The position numbers and the translations under genes are program-made. Below are positions 1 through 64,000 of a DNA stretch of 64,000 nucleotides, piece after piece (positions within the stretch are counted from its first letter, which is position 1; each line of letters starts with the position of its first letter). The notes under the pieces are model-generated. The model searched no databases. It was given only the letters and a program-made list of their open reading frames with translations, and was not told the origin of the DNA. Origin of the DNA: a virus; the IMG/VR virus record IMGVR_UViG_3300044981_000029, positions 6,195 to 70,194 of that record; one strand, given 5' to 3'.

Positions 1-365
1 CCAGCGTCACGCCGAACTACACGGACAGCACCGGAACGTACTCGGTTGGTGTTGGCGACGTGTTCGGACTGCCGTTTCGCATGGATCGATATGAATATCT
101 GCAATACTGCTGGAACGGCATCAACAATGTGAACCAGACTGGCTTTGTGGCGGCGGTTCAGACCGTACCCACGGCCACCACGGGCGATGTCCGCGGCACG
201 CTGCAGGTTGGTCCCGGCGGAACGGGCACAGCCATCACCAACTCGGCGACCGCGAACGGAACGGCTCGGTTGTGGATCTTGCAGACAATGCCATTGTGGA
301 ATGATATCTCTGGTACGCCGACGAATACCGTGCCATTTTTTGGACAGACCCAATTCACGAATTGA
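1..365 (+). CDS. Virion structural protein, 5'-truncated (head decoration-like)
   Basis: Frame is open from base 3 (SVTPNYTDSTGTYSVGVGDVFGLP...). Thr/Gly-rich beta-type composition, at the head of the structural block. Confidence 0.6.
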   Translation, partial: SVTPNYTDSTGTYSVGVGDVFGLPFRMDRYEYLQYCWNGINNVNQTGFVAAVQTVPTATTGDVRGTLQVGPGGTGTAITNSATANGTARLWILQTMPLWNDISGTPTNTVPFFGQTQFTN

Positions 366-416
366 TTGCGGTAGACCGCACCGAGCCCACGGACCCGGGC
401 AGAAAAGGAAGACGAT

Positions 417-722
417 ATGTCGAGAGCTCGCCATAAGGAGCATGAAAAGCATCATCACGAACGCGCCAAGGGTGGCCGGATTGACATGAAGGTGTCTGGC
501 AATCCTGACGTATTCGAGGAGGCCCACGAGAAGCACAAGAAGGGCGGCCGCGTGAAGAAAAAGCACGAGATGCATGCTGAGGGCGAAAAGTCCAAGCATC
601 GCATGGACCGTCCGCGACGGGCGCGCGGCGGCAAGGTGCACGGCTCGGATCAGGCGCCGTTCAGTTCGGCGAAGAACTCGACCAAGACGCATGAAGAGGC
701 TGGGCAGGACGGTCCGGACTGA
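417..722 (+). CDS. Small basic His/Lys-rich protein with three xxxGGx[VI] motifs (putative internal virion protein)
   Basis: AAGGAAG RBS. Motifs RAKGGRI, HKKGGRV, RARGGKV. Shares a 25-aa block with the 57105-58148 protein. Confidence 0.75.
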   Translation: MSRARHKEHEKHHHERAKGGRIDMKVSGNPDVFEEAHEKHKKGGRVKKKHEMHAEGEKSKHRMDRPRRARGGKVHGSDQAPFSSAKNSTKTHEEAGQDGPD

Positions 723-922
723 TGGCGAAGCTGACCTCAAAAGCGAGGAATATGCTCCCGGCAAAGGATTTTGGCGGACCGGATAGGAGCTACCCCCTAA
801 ATGATGCAACCCACGCTAGAAACGCTCTAGCGAGAGCTTCGCAACATGCATCTGAAGGCTTGAAGTCGCACATCAAGGAAATTGTTCACCGCAAGTTTCC
901 CGGCATCAAGCAAGGCGACTAG
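722..922 (+). CDS. Conserved small phage head-module protein (DUF6582-like)
   Basis: LP..DF..P.RSYPLND..HARNALARASQ pattern; TGATG coupling to the upstream gene. Confidence 0.65.
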   Translation: MAKLTSKARNMLPAKDFGGPDRSYPLNDATHARNALARASQHASEGLKSHIKEIVHRKFPGIKQGD

Positions 923-942
923 CGGTCTAACCGAGGATCGCT

Positions 943-1608
943 ATGGGCCTGCCGAACACATTCACCCGAGTTCTAGCCGCTGCGGTGGCGAACAACATAG
1001 CGGCATCGCAGAGTCCCGCTGCCGGCGCCATCCTGATCAACGGCTCGGCCGCTTCGAACGGCATTGCTACGCTGGACCAGCAGCGTCGGGTTATCATCAC
1101 GTCCGGTGGTAATGACAGCGGCATCACATTTACGGTCAACGGCACGAACCAGGCCGGTTTCCCGATCTCGGATAGCTTTGTCGGCGCCAACGTCGGAGCT
1201 GCGCAGTCCAACCTGGACTTTCTGACTGTCACCAGTGTCACGCACACCGGTTCGGTAGCATCTACAATCACGATAGGAACGAACACGGTAGGCTCGTCGT
1301 TCTGGCAGATCATCAATTGGAACGCGGTTCCGACGAACCTGACCATTGCGGTTGAAGTGCGGAGCGGATCGGCGAATTTCACCGTTGAGCACACCTATGA
1401 CGACCCGAATATCCTGCCGATGACGGGCGGTCTGAATGCAGCCGGCAAAACGTTCCCCACACCATGGCCTGATGTTACTATCAGTGGTGCAACGTCATCG
1501 ATCGAGACGGCGTATCAGATCCCCATTCTTGCGTGGCGGCTCACGACTAACTCAGGAACGGGGACACTGGTCTGCCGCGCGCTGCAATCTGGCTTGGGGA
1601 GCCCGTAA
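943..1608 (+). CDS. Virion structural protein
   Basis: GAGG RBS; 221 aa Ser/Thr/Gly-rich beta protein in the structural operon. Confidence 0.7.
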   Translation: MGLPNTFTRVLAAAVANNIAASQSPAAGAILINGSAASNGIATLDQQRRVIITSGGNDSGITFTVNGTNQAGFPISDSFVGANVGAAQSNLDFLTVTSVTHTGSVASTITIGTNTVGSSFWQIINWNAVPTNLTIAVEVRSGSANFTVEHTYDDPNILPMTGGLNAAGKTFPTPWPDVTISGATSSIETAYQIPILAWRLTTNSGTGTLVCRALQSGLGSP

Positions 1609-2228
1609 TGCTGAACAAGGTTGACTTCGGAACATATTCCCTGGCGCTGCTGACGATCCTTTGCCAAGCCGAGGCACAGGCGCAGACCGTTCAAACGACG
1701 ATCGGAAAATATTTCACCAACGTTGCCGGATCTACCCTGACCCGCGCCAACAACACGGCGACGTATTCGGCGAACCAGACGGTATGCGCTGCGACTGCTA
1801 CCACGATCTGTGTACCCGGCACCATCTCGATCGCGGCTGTGAACAATGGCATCCAGTTCATCAATCGCGTTACCCTCCTCAAGTCAGGATCCGCGACGGC
1901 AAGTGCCAACTTCACGATATGGCTGTTTTCTGCCGCGCCAGGGACGGCTACGCCCAATCAATTCGACGCCACGGCATACAGCGGACCTCGCATCGCCGAC
2001 ATGCCGAACTACATCGGCAACGCAGCCTGCAATACGCCGCTGCCAACGTCGGACAGCACGGCCGGTGTGTGGTTTGAGTGCACGCTTAGCAATCCGAACA
2101 CGGCCGGCGCCCTCGCTGCTCTGGCGCAGAGCGGAACGAACAGTATCAACTATCTGTTGTCGGTGACTGCGGCTTATGCGCCTGCTGCCAGCGAGACATT
2201 TACACCTTACGTCACCGGGTTCTACTAG
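1608..2228 (+). CDS. Putative structural/exported protein with signal-like N-terminus and paired Cys
   Basis: TAATG coupling; hydrophobic N-terminus ending AQA; CAATATTIC and C...C pairs. Confidence 0.65.
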   Translation: MLNKVDFGTYSLALLTILCQAEAQAQTVQTTIGKYFTNVAGSTLTRANNTATYSANQTVCAATATTICVPGTISIAAVNNGIQFINRVTLLKSGSATASANFTIWLFSAAPGTATPNQFDATAYSGPRIADMPNYIGNAACNTPLPTSDSTAGVWFECTLSNPNTAGALAALAQSGTNSINYLLSVTAAYAPAASETFTPYVTGFY

Positions 2229-2238
2229 GAGGTAGCAA

Positions 2239-2937
2239 TTGGCCTCAAGTGGAACCTATAACTTTGCACCATCTATAGGACAGTGCACGATTGCTGCGTT
2301 CGAGCGCATTCAATTGCGCCTGCCTCAATTGCGGACTGAGCATTTCAACACTGCGTTCTTTGAGAGCAATCTTCTCATGGCGCAGTTCAGCAATCTGCAG
2401 CCCAATCTATGGAAGGTAACACAAACCCCTGTTAACCTGGTGAGCGGGACGGCCTCGTATTCCATCCCTTCCAACGTGGTCATGATCCTCGATGCGTGGA
2501 TCTCTACGAACTTCGGATCATCGCAGCAGAGCGATACATACATCACTCCGTTCAGCCGAACCGAATACGCCAGCACCGCGAACAAGAGCACTCCGGGGAA
2601 GCCAACGACCTATTGGTTCGACCGCACACCACCAGCGCAGACCATAACCATGTGGCCGGTCCCGGATGCGAGCGGACCTTATGTGCTGAATTACTTCGCC
2701 TGTCTGCAAATGCAGGACAGCGCTCTGCAGAGCGGGCAAACTCCTGATTTGCCTTACCTCTGGCTGGACGCCTATGTGGCCGGTATGGCGCATCGCCTCG
2801 CTCGTGTGTATAAACCGGAACTGGAAGCGATACGAAAAACCGACGCTGGCGAGGCATGGAAGATCGCCGCAGAGCAGGGTGTTGAGAATGTTCCGCTATC
2901 TTTTGCGCCAACGATCCGCACATATTATCGGAGATAG
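2239..2937 (+). CDS. Head-tail adaptor / tail tubular protein A-like
   Basis: GGAGG RBS with TTG start. SGTYNF N-terminus, NK...GKPT.YWFDR, WPVPD and WLDAYVAGMA patterns typical of podovirus adaptors. Confidence 0.75.
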   Translation: MASSGTYNFAPSIGQCTIAAFERIQLRLPQLRTEHFNTAFFESNLLMAQFSNLQPNLWKVTQTPVNLVSGTASYSIPSNVVMILDAWISTNFGSSQQSDTYITPFSRTEYASTANKSTPGKPTTYWFDRTPPAQTITMWPVPDASGPYVLNYFACLQMQDSALQSGQTPDLPYLWLDAYVAGMAHRLARVYKPELEAIRKTDAGEAWKIAAEQGVENVPLSFAPTIRTYYRR

Positions 2938-2939
2938 GT

Positions 2940-3473
2940 ATGCAGGAAAATTGGCGTCCAGTGGTTGATTATGAGGATCTGTACGAAGTCTCAGATCAGG
3001 GACGCGTGCGCAGCTTTGATCGAGTAACAGTTTTTAGTGATGGAAGAAAACGTACCTTTCGAGGACGAATGTTAACACCGGGTCATTCGCAAGGATATCC
3101 TCGCGTCAACCTCTATGCTGCTGACAAAAGCGTCAGGCCAAGAGTAATTCATCAGTTAGTTACGGAGGCATTTATCGGTCCATGTCCTGACGGACAAGAA
3201 GTTCGTCATTACGATGGGGACAAAAAGAACTGTACTCTTGGTAACCTTATATACGGTACGCGTAGCGATAATTATTTCGACAAGTATCGTCATGGCAAGG
3301 ATGTTCGAGGCGCCCGTCACGGCATGTCAAAACTTACTGAAGAAATGGTTATTTCTATCCGCAAGATGTGCGCCGATGGCAGATATACGCAGACGCAGAT
3401 TGCCAAATTCTTTGATATAGATCCTAGCCACGTTTCTGATCTAAAAAACCGGTACCGATGGGGGCACATTTGA
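2940..3473 (+). CDS. NUMOD4-HNH homing endonuclease
   Basis: ENWRPVVDYEDLYEVSDQGRVRS (NUMOD4), HQLV..AF.GP.P...VRH.DG...N...NL (HNH), C-terminal HTH; locally AT-richer. Confidence 0.9.
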   Translation: MQENWRPVVDYEDLYEVSDQGRVRSFDRVTVFSDGRKRTFRGRMLTPGHSQGYPRVNLYAADKSVRPRVIHQLVTEAFIGPCPDGQEVRHYDGDKKNCTLGNLIYGTRSDNYFDKYRHGKDVRGARHGMSKLTEEMVISIRKMCADGRYTQTQIAKFFDIDPSHVSDLKNRYRWGHI

Positions 3474-3841
3474 GCTGGCGCAAGCACCCAAAACACACTC
3501 GAACCAGCCCGCGATCTCCGGAGGGTTGGGGGACATGCGATCGCAGCGGGTTTTTAGGACAATGTCGCGATCTAGTTGTACAGACCGAATGGCGCGGGCT
3601 GCGCCTGATGCCGACCAACATTCGCGTCTTGCCGCAGTATCTCGACAAACCCCAACGCCAGCTCGGCGCCAACATCCTGTCACCCGATCCAGTGCCGCTG
3701 CAGAACGCTCGACCCGAGCAGTACCCGATCGACGAAATTTGGCCGCGTCTGCTCCAGAATGGACAGCCTCGGTATTTGCAGCGGTCTGAATGCTCTCGAT
3801 CATTGCAGGCGTCGGCTTACTTTGCGCAGGGCAAGTTCTGA
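3458..3841 (+). CDS. Conserved podovirus tail-module protein (start may be TTG 3470)
   Basis: WGTCDRSGF...W.GL...D.PQ.QL...DP.P..ARPE pattern; sits after the adaptor gene. Confidence 0.65.
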   Translation: MGAHLSWRKHPKHTRTSPRSPEGWGTCDRSGFLGQCRDLVVQTEWRGLRLMPTNIRVLPQYLDKPQRQLGANILSPDPVPLQNARPEQYPIDEIWPRLLQNGQPRYLQRSECSRSLQASAYFAQGKF

Positions 3842-4335
3842 TGGCGGTTCAGAATCCAGCGTTTCTCGGCATATTCCAAGGCGGTCAAATGACCGACCTG
3901 CCGCCATTTCCGTTTTCGGTGGATCTGACGGCGTTGTTCGAGATCGTTTCGCCGGGCAATGAGATTGCCGGCGTCAACTATTCGATATCGGCACTTCAGG
4001 TCGCTCAACTCATCGGTGGCGTGATCTATTCCCAGCCTACGTTTGTGCTTGCGGGGTCGTCGTACGATTCGGTCATTACTGACACGAGGATTCTGGTCAA
4101 CAAAACGATCGGGTCCGCGACATCGATCGTTCTAGCGCCGTCTGCGGGATATCAGTTGCCGGTTCTGGTGAAGGACTTGAAGGGGGACTCCGCAACTAAC
4201 CCGATTACGGTGACATTCTCGTCCGGACAGACGCTTGACGGACTTTCTCCTGCCCAAGTCGTCATCGAGAATCCCTACGGATATTTCTGGTTCAATCCTC
4301 TGGCGGCCGGAGGATGGTACGATGCGGCTAATTAG
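3841..4335 (+). CDS. Hypothetical tail-associated protein
   Basis: TGATG-coupled ATG 3841. VKDLKGDSATNPITV...LDG resembles fibre-associated beta modules. Confidence 0.65.
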   Translation: MAVQNPAFLGIFQGGQMTDLPPFPFSVDLTALFEIVSPGNEIAGVNYSISALQVAQLIGGVIYSQPTFVLAGSSYDSVITDTRILVNKTIGSATSIVLAPSAGYQLPVLVKDLKGDSATNPITVTFSSGQTLDGLSPAQVVIENPYGYFWFNPLAAGGWYDAAN

Positions 4336-6709
4336 AGCACTCATCATTGGTGCGCTGCTTGGCTTTGCGAGCCCTGCGGCAGCGCAATCGGGGTGTGGCG
4401 GCCAAGCTCAGGCCAATCAATTCTGTGGCAATGGCGCATCCGCTGGCATCCCCGGCTTTCGCCTGCTTCCTCCCGGAGGCACCACGCCGATCAACGGTGG
4501 AACGGTGCTCGGCAACCCAACCGGCGCATCCGCGCTACCGACCGCCACGCCTACGCCCTTGCTTGGCATCCCCGGAACGACACAAGGGACGCTGGGCTTT
4601 TCCGGTCTGACAAGCGGCACCGTGACGCTGGCGCCGCAGTCCGTGGCCGGTTCGGTCGCACTGACACTGCCGAATACGAGCGGGACGATCGCGGACGGCG
4701 CCGCCACTCCGCTGGTGTTGAGTTCGACGACCGGTGGGTTGACATGCCCGACCTGTGTTACGTCGTCGGGGGGTGGCGCCATCACTGGGACGCTGCCGAT
4801 TTCGGTAAGTGCGGCTGGCGTGGTGTCACTGGCCACACCGGTTAGCCTCGCCTTCGGTGGCACCAATGCCAACCTGACAGCCTCGAACGGCGGAATCCTG
4901 TGGTCGAACGCAACGCAGGCTCAAATCCTTGCGGGCACGGCGACGGCCCGGCAAATGCTCCAGTCCGGGGCTACGGCGACGCCCGCATGGTCAACCGACG
5001 TTTGGCCGGCCACAACTGCGGCGGGAACGCTACTGACCTCTGCGACGGCCAATACGATTACAGCCTCCGCCACTCCCACATTGGGCGTGGCGGGATCTTT
5101 GCAGGGCACCTTGGGATTTTCCGGCGTCACGAGCGGCACCGCAACAGTCACCGCCCAAGCCGCCGCCGGAAGCCCGACGCTTACCCTTCCAAACGCGACT
5201 GGCACGCTGGCAGATGGCGCGTCTGCGCCGTTGGCTCTGAGTGCCACGACCGGAAATCTGACGATTACAGGCGCTGCGGGCCAAGTTTTGGCTGGCGCCA
5301 CCCCAGCATTCACAGCCACGCCGGTTCTCGGCGTCGCAGGTTCAACAGTAGGCTCTCTTGGATTCCAGAACGCCACCAGCGGAACGTCCACGTTGCAGCC
5401 GGTGACAGGAGCGCTAGGAACACCGGTAATTCTGGTCCCTAATTCCTCTGGGACTATGGCAGTTAGCGCCTCGTCACCACTAACGCTTAATGCATCCACT
5501 GGTGCGTTAGCATGCCCAACATGCGTGACATCTTCTAGCTTGGTGGTGGGTACCACAGCGATCGCCAGCGGCACAACCACGAGAATCCTATTTGATAATG
5601 CAGGAGTATTGGGTGAATACACACTTACTGGCACAGGCACCACAGTTGCGATGTCGGCGGGTCCGACGTTCAGCGGAACTGTTGTAGCTCCAACTATCGC
5701 GGGAGGAACTGGAGCGGCTTCGAGCTTGCTTCTTCAGAGTACATCCGGCGCCGGTACCACGGACTTCATCGCTTTTCAGACTGCTTCTCAAGTTGAGCGT
5801 ATGCGGATCTTGACCGGTGGCAACGTTGGGATCGGTACGAACGCTCCACAATCGCTATTGCATATAAACAAGAATGCAACACAGAACGTTGCCGCCATAG
5901 TCGGAACAAGCAGCCTCCAGCTAACCGGACTAGATGCTTCGCCAACGTACATGGAGATCAATGGATTTGGAGCTAATCCACAAATCAATATGACTAGATC
6001 CGACGGCACCGCTGCAAGCAAAACAGCAGTTTTGAGCAACGATAATCTATTCATACTTAACGGCGTTGGATACGACGGAACGGCCTACGGATCACTTGAT
6101 TCTGCGATAATTGTGAAGGCCGCACAAAACTTCGCAGTTGGGTCTCACGGCACATTCGTTTCAATATTTACGACGCCAAATAACACAGTATCGATAGCTG
6201 AAGCCGCTAGATTTCAGGCATCTGGCGGTATATCGATAGGCACCACTACAGATCCCGGACTCGGAAGTATCCAGGTCAATGGTCAGGAATTCATTCCAAA
6301 CGCGGCTAGCGACTCGGGGCTGACCGACAGTACTGCGTGCCTCCGAACGTCGAATGGGCAAATACTGAAAGGATCCGGAACCCTCGGTATTTGCCTTGGC
6401 ACATCCAGCGCACGCTACAAAAACAACATAGTTGATTTGCGTGATGGTATCGACCAAATCGATGCGTTGCGCGCGATCAACTTCAATTATAAGCCGAAAA
6501 TGGGTCACGATCCTGCAAAGGTTCAGTACGGCTTCACGGCTGAAGAAGTTTACAAGGTTCTGCCTAAGCTTGTCGATTTGGACGACCGAGGACGACCTAA
6601 TACCGTAGATATTCTTGGTATGGTTCCTGTTCTGGTAAAGGCAGTTCAACAACTCAAGGCTGATAACTACGACCTTAGGCGGCGAATGGAGAAACTGGAA
6701 AGTCGCTAA
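4322..6709 (+). CDS. Tail fibre/spike with C-terminal intramolecular chaperone (peptidase S74) and signal-peptide-like N-terminus
   Basis: GGAGG RBS before ATG 4322. Thr/Gly/Ala-rich repeats, RMRI..GGNVGIGT..P fibre motif, SSARYKNNI...YGFTAEEV...LVKAVQQLK chaperone. Confidence 0.85.
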   Translation: MRLIRALIIGALLGFASPAAAQSGCGGQAQANQFCGNGASAGIPGFRLLPPGGTTPINGGTVLGNPTGASALPTATPTPLLGIPGTTQGTLGFSGLTSGTVTLAPQSVAGSVALTLPNTSGTIADGAATPLVLSSTTGGLTCPTCVTSSGGGAITGTLPISVSAAGVVSLATPVSLAFGGTNANLTASNGGILWSNATQAQILAGTATARQMLQSGATATPAWSTDVWPATTAAGTLLTSATANTITASATPTLGVAGSLQGTLGFSGVTSGTATVTAQAAAGSPTLTLPNATGTLADGASAPLALSATTGNLTITGAAGQVLAGATPAFTATPVLGVAGSTVGSLGFQNATSGTSTLQPVTGALGTPVILVPNSSGTMAVSASSPLTLNASTGALACPTCVTSSSLVVGTTAIASGTTTRILFDNAGVLGEYTLTGTGTTVAMSAGPTFSGTVVAPTIAGGTGAASSLLLQSTSGAGTTDFIAFQTASQVERMRILTGGNVGIGTNAPQSLLHINKNATQNVAAIVGTSSLQLTGLDASPTYMEINGFGANPQINMTRSDGTAASKTAVLSNDNLFILNGVGYDGTAYGSLDSAIIVKAAQNFAVGSHGTFVSIFTTPNNTVSIAEAARFQASGGISIGTTTDPGLGSIQVNGQEFIPNAASDSGLTDSTACLRTSNGQILKGSGTLGICLGTSSARYKNNIVDLRDGIDQIDALRAINFNYKPKMGHDPAKVQYGFTAEEVYKVLPKLVDLDDRGRPNTVDILGMVPVLVKAVQQLKADNYDLRRRMEKLESR
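4541..5540 (+). repeat. Three ~65-aa internal repeats in the fibre protein (boundaries approximate)
   Basis: ATP.LG..G...G.LGF...TSGT.T........LPN.SGT.A.....PL.L...TG.L occurs three times; two copies end in CPTCVTSS. Confidence 0.8.
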
Positions 6710-6711
6710 CC

Positions 6712-7716
6712 ATGATGAGCAGAAGAAAAGCGGTGCTATCGATATCTGCAATATTATCGTTGGCATGTTCTACACGGATAGTTTTCTGCAAAGGGACAAG
6801 AATGAAGACCTATTTTGGAGACTCAATGACAGCCGCCGCTGGTGCGCAACTCGTGCTCGGATCGGCTGGCGTCTATTATCCATGGATCATCGCTGCTCAC
6901 CAAGGAGAACCTAATTTCGTCGATGTCGCGGTCAACGGAGCAAAATCACAGGACCAGATCGACCTGATTTATGCGCATTCTGTCGTGGCTGGAGATGAGC
7001 TGTTTTGCCTGCTCGGGACCAACGATCGCGTGGCATATGGCGGGTCGTCCGGTGCGCAGGAACTCTTTCAGAACTCCATGTCGGCCGCAGCCTACTGGCT
7101 GGCTGGCGGCAAGAAGCTACCGAGCGCGGATTGGACATTGACCGGTACGGGGTGGGGGAACTCAAGCCAGTTCGGCACGGCATTTTGCCGAGCGAGCGGT
7201 GTGTCGGGAGATTATGCGGAGGCCACCTTCAACGGGGACGTGTGTCTGTTCGGCTATGCTTTGGTTGACGGCTTCAACGGGACATTCACGCTGGCGGTCG
7301 ATGGCGCTAGCCAAGGAACTTTCTCCTGCCTTTCGCCTACGACGATAGGCGGCACCGGATATGGACCCGGCTTGATGCGCATCGCTGGATTTGGCCCAGG
7401 ATCCCATACGCTTCGCGCGACTGTGGTGAGCAACGGACTCGGCCTCAATTGGCTTGGTAGCGGTGTCCCCGCCGGCAGTTCGGTCTACCTGCTCACCCAG
7501 CCCCGCACATCGAATACGGCCGATGATTCAAACGTGGCCATATACAACGGCATCCTGGCCGGAATAGCCTCGCAGGCGACCGCAGATGGATATAGCGTGA
7601 CGCTCATTGACACTGGATCAACGATAGATCCAACCATAGACCTAGCGGATGCCGCTCATCCAAATGGTCGAGGACAAGCAAAAATGGCGGCGGAAGTTTT
7701 GAGTATCATTCCATGA
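6712..7716 (+). CDS. SGNH/GDSL hydrolase (esterase/deacetylase); alternative start 6802
   Basis: Blocks FGDSMT, VNGAKS, LGTND and DAAHPN. Confidence 0.85.
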   Translation: MMSRRKAVLSISAILSLACSTRIVFCKGTRMKTYFGDSMTAAAGAQLVLGSAGVYYPWIIAAHQGEPNFVDVAVNGAKSQDQIDLIYAHSVVAGDELFCLLGTNDRVAYGGSSGAQELFQNSMSAAAYWLAGGKKLPSADWTLTGTGWGNSSQFGTAFCRASGVSGDYAEATFNGDVCLFGYALVDGFNGTFTLAVDGASQGTFSCLSPTTIGGTGYGPGLMRIAGFGPGSHTLRATVVSNGLGLNWLGSGVPAGSSVYLLTQPRTSNTADDSNVAIYNGILAGIASQATADGYSVTLIDTGSTIDPTIDLADAAHPNGRGQAKMAAEVLSIIP

Positions 7717-8429
7717 GTTACACATACACATCGTTCACTACGACTCTTGCGAATTTTCTCGTCATCCCCACGAGTGACACGAATTTCATTCAGGCTATTC
7801 CTGCAATCATTGATGATGCCGAACAAAAAATATACCGCGACCTCCAGTTACTGAACACAATCGTTCGGGATTCGACGGGCGCGCTCACGGCAGGAAACCG
7901 CAATTTCTCATTACCGACGGATCAAGGCGTTTTTCTCGTGACAGAAAACTTCAATGTCATCACCCCGGCAGGAACGACAAACCCGGAATTTGGGACGCGC
8001 AATCCGCTATTGCCTGCCAGTAAGGAAACGCTGGACTATCTTTGGCCAGCCGCGACCGGATCAACCGTTCCGGTATACTTCGCTCCGATCACGCAGGGCG
8101 CATTCATCGTCGGACCTTGGCCGGATCAGAACTACACGATTGAGGTTGTCGGAACGCAGCGACCGGCACCGTTGTCTGCGACGAATACGACAACGCTGCT
8201 ATCGACGTATCTGCCGGATCTGTTCATGTGTGCCGCACTCGTCATGGGCGCTGGATATCTCAAGAATTTCGGCGCTGCTGCCGACGATCCGCAATCCGGC
8301 GTGACGTGGTCAACAAAGTACGACCAAGCCATGGCCACCGCAAAGACCGAAGAGTTCCTGAAGAAATTTCAGGGTCAAGGATGGAGCTCGGAAGACACGA
8401 GCCCAACCGTGACGCCACCGAGGACATAG
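7713..8429 (+). CDS. Second adaptor-type tail protein
   Basis: MSYTY...I..AEQKIYRDL, GP.PDQNY.IE and LS.YLPDL patterns. Confidence 0.7.
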   Translation: MSYTYTSFTTTLANFLVIPTSDTNFIQAIPAIIDDAEQKIYRDLQLLNTIVRDSTGALTAGNRNFSLPTDQGVFLVTENFNVITPAGTTNPEFGTRNPLLPASKETLDYLWPAATGSTVPVYFAPITQGAFIVGPWPDQNYTIEVVGTQRPAPLSATNTTTLLSTYLPDLFMCAALVMGAGYLKNFGAAADDPQSGVTWSTKYDQAMATAKTEEFLKKFQGQGWSSEDTSPTVTPPRT

Positions 8430-8430
8430 C

Positions 8431-9411
8431 ATGGCTGAGCCACAGACGGTTAATGGTGGGTTGATAGTTCCAAATACAGGTGATCTTGTCGGAACTTGGG
8501 GATCCGCAGCCCTTAACCCCGATTTTGTTGCCATCGATGGCTTTCTGTGCGGTGTTCAGACCATTAGTGTTGGTAGTTCTCCAATAACTCTCACTGCGCC
8601 CGCTGGATTCACGCCGACCCCTAGCGGGGGTCCGACGCAGGCGCAGAACATGGCATTGAAATTCACCGGGACGCTCACGACAAGCGTGACCGTGACGTTA
8701 CCGTTGCCGGGGATGTATATCATCCATAACCTACTCAGTGGAGGATTTCAAAATTTCGCCCTGATTTTAGCTGCTGCTGGATCCGGACAGGTTGTTTCGA
8801 CATGTCCTGGATCAGCTCAGCGCATCTATAACGACGGAACTAATGTTTATTTGGTCGATCTACCGCCGGTTGGAAGTTTCCTTGACCTATATACTGCGTC
8901 GGTTCCTGCTTGGATAAACGCTTGCACGGTTCCTCCATATCTGTACTGTAATGGATCAACATTTAACGGGACTACGTATCCGTTCTTGGCCGCCCTGTTA
9001 GGAACTCTGTCATTGCCTGACTTGAGAGGCAGATCAAGGGCCGCCTTTAATGACGGGACGAACCGGATTACTGCCGCTGGATCTGGCGTGAATGGTGACG
9101 CTGTGGGCTCTGCCGGTGGGCAGCAAAACGTCACGTTAGGAACCTCTAACCTGCCGCCATACACCCCAGGAGGCACGCCAGCCTGCACTGGCATTCTGTT
9201 GAATGGGTCAACCTCTATCACGTTGGGAACGCCGAGTGCTGGAGGTTTTGCGCCGGGTAGCGGGCCACAGCCAGGCGCAAATGGGGTTACCGTTTCTGCT
9301 ACGTTGGGAACGTTTTCTTTCAATGGAAATCCTCAAGGTGGTAGCAGCATTCCATTCACGAATATGTCTCCGGTTACTATTGCGGGCATTATGTTGATCA
9401 GGGCCGCATGA
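8431..9411 (+). CDS. Short tail fibre with tail-collar domain
   Basis: G...GTWG N-terminus; YLYCNGS......YP.L..LLG...LPDLRGR collar motif. Confidence 0.8.
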   Translation: MAEPQTVNGGLIVPNTGDLVGTWGSAALNPDFVAIDGFLCGVQTISVGSSPITLTAPAGFTPTPSGGPTQAQNMALKFTGTLTTSVTVTLPLPGMYIIHNLLSGGFQNFALILAAAGSGQVVSTCPGSAQRIYNDGTNVYLVDLPPVGSFLDLYTASVPAWINACTVPPYLYCNGSTFNGTTYPFLAALLGTLSLPDLRGRSRAAFNDGTNRITAAGSGVNGDAVGSAGGQQNVTLGTSNLPPYTPGGTPACTGILLNGSTSITLGTPSAGGFAPGSGPQPGANGVTVSATLGTFSFNGNPQGGSSIPFTNMSPVTIAGIMLIRAA

Positions 9412-9412
9412 G

Positions 9413-11470
9413 ATGCCATTCGGCGCCGTAACACTCATTCCAGGCGTTGATGTCGAGAAGACTCCAACCCTCAATCAGGCTGGATACTCGGCATCGCAGC
9501 TCATCCGCTGGCGGGACGGACTCGCTCAGAAATACGGAGGTTGGACCGCTTTCTATCCGCTGGCAGTCGGCGGCGTTCCGCGCGATCTCCACGCATGGGA
9601 AGATCTCAACACAGTCAATCACCTGTCGGTTGGAACCACAACGCAACTTTCGGTCATCACGAACGGCTCTCTGCAGAACATCACGCCGCAAACACTGATA
9701 TCGAACTTTGCTCCAAACTTTTCTACCGTGAGCACTACTCCGACCGTCACAATCATTGATCCTAACATATCTAACGTAACCACATTCGATAGCGTGTTTT
9801 TCGACACTCCCATCTCGGTCGGCGGGATAATCCTATCGGGGCTGTATCCGATCATTCTGATTATCGGCACACACAGTTATGAGATTACAGCGGCGACGAA
9901 TGCGACAAGCACGGTAAACAATGCCGGTGCGGTGCCTGCATTTACCACGGCTCTCGGCAGTTCTGTGGTATCGGTCGCACTGACCGCCAACGGCATGACG
10001 AATGTCGCTCCCGACAACACCATAGTTTTCCCGATCGCGACAACAAGTAATGGCGTCACCATCATTGGCAGCTATCAGGCCGCAACGATTACGGATGCCA
10101 ACGATTTTACGATCCAAACAAACACCACTGCTACCGGTAACGGCTCATTCTCCATGAACGGAGGCAATGCCCAACTGGTCTATTACATCACGCAAGGACC
10201 GGCTGCTATCGGCATCGGTTACGGCCTCGGTGCTTACGGCGCGGGCGGATACGGCACCGGCATTGTTCCGCCAACTCAGACCGGAACGCCGATCACTGCT
10301 ACGGATTGGACCAGCGATAACTGGGGCGAGATTCTTCTTGCCTGCCCTGAGAATGGCGGCATCTATTTTTGGGATCCGACCGGTGGGTTTTCGAACGCTC
10401 AGCTCGTCAGTTCGGCTCCCATATTCAACTCTGGCATGTTCGTATCGACGACACAGCAAATCCTGATCACCTACGGATCGACGCTTGCAGAACAGATCGG
10501 CGTTGAGCAAGATCCAATGCTCGTGCAGTGGTCGGACAGTGGTAACTTCTTCAACTTCAATCCCACGTCTGGCGATCTGGCTGGAAACTATGTGATCCCG
10601 ATTGGTAGCAAGATCATCGCAGGGATCGCCGTCTCAAACCAGAACTTCATATGGACCGATCTTGATCTTTGGATCATGAATTTCATTGGGTATCCCGACA
10701 CATTCGGATTCAATAAGATCGGTGCAGGCGCTGGTGCCGGGTCGAAGCACTCGATCATGCAGCTCCGCGGCAATGTGTATTGGATGGGTATTTCTAACTT
10801 CTACAGCTACACCAGCGGCGGCGTTGCGGTCATTCCGTGCCCAGTGTGGGACATCGTGTTCCAGAACCTCAACACGACATTTGCGCACAACATCCGCGCG
10901 ATGCCAAACACACCGTTCAATGAGGCCGGTTGGTTTTACCCGAGCAACGCCAGTGCATCGGGCGAAAACGACTCTTACGTTAAGTTCAACATCGTCGAGC
11001 CCGGCAATCCATGGGATTACGGACCTATTGGAGCTTTAGCCCGCTCGGCCTGGATCGACCAGAGCGTATTCGGACCCCCGATCGGGGCGTCTCCGGGTGG
11101 GGTTCTGTATCTCCACGAAACCACGCCGGATGCCGCTGGGCAGCCGATGGTGGCAAGCTTCACGACCGGCTATTTTGTTCTTTCCGATGGCGAGACATTC
11201 TCGTTTGTGGATCAGATCATACCCGACATGACTTGGACGACCTCGGGCGGCGCCGGAAGTGCCCAAATCCAACTGACGTTCTTGACGATCAACTTCCCCG
11301 GGGATACGCCTATAGCCTACGGGCCGTACACGGTTAATTCTCAAACCGAATACATTTCGGTGCGGTTTCGCGCTAGACAGGTTGCGGTGCAACTGCTCAG
11401 TTCTGACCTCGGTAGCTTCTGGCGTCTTGGCAAGATCAGGTTTCGCGTCGCACCATCAGGAAGGCGATAA
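9413..11470 (+). CDS. Tail nozzle / packaged-DNA stabilization protein (P22 gp10 / tubular B-like)
   Basis: 685 aa beta-propeller-like sequence. PGV, DPMLVQWSD, R.AW.D and C-terminal RFRARQ...WRLG..RF...PSGRR patterns. Confidence 0.75.
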   Translation: MPFGAVTLIPGVDVEKTPTLNQAGYSASQLIRWRDGLAQKYGGWTAFYPLAVGGVPRDLHAWEDLNTVNHLSVGTTTQLSVITNGSLQNITPQTLISNFAPNFSTVSTTPTVTIIDPNISNVTTFDSVFFDTPISVGGIILSGLYPIILIIGTHSYEITAATNATSTVNNAGAVPAFTTALGSSVVSVALTANGMTNVAPDNTIVFPIATTSNGVTIIGSYQAATITDANDFTIQTNTTATGNGSFSMNGGNAQLVYYITQGPAAIGIGYGLGAYGAGGYGTGIVPPTQTGTPITATDWTSDNWGEILLACPENGGIYFWDPTGGFSNAQLVSSAPIFNSGMFVSTTQQILITYGSTLAEQIGVEQDPMLVQWSDSGNFFNFNPTSGDLAGNYVIPIGSKIIAGIAVSNQNFIWTDLDLWIMNFIGYPDTFGFNKIGAGAGAGSKHSIMQLRGNVYWMGISNFYSYTSGGVAVIPCPVWDIVFQNLNTTFAHNIRAMPNTPFNEAGWFYPSNASASGENDSYVKFNIVEPGNPWDYGPIGALARSAWIDQSVFGPPIGASPGGVLYLHETTPDAAGQPMVASFTTGYFVLSDGETFSFVDQIIPDMTWTTSGGAGSAQIQLTFLTINFPGDTPIAYGPYTVNSQTEYISVRFRARQVAVQLLSSDLGSFWRLGKIRFRVAPSGRR

Positions 11471-11691
11471 TGGCCACACTCGATGACGTCAATTCAAACC
11501 TGCTCAGCTTGGTCAACAACGTTGGGCAGGTGCTCAAGGCGATCCAGCAGACGTTCCCTGGTCAGTTCGTCGCGATTCCTGCTACGTCATCCAGCGCGGG
11601 TATCCCGGGGCAGTTTTCGTACAACGCGAGTTTTCTGTATCTGTGTGTGGCGCCATCCAGTTGGCGCCGCATTGCGCTCTCGACGTTCTGA
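11470..11691 (+). CDS. Small hypothetical tail protein
   Basis: TAATG coupling. P..SS..G.PGQ..Y...FLY.CVA...W.RIAL..F is a fibre-tip-like motif. Confidence 0.65.
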   Translation: MATLDDVNSNLLSLVNNVGQVLKAIQQTFPGQFVAIPATSSSAGIPGQFSYNASFLYLCVAPSSWRRIALSTF

Positions 11692-11699
11692 GGTGCCTC

Positions 11700-11936
11700 A
11701 TGAATGATGACGAGCTAGCCAAATATATGAGCGTATCTGCGGCTCAGGTGAGGCGCTGGTCTCTGGAATATCGCTCTATGGTCGAGAGAAATGCTGAAGG
11801 AGAAGCCCCAAGCTACGGCTTTTCAAACGCTTCGGAATGGATCGCTCATTATGGCCCTCCACATTTCGGACTACCACCCGGAGAGCATGAGAAGTGGCGA
11901 ATCCTATTTCATTCGAGTAGCGATCCATGCCGCTGA
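11700..11936 (+). CDS. Hypothetical protein
   Basis: GAGGT RBS before ATG 11700; fills the gap in the operon. Confidence 0.5.
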   Translation: MNDDELAKYMSVSAAQVRRWSLEYRSMVERNAEGEAPSYGFSNASEWIAHYGPPHFGLPPGEHEKWRILFHSSSDPCR

Positions 11937-12454
11937 TCAAATCCGCCAGTAGGGAGGCCATCGGAGAGAACATCAAGGAGATGCAAGCGTCAGGCCATCC
12001 GCATGATCAGGCGGTAGCCGCCGCGCTCGAAACCTCCCGCAAGGCCAAGAGACGCAAGGACGGCGGTCGCGTGCACGTCGGGCCGATCATAGGCGACACG
12101 GGCGGACGGGCGGACAAACGACCCATGCACGTCCCTGACGGTGCGTACATCCTGACTGCCGATCACTGCTCAGCCATGGGCGAAGGCAACACGCTGGCAG
12201 GCTTCAAAGCACTGGCGAAGATGTTCCCCAAAAGTGCGGCCGCGCACGAAAAGGACGAGCCGGCCAAGCGCGCGGCCGGCGGCAAGGTGCCGATTTACGC
12301 TGCTGATGGCGAGTTCGCCATCCATCCTGACGACATCAAGGACCGCTGGGGTGATCTGGACAAAGGGCACCGAATATTGGACCATTGGCAGACCTCGGAG
12401 CGCCAGAACCATATCCATACGCTCAAAAATCTTGATCCTCCAGCACAGGACTAA
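11927..12454 (+). CDS. Putative internal virion protein with two GG motifs and a duplicated P..V.DG[AE][YF] module
   Basis: MPL.KS.S..AI.ENI.EM...G.P..QAVA.AL N-terminus; RKDGGRV...GGRAD..P..VPDGAY; RAAGGKVPIYAADGEF. Confidence 0.75.
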   Translation: MPLIKSASREAIGENIKEMQASGHPHDQAVAAALETSRKAKRRKDGGRVHVGPIIGDTGGRADKRPMHVPDGAYILTADHCSAMGEGNTLAGFKALAKMFPKSAAAHEKDEPAKRAAGGKVPIYAADGEFAIHPDDIKDRWGDLDKGHRILDHWQTSERQNHIHTLKNLDPPAQD

Positions 12455-12458
12455 TTCC

Positions 12459-12698
12459 ATGGCCGACGTTCCCGTGACTTTCGTCAATTCCGTGTTGGTT
12501 TCAGGCTTCCTTAATGGCATCGTCAACCTCAGCTTTTCGACGGCGCAGTTCATCCCAGACGGCGACGGCAAGGTTAAGCCTGCGGAGATCCTGACGGCCA
12601 ACCTCCGCATGGACCTGTACTGCGCGCAGCAGATCCACGATTCGCTGGCGAACATCTTGGAGCAGCAGACGAAACCAGCGGCGAAGGATGTGAACTGA
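12459..12698 (+). CDS. Hypothetical protein
   Basis: ATG 12459, 79 aa, coupled to the downstream GNAT gene. Confidence 0.55.
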   Translation: MADVPVTFVNSVLVSGFLNGIVNLSFSTAQFIPDGDGKVKPAEILTANLRMDLYCAQQIHDSLANILEQQTKPAAKDVN

Positions 12699-13171
12699 TG
12701 CTAATCACGTCCCCAGTCCGCAAGGCAGTTTTGGCCGATCGGGCTGAGATCCTGGAAATGTGCCGGGAGAATTGGGCCGACAATGGCCAGTTCACGCTCT
12801 CGCCAGCCAAGGTTGAGGCGATGGTGGACAAGGCATTCAACCGCGGCGGAACCATCATCGGGCTGGTCGGAAACGGGCGAATAGAGGGTATGATCCTGCT
12901 GAATATCGGTCAATTTTGGTACACGGAGGATTATTGCCTGGAAGAAATCCAGAATTTCGTGCGTCCCGCGTACCGCAAGACGACCCACGCCAAGGACATG
13001 ATTAACTTCGGGAAACGCTGTTCCGACGAATTGGGTATACCGCTGGTGATCGGCGTGGTATCGAATGAGCGGACCAGAGCAAAAATGGAACTCTATCGGC
13101 GCCAATTGGGCGAGCCCTGTGGCGGCTATTTTCTTCATCGCCCTGCAGGCGCAGCGGCATTGACAGCATAG
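12698..13171 (+). CDS. GNAT-family acyltransferase-like protein
   Basis: VRKA...D...I.EM, EE...FV.P.YRK motif A-like segment, LYRR.LG; directly precedes the ejection-type gene. Confidence 0.75.
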   Translation: MLITSPVRKAVLADRAEILEMCRENWADNGQFTLSPAKVEAMVDKAFNRGGTIIGLVGNGRIEGMILLNIGQFWYTEDYCLEEIQNFVRPAYRKTTHAKDMINFGKRCSDELGIPLVIGVVSNERTRAKMELYRRQLGEPCGGYFLHRPAGAAALTA

Positions 13172-13195
13172 CGCGCCGCTATGTGAAAATGAGCG

Positions 13196-16100
13196 TTGGG
13201 AAAAGGCAGCCAAACTACAACAAATTCATCAACGTCCTCGGCTGCCCCGGGCGCTACTGCAGCCTATAATAACGTCCTAGACCAAGCCCAGAACGTCGCC
13301 GCGACCCCCTATCAAGCGTACACAGGCGAGCTTACCGCCCCGGTAAACGCTGAGCAGCAGCAGGGCATATCGGGCATCAACGCGGCGGCTGGACAGGCGC
13401 AGCCGGCCATAAATCAAGCCGAAGGCATCGCTGGAGCGGCGGCGAATCCGCTCACTGCTGGCCAGATCCAGCAATATCAGAACCCATATACGCAAGACGT
13501 TGTCAACGCGACCGAGGCGCAGTTCAACAACCAAAATCAGCAGCAGCAAGCCGCGCTGACCGGGAACAACATTGCTCAAGGCGCGCTCGGGGGAAACCGG
13601 GTTGGCGTGGCACAAGCGAACCTTGCTGGCCAGCAGGCAGCGTCCGAAAACCCGACGATCGCGGGTCTGTATCAGCAGTCGTATAATACCGGCTTGAGCA
13701 CGGCTGAAAACCAGTTTCAGACCAATCCGCTGGCGGCGGCGGGGTCAATCGCCAATTTCGGGGTTGCTGGCCAAAATGCCGCCCTGACCGGGGCCGGGGC
13801 TCAGCTCGGAGCCGGTACAGTCGAGCAGCAGACGCAGCAGGCGGCCGATACGGCGAACTACGGGCAATATGCCCAAGCACAGGCATATCCGTTCCAGAGC
13901 ACACAATGGCTCGCTGGGATCGATACCGGCGTGGCGCCGGGGCTCGGCAGCACATCCACGGGCCAAACCACCGGACCGGCGCCGAATCAAACCGCGCAGT
14001 ATCTCGGCGCCGGGGTATCCGCCGCCGGCCTAGCGCTGTCTGATCGCCGGTTGAAGCAGGATGTCCACAAGATCGGCGCCATGCACGATGGGCAGCCGCT
14101 GTATCGCTACCGGTACAAGGGTGATTCGGAATGGCATATCGGCCCGATGGCGCAAGATGTGGAGCGCGACAAGCCGGACGCCGTGCACCATGGCCTCGGC
14201 GGCGTCAAATATGTGGATCTCGAGAGCGCCACCGATGATTCGATCAGCAAGGCCAGCGGCGGCGGTGTCGCTGGATACGCGGTAGGCGGCTCGCCGTGGT
14301 CGTTTGCCAATGGATGGGTTCCGACTGTCAGCGGCCTTGGCCACGCAGCGCCACCGAGCGCCAGCGCACCGGGGGCGCAGAATCCGCAGACCCCCAATAT
14401 CGATTGGTCGAAGCTTGGAACCACGGCTTCGCAAGCGGCCAATAATCCAGGGCTCAGCCAGTTCAACTCCAGCAATCCTTTCCTGATCTCTGGAGCGGCG
14501 AATCCATTCAGCGTATCGCCGGCATCTAATACCGATGCAATAAACGGTTCCATGAGCATATTGGACAGTGGATCCGGAGGCGCGTCATACGGTCCAGGCT
14601 TCGCGCGCGGCGGCGTGGCTGGATATGCCGATGGCGGCAGTCCTGCCGATGACGACCCTACGTTTGATCAGAGGTTTTATGGAGTGCCGGGCAATTCGGT
14701 AGCACCTTCGATCGTGCCGTCTGCCACTCCTGATCAGGGCGTATCGGGTGCGGTCATCAACCCTGACCAGCCGTACCGGATGCCGGATGACGCATCGGTG
14801 CAGGCTTGGCGCGACAACAATCCGTTGCCACCAACTGGGACACCTCCGCCGGCTCCGACCTCCGCCGACGATATGTCGCTGCCGCCGCAGATCACCGGAA
14901 GACCCGCGCCGGTTGGTGTGGCCGCAACGGCATCTGGAGACGATGACGACGAGTCGCCCGCGCTTGGCTATGCGCCCTCAAGCGGCGTCGCTGCAGCGAG
15001 TCCGCCCCAGGTTGTGCCAACCGACACCACGGCTACCACCGACGCGCCCACCCAAAACAAGGGCCTCGGCATTGGCCTTGGCCTGATATCGCCGAATGCC
15101 CAGACTGGCCTGCTCGCGGCCGGGCTCGGCATGTTGGCGTCTCGTTCTTCCAATCTAGGCAACGCGATCGGAGAAGGCGGTATTGCTGGCCTGACCGCAT
15201 ATGGAGCGGCTCAGAAGCATGACGAGGACATTGCACAGCAAGCCGCGAAACTGTCCAAGGAAGCCAAGGACCACGCCGACGAAATGCGGCAGAAGCAGGA
15301 GACAATCAACGAGACGGCTCGGCACAACAAGGCCGTGGAAGACAAGGGATACGAGCCGAAGATCGAAAAGAATGTGGACCCTGATACTGGAGCCACAACC
15401 TATCTTACGTTTGATCCGAACACGCAAAAGCTCACGCCGGTCAAAATACCCGGGTCTGATCTTGTCTCTGGAGCGAACAAGAAATTCGTGAGCGACGCTC
15501 CGCCGATCGATGAACGACGCAAGGCACCGCAAGCGAGTCCCGAGGCGCGAGATGAAAGCTATTACAAGTGGCTTCAAGACAATCGTTCGCCAGGTTATGC
15601 AGACATCGTGCGCGGCGTAGCGGACTACGAGATCGATCCGAACCGAGAAGCCAGCCTGCAAAAGGGAGCGCGCGATCGGCTGTACCGTGATGTTAAGCAG
15701 TACGATCCGACCTATGATCAGACGCACTTTGCAGAGAAGACAGGCGTTATTCAGAACTTTAGCAAGGGTGTTGCCGGTCAGGCTGTCAACTCGCTCAACG
15801 TTTCGGTTGCGCATCTCGGCACGCTGGCAAATCTCGGTGACGCGCTTCAAAACGGTAACCTTCCGCTGATCAACAAACTGAGCAATGCGGTTTCGGTATG
15901 GACCGGAAAGGCTCCGGTCACGAACTTCGAAGCGGCAAAGGAAATTGTCGGTGACGAAGTGGTCAAGGCCGTGGTCGGCGGTGTGAACAGCCAGGCCGAT
16001 CGTGAGGCCATCAAGCATCTGATCTTGGCGCAGCAAACTCCAGCACAGTTGAAAGGCGTCATCCAGACGTTCACCACGTTGCTCGGTGGCCAACTCGACG

Positions 16101-16387
16101 GACAGCGCCAACGCTATCAGGCCGGTACGGGCTTGAACAATTTCGATCAGAAGTACTTGGCACCAGCAACGCGCGAGGCTCTTGCCCACAGCTCAGGTTC
16201 GGTTGATCCGTCGATTTCCAAGATGGTCTACCCGAGCGGCATCCCTGTACAGCCAGGCAACGCAGCAACCACAGCGCCGCCAGCAACCACCACCCCCATT
16301 CCGCCGCCTGATCAGCGCGTCGTCGGGCAGACCTATCAGACACCGAAAGGTCCAGCGAAGTGGACCGCCCAAGGGTGGGTCCAGTGA
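13196..16387 (+). CDS. Large DNA ejection/pilot-type internal protein with embedded S74-like domain
   Basis: MGKGSQTTT N-terminus; Gln/Ala-rich helical region with YQNPYTQDVV and GALGGNR; SDRRLKQD...GPMAQDVE...PDAV domain; four GG motifs; C-terminal G.TY.TPKG..KW...GW. Confidence 0.8.
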   Translation: MGKGSQTTTNSSTSSAAPGATAAYNNVLDQAQNVAATPYQAYTGELTAPVNAEQQQGISGINAAAGQAQPAINQAEGIAGAAANPLTAGQIQQYQNPYTQDVVNATEAQFNNQNQQQQAALTGNNIAQGALGGNRVGVAQANLAGQQAASENPTIAGLYQQSYNTGLSTAENQFQTNPLAAAGSIANFGVAGQNAALTGAGAQLGAGTVEQQTQQAADTANYGQYAQAQAYPFQSTQWLAGIDTGVAPGLGSTSTGQTTGPAPNQTAQYLGAGVSAAGLALSDRRLKQDVHKIGAMHDGQPLYRYRYKGDSEWHIGPMAQDVERDKPDAVHHGLGGVKYVDLESATDDSISKASGGGVAGYAVGGSPWSFANGWVPTVSGLGHAAPPSASAPGAQNPQTPNIDWSKLGTTASQAANNPGLSQFNSSNPFLISGAANPFSVSPASNTDAINGSMSILDSGSGGASYGPGFARGGVAGYADGGSPADDDPTFDQRFYGVPGNSVAPSIVPSATPDQGVSGAVINPDQPYRMPDDASVQAWRDNNPLPPTGTPPPAPTSADDMSLPPQITGRPAPVGVAATASGDDDDESPALGYAPSSGVAAASPPQVVPTDTTATTDAPTQNKGLGIGLGLISPNAQTGLLAAGLGMLASRSSNLGNAIGEGGIAGLTAYGAAQKHDEDIAQQAAKLSKEAKDHADEMRQKQETINETARHNKAVEDKGYEPKIEKNVDPDTGATTYLTFDPNTQKLTPVKIPGSDLVSGANKKFVSDAPPIDERRKAPQASPEARDESYYKWLQDNRSPGYADIVRGVADYEIDPNREASLQKGARDRLYRDVKQYDPTYDQTHFAEKTGVIQNFSKGVAGQAVNSLNVSVAHLGTLANLGDALQNGNLPLINKLSNAVSVWTGKAPVTNFEAAKEIVGDEVVKAVVGGVNSQADREAIKHLILAQQTPAQLKGVIQTFTTLLGGQLDGQRQRYQAGTGLNNFDQKYLAPATREALAHSSGSVDPSISKMVYPSGIPVQPGNAATTAPPATTTPIPPPDQRVVGQTYQTPKGPAKWTAQGWVQ

Positions 16388-16404
16388 GACGCAATGTTCA
16401 CGAA

Positions 16405-19400
16405 ATGGCGGATAGGTTCAAGCGGCTGATCGCGTATGATCCGTTGGCGGGACTGCGCAAGAAAAAGCGGGCTGATGGTGGGCCGGTAAGATTCTCCAAT
16501 TTCAGGAGGTCAAAAGATATCGAAGACCGTCGCGACGAAGATCCTGCGACGGTTCAGCCCACAAAACCCGGGCCGATAGAGCCTTGGCTGAGCCAGCAAA
16601 CGGCTGCGACCGCACACGCTGGAAAGATGGCACGAAGTCTCGGAGTTGACGATATTCCACAGGCTGCGCAAGACATTCACAGCAGTTTTTTGGAGCGCAA
16701 TTCTGCCGCTGATCAAAATCGCCGTGCTGGCGGTCGCGTCCACAAAGCAGGCGGCGGCGCCATGAGCGATGAGGACATGGGGATTGCTCCTGCAGCGCCT
16801 GCGGTCATGTCCGACGCTGACATGGGCATCGGTGCCGCGCCAACATCGGGCGGTATCGCATCGTATCTGCCGAAGGCGATCACGGATATTCCGCACGAAG
16901 CATATCAAGCCACGGCCGATCAGGTCAAAAACATCGGCAATGCGTGGACTGATATGCGTTCCCGACATGCCGCACAAGCCGAAAAGGATAAGAGCGCGTC
17001 AGGCTCGTTCTTCGATCCTGGCGCCATGCTCGGCTCGCTCAAGGACGTTGCCGACACTGGAAAGGCGGTTGTCAGCGCTGCTGCGGTGCCGTTCGCACCA
17101 ATCGAGGGTTCTGCGAAATCTGCTGTTGGTCATCCGATGGCTGACGCGGAACATATTATCGGAACAATCATCAATCCGAAGGTTGCCGCTCAAGATAATC
17201 CAGATTTGATGTACGAAAATGCTAAAAAAGATGTAAGCACTGCACTATCGGCGGCGCGTCCTAAGGGCATGGCCATGTCAAAGGCGCCGGGAGATTGGTT
17301 TCCAAAAATAACGCCACAGCCTCCTGAAACTCATATGTACATCAGGGGTCACGACCTCGGTGCCATGCAGGGTCGGGCACCGACTGCTGGACCATATGAG
17401 ATCCCAGCCGATGCGCCATCCTATCAGCACTCCAGCCAAATTCCTCCGCCTCCTGAGCCTGCCGCTGCAGCAAATACCGCTGCTGCTGGTGAGTTCGGCA
17501 TTGATCTGTCACGCGGTCAGGCAACCGGCGATTTGGACACGATCCGATACGAGGACATGGCGGCGCGTGGCGCCTATGGACCCGACGCGCAAAAGAAGGC
17601 ATCGGATTTTTTCAACAAGCAGTTTCAGGATACGCAATCGGCTGGGCGAACAGTTGGCCAGCAGACGGCAGGCGCGGCACCAATCGTTGATAGTCCATCC
17701 GAGGCAGCGTCTGCCGTGGGCTCCGAGGTATCCGACCGCGCTGCGCAGGCCCGCTCGCTCCAAGCGCAGACCGAACAGCATGCCGCAACCGAGGCCGAAT
17801 CGCAGCGCGGCATTCTGTCGGATCAGAACCGGGCGCTGAACGAGGCTATTCAGGGCGGTGCGCTGCCGGTTGAGGGACCGCGCGAAGCTGGAGAGGTCGT
17901 TGGGCAAAACGTCCGGCAAGCGGCGGCGGCAAGCAAGGCTGATTTCCAGGCAAAGTACAAGGAATTTGGCTCGCTTCCCGGCGAGTTCGATGTCAGCGCC
18001 GTACAGGGCATGGGAAACCGCGTCAAAAATGAACTGACATTCGGCGATAATCCCGTGATCGTGGATGAAGGAACGCCTGCGGCTTCCCGCGCCATCCAAG
18101 CGCTTGATGAAATGTCGCAGCCCAAGATCACCAATTTGGCTGACCCCCGCGCGCCACCATCGCCCGCTGACATTACCGCTGTAAGTCTCAAGGGCGTCGA
18201 TCAGATGCGCAAGAGACTCGTGGGCTACTACCAGCAGGCAAAGTCCAGCGGCAACGCGTCTGACGTTCGCGCCACGCGAGCCGTTATGAATGGGTTCGAC
18301 GGGCAAATCGAACGTGCTATCACTGAGGGCCTGTTCTCTGGAGATCCGCGAGCGTTGCAGGCTCTGCAGGAGGCCCGCGCCTCGTATTCGCGCTATCAGC
18401 GCACGTTCTCTCCGCAGGGTGCCGGCGATGACGTAGGTACGGCCATGCGGCGTATCGTGGACCGCAACGCCACGCCGGAGGAAACGGCAAACATGATCAT
18501 CGGATCGGGCAAGATCGGTAGCGCTGGTTTACCGGTTCGGATAGCCGATCGCCTTGAGCAGGTATTGGGCGCCGATTCGGATAGCTGGAGCGCGATTCGG
18601 CAAGCCATGTGGCAAAAGGCGTCTCAGGCGCGCAATTCGGCTGGCGCGATTGATCCCGCGCGATCGGCCGCAAGCATTAACGATTTTACCGGCAGTACGC
18701 TGGCACAGCGCATGTTCACTGGTCAGGAACGAGCGGCGATGCGCGCCCACGCCCAAGGCATCCAAGACCTCGACCGGAATATCGAGCAATTGCCAGCCAC
18801 ACAGACCGCCGCTCGGACGCGGCAGGCCTATCAGGACACGTTCGGCGGCGCCGACCTTGGCGCGGCGCCTCGGGCAGCGTTTCAGCGCATGGTCGAGGGC
18901 ACGGCCACGCCAGAGGAGATCGCAAACGGAGTTTTCAAGGTCATCGGCGCTGGCAATCCTGGCCATGTGGCGCGCACCCTGCAGGCCATTGAACGGATCG
19001 TGGGGCCGAACAGCGAGGCCATGGGGGCGGTGCGGCAGGGCGTTTGGCAGAAACTGACCCAAGCGGCGGAAGGCAAGGACCAGCCTGGCGCCCAAAAGGC
19101 CATGCAGGCAATCAACGAGTTCCTGCACGGGTCCGGCAAGACCATTGCCGAGCAGCTTTATTCGCCGCAGGAATTGGCCCTGATGGATCGGTATCAGAAG
19201 GCGCTGAAACTGACCATCATTCCGAAGTATGCGCGCACCAATTCGGACACGGCGCCGGCTCTGTTGGCTGCGGTGCGAAAGTACGCCGGCATGATCGGAT
19301 CTGCACTGGGTGTCGTAGGCCTCGGAGGTGCTGAGGGCGGCCTTTCTGGCTATGCCGTTTCAAAGCTGCTGGACAAGGGCGGCGAGAAACTGCTTGCCGC

Positions 19401-19602
19401 TCGGCAAGCTAGGAAACTGGACAATTCCCTCAACAATGTGGTGCCGCCCGCCAAAAAACCGGTTACGCCACCGAAATTCAAATCAGCGCGTATTCTGCCG
19501 ATGAGCCTTCAAAACGCGCCGCGCCCGCATGGCATCAGTGCGTTGCAAGGACCAGTGCCAAGCGCAGCCGACGAGAAAAAGAAGAAATCCGGTAGGCCAT
19601 GA
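16405..19602 (+). CDS. Second large ejection-type internal virion protein (start may be GTG 16384)
   Basis: >1000 aa Ala-rich helical protein with three GG motifs in the N-terminal leader and N.S.TA near the C-terminus. Confidence 0.75.
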   Translation: MADRFKRLIAYDPLAGLRKKKRADGGPVRFSNFRRSKDIEDRRDEDPATVQPTKPGPIEPWLSQQTAATAHAGKMARSLGVDDIPQAAQDIHSSFLERNSAADQNRRAGGRVHKAGGGAMSDEDMGIAPAAPAVMSDADMGIGAAPTSGGIASYLPKAITDIPHEAYQATADQVKNIGNAWTDMRSRHAAQAEKDKSASGSFFDPGAMLGSLKDVADTGKAVVSAAAVPFAPIEGSAKSAVGHPMADAEHIIGTIINPKVAAQDNPDLMYENAKKDVSTALSAARPKGMAMSKAPGDWFPKITPQPPETHMYIRGHDLGAMQGRAPTAGPYEIPADAPSYQHSSQIPPPPEPAAAANTAAAGEFGIDLSRGQATGDLDTIRYEDMAARGAYGPDAQKKASDFFNKQFQDTQSAGRTVGQQTAGAAPIVDSPSEAASAVGSEVSDRAAQARSLQAQTEQHAATEAESQRGILSDQNRALNEAIQGGALPVEGPREAGEVVGQNVRQAAAASKADFQAKYKEFGSLPGEFDVSAVQGMGNRVKNELTFGDNPVIVDEGTPAASRAIQALDEMSQPKITNLADPRAPPSPADITAVSLKGVDQMRKRLVGYYQQAKSSGNASDVRATRAVMNGFDGQIERAITEGLFSGDPRALQALQEARASYSRYQRTFSPQGAGDDVGTAMRRIVDRNATPEETANMIIGSGKIGSAGLPVRIADRLEQVLGADSDSWSAIRQAMWQKASQARNSAGAIDPARSAASINDFTGSTLAQRMFTGQERAAMRAHAQGIQDLDRNIEQLPATQTAARTRQAYQDTFGGADLGAAPRAAFQRMVEGTATPEEIANGVFKVIGAGNPGHVARTLQAIERIVGPNSEAMGAVRQGVWQKLTQAAEGKDQPGAQKAMQAINEFLHGSGKTIAEQLYSPQELALMDRYQKALKLTIIPKYARTNSDTAPALLAAVRKYAGMIGSALGVVGLGGAEGGLSGYAVSKLLDKGGEKLLAARQARKLDNSLNNVVPPAKKPVTPPKFKSARILPMSLQNAPRPHGISALQGPVPSAADEKKKKSGRP

Positions 19603-19641
19603 AACGAGCAGCCAAACCACAACGAGATAAATGAGGATCAT

Positions 19642-20220
19642 ATGCCAATCATTCCCACGAGCCACGATCGAAGCTTTATTCCGTATCCGCTGGGGTATGA
19701 CCCGAAGTTCGAGGCGTGTCTACCGGATACGCTCAAGCAAGAAGGCGGCTATTCGAACGACGCGCACGACCCCGGCGGGATGACCATGGAAGGCATCATC
19801 CAGCGGGAATACGACCTCAAGCGCAAGCAATGGGGTCTCGCCACACGCTGGGTCAAGGACATCAGCGCCGACGAATACCGGACGATCTATTACACCGACT
19901 ATTGGATGCCGCACTGCCCCGCTCTGCCGGCCGGGCTCGATCTGGAGTTCTTCGACCTCGACGTGAATGGCGGCCCGCACCGCGCCGTGGAGATCCTGCA
20001 GAAGACGCTCGGCATCGCGGCTGATGGTCAGTGGGGCGACATGACCGAGAGCGCCGTGAAGGATCTGACCGCGGCCGGCGATGTTACCAGCGCGATCGAG
20101 AACTACAAAGTCTACCGCGAGAAGTTCTACCGCGGGCTCTCGACGTTCCGATATTTCGGCACCGACTGGATTCGCCGCAGCGAGGAAATCGCCACCGAAG
20201 GTAAGGCTATGGAGGCGTGA
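19642..20220 (+). CDS. Endolysin, glycoside hydrolase family 108
   Basis: EGGYSND..DPGG.T..GI, FD..VN.G...A...LQ..LG...DG.WG, F..FG..W..R. Confidence 0.92.
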   Translation: MPIIPTSHDRSFIPYPLGYDPKFEACLPDTLKQEGGYSNDAHDPGGMTMEGIIQREYDLKRKQWGLATRWVKDISADEYRTIYYTDYWMPHCPALPAGLDLEFFDLDVNGGPHRAVEILQKTLGIAADGQWGDMTESAVKDLTAAGDVTSAIENYKVYREKFYRGLSTFRYFGTDWIRRSEEIATEGKAMEA

Positions 20221-20423
20221 CCCACCCCGCCGAAACAGAGCTAAAACCGCTCATCGGCCGGGAGTTATTCGACGCCTATAACGAGATCCAAGACATTGCG
20301 TCGGCTCACCATTTTAGCATAGTGATATTGGGACCGCACATGAAAAACATCGCGACGCAGTCCGACCGCCTGAACGTCCACCGGGACGAGGATTTCATCA
20401 TCACCGAATTCACGATTGGATAG
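20217..20423 (+). CDS. Small protein resembling peptidase inhibitor I78 / potato inhibitor I fold
   Basis: C-terminal DRLNV..D....I.....G pattern; 68 aa. Confidence 0.5.
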   Translation: MTHPAETELKPLIGRELFDAYNEIQDIASAHHFSIVILGPHMKNIATQSDRLNVHRDEDFIITEFTIG

Positions 20424-20427
20424 GGCC

Positions 20428-20583
20428 ATGCTGACAATCTGGGTGCTGTACATCGCCACCACCATATGGACCGAGCAGGCTGCGGCGATGCTTCCCGACA
20501 AACCCTATATGGACAAGGCATCCTGCGAGGAGGCCGCAGGCGAGCGCGTGCACGTCTGCATTCCGATGGAGAAAGACCGATGA
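20428..20583 (+). CDS. Small exported/membrane protein (51 aa, below the ORF-track cut-off)
   Basis: MLTIWVLYIATTIWTEQAAAMLPDKPYMDKASCEEAAGERVHVCIPMEKDR, translated by hand; ATGA overlap with the next ORF. Confidence 0.55.
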   Translation: MLTIWVLYIATTIWTEQAAAMLPDKPYMDKASCEEAAGERVHVCIPMEKDR

Positions 20584-20735
20584 CCCCAACACCAGAGCAG
20601 ATCGCGGCCGGCGTGGCTGCGGCGAAACTGCAAATCCCGTTCATCTATCGGCATCTCGTTTCCGATGTCGAGATTACCGCATTCGTCACCAAGGTATTGA
20701 CAGCCGCGCTCAACGCGCCAGCAACAGGAGCATAG
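20580..20735 (+). CDS. Hypothetical protein
   Basis: GGAGA RBS, ATG 20580, 51 aa. Confidence 0.5.
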   Translation: MTPTPEQIAAGVAAAKLQIPFIYRHLVSDVEITAFVTKVLTAALNAPATGA

Positions 20736-20748
20736 GACAGTGGAACAA

Positions 20749-21861
20749 ATGAAGAAGATCACATTTCTCGGGTGGCTCGGTATTATCATTCTTTTCAACA
20801 GCACTTTGCTCGGCGGCGCGAGTCAATTGGGCGACCTCGCTTTGACACCGGAGGTGGTAAAGGCAATTCTGGCGGTCGCTACGCTCGGAAACGGATTCCT
20901 CGGCGGCCTCGTGACCATGTTCTCGACGCAAGCCTCTCAGACCAGCAACGTGATTGCAGACCCGGAAGCGCAGCAGGCCATCATCAGGGCGGTTCTCGCC
21001 ATGCCCGGCGTTGAGCACATGGAAGTCAACGCGCGGGCCAATCAGACCTTGGCCGCGCTCGCCGTTGATCCGAATGTGCCGAAGATCGACCCGGAGCCGC
21101 AGGCCAAGATTGCAGTCGCCAAAACGGCAGCATCTGCGGCTGCAATGATCGCGCTCCTCCTCCTGGGAGCCATGGCATGGCCTGGGGACGCCAGCGCGGC
21201 AGTCAAGCTCAAGACACCTCAGCAGGTGGTCAAGGATGTCAACAACTTCATCAACCATCCAGCCACCACCGTTGAGAGCGCCCTACAATCCGGCTTATCG
21301 CAGCCGATGATGGATCTCCAGACCTTCTTGCAAAGCGATCTTGAGGGGGCTGCGGCGCTGGCGATTCAGATCCCGTCTGTTCAGGATGGCAATGGGCAGG
21401 CATGCTGGACAATGTTGCAGGGAGCGAGCGCCGTATTCAAGGCACATCCGATTCCGCTCACCTTGAAGGTTGCCACCGATATCGAGGCCGCTCGGCTTCT
21501 CGTGATCACAGCAAACAAGATTTGCCAGAACGCGCAGTGTACCCAGGTCTTCAACGAGATATCAAACTCGATCAAGACCGTAGCTCCAATGTCGCTATCG
21601 GTTCCCAGCATCACTTCGCTTTGCTCTCAGGTGCCTCAGATTGCTGTGGTGGCACCTACTCCAGTGGCCGCGACTATCATCGCGCCGGCTTCCACCGGCA
21701 CCCAGACATCACCCGTCGTAGCGCCGGCCACCATTCCTCCGAATACAACATTCACATCGCCATCAACCGGCAATCCGTCGCTTGGCGCCGGCCCCGTCAA
21801 TCCAACCACAGCGCCTGCGGTAACCCCGCCGGTGGTCGCTCCAGCCCCGGCCCAGCCATGA
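20749..21861 (+). CDS. Multi-pass membrane protein (holin-like N-terminus) with Cys-containing domain and Pro/Thr-rich tail
   Basis: Two N-terminal hydrophobic helices; a third hydrophobic segment ending ASA; four Cys; PT-rich C-terminus; lies in the lysis region. Confidence 0.65.
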   Translation: MKKITFLGWLGIIILFNSTLLGGASQLGDLALTPEVVKAILAVATLGNGFLGGLVTMFSTQASQTSNVIADPEAQQAIIRAVLAMPGVEHMEVNARANQTLAALAVDPNVPKIDPEPQAKIAVAKTAASAAAMIALLLLGAMAWPGDASAAVKLKTPQQVVKDVNNFINHPATTVESALQSGLSQPMMDLQTFLQSDLEGAAALAIQIPSVQDGNGQACWTMLQGASAVFKAHPIPLTLKVATDIEAARLLVITANKICQNAQCTQVFNEISNSIKTVAPMSLSVPSITSLCSQVPQIAVVAPTPVAATIIAPASTGTQTSPVVAPATIPPNTTFTSPSTGNPSLGAGPVNPTTAPAVTPPVVAPAPAQP

Positions 21862-22040
21862 GTCAGAAGCAGTCCACCGGATCGTTCGACGACGGCTTCG
21901 ATGCGGCACTCAACGAGATTGGCCCGATGTTTGACGATTGGGACAAATTGAGCAATGACGCGCGCAGCCAGATCGGAGCGATTGCGCCCGCATTCGTCGC
22001 CAAATTGGAGCACCTCAAGGCAACGGTGGACAGGTCATGA
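21858..22040 (+). CDS. Hypothetical protein
   Basis: ATGA overlaps at both ends. Confidence 0.5.
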   Translation: MSQKQSTGSFDDGFDAALNEIGPMFDDWDKLSNDARSQIGAIAPAFVAKLEHLKATVDRS

Positions 22041-22540
22041 TCATCCCAGTCGTCAAGATCCGGTTCGTCCGGCATAAGGGCATCGCAACCGATCTGATCA
22101 GTTGGCGCGAGGGAACGTGCATGCCGTTCACGCCATCGCACGCGGAGTGCGTAACCGATGAGGGGACGTGTATCGGAGAGTTCGGTTTCGGTGGGATGAA
22201 AGAGAATCCCGCAGGGTACGATCTCGATGGCATGGATGTGCTGCCCGATGGCCGCAAGTGCGAACTGATCGTTCCGCTGACCGTGACGCAGGCTCAGCAC
22301 GATGAATTCTACACGCTGGTCAGAGGTTCCATCGGCGAGGGCTACGACTGGAATGCCATTTTCGGCTTTGCGTTGACGGGTCACCATCATGATGTGAACC
22401 ACGCCTTCTGCTCGGCCAAGATGTTTCTGCTATTGCGCAAGATCGGCTACTTCAAGTGGCCGGTCATCACGCCCGGCCACGAAATCGATCCACGCGACCT
22501 CATGCTTATTTTGTCTGTTTGCGTTGAAATACCCCATTGA
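22037..22540 (+). CDS. Permuted papain-like (NlpC/P60, C92/YiiX-like) amidase/peptidase
   Basis: His before Cys: PSHAE, IG.GYDW, AFCS, and C-terminal I.P.DL. Confidence 0.75.
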   Translation: MIIPVVKIRFVRHKGIATDLISWREGTCMPFTPSHAECVTDEGTCIGEFGFGGMKENPAGYDLDGMDVLPDGRKCELIVPLTVTQAQHDEFYTLVRGSIGEGYDWNAIFGFALTGHHHDVNHAFCSAKMFLLLRKIGYFKWPVITPGHEIDPRDLMLILSVCVEIPH

Positions 22541-22583
22541 GCGGCGACTGTCTCCAGTATTTCGGAGAAGACTGGGAATTAAG

Positions 22584-22907
22584 ATGCTGTCAGGCGATTT
22601 CCTGGGGATCAATCTGCGGGACTTCGCCATCGGAATGCAAGGCGGTTTCGCGGGTGTGTACCTGCTGCGGAAACCGAAGGCAAAATTCCTGCTTGCCCAT
22701 GGCATGGTGGGAGGGGTACTCGGGAACTACGGTGGGTTTGTGGCGCAGGCATTGATCGAGAAGACGGCGCACGAAATGTGCATCACGATATCGCATGACG
22801 CGTCGTCAGATTTGGGATGCCTCATCGTCGGCTTGTGCGGCATGGCTATCCTGCACAAAATCGTAATACCCTACATCGAATCGAAAGGTAAAAGGCTGAC
22901 AAAATGA
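22584..22907 (+). CDS. Holin-like membrane protein
   Basis: 107 aa, three hydrophobic Gly-rich segments, basic C-terminus. Confidence 0.6.
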   Translation: MLSGDFLGINLRDFAIGMQGGFAGVYLLRKPKAKFLLAHGMVGGVLGNYGGFVAQALIEKTAHEMCITISHDASSDLGCLIVGLCGMAILHKIVIPYIESKGKRLTK

Positions 22908-23458
22908 ACAGCATAGTTGTTGGATATTTCGCTCTTGCCATGGTCTGCACCTGCCTGCTCACGTATGTCATGGTTAAATACCTGGAGCAGCAGCGCGGCA
23001 TGAAGAAGACGGATCAAGATCCTCCGTGGCTTCAAACGTCCAGAAAATATGCATTCTTCATCTGCTCCCTGCTGATGGGTTTATCTGCAGCCGCAGCATG
23101 GAGAACAGGGGAGATTTCCCCTTATGCTGTACTCATACTTCTCGCGTCGGTCGTGATGATCCTCGCATTCAACGCCATCTCGCAGCACAGGCGAACACCT
23201 CCCGAAGATCGCGGCGACGGCATCGAGGACATGCCGTGGCCCGGCTCGCTGAGTGCTCAGTTTGGCCATTATATCTCGCGCGCCGATATGGAATTGATCC
23301 GAGCGGAGATTCTTCGAGTCGACGAGGGCCAAATGTTGACCCACAGATATCTCGAGGCCATGCACAATCACCTGCAAATCAAGCCGCCACCGGCCATCAT
23401 CCCAGCCGATACCCCCGACGTGATAGTTCTGCGACCTCGCAAGGCTGAGGACAGGTGA
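22904..23458 (+). CDS. Three-TM membrane protein
   Basis: Three hydrophobic helices followed by a soluble tail; ATGA coupling. Confidence 0.6.
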   Translation: MNSIVVGYFALAMVCTCLLTYVMVKYLEQQRGMKKTDQDPPWLQTSRKYAFFICSLLMGLSAAAAWRTGEISPYAVLILLASVVMILAFNAISQHRRTPPEDRGDGIEDMPWPGSLSAQFGHYISRADMELIRAEILRVDEGQMLTHRYLEAMHNHLQIKPPPAIIPADTPDVIVLRPRKAEDR

Positions 23459-24360
23459 TGCGGAAACTTGCCATTGTAGCCGCCGCAGTCGCGCTTGCTA
23501 TCACGGCGGCGCATGCATTGACCGGAAATCAGCGCGTTTTGCTGATGGGCAAGAAGACGGCGGTAGTCGCCTCGTATTCCGGCCCCGGCGATGTTGTGAC
23601 GGGCGCTACAGCGTTCTATGGCCTTCGCGCCTACAATAAGGCCTATGCGACCGGAACAAACCACGCGATCAACATTCGCAGGACCAGCGATAGCACCACC
23701 ACCGACATAAATATCCTGACGAATGGCAGTCTCGACGTTGCGACCGCAACATCGTTCTGCGCCGCGACAACGTGCTTCGTGGATACCATTTACGATCAGG
23801 TCGGGACGCATACGCTCATCCAGGCCACGACGACAGCGCAGCCACAACTGACATTCAATTGTCTGAACACGACACTACCGTGCCTCACATTCACGGCGGC
23901 ATCGACGCAGTTTCTGTCCGGTGCATTTACGACGATCGCGCAGCCCAACACGTTTTCGTTCGTTGCCGAGAGGACCGGTGCTGCCACCATGGGTGCCGTG
24001 CTGGGTGCCGACAACGCGGCTCAAGCCGGGTTCAATGCTGTTGCGAATCAGGCGTTTATTTTTGCGGGAACGACGCAGGCGGTAAGCGCGACGGATAGCG
24101 CCCTGCATGCGACACAGGCTGTCATGCAGGGCGCCACATCAACGATGAATGTCGATGGAACGTTGTCTGGATCTCTCAGCGCTGGCACCAGTTCGATCGC
24201 AACACCGCTGCAGCTCGGTGCTAGTGGTGTAGGGACAAACCCACTCAACGGGCTGTTTGGTGAGGCGATTGTCTTCGGAGGCATCGCAGTTCCTCCCACA
24301 AACCAGACGACGCTTTGCCACAATCAACGGCTTTATTGGGGGTCTGGGGGAACGTGCTGA
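23455..24360 (+). CDS. Signal-peptide-bearing concanavalin A/LamG-like (arabinofuranosidase-B-like) protein
   Basis: MMRKLAIVAAAVALAITAAHA signal; FYGLRAYN..Y......IRR.SD....DI...G.LD......FC....C.V...YDQ.G pattern. Confidence 0.7.
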   Translation: MMRKLAIVAAAVALAITAAHALTGNQRVLLMGKKTAVVASYSGPGDVVTGATAFYGLRAYNKAYATGTNHAINIRRTSDSTTTDINILTNGSLDVATATSFCAATTCFVDTIYDQVGTHTLIQATTTAQPQLTFNCLNTTLPCLTFTAASTQFLSGAFTTIAQPNTFSFVAERTGAATMGAVLGADNAAQAGFNAVANQAFIFAGTTQAVSATDSALHATQAVMQGATSTMNVDGTLSGSLSAGTSSIATPLQLGASGVGTNPLNGLFGEAIVFGGIAVPPTNQTTLCHNQRLYWGSGGTC

Positions 24361-25757
24361 TGGCGAACATCCCGCAATCGGAAATCGTGCCGATAGTTGC
24401 GTCGCTGCAGTCGATCCTGCAATCCGCGAGCCAGTCGCCTGCTGGCGCTCCGCTGCTGCCAGGATCGTATCCAGCGACTATGACCGATCGGTACGGCAGC
24501 ACGTGGGGATTCTCCAACGCTTCAACCCCCGGCGTGCTGCGCAATGGGGTTGCCAACGGCGGTGCCGGAGCGGTGATGATCCAGATGGATGTTGTCGGCG
24601 ATGCGTGGGTCGAAGGCGCTCCTGGCGTCTGGTATCTGTACGGATTCGCTGGTCCGTATGTGCAGCAGATCTCTGGCCCGAACATCGGCACCGCGCCACT
24701 ATCGCAGGCCCGCGCGCTGGTCGCGAGCCTGCAATCCATCGTCACACAGCTCGCATCCGCATTGGTGCAGCCAGCGCCGCCACCGGGATTGCAGGCCGAT
24801 ATCGTCGCGCTCGGTAAGCTCGCCGTCCCGATGGGCGCGAATCTGTCCGGCGCCGAATTCACATCGAACCACATTCCCGGCGTGCTCGGCACCGACTATT
24901 TTTTTGACACCGTGACCGTTCCATATCTGGTCGGGCTCGGTGCCCGCAAGATCCGCATCCCGTTCCGACTTGAGCGCATTCTTCCGGGTTGGCCATCCAG
25001 CCTCACGCTCGACCCCGCGCACATCACATGGCTGCAGGGCATGATCACGGCCAATCCGAGCGTCACGTTCGTGCTTGATGCGCACAACTTCGGCTTGTTC
25101 GTGATCGGAGGAGCGGCGTTCGGCATCGGCAACTCGGGCGGACCCACCACCGCGCAATTCGGTGCCATGTGGCTGGCCATTGCTGAGACGTTCGGCGGAT
25201 ATGCCAACGTCGAGTTCGACCTGATGAACGAGCCGGGCCAACAAACCGTCGCCCAGATCGTAGCCATGGACAACGCGGCGATCGCAGCCATCCGCGGCGG
25301 CGGTTTCGCCAACCGGATCTGGATTGAGGGCGCGTCATCGACGGCCGGGTCGAACTGGACCACGACCTCGGGCAATGCTGCGATGCTTGGCCAGATCGTG
25401 GATTCCGCAAGCAACTACGGTTTCATGATTCACCAATATGGCGATGCGACCGGCTCGGATATCGCTCCGGTCACCGTCCCAACCTCAGTCGCTACGAATT
25501 TGACGCTAGTAACCGCATGGGCGCGCACAAACGGCGTCACGCTCATGCTTGGCGAGTTCGGCACCGATAGTGGTGTGGCTGGCTTGCAATGCATCACTGA
25601 CACCATGAACTTCGTTTGCCAGAATCAGGACGTGTGGCAAGGCGGCGTGACGTGGTGGAACGCCGGCCTGGAGGTTGGTGCTGCCATCAGCGCGCTGACC
25701 ACGGGCAACCCGCCGACGCCAAATCCGCAACTGACCACGCTTGAACAGTTCTGGTAA
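24360..25757 (+). CDS. Glycoside hydrolase family 5 (cellulase/beta-glucanase-like)
   Basis: GANLSGAEF, IRIPFR.ER, LDAHNF, FDLMNEP (acid/base), HQY, LGEFG (nucleophile), TWW. Confidence 0.9.
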   Translation: MANIPQSEIVPIVASLQSILQSASQSPAGAPLLPGSYPATMTDRYGSTWGFSNASTPGVLRNGVANGGAGAVMIQMDVVGDAWVEGAPGVWYLYGFAGPYVQQISGPNIGTAPLSQARALVASLQSIVTQLASALVQPAPPPGLQADIVALGKLAVPMGANLSGAEFTSNHIPGVLGTDYFFDTVTVPYLVGLGARKIRIPFRLERILPGWPSSLTLDPAHITWLQGMITANPSVTFVLDAHNFGLFVIGGAAFGIGNSGGPTTAQFGAMWLAIAETFGGYANVEFDLMNEPGQQTVAQIVAMDNAAIAAIRGGGFANRIWIEGASSTAGSNWTTTSGNAAMLGQIVDSASNYGFMIHQYGDATGSDIAPVTVPTSVATNLTLVTAWARTNGVTLMLGEFGTDSGVAGLQCITDTMNFVCQNQDVWQGGVTWWNAGLEVGAAISALTTGNPPTPNPQLTTLEQFW

Positions 25758-26194
25758 TGGCTCCCACAGAGCGATCATCTGCCGGATGGATACAGACGAT
25801 GATCGGGGCTGCTACGGCAATAATCGTGACCGGCACAAGCATGTACGGGGTCGTCATCGCTCCAATGCAGTCTCAGATCGCGCGATTGATTGACGGTCGC
25901 GAGAAAGACCACGACCAGCTCGCGGCTCTTTACACATCCATTCAAACCAACGACGAGTACAAAAAGACCATCCGAACCGAGTTGGAATGGCTGCGCGCGG
26001 ATTTGCTTCGTATTGGCGCACAGGCAAATACATTGGATGAAGTGCATAAGGATCGAGCTGGACAGGCAGCGCAGATCGCCGATCTTCAAGCGCGTTGGGA
26101 ACGTCTCGACCACCACAATGATGAGATCGAGAAGACGCTGCAAGGTCAGATCGACGGATTGCGCGACCGCATGATGTTGCCCGTGGCGAAGTGA
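25757..26194 (+). CDS. Single-TM coiled-coil protein (possible inner-membrane spanin-like)
   Basis: One N-terminal hydrophobic helix, then heptad-rich helical sequence. Confidence 0.55.
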   Translation: MAPTERSSAGWIQTMIGAATAIIVTGTSMYGVVIAPMQSQIARLIDGREKDHDQLAALYTSIQTNDEYKKTIRTELEWLRADLLRIGAQANTLDEVHKDRAGQAAQIADLQARWERLDHHNDEIEKTLQGQIDGLRDRMMLPVAK

Positions 26195-26367
26195 AATTCC
26201 TGGCCAAATGCGCCGCCTCGATCAGCAAAAACCTCGAACGAAGATGGGTGCTGATGAAGTTCGAGGCCGATCAGGGTCATTTCAACGGAGAGATCGCGAA
26301 GAAGCTCGGTGAACTCGAACCGGACAAAACATACCGGATCACGATCGAGGAGGTTGACGGTACTTAA
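26191..26367 (+). CDS. Small hypothetical protein (58 aa), last gene of the rightward arm
   Basis: GTGA overlap; hand translation ends GEIAKKLGELEPDKTYRITIEEVDGT; a degenerate second copy lies at 27415-27493. Confidence 0.55.
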   Translation: MKFLAKCAASISKNLERRWVLMKFEADQGHFNGEIAKKLGELEPDKTYRITIEEVDGT

Positions 26368-26377
26368 TGTGACTACG

Positions 26378-26542
26378 TTAGGACAACTTATCCAGATGGA
26401 ACGGATAGCTGCCGGTCCAGTCGCGTAGATCGCCCTTGGCGCGCGGCATTTCATCTTCGCGAAGCCATTGACGGACGCGTTCGGCATAGATCGCGAAGTC
26501 TTCGCCGGGCTCGCGCTTTGGAATATTGGCACCTTGTTTCAT
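26378..26542 (-). CDS. Small hypothetical protein (54 aa)
   Basis: GAGGA RBS; MKQGANIPKREPGEDFAIYAERVRQWLRE..., translated by hand. Confidence 0.5.
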   Translation of the reverse strand: MKQGANIPKREPGEDFAIYAERVRQWLREDEMPRAKGDLRDWTGSYPFHLDKLS

Positions 26543-26560
26543 CGGTTATCCTCGGTCACG

Positions 26561-27391
26561 TTAAACTCCGCAATTACCACCGCATTCATGGCTAAATAGA
26601 TCATCTTCCCTAGCGATAGGCGATAGGTCGGCTTTTCCAAGAGGAACTCGGCTTGAATGAAGAAAGACCTCCCCGTGAAACCTCGCTACCTGGGCCGGCT
26701 CTCGTAGCCACCCGTCCAACTCAAGGGTTTCGTCCCATTCTTCGGGATTCTCGCGTAGATCACGCCATCCCGAATTACCCTGATACGGACAATATTTGCA
26801 TCGTGACTTGGGAGGGCGTCGGTACTGACGCTCCTCAAGCCACGTATAGCAACCTTGGCGGCTCTTCCTGGCTTCAATCAGGATATGTCGGTTGTGGATA
26901 AAACGACACCCACTCGGTCCCACGCGCTCAATCTCGTCAGTCGAAATACCGATCCAGCTCTCAACAGAATCCGGCGCGACATAGCCGCGTGGACCGACGC
27001 CGAGAAGCTCGCGAATCTTCCGCCGGATCGGTCGAATCTTCCAATTGCGGGTGCAGTTGCGCCCACCCATGCCGCCTTTGCCAACGAACCAAGGAATGCG
27101 GGCACCATCTTCATCTCCAGCCAACAAAGCCGTTTTTAGCGAACGGCTGCATCTGACGACGTGGACTTGGAAGGGCAATATTCCTGGGGACATGAGCCAC
27201 GTCAGATGCTCATAAACGGCGGCTGGCTCATCCCCCGTATCGGCGAAGATCGCACAGTCCGGTGCCGGTATTTCACCTTGTGCGGCCATGAGGGCAATAG
27301 TAGTGGACTGGACACCAGCGCCTAGGCTCAAAACCCGAAGTTTCGGGTTTAGTAATGGGCGGGATAGGCCATCATGTTGCAGTTCGATCAT
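26561..27391 (-). CDS. PAPS-reductase-like / adenine nucleotide alpha-hydrolase protein
   Basis: VLSLGAGVQST PP-loop-like, AIFADTG.E, CT..WKI.PI, IGISTDE..R, PPKS.C..CPY, C-terminal ECGGNCG. Confidence 0.8.
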   Translation of the reverse strand: MIELQHDGLSRPLLNPKLRVLSLGAGVQSTTIALMAAQGEIPAPDCAIFADTGDEPAAVYEHLTWLMSPGILPFQVHVVRCSRSLKTALLAGDEDGARIPWFVGKGGMGGRNCTRNWKIRPIRRKIRELLGVGPRGYVAPDSVESWIGISTDEIERVGPSGCRFIHNRHILIEARKSRQGCYTWLEERQYRRPPKSRCKYCPYQGNSGWRDLRENPEEWDETLELDGWLREPAQVARFHGEVFLHSSRVPLGKADLSPIAREDDLFSHECGGNCGV

Positions 27392-27467
27392 TGTGGAACC
27401 TTTGCCCCCTACAGGGTGAAATCGCGAACGCGCTCGGTGAGGCTCGAACCGGACGCAACATACGAGA

Positions 27468-27776
27468 TCACGATCCGGAAGGTTTCGCCTTAGAATAGGC
27501 AACGCACGCAGCCACGGAATCTCCGCACCAATCAACGGTTCCGTCATGAAGCATCCATTTGCGCCAATATTCTGGCATGCCGTTCAATGGTCTGCATCGA
27601 ACAGTCGAAGAACCACCGATGCCTGACGGAGAATAATTCATCTCACCAGTGAAGCCAACAACTTCCCAATCACCGCCATATGATCTGTCCGAGAATTTGT
27701 CGCCGATGCGGACCATCTGGCGACCTTGACTATAGGCCAATGTCAGTTCTTTGATATCGTCGATAATTCCGCTCAT
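27468..27776 (-). CDS. Hypothetical protein
   Basis: 102-aa ORF with an AGAG-type RBS in the leftward operon. Confidence 0.5.
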   Translation of the reverse strand: MSGIIDDIKELTLAYSQGRQMVRIGDKFSDRSYGGDWEVVGFTGEMNYSPSGIGGSSTVRCRPLNGMPEYWRKWMLHDGTVDWCGDSVAACVAYSKAKPSGS

Positions 27777-28073
27777 GTTTTATTCTCTTTAGTGGCCTTC
27801 TTCTTGCGCTTCGCCTTGACGAGCAGCGGCGTCCAGCATCCCGACCCGTACTTCCTGATCGAGGCCTCGATGCGCTTGATCATGACCTTGGAGGCTTTGC
27901 GGGTCATGTCCGTTCCTTCTTTTCGTGAGAATCGATTTTGATGGTCTTACACGGGCACTTTGGGGCGATTCTACCCCCGCCGCGATGGTGACATGCCAGA
28001 CAACGCCACGAATACCCCTTGCGTTTGTCTCTGTATGCCATTTTTCTCCACTCGCACTTTGGAGCCTCGATTT

Positions 28074-28526
28074 TCACTTTCGCGCTTTCAGATCCGCGAT
28101 GGCCTGCAACAGCGCCTCGTTGTCGTGAGCGCAGCCGATCTCATCGCAGGCGTCGGCGAATGCTCGTTCGAAATCTGATGGAGTGGCCGCTCTGTCCAGC
28201 GCTGGCGCTGCCACGGCGTAAAGAGGTTCTACCTCGTGATGGTGAGGATTAATGAAGTCTGGCTTAACCGGAACCAAAGACCACTCCCCGTTATCGTCAC
28301 CTTCGCGGAATCTCGGCAGTGTCCGCCATCGCCATGCACATGCCTCAAACGCTGGCGCTGCGGGCGGGAGGGCGGCGCGGGTGTTCCATAGGGCGCGGGC
28401 ACTCGGTTCGGAATCCTCTAGGGAGGCTCCGCAGCCTTGGCAACAAACGAAGTTTAATTTGGTTAGCGATTCTATTTCGTTGCCACCACAAAATGGGCAT
28501 GGGAGCAGCGTTTCTGTGTCGGTCAT
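28074..28526 (-). CDS. lar: Lar-family (restriction alleviation) zinc-finger protein
   Basis: LLPCPFCGG...CQGCG......A...WNTRA. Confidence 0.7.
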   Translation of the reverse strand: MTDTETLLPCPFCGGNEIESLTKLNFVCCQGCGASLEDSEPSARALWNTRAALPPAAPAFEACAWRWRTLPRFREGDDNGEWSLVPVKPDFINPHHHEVEPLYAVAAPALDRAATPSDFERAFADACDEIGCAHDNEALLQAIADLKARK

Positions 28527-28528
28527 GG

Positions 28529-28810
28529 CTACGCCTTCTCTAGTTGTTCATATTCGATTTTGGTGTCAATCAGAGGTCGGAAACGCTCTGGTTTGAATGC
28601 CCATTCCTTCTCGTCTCCGTCGGCCCAAATTATCGTAGGATTGACCAGTTCCTCCAGATAAACGCCATATCCCTCGATATGGTCATTCACATCGAAACCG
28701 CGAACCGTATAGATTCCTCCGGTTCGTGGTAGCATTGTTACATAGGGACGAGTTTCTTGGTTGATGGAATCATCAACGCAAACTACCTTCTGTCCGATCC
28801 TAAGTATCAT
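28529..28810 (-). CDS. Hypothetical phage protein
   Basis: GGAG RBS; IGQKVVCVDD...G.IYTVR...L.E..N...F...RFRPL pattern. Confidence 0.65.
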   Translation of the reverse strand: MILRIGQKVVCVDDSINQETRPYVTMLPRTGGIYTVRGFDVNDHIEGYGVYLEELVNPTIIWADGDEKEWAFKPERFRPLIDTKIEYEQLEKA

Positions 28811-28907
28811 CACTCCCTCCCGAAGCAAGCAGCCAGCGTCGCGATGGCTATCGCGAGAAAAACAATCGTAAGAATTGCTACTCCGATTGATGGGGCGTGA
28901 AGCCTTT

Positions 28908-29420
28908 TCATGTCCGCACCGCGCCGTTGCCGAACCGGTTCGGCGGCAGTTCTGAGGCAGCACCACGAATGACGTTGCCGAGTTGTTCCAGAGTAAAATC
29001 AACGCCGTTGATTTGCACCGCAGTTCCTGCGTCCTCCAAGAACAGCGGTTTCTCGCCCTCCTCCAGCCCCTCCGGTGCGCTCTGGATAGTCCCCGGCACT
29101 TTGATGAACGCCGCAAGCTTGATCTCCTCACGGAGGTCCGCAAGCTGCTTGGCGGCCACGCTGGCGATGGTTTCCGCAATCGCCGAAACCCGGACCACGA
29201 CGCGCTCGTATTGCGCACCAGAGGCGGTAACCCGTTCCACTTGCTGGATCAGGAACTCGGTCTGGAACTTCAAGTTGCTGTTGATTCCGGTCAGTTCCCG
29301 CACCTGATCGGTCAGGACCATGACTTGCTGTCGGGCCTCAGCGAGGTCGTCCTTGAGTTGGTCGTAGTCGCGCAGGAACTGCGTTTCGCTCGGTGTGCGG
29401 TCGTGGATGTGGTGATTCAT
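28908..29420 (-). CDS. Coiled-coil hypothetical protein
   Basis: GGAGA RBS before ATG 29420; heptad pattern. Confidence 0.55.
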   Translation of the reverse strand: MNHHIHDRTPSETQFLRDYDQLKDDLAEARQQVMVLTDQVRELTGINSNLKFQTEFLIQQVERVTASGAQYERVVVRVSAIAETIASVAAKQLADLREEIKLAAFIKVPGTIQSAPEGLEEGEKPLFLEDAGTAVQINGVDFTLEQLGNVIRGAASELPPNRFGNGAVRT

Positions 29421-29956
29421 GGTTGGTTCTCCGGTGGTTCGGCCCAATCTTCAATTCGTTGCCACATGCGGTTCACCCGCAGGCAGAACTCGGGGTCTTT
29501 CTCAATGAGACGGGCGATTCTATCGCGAGCGTGAATTATAGACGAATGATCCCGAAAACCAAACCGACGCGCTACAAATGGCGTCGATTGTCCGGTAATT
29601 TTCAGGGCGAGAAACATCGCCAGATGTCGCGCATTGACGATCTTGTCAAATCTTCGCGGGCCATTTATCTCGGCAACCGTCACGCCGTCTTCTTCGGCAA
29701 TTACGCGCTGAATTTCCTTGATGATCTCAATTGACGTTTTGCGCGATGGTATCTCGGAAACGACGCTGAACCACCATTTGATTTGCGGTTTCCGAGGTTG
29801 TTGACGCGACGGAGACACGAATGCGGCGCTGCGCTCCGATGCGGACAGAATCTTGATGCCCGGATCTGGTTTCCCAGCAGCATTGATGCGCGCAATCCTC
29901 GCTCGGTGCTCCGCAGTTTGGCGCTTGGCCTCAGTGGTCGGCTGGTCGGGGGTCAT
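29417..29956 (-). CDS. Stand-alone DnaA domain IV (DNA-binding HTH) protein
   Basis: I...V......EI.GPRR...IVNARHLAMFLA..IT..S...VARRFG.RDHSSIIHA..RI. Confidence 0.85.
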   Translation of the reverse strand: MTPDQPTTEAKRQTAEHRARIARINAAGKPDPGIKILSASERSAAFVSPSRQQPRKPQIKWWFSVVSEIPSRKTSIEIIKEIQRVIAEEDGVTVAEINGPRRFDKIVNARHLAMFLALKITGQSTPFVARRFGFRDHSSIIHARDRIARLIEKDPEFCLRVNRMWQRIEDWAEPPENQP

Positions 29957-30420
29957 CAGCGCGACCTCCGAGGCTGCGGCGGCGCATACGAAATCCGGCA
30001 ATGATGCGCGCAATAGGGCGATCCAGCAAGCACCCTGCGCCCGCAGAACACATAATCATGACCGCCGAACGGAAACTTGCATGTGTCGTCCGTCAACTCC
30101 AGCAGCGTGATCGGCTGGCAGTCCTCCAGAATCTCAGGCTCCGGCGGCAATGGCTGGCACCGCATGACGGGTTGCGAGCTTTCCTTGAGCAGGAATCCCG
30201 CGACCGGCGCTGCCTTCTTCTTTCGCGGCATTTTCATTCTCTTCGGTGGACCGCCGCCATGGCTGCCTCGCAACCGATAGCCTCGACGATTACACAGGGA
30301 TATCACAGCATTCCGCGATTTTCCATTATTCATGGATATTGCGATCTGAGATGCGGAAAGTCCGCATGCTGCAAGTCTTGCCACCTCGATTTTTTCATCC
30401 GCAGTCCAGAGCACCTGCAT
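29956..30420 (-). CDS. gcrA: GcrA-like cell-cycle regulator
   Basis: WT.........GLSASQIA......SRNAVIS...R and LLELTDDTCKFPFG....FCG......PYCAHH..ISY. Confidence 0.9.
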   Translation of the reverse strand: MQVLWTADEKIEVARLAACGLSASQIAISMNNGKSRNAVISLCNRRGYRLRGSHGGGPPKRMKMPRKKKAAPVAGFLLKESSQPVMRCQPLPPEPEILEDCQPITLLELTDDTCKFPFGGHDYVFCGRRVLAGSPYCAHHCRISYAPPQPRRSR

Positions 30421-30510
30421 CACAGCACACTCCCCAGCAGATACCACCCTGCCCATATCCAAAACGCGATGCACGCGCCGCCCCAGAAGAATGGCCAATT
30501 GATTTCCATA

Positions 30511-30930
30511 TTATGTTCTCCTCATTTCTTCGTACGAGGCCAATTGCGGGTCGCTCCAAACCACGCCGTTCTCAGCCCCCCAGGCGAAAATTAGCTCAAT
30601 CAAATTTGACATTTCAACCTTAGTTGTCTTTGACGAAGAATATCCAGTCGAGAAAAAGTTGCGCCCGTCGAGCGTCGGCAAGATATCCTGCTCCTGTCCG
30701 AGCGCGTGCAGGAAAATCACCTTGTATTCATCGATCGTAAATTGCTGTCCATTGATGGTCTTTTTCTGTTTCACAATATCTGTCAACATTGCCCACATAC
30801 GGGCGTTCTGTGGAAGCGTTCGCTTTGGGTCTCTGATTTCTACCCGAGATCCTAGAGGTGCAACCTTGATTGATTCCATAACGCGCTGGCGCATCTTTTC
30901 GTCATAGATCACGACCAGCGAGTGAGACAT
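30511..30930 (-). CDS. ninB: NinB-family recombination protein
   Basis: PKRTLPQNARMWAMLTDI...SSK....EMSNLIELIFAWGAENGV.W. Confidence 0.85.
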   Translation of the reverse strand: MSHSLVVIYDEKMRQRVMESIKVAPLGSRVEIRDPKRTLPQNARMWAMLTDIVKQKKTINGQQFTIDEYKVIFLHALGQEQDILPTLDGRNFFSTGYSSSKTTKVEMSNLIELIFAWGAENGVVWSDPQLASYEEMRRT

Positions 30931-31535
30931 CATGCTGCCTTTAGCTTCTCGACCAACATGCACAGTTCCCGGTCGAAATCATCCACGGCTTTCCGAAGGT
31001 CGGAGATGTAGGCTTCATCTCGTTTATGCCGGATAATCAGCGGCTTCATTTTCGAATAATAGACGATCAAGTCAATCCACTCTCGCTCAGCAACCATGAG
31101 ATTGCCTTGAAGCTGCGCGCGGTGCTCCGGTGGGGCTTCCCCCTTGAGGAGCAGCGGGATCAGAATGTGCGGAGCCGCCGTCTTGATCTCAAGCATTCCG
31201 TCATCGCCGACAAGGGCGTCCGGTGAGCAGCCGCATTTGCCGTTGCGGACAAAACCGACCCTGCGCGGTTCGCAGTCGCGCACGAACGAATAATGCTGCC
31301 GGGCTTCGTCCTCCATTGCATGGCCGCGGTCCATGTATCCATTGGTGTAGTTCTCAGCCGGCTCTCCGGTGATGCGCTCGCCAGCCATCTTGTAAAGCAG
31401 CGTCTGGCGCGTCTTGGATTCGGCGCCCCCGCGCCCCGATGCAAGCAGAGTTGAGAAAACAGAGGCGGTTGGGATGCCGGCGCGCAGCTTGCGCCATTCC
31501 TCGGTTCCCTGTTCCAGGTCTTCAAAGATTTCCAT
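30930..31535 (-). CDS. YqaJ / lambda-exonuclease family nuclease
   Basis: EQGTEEW..LRAG..TAS, M.RG...E..AR, GCSPDALV, LEIK, Q.Q..L.V. Confidence 0.9.
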   Translation of the reverse strand: MEIFEDLEQGTEEWRKLRAGIPTASVFSTLLASGRGGAESKTRQTLLYKMAGERITGEPAENYTNGYMDRGHAMEDEARQHYSFVRDCEPRRVGFVRNGKCGCSPDALVGDDGMLEIKTAAPHILIPLLLKGEAPPEHRAQLQGNLMVAEREWIDLIVYYSKMKPLIIRHKRDEAYISDLRKAVDDFDRELCMLVEKLKAA

Positions 31536-32281
31536 CACGATTGCGCTTTCTTCTGGAATTGATCCAACCCGGCCATGCAGCCGTCGAACAGCGATGCCAT
31601 AATGTCCTCGAATGCCTCGACTTTTGCCCATTTGAGGAACTTCTTGCGGTCACATCCGACCGCCTCGCATTTATCGATCAGGGCATCGATCTGGATTTGG
31701 CTTATCCTTGCAGCGTCCTCCTCGCCAATTCCGGCTTTGCTTCCGTCATCATCTGCTGCGGCCGCGAGACCTAGCATTTGAACCAACGAATAGCGCTGCA
31801 GGTAGGTCAGGGTCGATCCGATGGCCTGGATAGCGTTCTTGTTTCCGCTGCCGTCTGCCGGGCCGGAAAGGGTTGTCTCCTCGCTGTGGCCGTCCTCATG
31901 GGACAATATGCACGTCACGTTGATGCGCTCGTTCTGCACCGTTCGGAATCGATAGGAAAGGCCGTGCGCGCCGATGATGGGATCGACGACCCGCGCAATG
32001 GCGGCAAAATCGGCGTATTTCTTGGAATTGTGCCCCGTAGCGTTGCGCGTGATCGGAGGTATCTGCTTTTTTGCGGCGGCCACGGCCTTGTCGAAGGCCT
32101 TGCGAGCGTTGCCGGCCTCCCACCGCTCTTGCAGGTTCATCAGCTTCTCGATCATGTCGAGACCGGCGCCGCTGCTGACGGCTCGGTTGAGCATGTCCAT
32201 TGGCGTCATTGCTGGCATAATTTCCGCTCTGCGCACGATGTCCTGCGCCTGCTCTGCGGGCTTCTCGGCTGGGCTGGTCAT
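31535..32281 (-). CDS. erf: ERF-family single-strand annealing protein
   Basis: KYADFAAI, VTCILSH.DGHSE, NAIQAIGSTLTYLQRYSL..MLGLA..DDDG. Confidence 0.9.
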   Translation of the reverse strand: MTSPAEKPAEQAQDIVRRAEIMPAMTPMDMLNRAVSSGAGLDMIEKLMNLQERWEAGNARKAFDKAVAAAKKQIPPITRNATGHNSKKYADFAAIARVVDPIIGAHGLSYRFRTVQNERINVTCILSHEDGHSEETTLSGPADGSGNKNAIQAIGSTLTYLQRYSLVQMLGLAAAADDDGSKAGIGEEDAARISQIQIDALIDKCEAVGCDRKKFLKWAKVEAFEDIMASLFDGCMAGLDQFQKKAQS

Positions 32282-32446
32282 TTCGGTTCCTTCTCAGTCC
32301 ATCCCCATGATACGATGTTGTACATCTCTTCGCGGACCATTCCGTCAATCTCTTCTTCGGTTGCATCGTCTTCAACTTCAATCTCGCCGGACCACATAGC
32401 GCCCTGCATGGAAGTTTCCACAACCCATTTGATAATCCTCATTGCT

Positions 32447-33704
32447 CTACCCCTTCGCCTGTTCGAGCTTCTTCCATGCTCTGGTGAGCGCTGCCATCTC
32501 TGGGCTTGGCGCTACGTCAATATTGTAGCGATGCAGATGGTGGTCGATCATGTTGAGGAGGGCGGTGATTTCTGGCACATGAAGGAAAATTGGTATCGCG
32601 GTCATTTCGCCATAGCGGCGGTCTTTGGACATATTGCAGGCCGTTTCTTGATCTGGATGTAAACCTGGACGGCAATCAATGCATCGCTCGTAACCGAGCA
32701 CACAGCCGCAGGCAAGAGTCCGGGTCATACCTCCTCCATCGCGTCACGGCACCGCTTGTCCGCCTCCATGTACCGGCCGAGGGCGGCGGTGAGCTCTTGC
32801 GCCTCGATCTGGTTGGCGTCCCACGCGGTCGCCTCATAAGCTGGCGATCGATCGCCGGACAGACGAACCGATTTGCCCTTGGTGACGGCGCATTTCTGCT
32901 GGGCAACGCGGACAGCGCGTAGCAGATCAAGTTCGTGCGAGAACAGATCGCGCGGCAGATCGAACAGTTCCTGCGCCTTGGTGATAGCGGGGGGCGTGGT
33001 GGGGGTCATGTCAGGACACCTTGATCTTGGCGAGTGCGGCCCTTGAGATATTCTTGATCTGCCGCAGAGTATATCGTAAGCTTTCGCTGTCGTTCACCAT
33101 CGAAAACGGCATCCGATCGATACTCTCCAAAGCCTTTTTCAGCCGCGCGTTTTCGTTCATGAGGTCGCGCGCATCGCTGTCGTTTGCCATCGTCTCAATC
33201 CTTGAAAAATTCGGCAGCATTGGCGCTGCCAGTCTGGGGGAGAACTCAGCGGATGCGCTTGCCGGCATTGTTGTAGACGATGGCGATCTTGCGGGTGTTT
33301 GCGAAACGGAGAGCAGCATCCACATCACGGAACCACCGGGTAATGATGGTGCTGAAGTCGGAAGGCGCCCAATCGACGTGGCACATGCCACCATTCTGCG
33401 CGATGAACTTCTCGGAAGCCGCTCTGGAAATCTCGGCTGCGGATCGGGTGTCGGTCATGTCCATCTCCTGTGAGCCCCATTGGCTAACTCCATAAAGCAC
33501 GGGTTTGACCTCGTGTCAAGCCGGGGTTTACTGATTAATCTGTAATAGCAACTCCCGAGCGTTCTCGCACGCGTCCTGCAGCGGATCGCCTTCCCATCCA
33601 TCCGGCATGCCATCTCGGAACTCTGAATTGGCCAGCAGAATAGCCTCGATCGCCGCGACGAGAAGCCTCTTCTGGCAATCATTGACTTCGCAATTGTCGG
33701 TCAT
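32447..33704 (-). other. Cluster of small leftward hypothetical CDSs (32447-32728, 32725-33009, 33011-33190, 33246-33464, 33528-33704)
   Basis: Consecutive minus-strand ORFs with RBS and stop/start overlaps; no family recognised. Confidence 0.5.
33491..33530 (-). promoter_or_regulatory. Sigma70-type early promoter, copy 1
   Basis: Minus strand taaaccccggCTTGACacgaggtcaaacccgtgCTTTATgg, upstream of CAGGAG-ATG 33464. Confidence 0.8.
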
Positions 33705-34207
33705 TTGCGGAATTTCCTCTTCGGCCACGGTTGCTTGCGGGTCGCGATTTTGGGACCGCGCTTTGGCTTGCGCTCCAGTCGCGCGAATTTAGTCTTGATG
33801 CCAATATCGGAACCTTTTGTCGTCACCGTCCGTGCAGCTCCTGGCTTGCGACCGGTGGTCTTTTGCTGGTGATCAGGCTTCGACCGGTAGACCAGAAAGT
33901 CCGGGTGGTGCGCATGCGGAGTGTATCGCGCCGCCACGTCTTTTGCATGCGGGTTGTAGCGGCGTAAAACGAGCGCAGGATCGTGATCGAGCGCATGAGG
34001 CGCCACATTCTCGCCGTCCTCGAAGATGCGGGTAAGGAGCCATTTCAGGCGCGTGGCGAGGCTGAGCTTTTTGCCGATCCTGGCACACCTATCAAGAATT
34101 GCGGTATATTGCAGAACTTCCCAAATCGCGCGCGTCTCTCCGAACTGCCGCTCAGCGACAGCAACCCTAACGGCAAGACCGGGCTGCGGCGGGCGAACGC
34201 GCTTCAT
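33701..34207 (-). CDS. HNH-like protein
   Basis: DHDPAL...H..KT...SDI...K..R followed by a basic tail, as in alphaproteobacterial phage HNH-like proteins. Confidence 0.5.
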   Translation of the reverse strand: MKRVRPPQPGLAVRVAVAERQFGETRAIWEVLQYTAILDRCARIGKKLSLATRLKWLLTRIFEDGENVAPHALDHDPALVLRRYNPHAKDVAARYTPHAHHPDFLVYRSKPDHQQKTTGRKPGAARTVTTKGSDIGIKTKFARLERKPKRGPKIATRKQPWPKRKFRK

Positions 34208-36574
34208 CAGCGATACTCTCGCACGTATTTTTTGGCCTCATTCTTCGACATCTTTTCTCCGGTCCAATCATTGATAATTTCACCGTCGATCGCGTCAATC
34301 AGTTCGCACAGGATATCCTTTTGCTCCGGGGTGTCGCGCTGTCCCATGGCAGAAAACGAATAACCGAGGTTAGCCCATCGTTGTACGATCGAAATGCTCT
34401 TCTCGCTGAGGTCGCTCCACCCTTTGAGCGTTCCCCATTTCAGCTCAATGCTTTCGCGCTTCATTGCGTCACCTTCGGACCATCGTCTGGCCAAGCTTTG
34501 AATTCCGCACCGCATTTCGGACAAGTGCTATCCACCAATTCGGATTTCTTGCCGACCCATCCGCATCTGCACCTGATTTTGATGTCGCTCATCCTATCCC
34601 CCAGATTGCCAGCCATGCCGTCCAATGACATCCGCATCACGATCGTTCCGTGCAGATCCAGGGCAGCGGGTGCGGTCAGATGGGAAGGTCAGGATTTTGG
34701 CTTGCATTTCATCGCCTTTCGCAGTTTTCCTCGTTTGGTGGCCGCTTCCTTCACGCGCTCAACCAGCGCCGCGCCGACCTCAGCCCTGTCCCGCGCGCTC
34801 GCAGACTTGCGGCGGACTTCCTCGGTGGCCAACTTGGCCTCACGCATGGCCTGGAGCGCCTTCTCGCGTGGGCCTATTTCTCGGGGCATGCCTTCACCTT
34901 CGCTAGCAGCGCCTTCGCCGATCGGTACATTTCGCCCTCTGGCGACTGTTCGGCGTCGAGTGTGCGATCATCTCGCTCGACGATATCAGCGTACATTGCC
35001 CACTGTCGCAGGGCTTGATCAAGCGCCTTCACGAGTTCGTCGAAGTGGTTCTCCCAACGGACGATTGCGGCGGCGTTGGCGATGCCTTCAGCCTCATATT
35101 CTGGAAACTCACAATCGGCGATGATTTCTCCACCAGACAAGACATATCCCGGCCGCTTGGGATTGCGATCAAGTCCGGTCTGCCACGGTCCTTTCGTGCG
35201 TTCTCTCATTCGAGTTCCTCCGCTATTTCCCGCACCAGCTTTTCCCACTGCGTGAGCTTGGCAATTGTGTGATGCGGTGAAATCGGGTCCTGTCCATTCT
35301 CCCGATTAACTCGCAGGATCGCCAGAAAATCCGCCAACTGCAGCGCAATGTCTCGGTCGCTCATTTCTGCTCCTTCGCGCCGATCTTGCGGACGACATCC
35401 CACGACGATAGCCGCAGGGCCTTCAGAAATGGAATGTCCGCGAGGGTCACTGGAATAAGACCATGGCGGACCGTGCACAACCTAGGTTGCACGATCAAGA
35501 CCGTCAGTTCATTGTCGCTATAATCATCCGGCCACCCGTCATCGTCGAAGTCCGGGTTCTCGCCGTATTTGGTGAGCGATGCTTCGATTTCTTCTATCGT
35601 GGTGTATGTTCCATGCGCTCCCGACGTGCTGAACAGAACGAAGTTCATTTCGTTGGCTTCGGCGTGCGGGAACCATTCGTGCAGGGCCTCCATTCCGCGT
35701 CCTGGCTTGATGCTGAAATTGTTGTAATGACCGCCCTGCTTGCCGTGGATGCTCTTGAAGTTAACGTCCTCGGGCTGCTCGAACATTGGTCCACCGAATA
35801 CGCCCATTTTCAGATCCTTCCGTTGATGGCGAATAGAAGCCCCATAACCCCGAGCGCCGTTGGAATGCACAGCACAACCGTCCAGGCCATCGCGCGACGG
35901 GTCATGATGCAAGCTCCGATACGAAGACAATATTTCCATCGCGTTTCGCCGCATCACGAATCAGCGACCGATATCCCAAGATTTCCTTGATGCGTTCGCG
36001 CGGCTCGGCATGCCGCACATGGATTAGCAGCGAGGTTCCGTCAGTGTAGACGATCTTGTGGAGCTGCAGAAGACGCCCCACGAGCTTCTTGTCGGTGGTG
36101 ACCTCACGGTGGCAAATCCGCTGTTGCGCCGACATGTACCCGGTCCACGTGCCTTCGATGACAAATCGCTCGCTCATGACAACGAATCCTCCTGCCGCAA
36201 CTCCCGCAGGAGCGCGTCTATCTGCGGCGCCGTCAGACCTGCATGCGATGCGCAGTCCGCAAACCGCGCCTCGGATATCTCCCCATCCCATAACCCGGCG
36301 ATGAGCCGGTCAACCTCGTGGCTGTGCTCGGGATTGATGTGGTTCATGGCTGCCTCCCGAATGCGCCGCAGTAGCCTTCTGGCCTGCCGACGTTATCCTT
36401 CATTTTGCGCCATGCCATGCAGGCAGAGGCGATGCACATGCAATCGATGTCCGGCTTACCGCTAGGATTCGCACCGCGGTTGATGGTGGTTCCCTGCCCA
36501 TCGTTTTCCGAACTGGCGCGAGCCAATGGGCACCACTTGGTTTTGGCCTCGTCTTCCGTGAGAAAATTGGGCAT
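34207..36574 (-). other. Cluster of small leftward hypothetical CDSs (34207-34464, 34689-34889, 34874-35209, 35206-35364, 35361-35807, 35902-36177, 36344-36574)
   Basis: Tightly packed minus-strand ORFs with GGAG/AAGG RBS and overlaps. Confidence 0.5.
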
Positions 36575-36603
36575 GCTATCCTCCTGTTGGGCCGTTGCGA
36601 GCG

Positions 36604-36975
36604 TTAGCGAAGGTTGATTGACGGAACGATCACAGACGGCTTGAACGTCACGCGGTAAAAATATGTGCTCGCTGGCGCCGGGTCCATCTGCTCGGAAAAA
36701 TACGTCACGTTGTCGCTCAATCCGAGGAAATGCTTCTTGAACTGGTTCGGACCAGTTTTGCAGGTCACAGCCAACTTCTTCTCAGATGGCTCCTGCGAGC
36801 AAAGGCCCTCAATCGTCAGCATGTAGTCGCCGGTAATGCCGTTGTAGAACACGATGCGGCGGTTGATTTCAAAATTGTCGGCGGCTTGGGATAGGTTGCT
36901 GGATACGACGGATGCGTCATTGGAGCAGGCGCCCAATGACGATGCGGTCAAGAGCAGGATTATTGCATGCTTCAT
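36604..36975 (-). CDS. Phage lipoprotein
   Basis: MKHAIILLLTASSLGA-C lipobox; S.NLS..ADNFEI.RRIVFYNGIT...CKTG...KKHFLGLSDNVTYF.EQ. Confidence 0.8.
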   Translation of the reverse strand: MKHAIILLLTASSLGACSNDASVVSSNLSQAADNFEINRRIVFYNGITGDYMLTIEGLCSQEPSEKKLAVTCKTGPNQFKKHFLGLSDNVTYFSEQMDPAPASTYFYRVTFKPSVIVPSINLR

Positions 36976-37003
36976 TCGGCGGTTTCTCCGTTGCTGATGA
37001 CCT

Positions 37004-37036
37004 CATAAACCACGCATTTGATACCTTGTCAACAGG
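37004..37036 (-). promoter_or_regulatory. Sigma70-type early promoter, copy 2 (at the divergence point)
   Basis: Minus strand cctgTTGACAaggtatcaaatgcgtgGTTTATg, upstream of AACGGAGAA RBS. Confidence 0.75.
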
Positions 37037-37074
37037 TGGCTTGCATTTTATTTTGGGATGTGCAATCAAGGGCC

Positions 37075-37473
37075 ATGACAGAAACCTATTACAGAAAACT
37101 GATCGCCCCGATAACGCGCCAGAATAAGATGGCGTATCAAGCGCTTGTCCGGGAATTTTCGAAGGTGCTCATCGCCGATTTCGCTGGGGTGAAAAACCAG
37201 GGTTTGAACCGGTGGGAGGTCATCCCGCTGTACTACGTCGAGAACATCTCGAAAAAGACCGGCATCCGGCCGTGTGATCTGCTGCCGGAACCGCCTTGGG
37301 GGCTGAGCTGGACGCTTCCCGATGATGGTTTGGCGGCGACCAAGCGCGCGATTGACGATTTCAAGTTTCGCCGCAACATCGTTGCGCCGATGAACCGCGC
37401 CCAGTATGCGGACTTTCTGACGGAAAAGAAACGATTCGGCGGCAAACCGCCAAGTTTGGAGATCGCGCGATAA
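37075..37473 (+). CDS. Cro/YdaS-like HTH regulator
   Basis: IA...GV..Q.LNRW..IP......I...TGI...DL.P. First gene of the rightward arm; ATG follows closely on a possible TTGCAT promoter. Confidence 0.65.
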   Translation: MTETYYRKLIAPITRQNKMAYQALVREFSKVLIADFAGVKNQGLNRWEVIPLYYVENISKKTGIRPCDLLPEPPWGLSWTLPDDGLAATKRAIDDFKFRRNIVAPMNRAQYADFLTEKKRFGGKPPSLEIAR

Positions 37474-37488
37474 CCCTAGGAGAAAAAA

Positions 37489-38964
37489 ATGCCTAAGTTA
37501 CCGACCACGCTCTATGCAAAGTCCGAATCTGACGATGGCAATGTGTACTATGTTACGGATACCAATATGTACAATTTGGCTGAAAGTGGTGAAAAGATCC
37601 AAATCGAGAAATATCAACTCATCGAGACCGTCGTCGCCGAAATGGTCGTTTCGACATCGAGACCAACAAAACGAAACTGAGATCGCGCGATGATCCTGCC
37701 GGGGAGTGGCCTCCAGCGGCCGGAGGAAGCGCGGTAGTGGGGCGAGCCTTTGCGACAGCTCGCCCCGGCTAATTGAGGAGGAATGAGTATGATCGCGATT
37801 CTATCGGATTCCATCCGTACCGCGCGAGCGCCGCACACCTGCGATCAGTGCCTGCATCTCATCCGAAAGGGTGAGCGCTATCGCCGTCAGGTCCATACGG
37901 ACGATGGATTTTGCACCTATAAAGCGCACGAGGACTGCGACAGGGCTGCTGCCGAGCTATGGAAGATCGCCGACCTTAACAACGACGAATCGTATATCTT
38001 GCATGAATACGGCGATGAGGATCGCGCGTTCTTGACTGAGCATTACCCAACAGTTGCTGATAGAATATGGCCACCGGCTAAAGAGGGATTGGATCGTGCC
38101 ATATCGAGTTGACTGCTGGAACTGCGGCGGCGAGGGTGTCATTGACGGCGATTGCACGTGTCAGGAGGACCGCTGCGTCTGCCTGGAACCTGAAGCGCCG
38201 CCCTGCTCGCATTGTCGCGGCAAAGGCTTCATGATCGTCACCGATCTGACGGACGACAACTGCCAAGATGCGGTCTTAATAAGATGAAACTTCATCCCTC
38301 ACATGAGGATTGAGACAATGGTTGAACAAGCTCCAAAAATTGAATCTTTTCGTGGCTCTGGACGTCTCAAATACGATAAATCACGCCGGATAGTTACGTC
38401 GGAAAGAGCCCGACTATCTAACATTGCAGAAAGCTATTCCGTATCTGTCCTACAGCGTCTTGTGGCTAATTACGACACCGATCGTGATCATATCGGCGAT
38501 AGCGACTTGGACAATGAACAACCGATCTCAATCACATTCCGTGGTACACTTGGCGATATCCGCAACGCCCGCACGGCACTCCAGTGTTTTTTGGCGGTAA
38601 GAAATGAGAAGTAAATTTGAGCATCCCACATCTAAAAGTCTGAAGTGGATGACGCCAGAATTTCGCGACTTCCTGCGGCGCAGGACAATGCCGTTTCTCG
38701 ATAGCGTTGGCCTTGATCGGCCGATAAGCTTTGTGCTCGAAGAAGTCTACTTGCAAGGCTTGCGCGACGCAACTAAAACCATGGAAAAAACAGATGACAC
38801 CGAGCGAAAAGAGCCTGCTTCTTACTGTTGCTAGGATCTTGCGGGCGCGGATCAAAGAGGTTCGCTTCAGCAAAAATGACGACGATGACATCTGGTCACT
38901 TAACGAGGCGCTCGTACCCTTTGATCCGGTGGGAGAAGACGCCCCTAGCGAGAAACGCAGTTGA
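37489..38964 (+). other. Small rightward hypothetical CDSs (37489-37680, 37783-38112 Cys/His-rich, 38096-38287 CxxCxGxG zinc finger, 38318-38614, 38794-38964)
   Basis: Consecutive ORFs with RBS; CWNCGGEG and CSHCRGKG DnaJ-type zinc-finger repeats. Confidence 0.5.
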
Positions 38965-39054
38965 CCGACGCCCCAGTCGAGATCCGCAACCAGGACGGCT
39001 CAATCGATGAGGTGATCGCTATCCCGGCCTCGATGACACCGCGAAGGAAACGAC

Positions 39055-40278
39055 ATGAGCGCTGAAACGTTTCTAGACGGCCGGGTCACGATGTTGCTCG
39101 GTGACGTGCGGGAAATGCTGAAAACGCTGCCGGACGATCATTTTGATTGCGTGGTGACCTCGCCGCCGTATTGGGGCTTGAGGTCATATTTGCCGAATGA
39201 CCATGACGATAAACCGCTTGAGATAGGGCTCGAGCCGACGCTCGGTGAACATCTTGCGGTTTTGGTCGCAGTCTTTGCCGAGGTGCGCCGAGTCATGAAG
39301 CCTACCGCAACGCTTTGGCTAAATTACGGCGACTGTTATGCTACGGCGCCGAATGGGCGCAGTGCGGCTGACACCAAAATCTCCGGTAACGACGATCGCA
39401 CATTTCGCGACAAACCGTTTTCTACGATTGGGCCGATTGATCGTGGCAAACGCGACTCGGCCCGGTGGGGCGGCGGCAACAATCCTGCCGGCGGTATGCT
39501 AAAACCAAAGGATCTTTGCATGGTCCCCAATCGGCTGGCGATCGCGCTGCAGGATGACGGATGGTTTGTGCGGTCAGAGATCGTGTGGGGAAAAACCAAT
39601 CCCATGCCCGATAGTGTGAAAGACCGCCCTGGAACTGCACACGAAAAGATTTTTCTGCTCAGCAAAGCACCGCGCTATCACTACGATGCTGAAGCCGTGC
39701 GCTTCAACTTGTCCCCGAAGACACTCACGACTTACGGAACTGTCCGCAATGACACGGGCGACGATGGATCTGGAAAGGTGAAAAAGGCTAACTTCGCCAA
39801 GTCAATTCCGATCCGAGGACCTAGGACGCACCCCGCCGGGAGAATGGACCCTCGCCATGAGGGACACATCAATCACACAGGTATCAACGAAACGCCTCGC
39901 GGCGAAGGGCGCGGTCTGCGCAATTACGAGCCTGCCGCTCTGGAGGTCTGGCCGATGGCTACGCATCCGTTTGGTGAGGCCCACTTCGCGACCTTCCCGC
40001 CCGAACTCGCGTTGCGCTGCCTGAAGGCTGGCTGCCCTCCCCGCGGAAAGGTCCTTGACCCGTTCGGTGGCGCTGGAACTGTAAGCATGGTTGCTGCTTT
40101 AAACGGGCTGGCGTCTACCCTGATCGAGTTAAACGAGGAATCCGCTATCATCGCTCGCGCCCGCATCGAAGCCGCGTTTATGGGCCGTGAGGAGGGCGCC
40201 CGGCACATGACCAAGCAACTCGGGCGGTTGGCAGCCGATGCCGGCCCGCTGTTCGCCAATCCCGAGGCCGCCGAATGA
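39055..40278 (+). CDS. Beta-class DNA amino-methyltransferase (m4C/m6A)
   Basis: Catalytic VTSPPY precedes SAM-binding VLDPFGGAGT; HFATFP.EL. Confidence 0.92.
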   Translation: MSAETFLDGRVTMLLGDVREMLKTLPDDHFDCVVTSPPYWGLRSYLPNDHDDKPLEIGLEPTLGEHLAVLVAVFAEVRRVMKPTATLWLNYGDCYATAPNGRSAADTKISGNDDRTFRDKPFSTIGPIDRGKRDSARWGGGNNPAGGMLKPKDLCMVPNRLAIALQDDGWFVRSEIVWGKTNPMPDSVKDRPGTAHEKIFLLSKAPRYHYDAEAVRFNLSPKTLTTYGTVRNDTGDDGSGKVKKANFAKSIPIRGPRTHPAGRMDPRHEGHINHTGINETPRGEGRGLRNYEPAALEVWPMATHPFGEAHFATFPPELALRCLKAGCPPRGKVLDPFGGAGTVSMVAALNGLASTLIELNEESAIIARARIEAAFMGREEGARHMTKQLGRLAADAGPLFANPEAAE

Positions 40279-40385
40279 CCCGCGCCCTGATCCTGCGGTG
40301 GTCTCCCGCGAATCCCTACTGGTGGGGCGTGCAGTTCGCCCTGGTCGGCTACCACATGCGGTACAATGCCGTGAGGTATTGAGGC

Positions 40386-40450
40386 CTTGACGCGGGCGCG
40401 GTTGGAGGCGTAAAAAGTGCGGGCCGGCACAGTGTCTAGCTGCCCGGCCC
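40386..40450 (+). promoter_or_regulatory. Candidate promoter plus leader hairpin upstream of replication genes
   Basis: CTTGAC-N17-CGTAAA at 40386-40414, then GGGCCGG...CCGGCCC stem at 40421-40450. Confidence 0.45.
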
Positions 40451-40591
40451 TGATCTCGAATGCGTGCGGCGCTTCGGATCGTTTGGAAGTCTTGTATTTA
40501 CGGTTATCCGCTTCGACCGTCAAGACCCCAGATTAAATCCCCCTCTCCGCATCGGTTCCTGATCATGACATTTTTGTTGTGAAGGACGCGC

Positions 40592-40927
40592 ATGAAACGA
40601 CCCTGGATGGCTCTCTATGTCGGCGATTATTTGGCCAATACGGGACACCTGACTACCGAGGAACACGGCGCCTATTTCCTCCTGATCATGCATTATTGGG
40701 TTCACGAATCGCTTCCGAAAGATTCAAAATCCCTTTCCGTTTTGGCGCGGGTTTCTCTGAAAAGGTGGAACGGGATAGAAACCAAACTTCAACCCCTCTT
40801 CGGCCCGAATTGGACACACCACAGACTGGACCAAGAGATTGACAAGGCAAACGAAATTAGCACGAAGCGGGCTTCCGCTGGATACCTCGGGGGGAAAGCA
40901 AATGGTAAAGCATACGGGAAGCATTAG
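40592..40927 (+). CDS. DUF1376/YdaU-like replication initiator (N-terminal domain only)
   Basis: PWMALYVGDYLA.T.HLTTEEHGAY.LLIMHYW...LP.D...H.RLD.E...KR..AG..GG. Confidence 0.85.
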   Translation: MKRPWMALYVGDYLANTGHLTTEEHGAYFLLIMHYWVHESLPKDSKSLSVLARVSLKRWNGIETKLQPLFGPNWTHHRLDQEIDKANEISTKRASAGYLGGKANGKAYGKH

Positions 40928-41043
40928 CTTCGATTTTGCATAGCCGTTTGCCGACATATGGTTGTGGTTGTGACTGTGAGTGTGACAAGAGGCTACCAAA
41001 GGAAAGATAGTAAGAGTTCATCCTATGACTGTAGGGACCGATC

Positions 41044-42549
41044 ATGATTTCCGAACTGCGACCGTACCAACTCCAAGCTCTCGACGATATCCGCGCATCT
41101 GTTCGGGGTGGCGTACGGCGCCTCGTGGTGCAGGCTGCGACCGGCGCCGGTAAGACGAAACTCGCCGCCGCTATCGTTGAGGGCTGCCGCGAGAAGGGCA
41201 ACCGGGTGGCCTTCGTATGCCCGGCAATCGACCTCATCGACCAGACCGTGGAAAGCTTCTACGCGGAGGGCGTCCGCGGCATGGGGGTGATACAGGCCAG
41301 CCACACCATGACGGATTGGTCTCAGCCGGTCCAGATTTGTTCCATTCAGACGATCCAGGCGCGCGGCGCGTTTCCCGAGGCCAAGACCGTGATGTTCGAC
41401 GAATGCCACCGGCTGCACGAGGCGCACAAAAAATGGTTGGCGCATCCAGATTGGCAGACTGTGCCCTTCATCGGGCTCAGCGCCACGCCATGGACGAGAG
41501 GGCTAGGCAAGTACTTTGATAGCCTCTTGATCGCAGCGACGACTGCCGATCTGATTGAGCAGGGGTATCTCTCCAAGTTCCGCGTGTTCGCCACTGGGCA
41601 TCCCGATTTGTCTGGCGTGAAAACCGTTGCTGGCGACTACCACGAGGGCGAGCTGAGCAACGCGATGCAGGAAGGCGCGCTCACTGCGGATATCATCAGG
41701 ACGTGGCAGGAAAAGTGGGGCAAGCCCAAGACCCTGTGCTTCGGGGTCGATAAAGCGCATGCAAAATCAATCCAAGAGCGTTTCATTCACGCCGGCATCA
41801 ACTGCGGCTATCAGGATGCGGAGACGACGCAAGACGAGCGCAAGGACATCAAACGTAAGTTTCACAACGGGGAATATCCCGTTGTGTCGAACATCCAGAC
41901 ATTGACAACGGGCGTGGACTGGGATGTTAGATGCTTGATCCTGGCGCGTCCGACGCGATCGGAGATGCTATTCGTACAGATCATCGGACGCGCCCTGCGA
42001 ACGGCCGAGGGGAAAGACGAAGCATTGATACTTGATCATTCGGACACGACGCAACGTCTCGGTTTTGTCACTGATATCACGCACGAGCATCTCGACGACG
42101 GAAAGCCAAAGCCGAAGAAGGCTGCCGAAGAAAAGAAAAAGCCACTCCCCCGCGAATGCGAGCAGTGCGCCGCTCTGTTGCCGCGTGGAACAAAGATTTG
42201 CCCGAACTGTCAGCATCAAATCACGATCACGTCTTCAATTATGGAGCAGGACGGCGAGTTGGTCGAACTGACGCCTGGGAAAAAATCCAAAGCCAAATCA
42301 CGCCACGAGTTCACCGAACCGGAGCAGCGCCAGTTCTTTGCCGAACTGAAAGCGCACGCGATCATGAAGGGATACAAAACCGGCTGGGCTGCGAATCAGT
42401 ACCGCGAGAAGTTCAAATCATGGCCGCCTCGATATTTCGATAACGTTGAGCCGGCCAAGGTTCTTTCTCCCACGGTAGCTCTTTGGATACGATCAAGGCA
42501 GATCGCGTTTGCAATGGCTAAGAAGAACGCAGAGAAGGAGAACGCATGA
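41044..42549 (+). CDS. Superfamily 2 DNA helicase with C-terminal zinc finger
   Basis: LRPYQ, ATGAGKT, DECH, GLSATP, LTTGVD, QIIGRALR, CEQC...CPNC. Confidence 0.93.
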   Translation: MISELRPYQLQALDDIRASVRGGVRRLVVQAATGAGKTKLAAAIVEGCREKGNRVAFVCPAIDLIDQTVESFYAEGVRGMGVIQASHTMTDWSQPVQICSIQTIQARGAFPEAKTVMFDECHRLHEAHKKWLAHPDWQTVPFIGLSATPWTRGLGKYFDSLLIAATTADLIEQGYLSKFRVFATGHPDLSGVKTVAGDYHEGELSNAMQEGALTADIIRTWQEKWGKPKTLCFGVDKAHAKSIQERFIHAGINCGYQDAETTQDERKDIKRKFHNGEYPVVSNIQTLTTGVDWDVRCLILARPTRSEMLFVQIIGRALRTAEGKDEALILDHSDTTQRLGFVTDITHEHLDDGKPKPKKAAEEKKKPLPRECEQCAALLPRGTKICPNCQHQITITSSIMEQDGELVELTPGKKSKAKSRHEFTEPEQRQFFAELKAHAIMKGYKTGWAANQYREKFKSWPPRYFDNVEPAKVLSPTVALWIRSRQIAFAMAKKNAEKENA

Positions 42550-43735
42550 GCGAGTGTTCGCACCGTGAATTTCTTCTTGCGGCATTACGAATTGCAAGCG
42601 CGCGAGCTAAGTTATTCGACTACGAGGTAACATCGATTGGAATCGCTTTGCGAGATGATATGATAACTAATGAGCAAGCCGTTAAGTGGATGAAGGATAT
42701 CGGGGCTGTTGAGGTGATACCCGATGAGGTTTCCAAGGCTACAGGCCACGAATCGCAATCATATGGGAACGAAGGATCCTGAGAGATGACGACTTCAAAA
42801 TCTCCCATTAGCTTGCTCAAGGCGCAAGCCGATAAAGTAGCAGCCACGCTCAAGGCAGCCGAGCGCGGGGAGAAAATGGGAACCGTAGACCGATCAAAAG
42901 AAGATATCACATTCGGGATTGTGATGAATGACAAGACTATAAAAATAACGATGCCTTGGGAGTTGATTCGTAAATACAGCGAGGCGACTATTTCTGAATA
43001 CATTGTTGGGAAAATGCGCGGTAACATCTGGCTTGCATCCACGGATCAGCGATGACTAATCGGCCATGGGATGCTGCCGCTGGAACAATCAGGAAAGGAA
43101 ATCCGATGAGTGAGCACACGCCGACGCCATGGACATATCGGCCCCACGAACACGACGACTGGGGTTTTATCCGAGGTCCGAAAGATCCGATTGAAAAAGG
43201 GTGGCCCTTGGTGGCCATCGCTCGGAGCGGTAGATTTGAGGATCTTGACGAACATCGTATGAATAGCACCGATCCGTATGCGGCCAATGGTGCCTTGATC
43301 GTCCGAGCCGTCAACGCGTACGCTGACCTCGTACAAGCGCTGGAGTTGGCGCGGCGGTTCATTGACCCCACCTGCGATCCGCCCAGGCTGAACAACCGAG
43401 ACATGTGCGAGATGATCCGCGCCGCCCTTGCCAAGGCCAAGGCACTGGAACAACCGGTAGGAGCGGGGGAATGATCAAGGCGCCGTGGACATCGAAGCAG
43501 GTAGACAGCCTAAACCAATTTCAGCATTCCGGCATGATGCACCCGTTTACCTGCCCTGGCCACGATGGTGACGGCGATCGCCATTTGGTCGCGACTCGCG
43601 CGGGGTGGATCTGTTGTCATTGCGATTATAAGCAGGATTGGGCGCACGATTGGATGTGCGCATTTCAGCCATGACGGGAGGCGGCGCGATGAAAGCCGCT
43701 GGCCATCGCCCGCACATTTTACCCGCGATAAATCG

Positions 43736-43775
43736 TAAACCCCGTCTTGACACAGTATCAAACCCATGCTTTATG
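43736..43775 (+). promoter_or_regulatory. Sigma70-type early promoter, copy 3
   Basis: taaaccccgtCTTGACacagtatcaaacccatgCTTTATgg, then AACGGAGAA RBS and ATG 43801. Confidence 0.8.
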
Positions 43776-44815
43776 GTGATTGCAGAAACGGAGAACGCAG
43801 ATGACCCTCAGCAACCTGATCGCAGCCTACGCCGCCGCCAAGACCGAGCGCAACGTCCTCGCCATCGGCCGGTTCATTCGCCGCAACCCGGCTTACATCC
43901 CGACGAAGGCAGAGCGCAAGCAGCTTCGCGCATGGCGGATGATCTGATGTCCACACCCGCACCGCTGATCACCGAGGACGGCGAGCTTGATTTCGATGCC
44001 ATGGGCAAGCGAGCGCATAGCCGAGCGGTTTCGGAATACGGCTCGCTGGATTATCCGACGCAGGCTGCGAACTGGGTTTACGATCGTGCGTGTGCCGAGC
44101 GCCGCGCATGGCGTCGCGACCATGGGTTGCCGGACGATTCGGCGGTCAGCATGGTGGATGTGGCGGAATGGGGCGCATCTGGCGAATCCTTCTCCAATCC
44201 GAAAGATTTTCACTGATTTTTCTGTTTAACGAAAGTCCAATTTCCATGATCCATACCGCGCCATTTTCCGATGCCGATCGCCTGATCATCAGCGACTTGG
44301 CCGCTGGCAACAAACTGATGCACGAGCCGGCGATTGCGATCTTTCGCGCTGCTTTGCGTTCCATCCCGTGTCCATCTCACGGTGAGATCGGAAAATATCG
44401 TGACGATCCCTACTTCGCGTTCATGTCCGAGGTGGACAATCCGTGCCCGTGCTACGTGCTCAAGGCAAATGCCAGGGCCGCGATTTTGAAGGAGTCCAAA
44501 TCATGAAGCCAGCCAATTTCCCCGGCCGCAAAAACGATCGTCGCAAGCGCGCTCTCTCTCGGATGCGAGCCCGTGATGAGTTTGGGTACAACGATCCGTA
44601 CTTCCGCACCGAGGTTAAAATTCTCAGCGATGCTGACGCGCGCTCGATTCGCACCAAGAAGGACCGCAGCGCGCGGGGCAAGCTTCGATGACCACCTATT
44701 GGATCACGAAGTACGCGCTATCGGCCGGAGTTTTTCCGGTTGATGGTAAGAGGGAAGAATCTCTTGATATGCTCTCATGGCAAGGAAAATCCATGCGAGA
44801 ATACGCCCCATGGAA

Positions 44816-45259
44816 ATGATCGAAGCAAAGATCATCAGGGGTGAGGTGCCGAACGGCTACGGCTACGGCTACGGCTACGGCTACGGCTACGGCTACGGCT
44901 ACGGCTACGGCTTATATTGGAAATCCACTATTGCCCATTTTGCAAGTAAGTGGACGGAAGACCAGCGGATCAAGTTCAAGGCGGCTGAGGCGATGGGGGC
45001 GACCATCGCTTTCTGGAGATCAACAAAAAATGGTCTTCCTTCGAACGGCGGCGGAAAGATCGAGCCTGCTGCTCCAGGCGTCGTTCATACATCCTCTGGA
45101 CCTCTTTCGCTATGCTCCGAAGGGACGTTGCACGCGACGCTTATTCCTCCGAAATGGAAAGGAGAGCGTTATTGGATTGTCGCGTTGCATGGCGAGGTAG
45201 TAGGCGATGATGAAAAGTTCGGGTGCCTCAAACGCGAGATACTCGGCGAGGCTCTGTGA
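44816..45259 (+). CDS. Hypothetical protein with (GY)9 tract
   Basis: ORF contains GYGYGYGYGYGYGYGYGYG and C-terminal LC..G.LHA...K......R.I.GE. Confidence 0.65.
   Translation: MIEAKIIRGEVPNGYGYGYGYGYGYGYGYGYGLYWKSTIAHFASKWTEDQRIKFKAAEAMGATIAFWRSTKNGLPSNGGGKIEPAAPGVVHTSSGPLSLCSEGTLHATLIPPKWKGERYWIVALHGEVVGDDEKFGCLKREILGEAL
44855..44911 (+). repeat. Perfect hexanucleotide tandem repeat (GGCTAC)x9 plus GGC
   Basis: Counted directly in the sequence. Confidence 0.97.
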
Positions 45260-45265
45260 TTTCCA

Positions 45266-45359
45266 ATTGCATCGCGCCTTCGGAAGTCCCCAGCCAGTAG
45301 GTAGCGATGCAATGCCCGGCTCCATCCTAGACGGACAAGGAATACGATGGAGCCGGGCA
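45266..45359 (+). other. Two adjacent long intergenic stem-loops
   Basis: ATTGCATCGC/GCGATGCAAT (10 bp) and TGCCCGGCTCCATC/GATGGAGCCGGGCA (14 bp). Confidence 0.8.
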
Positions 45360-48300
45360 ACCATCTTAACCATAAAGGAAAACGAAAATGCTTGCTCAGT
45401 CGTTCAAATCCGCCGCCGATCTACAAATCTCCGACGTTGAATTGTCCTCGCTGATCACCGTGCTCGGGATGCTTGAGCGCGGCGAGTTGGTCCATGACGC
45501 AGACACGTATTGTGGCTTTCCGCGTGGTCAGAAATTCAATATGGGAGTCTCCCTAACGGAATCCTCCTGCGGCACGATCGGATGCATTGCTGGTTGGGCC
45601 TATGCCGTGTCGAACAGAGTCGCCTTTCCTGAGATGTTCTTAGATGACGGGTGGAACCGTCCTAACAAAGGTTTGATCAAGCTCTTCGGCATCGGCAAGA
45701 ATACATATAACCTTTCCCCATATACTACGGATCAGGCTGCAATCGCACTGCGCAGCTATCTGACAACAGGCGAAGCGAAGTGGGAATAGGCTGTTAGAGT
45801 CGGGCAACCAATTCGAGAGGACGAGATGACCAACCGATCAAAGACAATTTGGCTATCCGCTGGCGTCTTCATTGCTATCGGAATCTATCAGCATAGTCTT
45901 GGATGGCTGGACCTGTTCGCAACTCTCGGCATTGCCAATATCTTGGATAACTGCTTTGGTATCGACAAGTCTGTGAGTGGGGCGAGAGCGCCGGCTCCCG
46001 AGGTCAAGAAGGAAGAACCTGCATTTTCAGTTCCTCCCGGCAAGCATCTTATTACAACGGATGGAGTTAAACAGGTCCGAAACCTATTGCTGCGCCACCA
46101 CAACATGAAGCAGACCGACCGCGACTATACCGAATCGGCTATGTCGAAAGAGACGGTGCTCATCGTCGCCAATTTGAATGTATTCCTGAAAGGTAAAACA
46201 TGACAAGCGAATTCAAGCAATACCGCCGCAAGCAGATCGCAGAACTTCGGCCGGCGACGCCGGCTGACGCGTTGGATGGAAACATCAGCGTTAGCGCTCC
46301 GGATAAGGCCAACGGTTCTCCACGGCCGGGCGACATGATCGCGCGCAATCCGAAGAATCACGCGGATCAGTGGCTGGTAGCTGCGCAGTATTTCGCCGAC
46401 AATTTCGAGCCGATCGCGCCATGATGCTGGACGAGAGCCGATAATGGGCCGTAATATGAAATTCAACCGCTCTCGCACGGGAGGCTCGGGTTCTGACATG
46501 CGCGAATCCACCGACCTCGAAGACGCCGCCTACGCCATGAACCGGATCAACCTGCGCACCCGCATCGAACGCCAGAAGCTCCGCGACGAGAAGCGCGCCA
46601 AGCCGTCCATGCCGAAGATGCCTTGGGAGGATAAATGATGATTCACGCAGGATGGCCGTGGATTTTGCTGATGCTTTGCACTATCGCGGGGTATAAATTC
46701 GGAGAGTGGTTTCTTGAGGGGCACAAATGACCAAACAGCCCATAAAAAAAGTGGAACTTATCCGCCTGCTCTATGGCGCGCTGGCCCTCACTAGGGTTGA
46801 TGCCGAGAGGAATGGATTCACGTATGGCTCCCAATCAAACTGTGCTGTTGCGATGCGAAAGGCGGAGAAGTTCTTAGGCGTCGAGAAACGCGAGAAGGCA
46901 AAATGACCAAGCTTGAGGAAGTCGCGAGGGCTCTTTGGGAGCAATATCAGGTTACAACGCGCCCGTGGATTGATACCAAACCATATGAGCGCGAGAAGCT
47001 CATATCTGACGCCCGCGCCGCTGTCCAAGCGCTCCGGGTGCCGAGCGAGGCTATCCACGCCATCATCCTCGATTACAACGATCTGTTCACATCGCCGGAT
47101 GATCTGTGGGAAAGTCTCATCGATGCCATCCTGAAGGAAAAGAAATGAGATCCGCTATTGATCATGTGAGCGTTTTGAAGCGCATCCAAGCCAAGCTAAA
47201 GCGTCGGCTTCCAATCGAATGCAGGGTGCGCATGACAAGGGAAGCGGCTCGCATATGGCCTCAATACGCGAACATTATCGGTACGGTGGTGCGTCACTCT
47301 GCCGGCGGAACTGCTCCTGCGGTTTTATGGGATGGCCGCAAGACCGAAACCAGTTATCATCCAGATTTTATTCGACGGGTGAGGAAGGAAAAGCCATGAC
47401 CGAAACGAAAATCGAGTATCCTCATGATTTGATGGCTCTATTGGCGGTGATGAAATCCGCCAAGGAAAAGGGTTTCAACATGAACGTGTGGGACCGCGAC
47501 ATCAAAGCGGTAGAAAACGCAATCGCGACGATCATGTCTATTTACAATGCGTGCTCGGTGGAAGAGGTTTTGCATGGGAACGGACATTGACCAAGGAAGA
47601 AGCCAACAAATTGCCGCTTGGAGTTTACCGGTTGTACTGGAAAGGTGGCGGATACTCCTTGGCGTCGATTGGTCAATTAGATGATGGAACGCATTGGTTT
47701 GCGCCCTCGAACTGGAGTTCTAAAAACGTCCAGTCGGTGGGGTGGACGGATAAATGGCGGTTGATTGAAATAGCCAAACCACTTGAACTGAATAGGGAAG
47801 GACATTGATCCATGGCGCCAAACCGACCGCTCACGATCTCGGAGGCGTTCCTCAAGTGCAATATTCCGCTTGAGCGCTTCATCGGGTATCGTTTGGACTG
47901 CGAGGTTTGCAGGCGTCCATTCCGTAGCTTTCGCGAAGAAGAAACCCATTGTGGCTGTTGTCGTCATCTGAAATGCGGCAAGGTCAATTGGCCATTGTTC
48001 GAATGAATATTTTCGGCAGCAAAATTTAATAGGAAATTCAATGATCTGGCACCCCTTCAACCGCGAGACCGCTCCAAAGGATACGCCGATCGCGATATTG
48101 TCTATTCGGCCAAGCCTGAGCACTGCAGGTGGCAAATATATTACGATGAATATTTGTTATTGGCATGAAAAGAATGAAGAATTCGTTCTCGGGATGGGCG
48201 TAGAGACCACGATCAGTTATGATGGAACCCACTGGTGCGAGGTCTCAGACCTGGATCTGCCGAAATGACCATTGCCCCGCCTATTTCAGACACCAGCCGC

Positions 48301-49004
48301 GCCAAAATGCACGAGGCCGATCATACTTGGCCAGAAAGCGTGAAGATCCAACTGCTCTGGCGCGATTCGGCCGGACGTGCCAAAGTCGCCACTCACGTCA
48401 TCTCGGCAGATGCTTTCTTCGGCAGAGGTGCTTACGGCGCCCCGCTCAGCGGCGAGGCTCTGATCCAGACCATTGAGCGCATGCGCCGCGCCGGCCCGCC
48501 CAAGATCGTGCGCAGGGGGAAACAGCAATCATGACCGTAGAAGATTTAATTGTCGTCCTACAAACTTATCCGCAGCATCTGCCTGTCGCGCAGGTCATGT
48601 ACAGCGAGTATTGTTTATTGGAGGCGCACAAAATTGAGATCAAATCTCTATGCAAACCGCGCGATGATGGCTGGATACAAATCACGCGGTACGATATGCC
48701 AACCCAACAATATCTGGTGTTTCCAGGCAATTAGCCGCAGAGGCGATAGGCAGCAAGGTGATTGATATGCAGGTATACTACGACCAGTACAACGTCATTT
48801 GCTGTGGAGACGACGCAGACCTAGGAATTGCGGACGCCCCGAATATTGTGCAGATCGCAGTAAGTCCCAACCTTGGTATAGAATTCCCAAAAATTGACGT
48901 GACAGATCAAGAGTATGCTGAATTTCTCGCTGTCAAGAAGCGTTTTTGGGAGCTTGCGAATGCATTCCAAGACCGCATTCCAGATCCGGCCTGAAAGGCC
49001 ATGA

Positions 49005-49559
49005 ATGCCTGCTCTCAAAAAGGTAAAATACGAAGTGTTTGCCCAAGAGATCGCCAAGGGACGATCCGCCCTTGATGCTTACGCCATAGCTGGGTACCGG
49101 CCCTCACCATCTGCCGCAGGGAACCTACGAAAGAAAACCGAAATAATGTTACGCGTCAGTGAGTTAATGTCTGAACGCGAGCAGATACACGCCCAATCGA
49201 CCGCAGAGGCCATCCAGAGCGCGGCGCTGACCAAGACGTGGGTGATCACGCACTTGATGGAGAACGCGCTCACGTGCCTCGGTAAGATGCCTGTGAAGGT
49301 TTCGCTGGAGGGCGGCGGCGTGCTTGAGACCTACGAGCGCAATCCGCCGGCCGCGAACAAGGCTTTGGAACTGCTGGGCCGTGAAATAGGCATGTTCATT
49401 GAGCGCGTCGAAGTCGGCGACCCTGGCGAGTTTGCCCGCATGACGGATGACGAGCTGACAGCGCAGTTGATTGAGACGGCCGAGAAGCTTGAGATCGAGC
49501 CCAGCGCACTGGAGCACCTGCGGATCACGTACCAGCCGAAGGATGAGGACGAGGCGTAA
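49005..49559 (+). CDS. terS: Terminase small subunit
   Basis: MPAL...KYE.FAQ..AKG.....AY..AGY, I..RV.EL, ANKALELLGREIGMF; upstream of the large subunit. Confidence 0.8.
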   Translation: MPALKKVKYEVFAQEIAKGRSALDAYAIAGYRPSPSAAGNLRKKTEIMLRVSELMSEREQIHAQSTAEAIQSAALTKTWVITHLMENALTCLGKMPVKVSLEGGGVLETYERNPPAANKALELLGREIGMFIERVEVGDPGEFARMTDDELTAQLIETAEKLEIEPSALEHLRITYQPKDEDEA

Positions 49560-49916
49560 TAGGGGTAGACACTACGCGCGTGATGGGGTAGCTTCTACGT
49601 ATGACACGTACCGAACTTCACCAACTCGGCTGCCGGCTACGGGCTCTCGGCTCCACTCGGGGCGATTGGCTGGACTACATCGATGGCACCTTGCCGCTGT
49701 TGACCATGGTGCCGCCAGTGATGATAGCGCCCAAGGCTGAACTGGCTCGTCCAACCCTTGAGTGTCTGACGTGCACTGATCGCCGCAGGAAGAAGGCCAA
49801 GGCACAGAAGAACTGGCGCCAGCGCGCGAAGGAGCAGAAATGACCCTACTCTTCCTGATCGGCATCTGCATTGCGATATCGGCGCTCGTCGAGGCGCTGT
49901 TTCAACTGGAGGACTT

Positions 49917-50183
49917 TTGATGTTGATTCGTGCTGTGATGATTGCCTGCTTGTTCTCGACTGCAGCTTACGCCGATGACGCACAGAAACCGCCAGATCCA
50001 GCCCCGGTAGTCGCTCCTCCAATCACCGAATGGTACCTCAAGTTCGACCAGCCGATGCTCAACGCGTTGTCGGCATGCATACCAGAGATGCCGAAGAAGA
50101 TCGCAGATCCATTCCTGACGACACTGCAAGGCCAGATCAACGGTCAGGCTGCTATCATTGCAGCGATGAAGGCCAAGCCATGA
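49917..50183 (+). CDS. Small exported protein
   Basis: GGAGGA RBS; signal peptide MMLIRAVMIACLFSTAAYA. Confidence 0.6.
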   Translation: MMLIRAVMIACLFSTAAYADDAQKPPDPAPVVAPPITEWYLKFDQPMLNALSACIPEMPKKIADPFLTTLQGQINGQAAIIAAMKAKP

Positions 50184-50582
50184 AGCGCCAATACGACGTC
50201 ATCGGCTTTGATCAATACGGCAACCGGAAGATTGAGACCATCACGATTGAACATGTGCCGTGGTATCAGCGCGTCATTCGCAGAATCGGATGGATGCTTG
50301 TCTTTGGCCGGTGGAAGCGCGTCTCTGGGATCAAGATCGAACTTCCGCAACGACGACGGCGCCACATTAACTTACATTGCGGTAGCGCATATCGTGGCTA
50401 TCAAGCCATTCGAGAACTGGACTGCGATCGAGGTCACGACGGGATGGAATTACACGGTAAAAGAAACCACAGAGCAGATCCTTGCCATGCCTGAGATGGT
50501 GTATGCGATGTGTCCGGCGATGGTGGTAAATCAGCAGCCGCTTAATCCGTCTCTTATAGCTGGTGACTACCGCTTGCGATGA
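50180..50582 (+). pseudogene. Apparently frameshifted ORF pair (+1 at about 50342-50345)
   Basis: Frame A reads MKRQYDVIGFDQYG...GIKIEL. The protein-like continuation RNDDGATLTYIAVAHIVAI...VKETTEQIL is in the +1 frame and has no start of its own. Confidence 0.4.
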
Positions 50583-50890
50583 ACCACCCAATCCCCCGCG
50601 CCGGCATAGAGGACAAAATGAACGATCAAGCGCCAACGCTCTCATACCCATTCGGGCGCGATGTTAATACCCTCGTGGTGTGCATGAATGAGGATCATCG
50701 CCGACACGCCATCAAGAATTGTGGCATCAAGGCGCGGTACGAAACCATTGGCAGCGCTTTGTGCGGATGCCGGTATAACCACGTTGTTGTGCTCCGAACG
50801 GATCAGCCGTTTTCTGATGTGGAACGGCGCATCATTCGAGAGGACTTACCCACCAAACTCAGCCTTGGTGGTAAGTTGTATATTTGGTGA
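50579..50890 (+). CDS. Hypothetical protein
   Basis: ORF overlapping its neighbours at both ends. Confidence 0.45.
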   Translation: MNHPIPRAGIEDKMNDQAPTLSYPFGRDVNTLVVCMNEDHRRHAIKNCGIKARYETIGSALCGCRYNHVVVLRTDQPFSDVERRIIREDLPTKLSLGGKLYIW

Positions 50891-52614
50891 ACCGGCCGAT
50901 ACCAAGATCCGACATAGAGCGTTTCTCAGTCCTCATGGCAGAGAAACGCCGACGCATTGCCAAGGCTGAGCACCAGACGCGCGGCTATCGCGATGATGAT
51001 GGTGTGTGGCAAGGCGGGCTCCTGTCGTTCGTGCGATACTTCTGGCATGTGCTGGAGCCGGGCACACCGTTCGTGGACGGCTGGGTGCTGGAGGCAATCT
51101 GTGAGCACCTCGAAGCGGTCACTTACGGCGAGATCACCAATCTGCTGATCAATGTGTTCCCCGGCGCCATGAAGTCGCTGCTGACCAATGTATTCTGGCC
51201 GGCGTGGGAATGGGGACCGATGGAACTCACGCACATCCGTTATGTGACGTTCAGTTACAGCAGCTCCAACACCGAGCGCGACAACCAGCGATTTGGCGAT
51301 CTGATCACGTCGCCCGACTATCAGGCGATGTACGTTGCGGTCGTGGTGCGCCAATGCGGTATGACGATGGTATCGAACCGCAAGCACGGCTGGAAGCTGG
51401 CGAGTTCGGTCACAGGATCGGTCACGGGCAAGCGCGGCAATAGAGCAATCTGCGACGATCTCAACAACGTCAAAGAGTCCGAATCCAAAACAGTGATGGA
51501 TGAAACCAACCGCTGGTTTCGGGAATCGCTATCGTCACGCCTCAACAACATGGAGACCGATGCGAAGGTCGTAATAGCGCAGCGCGTCGGCGAAAATGAT
51601 GTGTCCGGAGAGATTCTAAGGTTAGGACTGCCGTACACCCATCTATGTATAAAAATGGAATTTGATTGGTACAGTTCCACCAACCAAGAAACTGGAGAGC
51701 CGTACACCACAGAGATCGGATGGGTTGATCCGCGATGGCGTCCAACTCCGGAGGAGTGCGAAGGTGAACTTGCGTGGCCCGAGAGATTCAGCGAGAAGTC
51801 GGTCAAGTCACTCAAGATTGAACTTGGCCCGTTCGCAACCGCTTCGCAATTGCAACAGACCCCAGAGGCGCGCGGCGGCGGCTTGATCAAGCGCGAGTGG
51901 TGGTTGCCTGCCGAGCAATACATGACAGGTCGCAAGTTTCCGCCGTTTGAGTATGTGTTCGGATCGCTTGACGGCGCGTTCACCGAGGACGAGAAGAACG
52001 ATCCATCAGCGCTGACCATGTGGGGCGTGTTCCAGAATGAGCATGGGCGCAACCGGGCGATGCTGATTCACGGCTGGGCAAAGCGGCTGGAGATTTCAGG
52101 GCCGCTAATGGAGATCGAACCAAACGAGCACGAATCGATGTTCCGCCGCCGCTGCATGCCGTTTTGGGGATTGACCGAATGGGTTGCGGATACCTGCAAC
52201 CGGTTCAAGGCTGACAAGTTGTTGATCGAGAACAAGGCGTCTGGCATTTCTGCCGCGCAGTCGCTACGTAATTCGCACAGTCGGCAGGGCTGGACCGTGC
52301 AGCTCGTTGAGCCAAAAGGCGATAAATATGCACGCGGCATGGCAGTTGTGCCTTCCTTTTCACAAGGGATGATCTATGCTCCTGATGTTGAGGAATTTGC
52401 TTGGGCCGGCGAGGTGATCGATAATTGCGCTATATTCCCGTTCGGCGCGCATGATGATCTGTATGATTCCGCAATGCAGGCCATCAAGCATTTGCGCGAT
52501 ACCGGGCTGATCCGATCTGATGAGGAGCGGCGCGCGGAGGAGTTGGACGCGGTACGGCACAAGGGCGCGCCGAAGAGGCCGCGATATCCGGGGTTTGCGA
52601 GGAGAAGCGCTTGA
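50884..52614 (+). CDS. terL: Terminase large subunit
   Basis: LLINVFPGAMKS Walker A, TGKRGN..ICDD Walker B, IAQR, QLQQ.P...GG, nuclease D.AF...NDPSA, IENKASG, HDD..D. Confidence 0.95.
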   Translation: MVNRPIPRSDIERFSVLMAEKRRRIAKAEHQTRGYRDDDGVWQGGLLSFVRYFWHVLEPGTPFVDGWVLEAICEHLEAVTYGEITNLLINVFPGAMKSLLTNVFWPAWEWGPMELTHIRYVTFSYSSSNTERDNQRFGDLITSPDYQAMYVAVVVRQCGMTMVSNRKHGWKLASSVTGSVTGKRGNRAICDDLNNVKESESKTVMDETNRWFRESLSSRLNNMETDAKVVIAQRVGENDVSGEILRLGLPYTHLCIKMEFDWYSSTNQETGEPYTTEIGWVDPRWRPTPEECEGELAWPERFSEKSVKSLKIELGPFATASQLQQTPEARGGGLIKREWWLPAEQYMTGRKFPPFEYVFGSLDGAFTEDEKNDPSALTMWGVFQNEHGRNRAMLIHGWAKRLEISGPLMEIEPNEHESMFRRRCMPFWGLTEWVADTCNRFKADKLLIENKASGISAAQSLRNSHSRQGWTVQLVEPKGDKYARGMAVVPSFSQGMIYAPDVEEFAWAGEVIDNCAIFPFGAHDDLYDSAMQAIKHLRDTGLIRSDEERRAEELDAVRHKGAPKRPRYPGFARRSA

Positions 52615-54322
52615 CTACCGAGAATTATACCGGAGCATCGCTGGCTATCAATCAGTACGGGTTGAACTACAAGGATCTGGCGTCGAAAGAAAGAGCCCGC
52701 GGCAAATTCGAGCACATGAAGCTTTACCGCACTATTGAAGACAGTGCGCTTGTTCTGCAGTACGATGCGCGCGATGACCACTTCGAGGTTTATCACTGGA
52801 GGTACGAATGACTGAGGCACTGGACATCACGAGGAAGCTGGAGATTTTGGCGAACCTGAAATTGGGGGATGAGATGCCAAGTGAACTTGGTCCCATAACC
52901 GGTAACTGGATGTCCGGCATCTGTGCCGAGGCGCTGGCTGAGATTTACCAATTGCGCGGCAAGTTGATGAGTGCCGATGCAGCGTTGATGACATCGAACG
53001 TTCCGAATGATTGGGTGAGGCGCTCGGGATATGCCATGGCATCGCTCCCGATCGACAATTTCCGCGCTCACGTCCAAACCCCGCAGACCATCGAATGGTC
53101 TGTGGCGCAAGATCCCACGTCGTTCGAGCCTGCTGCTGGAGTCTACACGCATGCGATACTAGACAGCATGCGCGTGACGTCAGAGCGTATTGCCGCAGAA
53201 GCTCTGAACAAAGGCGCGCCGGTAGTCAACTGTATTGGCGACAACTGGCGCGATGTGGTGCGCGCGGGCACGGTGGAGTGCGATACGCTGCCTACCGATT
53301 CTGAACAGCGCAAGGTCTACGACGAAGGCTTGAAGCTGTTAGGATTGCCGGTTTCAGAGAGCGGCGGCACGGCGGATGCTCAATTGCCAGGACTCACCGC
53401 CACAATGATCATTATGGACGATCCGCACGAACCGCCTACTGAGACCCCAGTTGAACCATGGGGCAGCCCATTTGCGATGGACACGAGGAACTGGAAATGA
53501 AGCCCGATGTGATTGAACGTCTCCGCGCAACCCTCATTATGCGACCCGGCACCGCCGATTCGGACGTCAATGTGCTGGCTATTCCGGTTAGCGTACCTTG
53601 GGGCGATGTGGAGGACGCAATCAAGGAGATTGAGCGCCTTCGCGCCACTCTTCGCCTGTGCGTGCGCGGTCCGAACGCCGTCCAAATTGCTAAGGGTGAG
53701 CTGATCGGGTTATGCCTGAACGATGGCCCCAGCTACGCCGATATCCGGCGCGACGCCAAGCTCACGCCGTCCATCGAACCCGGAGAGCCCTCTTGAAAAA
53801 GCCCCACATCATCACCGGCAGCGGCCCGCTGATCACGCCGCGCATGATGCCCTCCGGCGGCGACGAATGCGTATCGCTGCTGGAGGACATGCTCGCCAGC
53901 GCCAGAAAGGGCGAAATGTCATGGCTCATCGTGGTGGCTGGCGGCCCGCATGACTTCGGCAGCGCCTTCGCCGGCAACAACGCGGCACAGATGAACCTGG
54001 GGCTAGACGTGGCCAAGGCGGACATCATTTCGAGGGTGAAGGCGCGGTGAAGTATCGACCTCATCGAGGATCTCTTGCTGAATCAATGGCCAGAGTCATT
54101 GAAATTAACGGTATCGATGAACTGATTGCCGCAATGATGCGTGGACTTGACTGTTACCCGAAGAGCAGGCGTCCGACACGAAACAATGTTACCGTAGAGC
54201 CATACAGTTTCGACAAGAGAATTAACTGGAATACCCACATCGTTTGCGTAAATGGGGACGCATGGGGCTTTACGGATGGACCTCTGTGTGACCCGCCATT
54301 TTGGCCTAGGCTCCAAGCCTGA
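52611..54322 (+). other. Inserted hypothetical CDSs between terL and portal (52611-52811, 52808-53500, 53497-53796, 53793-54050, 54047-54322)
   Basis: Chain of 4-bp-overlapping ORFs. Confidence 0.55.
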
Positions 54323-54573
54323 CCGTTGCCGGTTATCCGATCGGGCGCACATCCCTGTGGTGGTCATGGCGGTTTCTATGGTAATCATCGGCGTTGGTTA
54401 CCTCTTTTGGGGATGAAATCATGGGTTTGGTTCTTTACTGCCCGACAAAGGATGAGCGCGAATATGTTGACGACGTGATCGCGCGGGAAGCCCGCCAAGC
54501 CAATGAAAAGGCTGAGCGGGAAGAGGCCGAAAGAGGCTTTATCGCACTAAGATCCGTAGCTCGCGGTCGATAG

Positions 54574-56838
54574 ATGGCGGATCCTGCGCTAGACCTAGGC
54601 GACATCGAAGTCGTTATCGAGGACGATCCCGACGATAGCGTCAGGATGGTTGACGGAAATTTGGAGGTAGATCAGCCGGATGGCGGGGTCATCATCCAGT
54701 TCAACCCGCAGGACCAAAGCGATCCGGACGACGAAAATCCTGCCGATTTCTACAAGAACATCGCGGGAAAATTGAGCGAATCAGAGCGTTTGGCCATCGC
54801 CAATGACCTGATTGAGGCAATCCAGGCAGACGACGCATCGCGCTCCGAATCGCTGGCCACCCGCGCCAAAGGGATGGACCTGCTCGGCCTGCAGATCGAG
54901 GATCCAAGGGCCGGCGACGGCGCCGCGGCGATGGATGGCATGTCCGTGGTGACTAATCCGCTATTGCTGGAAGCCATTCTCAAGGATTGGGCCAACGCAC
55001 AGGCCGAGTTTTTGCCGGCGGACGGTCCATGCAAGGTCGAAGACGTTGAAGACGAGCCGGACCAAGTCCAAGACGACCTCGCCGACGCGTTCGAACGGGA
55101 CATGAATTACTTCCTGACCTCGATCGCCACGGAATACGCGCCTGAGACCTCGCACATGCTGTTATGGGGCCGGGCATTCGGAGGGTGTGGTATCAAAAAG
55201 GTATACCTCCATCCGATGAAAAAGCGTCCGACCTCGGAAAAGGTTGATATTCAGTATTTCATCGTGTCAGATGCGGCGACCGATCTGAAATCCTGCGAGC
55301 GCATCACGCACGTCATCCCGATGCGTCAATCCGTGATGAAGCGCTACCAGAGGAAAGGGATCTATCTCGACGAGGCGCTGACACCTCCGACTGCACAACA
55401 GAATGTCGTGGAAGAGAATATCGCATCAATTCAGGGTGTTGCGGCTGCCAAGGCGAGGCCGGAGGATCAGCCCTATACGTTGTACGAATGCCAATGTGAG
55501 CTTGATCTAGACCAGTTCGCGCCGAGGGATTTCAAGGGAATCCCGCTGCCGTATCTGGTCACCATCGACAAAGATTCGCAGAAAATGCTGGCGTTGCGCC
55601 GCGACTGGAAACCGGAGGACGAGGACTGCCAGCGCAAGCGGATGTACGTCAAGTATCCTTACGTACCTGGACCAGGGTTTTACGGGACTGGACTGCTGAA
55701 CATCCTCGGCAACTCAACCGCGGCGATGACTGCGGCATGGCGCATGTGTCTTGACGCCGGCATGCTGGCGAACTTCCCGGCATTCCTGATCGCCAAGCTG
55801 GGCGGCAGGCAGAATACCTCTGATTTCACGATCAATCCAGGCACTGGCACGTTGATTGAGACCAACGGGCAGGACATTCGCGAAATCGTGGCCAACCTGC
55901 CGTTCCATGAGGCTGGCCCTAGCCTTATGACATTGATTGACAAGATCACCGAGCAGAGCAAGGAGGTCGGTGCCTCGGCTAATATCCCGGTGGGCGAGGG
56001 CGTCAAGGATGTTCCGGTTGGAACTATGCTGGCGCATATTGAGACATCGACCAAGCTGATGGCAGCCACGCATAAGCTAGGCCACGAGGCCCAGGCCGAG
56101 GAAATCAGCCTGATCTGCGATCTGTTCCGCGAGATGCCGGAGGCGTTCTGGCGCGGCAACAAGACCAAATTCGCGCGCAAGTTCGGGTGGACTGAGGAAA
56201 AGCTGCTGCGGGCACTGAATACCGTCACGCTGATCCCGAAATCGGACCCGAATATCCCGAGCCACATCCATCGGCAGATGCGCGCGGTGGCACTGGTCGA
56301 GTTGATTTCCGGCCCGCTTGGACCTCGGATGAATCCCGATGAGGTTCTGAAGAGGGTTCTCGCGGCCATGCGCGAAGATCCGCGCGGGTTGGTCATTACC
56401 CCGCCGCCGCCATCCACGCAGCCCAATCCAGACGAGATAACTGCTCAAGCCAAGATGCTCGACGCTCAGACCAAGAGCAAAAAGGTCGATACCGACGCCG
56501 CTATCGCTCAACAGAAAGGTGTTCTTGACGCGGCGCAGCAGAAGTCCGACATTCAAAAAGACACGATCGACATGGCGAAAGAGCTCGTCATCCACAAGGC
56601 GGATATGGCCAAGGTGGCGGCCGACCAGAACAAGAGCAAGTCCGAGCTAGGATTGAAAGCGAATCAGCAGGCGCATGAGCAGACCATGGACAAAGCCAAA
56701 CATGGGCTTGATACTGGGGTTGCGGCGCATCAAGCCAATTTGGATACGCACCAAGCAATTCTCGACACGGCAGAGGCGATGAAGCCTGAACCAGAGCCTG
56801 AAGCACGTGCGCCGGCCAAGCCGAAAGCCAAGCCATGA
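54574..56838 (+). CDS. Portal protein
   Basis: 754 aa with acidic N-terminus. D..SR, NPLL.EA....A.A.AE.LPADGP.K, KKVY, LPY.VTID, PG.GFYG.GL, LDAG.LAN, PVGT.LA, and a helical C-terminal barrel. Confidence 0.9.
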   Translation: MADPALDLGDIEVVIEDDPDDSVRMVDGNLEVDQPDGGVIIQFNPQDQSDPDDENPADFYKNIAGKLSESERLAIANDLIEAIQADDASRSESLATRAKGMDLLGLQIEDPRAGDGAAAMDGMSVVTNPLLLEAILKDWANAQAEFLPADGPCKVEDVEDEPDQVQDDLADAFERDMNYFLTSIATEYAPETSHMLLWGRAFGGCGIKKVYLHPMKKRPTSEKVDIQYFIVSDAATDLKSCERITHVIPMRQSVMKRYQRKGIYLDEALTPPTAQQNVVEENIASIQGVAAAKARPEDQPYTLYECQCELDLDQFAPRDFKGIPLPYLVTIDKDSQKMLALRRDWKPEDEDCQRKRMYVKYPYVPGPGFYGTGLLNILGNSTAAMTAAWRMCLDAGMLANFPAFLIAKLGGRQNTSDFTINPGTGTLIETNGQDIREIVANLPFHEAGPSLMTLIDKITEQSKEVGASANIPVGEGVKDVPVGTMLAHIETSTKLMAATHKLGHEAQAEEISLICDLFREMPEAFWRGNKTKFARKFGWTEEKLLRALNTVTLIPKSDPNIPSHIHRQMRAVALVELISGPLGPRMNPDEVLKRVLAAMREDPRGLVITPPPPSTQPNPDEITAQAKMLDAQTKSKKVDTDAAIAQQKGVLDAAQQKSDIQKDTIDMAKELVIHKADMAKVAADQNKSKSELGLKANQQAHEQTMDKAKHGLDTGVAAHQANLDTHQAILDTAEAMKPEPEPEARAPAKPKAKP

Positions 56839-57080
56839 CAATTTCCCGGTTAACCGCAGCCGCGATTCCCGGGTGGCCAGCGAGGGGGTCGTCCGAGCGC
56901 TAACGAAAGGTCGCCTCCTGCGCCGCAGCGGTAGGGAAGTCATGTGACGGGTCAAGGCGACCGTCCCAAGGAATTGTTGCTGAAAGCGTAAATAAGTGCG
57001 ATATATGAGCCTGGCGACCAACGGTCCATGAGATGCAATGGATTGGTCCTTGAAGGATCTTGGATCTTCAGTTGGTCGCC
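56834..57080 (+). ncRNA. Candidate structured RNA / cis-regulatory leader between portal and GG-repeat protein
   Basis: Largest non-coding gap in the late arm, with several stems (56834-47/56934-44; 56946-65; 57013-22/57071-80 enclosing two hairpins). Confidence 0.45.
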
Positions 57081-57104
57081 TGCAAATGCATTCAGGTAGG
57101 AGAG

Positions 57105-58148
57105 ATGATGGCCCATCCGATGCACAAACACCGCCAAACCGCCAAGGAACACTCGCGCGTCGGCCACATCACGAAGGGTTACAAGTCCGGCGGTGCCGTG
57201 AAGGGCGAAAAGGCCATCGGCAAAAAGGCACTGTCCCTCCACAGGCAAGAGCATCAGGAACTCCACGCCGAAGGGCACAAAACGAAACACCGCATGGATA
57301 GACCGAAGCGGGCCAAGGGCGGCAAGGTCCACAAAGGCGGGAAGACCGTCGTTAATGTGATCGCTGGCGGCCACCCCGCAGGCGGCGCCGTTCCGAACAT
57401 CCCCAGTCCGCCGCTCGGTGTAGCTCCCGCCGCGATGCCGCCCGCTCCCCCTCCGATGGCTGCCAAGCCCCCGATGCCCATGCCGCCGCCTGGGGCGATG
57501 GCTGGACCGGGTGCGCCGCCTCCCATGCCGATGCGGGCGAAGGGCGGAAGAGTTGGGAAGGCTGATGGCGGATCCACGTCGTCTGATCGGCCGCTGCCGA
57601 CAACCAAGGATCTCGACGATATCCTGAAGAGCAATCCGAGCCTTTACGGAGCGCTCGGTGGCTACCAGGCGAAGATTCCCCGGCCGAAAGCCAAGGGCGG
57701 CCGCGTTCACCGCGCCGATGGCGGTCCCTTGGATCAGAGTCCGTTCGAGGACAACAGCACTCCAACGCCAATTCCAGCCAACCCGTTCGATTCGATGAAG
57801 ATGGGCAAGAAAATCAAGGTGCCACGCTCGGGGAAGGGCGCTACGGTGCCACCTAACGAATACGCTCGCGGCGGCGGCGTTAAATCCATCGGCATGAACG
57901 TCGGCACCAAGGTCCAGCGCACCGATGGAAAAGACGACGGCAAGGACATCGGCCGCGGTCGTGTCGTGACGTTCTGGGCCGGCGGTGGCGTCAAGAAGAA
58001 ATGCGACGGTGGCCCGACGATGCCGACTCGCGCCAAGGGCGGCCGGATTGAATCTCCGCAGGGCGTCGCCAAGGCCACGCGTCTTCCCGGCGGTTCTGGC
58101 GGCGGCGAGGCGCGGCTGGCCAAAGAGCACAGGGCGGAGCGGCGGTGA
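57105..58148 (+). CDS. Basic, disordered protein with ten xxxGGxx motifs (putative internal head protein/polyprotein)
   Basis: AGGAGAG RBS. Motifs YKSGGAV, RAKGGKV, RAKGGRV, KADGGST, KAKGGRV, RADGGPL, YARGGGV, FWAGGGV, KCDGGPT, RAKGGRI; Pro/Met-rich spacer. Confidence 0.8.
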   Translation: MMAHPMHKHRQTAKEHSRVGHITKGYKSGGAVKGEKAIGKKALSLHRQEHQELHAEGHKTKHRMDRPKRAKGGKVHKGGKTVVNVIAGGHPAGGAVPNIPSPPLGVAPAAMPPAPPPMAAKPPMPMPPPGAMAGPGAPPPMPMRAKGGRVGKADGGSTSSDRPLPTTKDLDDILKSNPSLYGALGGYQAKIPRPKAKGGRVHRADGGPLDQSPFEDNSTPTPIPANPFDSMKMGKKIKVPRSGKGATVPPNEYARGGGVKSIGMNVGTKVQRTDGKDDGKDIGRGRVVTFWAGGGVKKKCDGGPTMPTRAKGGRIESPQGVAKATRLPGGSGGGEARLAKEHRAERR

Positions 58149-58278
58149 GCTATTCCGAGATCAAAGCTTCACTCGCACGAGTGCTGGACAGGGGTGAGCG
58201 TGTTATTATCGCTGGCTCAGGACATTGGGCGCAGATGGCTTGGATGGCGCTTGGCGAATTGATGCAGGAGCGGCGCTG

Positions 58279-58530
58279 ATGTACAACCCATACGGCCCAA
58301 AGCGCGTTACGGCGGGATTGGTTGCTGATGTCGTATCCTTCGAACAGGAAGATCACCCCGCGTTATCGCGAAACCTTCTCCGCGAGCTGCGAGAAGAGCG
58401 CGCCAAATGGTACGACGGTCTGATCGCATCGAAGGACTGGGCTGATTTCGAGCGACGGCGCGGCTTGATTAATGGATTGGATAACGCGATTTCCCTTTGC
58501 GAGGCCGCAAAGAAGCAGTTAGAGAGCTAA
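58279..58530 (+). CDS. Small helical head-module protein
   Basis: CAGGAG RBS; DW.DF.RRRG.I.GL..A pattern, between portal and GroES. Confidence 0.6.
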   Translation: MYNPYGPKRVTAGLVADVVSFEQEDHPALSRNLLRELREERAKWYDGLIASKDWADFERRRGLINGLDNAISLCEAAKKQLES

Positions 58531-58574
58531 TTCATACTCCCGCCTCAAGCAGAGGCGCAGATAGGGAAGCACCC

Positions 58575-59303
58575 ATGGCCCGCAGGCCAGTGAAGAAGCG
58601 CAAGCAGCGCGCGACACCGAAGAAGACCAATGCTCGGAAGTTTAACAAGGTCATTCGGACAGTCATTGCCAAGAAGGCGATGGTCCTTAACCCGAAATTT
58701 GATCTCAAGATCGGCTCCGCAGACGATCCATTTTTCGTCCACCCCGAAACGATACCGGATGGCGTCGCGCTTCAGTGGGTAAGCGACGAAGCTCCAAGTA
58801 TGCGGGATCAGTGCGCTGCGTCCGGCTGGAAATTGGTCCCCAAATGCGAGCGGGTAGGCGGCCTATTCCTGATGTGGGCACCGCAGCAGGTCGCTAACGA
58901 ACAGCGCGACAAGAACATAGCCGTCGCTCGCCGGCAGATGCAGGAAATGCGCGACATGCTCCGCATGGACGTGCCAACGGATCATTCGCATCGCGTGCCG
59001 CTAGTTAGCGAATCGTTTCTTGCATCAGAACCCTATCAATCCATCCCGTCCGACACCCCGCCGATTGATGTTGAGGTAAAAGTCAACTTCCGTCTGTCAG
59101 CGCGTCTTCAAGAAGCGGCGGCTTGCATCGGAATTGATCCGCAGGTCTATGCTCAGAGACGGATTGCGCTATATTTGCGCGGCGAACTCGGTGGAATTCT
59201 GTTGCCTGTATATGCTGTTAGTCACACCAATGAGCGCGGGCCAAAAGAAAATGCCTTGGAATTGTTCGAAGGCGGTAATTTTAACATACAGTCGAGGATC
59301 TGA
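58575..59303 (+). CDS. Head-module protein, paralog 1 of the QW...GW..VP family
   Basis: DPFFV.PE.IPDG..LQW...GWKLVP...VGGLFLM..P. Confidence 0.6.
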   Translation: MARRPVKKRKQRATPKKTNARKFNKVIRTVIAKKAMVLNPKFDLKIGSADDPFFVHPETIPDGVALQWVSDEAPSMRDQCAASGWKLVPKCERVGGLFLMWAPQQVANEQRDKNIAVARRQMQEMRDMLRMDVPTDHSHRVPLVSESFLASEPYQSIPSDTPPIDVEVKVNFRLSARLQEAAACIGIDPQVYAQRRIALYLRGELGGILLPVYAVSHTNERGPKENALELFEGGNFNIQSRI

Positions 59304-59719
59304 TGGCCAAATCCAACCACAAGATGACGGAGATCGCTGAGACCATCGGACCTCGCGACAAGGTTCTGCTGGCTGCACTCGGCAAGTATTGGAAGAAAGA
59401 TTTCACGGTCCTTCACAGTCAGGTTCTCGTTGCCGGGTATATCTGTTCAAGCCGTACTGCCGGCGGCATTATCAGAACCGACAGAACGATTGAGGAGGAC
59501 AAGTGGCAAGGCAATATTGGCCTCGTGATCGGCCTCGGGAAGGGCGCATTCAAGGATGATGGCGTGGCGCAGTTTCACGGCGACAGACTCAAAATCGGCG
59601 AGTGGGTCTTGGTGAACCCGGCTGATGGCCTGTCGATGCACATCAATCAGGTGCCATGCCGGCTGTTCCAGGACACACGCATCTTGATGAAGGTCACCAA
59701 CCCGGAGATTTACTACTGA
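59303..59719 (+). CDS. groES: Phage-encoded GroES-like co-chaperonin
   Basis: VLV......RTAGGII......E.....G.VIGLG..AF......KIGEWV......G......CRL..D..I. Confidence 0.85.
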   Translation: MAKSNHKMTEIAETIGPRDKVLLAALGKYWKKDFTVLHSQVLVAGYICSSRTAGGIIRTDRTIEEDKWQGNIGLVIGLGKGAFKDDGVAQFHGDRLKIGEWVLVNPADGLSMHINQVPCRLFQDTRILMKVTNPEIYY

Positions 59720-59887
59720 TGGAAACCACGATCGATGATTTGGTGGAAAAGTACGGGGCTGCCGAAGGGGCCAAGGCGTATTTGGAAGTGCAGGTTTATG
59801 GCCGCTATACTTTGCCAGATGGCGTAGTGATCACATGCGCCTTCCCAGATGGCAGTGAGTTGGCCGCAGCTTTTGAGGCGAATGACC

Positions 59888-60241
59888 ATGCCTGACCTTG
59901 ACGACGGTGGTCGATCAGGATTCCTCGATGAGCCTCACGACGCTACCCCATCCGCCTTCATCCAATGGAAGGGCACCGACGTTTGCATGGACTTCTATTG
60001 TGATTGCGGAGCTCAAGGTCATTTCGATGGCGATTTCGCGTATGCCGTGAAGTGCCAGCACTGCGGCCAAATATGGGAAATGCCGTGCAAATTGTATCCG
60101 CGAAAGGCTAGTCATGCGACTGATCAATATTGGGTGGAAAACGCCAAGATGCTGGAGCCGGATGAAGAATTTTGCGATGCCGTTGAAGTAAATGGAGTCT
60201 GGGAAATGAGACCGCGACCTGTCCCGCAGGGAGGATACTAA
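59888..60241 (+). CDS. Cys-rich hypothetical protein
   Basis: GAGG RBS; FIQWKGTDVCMDFYCDCG..GH.D......KC.HCG. Confidence 0.6.
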   Translation: MPDLDDGGRSGFLDEPHDATPSAFIQWKGTDVCMDFYCDCGAQGHFDGDFAYAVKCQHCGQIWEMPCKLYPRKASHATDQYWVENAKMLEPDEEFCDAVEVNGVWEMRPRPVPQGGY

Positions 60242-61242
60242 TGCCACCGGATCTTGACGACGACGCAATCATCGTATCGCTGCCGATCGAGGACGACGGC
60301 ATTACCAAGATCGAGGGCGGTGGGGAGAAGAAGGTCGAAGTCGCTGCCGACGATCCTATCGCGGATCTGAAGAGCCAATTCAGCAGCATGACGCAGCGCG
60401 CGACGGCGGCCGAGACGCTGGCGCAGCAGACCGCCCACCGGTTGAAAGAGGTCACCACCGAGCTTCAGACCACCAAGGCAGCGGTTACCGATAGCCAACT
60501 CGATACCGTACTGAGCGGCATTCAGGCGGCCGAGGCCGAGGCTACAGCAGCCGAGCGAGATTTCGTCGCGGCTGTTGAGGCTGGCGATGCGATGGCCCAA
60601 GCCAGGGCACAGCGCAAAATGAGCGCGGCTGAGGTGCGCGTCCAGCGGCTTACCGAGGCCAAGGGTGACCTTGAGGAAGTCAAGACGGCAAAGCCCGTTC
60701 AGCGCACGGAAGCCCGCACCGAGCCGCGACAGCAGACCAGCGACCCGGTTGAACAGGTCATCATCAACGGCAAGGTCCCGCCGAAGTCGGCGCAGTGGCT
60801 GCGCGCCCATCCCGATTGCGTTACCGACCCCAAGAAGAATGCCAGGATGATGGCTGCGCACCAGATGGCCATCGCGGAGGATATCCCAGTTGAGAGCGAC
60901 GAGTATTTCGCGCTGATCGAGAAGACGGTCGGCGGCATGAAGGCTGAACCAGCGCCGCGCGTTGATCCAAAGGTCGAACTGAACGGCAAGCGCCCAGCGA
61001 GCAATGCGGCCGGCGGCGGCAATGTGGGGGGTGGCATGAACGGCGGGACATATCAGGTAGCACTCACCAAGGGTCAAGCGGAGGCGTCCGTAGACGGCAC
61101 CCACGTGTGGAACTACGACGATCCCAGCGGCAAAAACCGATTCAAGAAGGGCGACGTCATCGGGAAGCAAGAGATGGCAAGGCGTGTTGATGCGCAGCGC
61201 AAGGCTGGCCTTTTTGACCGGAATTATTCGGTGGAATCATGA
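60241..61242 (+). CDS. Capsid scaffolding-like protein
   Basis: Acidic N-terminus, long coiled coil, A.W...HP, A.H......SDEYF..I; lies after GroES. Confidence 0.7.
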   Translation: MPPDLDDDAIIVSLPIEDDGITKIEGGGEKKVEVAADDPIADLKSQFSSMTQRATAAETLAQQTAHRLKEVTTELQTTKAAVTDSQLDTVLSGIQAAEAEATAAERDFVAAVEAGDAMAQARAQRKMSAAEVRVQRLTEAKGDLEEVKTAKPVQRTEARTEPRQQTSDPVEQVIINGKVPPKSAQWLRAHPDCVTDPKKNARMMAAHQMAIAEDIPVESDEYFALIEKTVGGMKAEPAPRVDPKVELNGKRPASNAAGGGNVGGGMNGGTYQVALTKGQAEASVDGTHVWNYDDPSGKNRFKKGDVIGKQEMARRVDAQRKAGLFDRNYSVES

Positions 61243-61988
61243 AACCCGTCCGCGAGATCGTTTCCAGAGAAATCATCGATGATCTGTGGGGCGCTGGCTA
61301 CAGCATCCTGCCGCGCGCTCGGCATCCTGATCCGTTCCATGTGCCGGCCGAGATGGTGCCGCAGGGGCGGTCGTATCAGTGGTTCGACCTGAAGCACGAC
61401 AAGTTCCACTACGGCGACGATGAGCACAACACTGGCTGGGCACCCGTTCCCGCCGCGCGACATGACGGATACTTCATGCCGGCAGGCTTCATCGGTGATA
61501 TCGAGGTCAGCGGGCTTGGACTATTCGAGAAACCGAAATTCGAGGTGGAACGGGACCGCGCGGCGGCTATTCAGAAGGCGCAAGACGCTGGCGACCCCGC
61601 CAAGTTCTTTGCCGGAAAAGGTTTCAGCGGATCGGTGACCATCGGCACTCAAACCAAGCTTGGCGAACTTGACACAGTAAAGGCAACTGAGATCGGCAGC
61701 ACCAAGACGATTGAGAATATCACCAAGATTCCGCGCGAGTTGACTCCGTGCATTGCGCAGATATTCGAGGAGCGGGATCGTTTGGCCCACGCGCTTCAGA
61801 ATGCGTGGGATGACAATCTAGCTCTGACCGATGATCAGGCTGCAATCACCAAAAGATATAGGTTGGCCGTAGAAGAGGATTCGGGTGTGGCTAGATGGCC
61901 AACGCTAAATGCCATGATCCTTCCGTACGCCATCGCCATCGTCCGTAAACGCATTGCCGAGGAGGCCGAAAATGCAAAAACATCTTGA
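61239..61988 (+). CDS. Head-module protein, paralog 2 of the QW...GW..VP family
   Basis: DPFHVPAEMVPQG.SYQW...GWAPVPAARHDG....G..G.IEVSGLGLFEKP. Confidence 0.65.
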   Translation: MKPVREIVSREIIDDLWGAGYSILPRARHPDPFHVPAEMVPQGRSYQWFDLKHDKFHYGDDEHNTGWAPVPAARHDGYFMPAGFIGDIEVSGLGLFEKPKFEVERDRAAAIQKAQDAGDPAKFFAGKGFSGSVTIGTQTKLGELDTVKATEIGSTKTIENITKIPRELTPCIAQIFEERDRLAHALQNAWDDNLALTDDQAAITKRYRLAVEEDSGVARWPTLNAMILPYAIAIVRKRIAEEAENAKTS

Positions 61989-62709
61989 GATCGAAGGCGG
62001 CGCAGAAGATCGGCCGCAGCATGTTTCGGCCCAGCCCAATCCGGCACCGCATGGATATCTGAAGGATGGAATAACCCCGCGCAAGGCGCCCGGTCGCCCG
62101 AAGACGCGAGAGCCGCAGACCACGCCGCAAGGTGCGCGTGCCGCCCCGCCGCTGCGCCGACTCAATCCGCGTCCTGTACCGCGGGAGCAGCCCCGTGAGA
62201 TGGCGCGCGAGCCGTCCCGCGGCAATGCAACGGTAGTCGGCCGTGATGGCGAAGAGCTTGTCCGATCCCGCCCTGATTCGGGCGGCGATCTGTACGAAAA
62301 GGTCAAGTGCCCCGATCCGGATTGGACGTATCAATGGAATGCTGTGACCGCCGTGGGCAAGGAGATGGACGAACAGCAGCTCCAGATGTGGGCGAACGGA
62401 TGGCGTCCCGTGCCAGCCTCGCGCCATCCCGGCGTATATTCGGCTCCGGGCTATGACGGTCAGATCGTCGTGAAGGGACTGCGGCTTGAAGAGCGGCCGA
62501 AGCGTCTCACCGAGGAAGCCCAATACGAGGACAACATGCGGGCGCAGAAACAGACGCGTGACCAGACCGACGCGCTGCGGTTGACGCAAGCAAAACTGCC
62601 GGGAGCCGAGCATGGAGCGCGCGGCAATCGTGTTGCGATCGACGTTTCACGTCGTTTCACGGCTGACATTCCCGTACCGCAGCACATCCTGGCTGGAGAT
62701 AATGACTGA
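61972..62709 (+). CDS. Head-module protein, paralog 3 of the QW...GW..VP family
   Basis: GAGGAGG RBS; P.PDWTYQW...GWRPVPASRHPG....G..G.IVVKGLRLEERP. Confidence 0.7.
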   Translation: MQKHLEIEGGAEDRPQHVSAQPNPAPHGYLKDGITPRKAPGRPKTREPQTTPQGARAAPPLRRLNPRPVPREQPREMAREPSRGNATVVGRDGEELVRSRPDSGGDLYEKVKCPDPDWTYQWNAVTAVGKEMDEQQLQMWANGWRPVPASRHPGVYSAPGYDGQIVVKGLRLEERPKRLTEEAQYEDNMRAQKQTRDQTDALRLTQAKLPGAEHGARGNRVAIDVSRRFTADIPVPQHILAGDND

Positions 62710-63455
62710 TGGCGACGAATATCCTGATCCTGTTGCCGGCTTACGGCAACATGGTGTCCGTTCCGACGCTGAACACGACCCATGCGCTTATCCAGATGTT
62801 CGGCAGCAAGGGAATCTGCGGCGGAATCGCGGCGTTCAGTTATCCGGACGTAACGGAAGCGAGAAATATCATGCTGACGGGCTGGTACGATGGCTGCCCG
62901 GATGCCACGCACGCGCTATTTCTGGATTCGGACATGGGCTTCAGCCCGCAACTCGTGGCTGACATGCTGATGTTCGACGAACCGATGGTCGGAGCGCTAT
63001 ACCGGAAGAAAACGGAGCCTGTACAGTGGGCGGCGTCTGGCCTAGGCGGCGAAACCGAATCGCGCGGGCCGTTTATGAAAGTCGCTGGCCTCGGAATGGG
63101 GTGTTTCCTGATTCGCCGAGATGCCATCGCGACCATGCTGGCGAAAATGCCGGAGCTGAGCGACTATCGGATGACCTATCACGCGGCCAAGGACATGCTG
63201 AAAGACCGGATTATTCGCGCGTTCGACCCGTTCGACGACCCGGATGATGCGACACATGGTCGCATGTCGGAAGATTTATCGTTCTGCGCCCGCTGGCGGC
63301 AATGCGGCGGCACGGTTTGGGCTGCGGTGAACCACGATATCGAGCACGTGGGTATGTATTCCTACAAGGGGAACTTCGCGCGGCATTCATTGGAGCAAAA
63401 GGACGCGCCGCAGCTCACGCTGGTCGATGCGGCGAAGCTTATGGCTGCGGAGTAA
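62709..63455 (+). CDS. GT-A fold (GT2-like) glycosyltransferase
   Basis: ILLPAY, ARN, HALFLDSD (DxD), G.GCFLIRR, SEDLSFC.RW, H.G. Confidence 0.8.
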   Translation: MATNILILLPAYGNMVSVPTLNTTHALIQMFGSKGICGGIAAFSYPDVTEARNIMLTGWYDGCPDATHALFLDSDMGFSPQLVADMLMFDEPMVGALYRKKTEPVQWAASGLGGETESRGPFMKVAGLGMGCFLIRRDAIATMLAKMPELSDYRMTYHAAKDMLKDRIIRAFDPFDDPDDATHGRMSEDLSFCARWRQCGGTVWAAVNHDIEHVGMYSYKGNFARHSLEQKDAPQLTLVDAAKLMAAE

Positions 63456-63458
63456 ATC

Positions 63459-64000
63459 ATGGAATTTCAACCTTTCCCAAAGATCGCGCGCCTCAACCGA
63501 AAATGCGTCATCACCGAGAAAATCGATGGGACCAATGCTGTCATCAATATAGATGATGATGGCGTCATCACCGCCGGCAGTCGATCGCGCTGGATCACTC
63601 CAAAAGAGGATAACTTCGGTTTCGCGAAGTGGGTTGAGGCCAACTCCTCCGCGCTGCTCGATCTTGGGCCGGGGAATCACTACGGCGAATGGTGGGGATA
63701 TGGCATCCAGCGCGGCTATGGGCTGACGAAGGGCGATAAGCGATTTTCGTTGTTCAACGTAGCGCGGTGGTCGGAAGAGCGTCCAGCATGCTGTTCGGTG
63801 GTTCCGACGCTTTACCGAGGTCCATTCTCAACGGATGAAATCGAGGCTCAAATCGCGAGACTGCGCATATACGGCTCGGTGGCGTCGGAGGGGTTTATGA
63901 AACCGGAAGGCGTCATAATCTGGCACGATGCGGCGCGCCAATTGTTCAAGGTCACGCTGGAGAAGGACGAAGAGCCAAAAGGAAAACAGCAGGCAGTGGA
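63459..64000 (+). CDS. RNA ligase (Rnl2-like nucleotidyltransferase domain), 3'-truncated
   Basis: Hand translation: MEFQPFPKIARL...TEKIDGTNA (motif I), SRSR, YGEWWG (III), FSLFN (IIIa), PEGVII (IV), LFK (V). Absent from the ORF track because it runs off the end. Confidence 0.88.
   Translation, partial: MEFQPFPKIARLNRKCVITEKIDGTNAVINIDDDGVITAGSRSRWITPKEDNFGFAKWVEANSSALLDLGPGNHYGEWWGYGIQRGYGLTKGDKRFSLFNVARWSEERPACCSVVPTLYRGPFSTDEIEAQIARLRIYGSVASEGFMKPEGVIIWHDAARQLFKVTLEKDEEPKGKQQAV

Follow-up and report, generated by a model that had tools for sequence, protein, structure and literature searches.

Five genes of the window (the whole 64,000-nucleotide stretch of viral DNA analyzed here) encode proteins that carry the same short Gly-Gly tag (Table 1). 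The tag opens with a basic or aromatic residue and continues with Ala, one free position, two Gly residues, a second free position, and Val, Ile, or Ala; it often occurs as a doublet whose repeat unit, xAxGGR[AIV]G[YR]A[SD]GG, has a period of 8 residues. The carriers are a basic protein encoded directly downstream from the portal gene (here called the post-portal protein), a small paralog of its N-terminal part, a stand-alone module protein (the 11927 protein), and two large proteins of the ejection or internal type (the 13196 and 16405 proteins). Our results establish the tag as genuine, specific to its carriers, conserved, and located at junctions.

Table 1. Tag-bearing genes, their neighbors, and tag positions, in nucleotides of the window
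Feature	Position	Strand	Basis
Small His/Lys-rich protein, 101 aa; 3 tags (nt 462, 534, 618); paralog of the N-terminal part of 57105-58148	417..722	+	Scan, translation
Stand-alone "GG-led hairpin" module protein, 175 aa; tags at nt 12053 and 12269	11927..12454	+	Alignment, AF2
GNAT-like acetyltransferase gene, tag-free; fixed neighbor of the module gene	12698..13171	+	phrog_1249, E = 7e-9
Ejection-type protein, 1,063 aa; Peptidase_S74 (residues 282-330), then doublets at nt 14249/14276 and 14600/14624	13196..16387	+	phrog_4287, PF13884
Large internal protein, 1,065 aa; leader ends in tag at nt 16468, doublet at nt 16720/16741	16405..19602	+	Scan
Portal gene, directly upstream from 57105-58148	54574..56838	+	phrog_1216
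Post-portal Gly-Gly-tag protein, 347 aa, pI 10.6, predicted disordered; 10 tags including two doublets	57105..58148	+	Scan, translation
Tag starts in 57105-58148	nt 57180, 57309, 57534, 57558, 57687, 57711, 57861, 57975, 57996, 58029	+	Scan
Loose matches outside the carriers	37018-37473; 47219-47590; portal		Regex scan

Counts and conservation of the tag

Matches to the strict pattern [RKYF][AK]xGGx[VI] numbered 12 in an 88-gene set (18,759 aa), 12 of 12 within the five carriers, whereas 2,000 per-protein shuffles of the same set gave 0.39 ± 0.63 (maximum, 4); for the small paralog, 2 were observed and 0.006 expected. The motif is more frequent than chance and is conserved in homologs. A loose form, [RKYFH][AKR]xGG, was found 24 times versus 5.17 ± 2.3 expected from shuffles, with 21 matches in the carriers (22 as listed, those at 113 and 114 overlapping) and 3 elsewhere. 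Gly-Gly dipeptides showed no enrichment genome-wide (160 observed versus 151.9 expected), which, together with per-protein shuffle counts far below those observed, rules out an artifact of composition; a recent DNA repeat is likewise ruled out, because the tag copies use different codons. Pfam searches at E ≤ 10 assigned the post-portal protein, its small paralog, and the 11927 protein to no known Gly-rich repeat family. The KGG stress repeat and RTX/HemolysinCabind are presumably among the families contained in that library.

A six-frame scan with translations recovered the 10 copies originally predicted for the post-portal protein, nine of the form [RKYFHW][AKR]xGG and one KKCDGGP, and all the copies listed for the other four carriers lay where they had been placed. 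The frequent pairing of copies also reappeared in relatives: among the large proteins encoded at 80 related loci, successive [AKRQ]xGG sites were most often 8 residues apart (27 cases), followed by 4 residues (13 cases) and 21 residues (10 cases). The carriers had further been described as largely dissimilar to one another, but they are not all unrelated, the small protein being a paralog of the N-terminal part of the post-portal protein. The tag had not been noticed in replication or early proteins, with which our counts agree; it is limited to a few ejection- or internal-type proteins of the virion module and is kept in relatives. Before Ala, any of R, K, Y, F, H, and M may stand, a range that is unusual for one protease and that counts against cutting.

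Three related IMG/VR phages used for ortholog comparison (G001, G002, and G003) gave 11, 8, and 13 strict matches, respectively, versus approximately 0.33 expected, all in orthologous proteins except for one of the eight in G002. Across 80 loci of another subclade, 112 strict matches were found versus 9.0 expected; these fell in the module gene and in the genes at positions +2 and +3, which encode two large ejection-type proteins, while the 390 upstream genes held 1 and the GNAT-like gene at +1 held 0. Of the related loci, 64 have a +1 gene, and in all 64 this gene is a homolog of the GNAT-like gene; the Pfam GNAT match of the window's copy falls below the cutoff. In the GenBank phage MW202675, tags occur on post-portal proteins annotated as peptidase M15 and "internal virion protein D." Tag and 11927 module are both present in G000 to G003 and in MW202675. 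The whole genome of HTVC023P showed no tag enrichment (2 strict matches, in two small open reading frames) and no module match, and the scanned part of CRP-901 (24,225 of 53,013 bases) had 0 strict matches and no module match.

Tagged proteins and their module junctions

The gene for the post-portal protein starts with ATG at 57105 or 57108, after AGGAG, and its homologs begin with MAHP, MGHP, or MSHP. There are 493 homologs, none of them named, with tags at conserved columns; among the best 120, 120 carry the tag, with a mean of 4.8 copies each, and insertions within the family add further copies. The AF2 model of the window's protein had a mean pLDDT of 50.0, with values of <50 around most tags. 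No PHROG match and no Pfam match, even at E ≤ 10, was obtained for this protein, nor did tblastn find it in GenBank phages, among which the DNA of positions 54000 to 62000 also had no match; the portal has relatives in 18 GenBank phage records (best identity, 42.7%). The original description of a "polyprotein or multivalent linker" is still a fair one for this predicted disordered, strongly basic chain of tags. Cleavage at every tag would give peptides down to 8 residues long, which counts against cutting. The small paralog is also basic (pI 9.9), and its orthologs in G001 and G003 (126 aa) have 3 tags too.

Between its N-terminal helical hairpin and its C-terminal helices, the 11927 protein has two beta units, each led by a tag; a loop follows the first unit, and the second contains VPIxAAxGE. 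G46 and G47 are invariant in the alignment and H50 nearly so, and in the AF2 model (pLDDT, 78) the residues after Gly-Gly open beta strands. The module is widespread: 8,474 cluster representatives match at E ≤ 0.001, and it frequently forms the C terminus of proteins 250 to 1,600 aa long. ART-PolyVal was detected at E ≤ 0.001 in 8 of the 10 long homologs scanned, in 4 of the 10 above the Pfam cutoff. Among GenBank phages, only MW202675 had a full-length match. We found no solved fold for the module: the best Foldseek match in the PDB had an E value of 0.97, a wide VIA-align comparison reached a Z score of at most 6.0, restricted to the helical hairpin (residues 8 to 46), and matches in BFVD were to uncharacterized phage proteins only. 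A protein atlas listed a crAss_CARG1 cluster for it at a weak score of 0.76, which is under the tool's lead level. Complex prediction for the 11927 family with residues 138 to 215 of the post-portal family, run without controls, gave a score of 0.00, a value that speaks neither for binding nor against it.

Of the two large proteins, the acidic 13196 protein (pI 4.9) matched the PHROG family "DNA ejection protein" (phrog_4287, E = 5.9e-27) and contains an S74 domain (PF13884, E = 6e-9), the only effector domain that Pfam and PHROG detected in the window's carriers; for the 16405 protein, as for the post-portal protein, these libraries gave no recognized domain. Leaders like that of the 16405 protein also occur on ART-type polyvalent proteins. 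Each of the three large indels examined between orthologs has tag copies at its borders. Compared with G002 and G003, the S74 domain has been inserted, next to tags. In the G003 ortholog of the 16405 protein, a 290-aa insert comprising an InPase domain (PF18823, E = 1.3e-45) and a second module lies exactly between tag copies; the tags of this ortholog are at residues 30, 190, and 323, and the first and last of them both align to the one tag of the window's protein. GYADGG is duplicated around a further G003 insert, of 60 aa. The tag is thus found at the end of N-terminal leaders, on both sides of swappable modules, and in front of each half of the 11927 module.

Comparison with known processing and packaging systems

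Internal proteins of phage T4 carry a capsid-targeting sequence that is removed by the prohead protease gp21, an enzyme of the S77 type whose site is L/I-x-E. The arrangement in the window is similar in its short N-terminal leader followed by a conserved site on packaged proteins, with small internal peptides as a possible product, but it differs in that T4 combines L/I-x-E with a dedicated S77 protease, whereas the site here is A-x-G-G and the S77 model had no match. The T4-like scheme that was first invoked for this locus lacks a recognized protease: PF03420, PF04586, and PF01343 (S77, S78, and S49) gave no match in the genome at E ≤ 1. Ulp1-like proteases mature the core proteins of adenovirus, African swine fever virus, and poxviruses, with GG-X or AG-X as their sites. 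By analogy, the tagged proteins may likewise be virion-internal proteins punctuated by Gly-Gly-containing sites; in those viruses, however, the cut falls after Gly-Gly, and the C48/Ulp1 model had no match here. Ubiquitin-like processing after Gly-Gly, the other precedent invoked, also found no counterpart: AF2 predicted nothing folded upstream of the tags in the post-portal protein, the Prok-JAB and Ulp1 (C48) models had no match, and the mapped cut in T5 pb2, in the accessible part of its report, precedes Ala-x-Gly-Gly and does not follow Gly-Gly. Mimicry of the GroES mobile loop (TAGGII in the phage GroES-like protein) was considered and dropped, since most tags have Arg or Lys at the first hydrophobic position of GroES. 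Ala-Gly cuts of the signal peptidase or LexA type were a further idea considered.

A closer likeness at the level of the motif lies in tape measure proteins. The accessible text on T5 (PMC10038345) places a cleavage of the tape measure pb2 after R1127, where the sequence reads FVPR|AEGGMM, then GEHGTEVVTP; RAEGGMM is one of the only two sites at which its 1,219 residues fit the loose pattern. Lambda gpH also has two such sites, FATGG (FATGGFT) at 733 and YATGG (YATGGYV) at 778, flanking GEFVF and lying in the Gly-rich C-terminal region in which the protein is cut to gpH* and gpHC by a catalyst that the accessible portion of the Ur-lambda paper states to be unknown (PMC12617516). Both proteins resemble the carriers in having a short AxGG pattern at or near a cut, and both exit the virion ahead of the DNA; however, they are siphovirus tape measures, whereas the window's carriers are podovirus internal or ejection proteins plus a disordered post-portal protein, with at most 10 copies each. 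As judged from sequence, the likeness to T5 and lambda is one of motif only, and profile homology is not significant: the 11927 profile scored 2.1 bits for gpH and -1.9 bits for pb2, below the 8.1 bits attained by shuffled sequences, and PF09718 (Tape_meas_lam_C) had no match in the genome at E ≤ 10. The tape measure of mycobacteriophage Douge scored 16.1 bits (E = 0.09) with this profile over GG..G.G.GR.D....V..GE[FY].

Polyvalent proteins, which are predicted to be packaged and injected according to the accessible text of Iyer, Burroughs, Anand, de Souza, and Aravind (2017; PMC5512222), are strings of swappable modules; the 11927 module ends ART-PolyVal members, and the InPase domain in the G003 ortholog belongs to the same repertoire. 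No Gly-Gly junction tag is mentioned in the accessible text of that paper, in the main text of which "glycine" occurs 0 times. In the crAss001 atlas (Bayfield et al. 2023; PMC10172136), parts of a cargo protein lie on both sides of the portal, and the accessible text contains "cleav" 0 times. The crAss001 cargo protein C1 (gp45, PF25725) is comparable as packaged and ejected cargo of a short-tailed phage; PF25725 (crAss_CARG1) itself had no match in the genome at E ≤ 10.

Interpretation of the tag

Because the 13196 protein matches a PHROG "DNA ejection protein," the tagged proteins of MW202675 bear the annotations given above, and the 11927 module ends ART-PolyVal proteins, we read the carriers as cargo: this uncultured podovirus lineage most likely packs them into its particle and ejects them, and we infer that they lie inside the virion. 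The reading that we prefer, tentatively and with a probability of roughly 0.45, is that the tag marks junctions and leaders of virion cargo and most likely serves for processing by a protease that cuts immediately before Ala, the position of the mapped cut in T5 pb2 (R1127|AEGG). Cutting would separate leaders and modules during assembly or after ejection, and it would turn the product of the post-portal gene into several small, basic internal peptides. Either a host enzyme or the GG-led hairpin module, which always accompanies the tag, might act as the protease; the S78, S77, S49, Prok-JAB, and C48 models had no match in the genome, and Pfam and PHROG named no protease among approximately 30 virion-module proteins scanned.

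It is also possible, at odds that we place well short of even, that the tag stays uncut and serves for docking or threading, binding a common procapsid partner (the portal, the scaffold, the inner face of the capsid, or an 11927-type module) and thereby loading cargo or ordering it for exit; multicopy carriers such as the post-portal protein would then act as multivalent glue. Tags do lie in predicted disordered stretches, their number differs among homologs, as in avidity-driven linear motifs, and they co-occur with the 11927 module, neither tag enrichment nor a module match being found in HTVC023P or the scanned part of CRP-901. Tag-bearing N-terminal leaders also resemble the T4 capsid-targeting sequences, and crAss001 gp45 is described in the accessible text of the atlas as spanning the portal uncut. 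However, tags are seen here on both sides of inserted modules, a placement that a pure address label would not require, and at the single site with experimental data, that of T5, the tag is cut.

The position of tags exactly at indel borders, with duplication around inserts, would suit a structural seam that has no specific reader, in which a Gly-Gly hinge and a short strand let modules unfold and pass the tail channel independently, and in which the coding sequence might double as a recombination seam for module shuffling. The strands opened by the residues after Gly-Gly in the 11927 model and the small hairpin suggested by the 8-residue doublet fit this idea, which we nevertheless regard as unlikely. 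Homologs that are 35 to 46% identical conserve more than Gly-Gly, with Ala at -2, Val or Ile at +2, and either a basic or an aromatic residue at -3, and their alignment has invariant columns, which favors recognition over a seam; DNA microhomology is weak, because codons differ between tag copies. A nucleic acid-binding or charge-neutralizing motif of the RGG or AT-hook kind, as in DNA-condensing basic internal proteins, is very improbable. The pI values of the post-portal protein and its paralog (10.6 and 9.9) and the many copies that read R/K-A-K/R-G-G-R/K-V point that way, but acidic or neutral tags (YADGGSP, FAGGGVA, and MAYGGLA) occur in the acidic 13196 protein and in the large proteins of the related loci, and charge therefore follows the carrier and not the tag.

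The processing reading may be carried further, into territory that we consider doubtful. AxGG could be a general processing code of proteins that leave tailed-phage particles before the DNA, shared by siphovirus tape measures and podovirus cargo polyproteins; the GE[FY]V hairpin module of the 11927 protein, with its conserved H50, R61, D63, E129, H148, and D152, would then be the protease or its cofactor, and the post-portal protein would be a polyprotein giving rise to about ten small basic internal peptides.

Among freely accessible articles, with subscription papers and supplements lying outside our view, we found no published description of such a tag. The selection, loading, and release of internal proteins by podoviruses are poorly understood, and the cutting of gpH and pb2 has been open for decades. 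A short tag that is specific to these proteins, that occurs at each of the module joints examined, and that coincides with the one mapped cut of a tape measure provides a concrete, mutable site in laboratory phages and a simple sequence marker for injected cargo and for module borders in thousands of uncultured phages that carry the 11927 module.

Distribution of the Ala-x-Gly-Gly tag

The window takes in positions 6195-70194 of an IMG/VR virus record that is 70,194 bases long and bears terminal repeats of 93 bases; the genome is podovirus-like. Its portal shares 42.7% identity with the one in the uncultured MW202675.1 and ~29-32% with the ones in the roseophages CRP-901/902 and the pelagiphages HTVC023P/027P. 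All the tag copies listed in the original prediction were found in a six-frame scan and in translations, and the strict motif, [RKYF][AK]xGGx[VI], exceeded chance: an 88-gene set gave 12 matches versus 0.39 +/- 0.63 expected (maximum, 4) from 2,000 per-protein shuffles, all 12 in the five carriers (see the table below). The loose form, [RKYFH][AKR]xGG, gave 24 matches versus 5.2 expected, 21 of them within carriers; Gly-Gly dipeptides as such showed no excess (160 observed versus 152 expected). The copies are encoded by differing codons.

Features of the window and of L018 and L021 (proteins named by start coordinate)
Feature	Coordinates	Remark
Carrier 417	417-722	
HNH/endonuclease VII gene	2940-3473	within head-tail module
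gp10-like gene	9413-11470	
Carrier 11927	11927-12454	module gene
GNAT-like acetyltransferase gene	12698-13171	tagless; between module gene and ejection-type gene
Carrier 13196	13196-16387	
Peptidase_S74 domain	14039-14230	residues 282-346 of 13196
Carrier 16405	16405-19602	
Portal gene	54574-56838	directly 5' of 57105-58148
Carrier 57105	57105-58148	
Source gene call P0122	57525-58148	last 207 aa of 57105 only
GroES-like co-chaperonin	59303-59719	Cpn10, 23.3 bits; phrog_3188
Acidic 333-aa protein	60241-61242	follows GroES-like gene
Major head protein gene	L021:3106-4020	directly 5' of HNH/endonuclease VII gene
HNH/endonuclease VII gene	L021:4164-5306	within head-tail module; directly 3' of major head protein gene
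Gained modules of 16405 orthologue	L018:17568-18980	record G003

In the window, the acidic protein has 8 Gly-Gly dipeptides (1.8 expected; 0 of 2,000 shuffles as high), with one [AKR]xGGx[VI] match and no strict match, and the GroES-like co-chaperonin has a loop, TAGGII, that is tag-like in its letters.

The motif is also kept in homologues: four IMG/VR loci encode 57105 homologues (35-46% identity) that retain the tags. Three related records fetched whole contained 11, 8, and 13 strict matches versus ~0.33 expected (no more than 3 in any of 500 shuffles), all in orthologues of the five carriers save 1 of the 8 in record G002. Scoring of 8,000 candidates placed 493 proteins, none with a name, in the 57105 family at E<=0.001; the best 120 of these all carry at least two strict tags (mean, 4.84). 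Across a 26-member alignment, the tags fall in columns that vary little or not at all, and further tag copies come with insertions. In MW202675, the tag occurs on four post-portal proteins, an "internal virion protein D," and the next protein; no enrichment was seen in the whole genome of HTVC023P or in the scanned part of that of CRP-901.

The 57105 gene begins with ATGATG just downstream from an AGGAG, and its homologues start with MAHP, MGHP, or MSHP. P0122 starts at an internal Met, is 100% identical across 60% of the 57105 query, and lacks the N-terminal 140 residues; because this block is conserved in homologues, the long form is right. The protein is strongly basic (pI 10.6) and predicted to be disordered (mean pLDDT, 50.0; below 50 around most tags). 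Family scans (Pfam, PHROG) gave no match for 57105, 16405, or 417.

The module family and its gene cassette

The 11927 protein, whose place in the gene order is that of the tail needle and the first ejection genes in P22, is a member of a very large family, with 158 close homologues and, at E<=0.001, 8,474 cluster representatives. One subclade occupies at least 584 IMG/VR loci; the 80 examined held 112 strict tags versus 9.0 expected, all on the module-gene strand. By BLAST, a homologue of the GNAT-like gene lies at +1 in 64 of the 64 loci having a +1 gene, 13196 homologues lie at +2 in 55 loci, and gp10-like homologues lie at -2 in 55 loci. The gap between successive tag sites in related loci peaks at 8 residues, with the doublet consensus xAxGGR[AIV]G[YR]A[SD]GGx[VP].

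Tag matches by gene position in the 74 of 80 loci where the module gene could be indexed
Position	Product	Strict	Loose	Genes
-1 to -8	upstream tail genes	1	11	390
0	module gene	39	96	74
+1	GNAT-like	0	2	64
+2	large protein, ~1,037 aa	33	145	61
+3	large protein	29	43	36

The GNAT-like gene has a homologue at the matching place in MW202675; its product could be a cargo modifier or itself cargo.

The 11927 protein was modeled with moderate confidence (pLDDT, 78.1) as a helical hairpin leading into two GG-led beta units, with helices at the C terminus, and structure searches found no matching solved fold. Its conserved polar residues (H50, R61, D63, N88, E129, H148, and D152) and conserved C-terminal L..PP..D tail may mark an active or metal site as well as a tail for docking. 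Many proteins of 250-1,600 residues end in the 11927 module, from its first tag onward, and start with a leader that closes with a tag and resembles the leader of 16405. ART-PolyVal was matched at E<=0.001 in 8 of 10 such long proteins scanned, with 4 of the 8 exceeding the Pfam cut-off; polyvalent proteins of this kind are predicted by Iyer et al. 2017 (PMC5512222) to be packaged and injected.

Junctions in the large proteins

Among PHROG families, the 13196 protein matches a "DNA ejection protein"; it also contains Peptidase_S74, a self-cleaving chaperone domain. The domain is internal rather than C-terminal. Compared with the G002 and G003 orthologues, it is an insertion adjoining tags; at its place, these orthologues have ARGGRV and DGGGVA. 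The G003 orthologue of 13196 has a 60-residue insert within a doublet, with a duplicated GYADGG on both flanks. Residues 22-1063 of 16405 align to residues 323-1328 of its G003 orthologue and residues 2-28 to residues 10-36; between these stretches lies a 290-residue insert comprising an inorganic-pyrophosphatase module (InPase, PF18823; E=1.3e-45) together with another module, unnamed and ~125 residues long, with tags at residues 30, 190, and 323. Thus, all three large indels in this small, hand-picked sample are bounded by tags.

Possible roles of the tag

Tape-measure proteins offer a comparison. T5 pb2 is cleaved after R1127 (PMC10038345), and the cut sequence, FVPR/AEGGMMYPG...GEHGTEVVTP (slash, cut), holds one of the two loose matches in pb2. 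Lambda gpH has two, FATGGFT (733) and YATGGYV (778), on either side of GEFVF and both within the Gly-rich region where gpH is cut; the catalyst is stated to be unknown (PMC12617516). A hypothetical cut at F733/A734 would give 79.8 and 12.5 kDa, versus published estimates of ~78 and 14. A deeper link is countered by the 11927 profile, which scored no higher on gpH and pb2 than on shuffles. The same profile weakly matched the tape measure protein of mycobacteriophage Douge (16.1 bits; E=0.09), in stretches unresolved in the structure (PMC13033339).

No description of the tag was found in the literature searched. It is possible that it is a docking tag, a structural seam, or a DNA-binding motif. 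Against a processing site stand the variable residue preceding the tag Ala, the lack of any recognized protease in the genome by family models and family scans, and the crAss001 cargo protein, described as uncut and spanning the portal (PMC10172136). For P22 gp20, a review states that cleavage by a host enzyme may be needed (PMC8954989). We nevertheless favor the tag as a candidate processing site that would be cut before Ala, in this uncultured lineage, because every inserted module is tag-flanked, leaders end in tags, and T5 provides a precedent.
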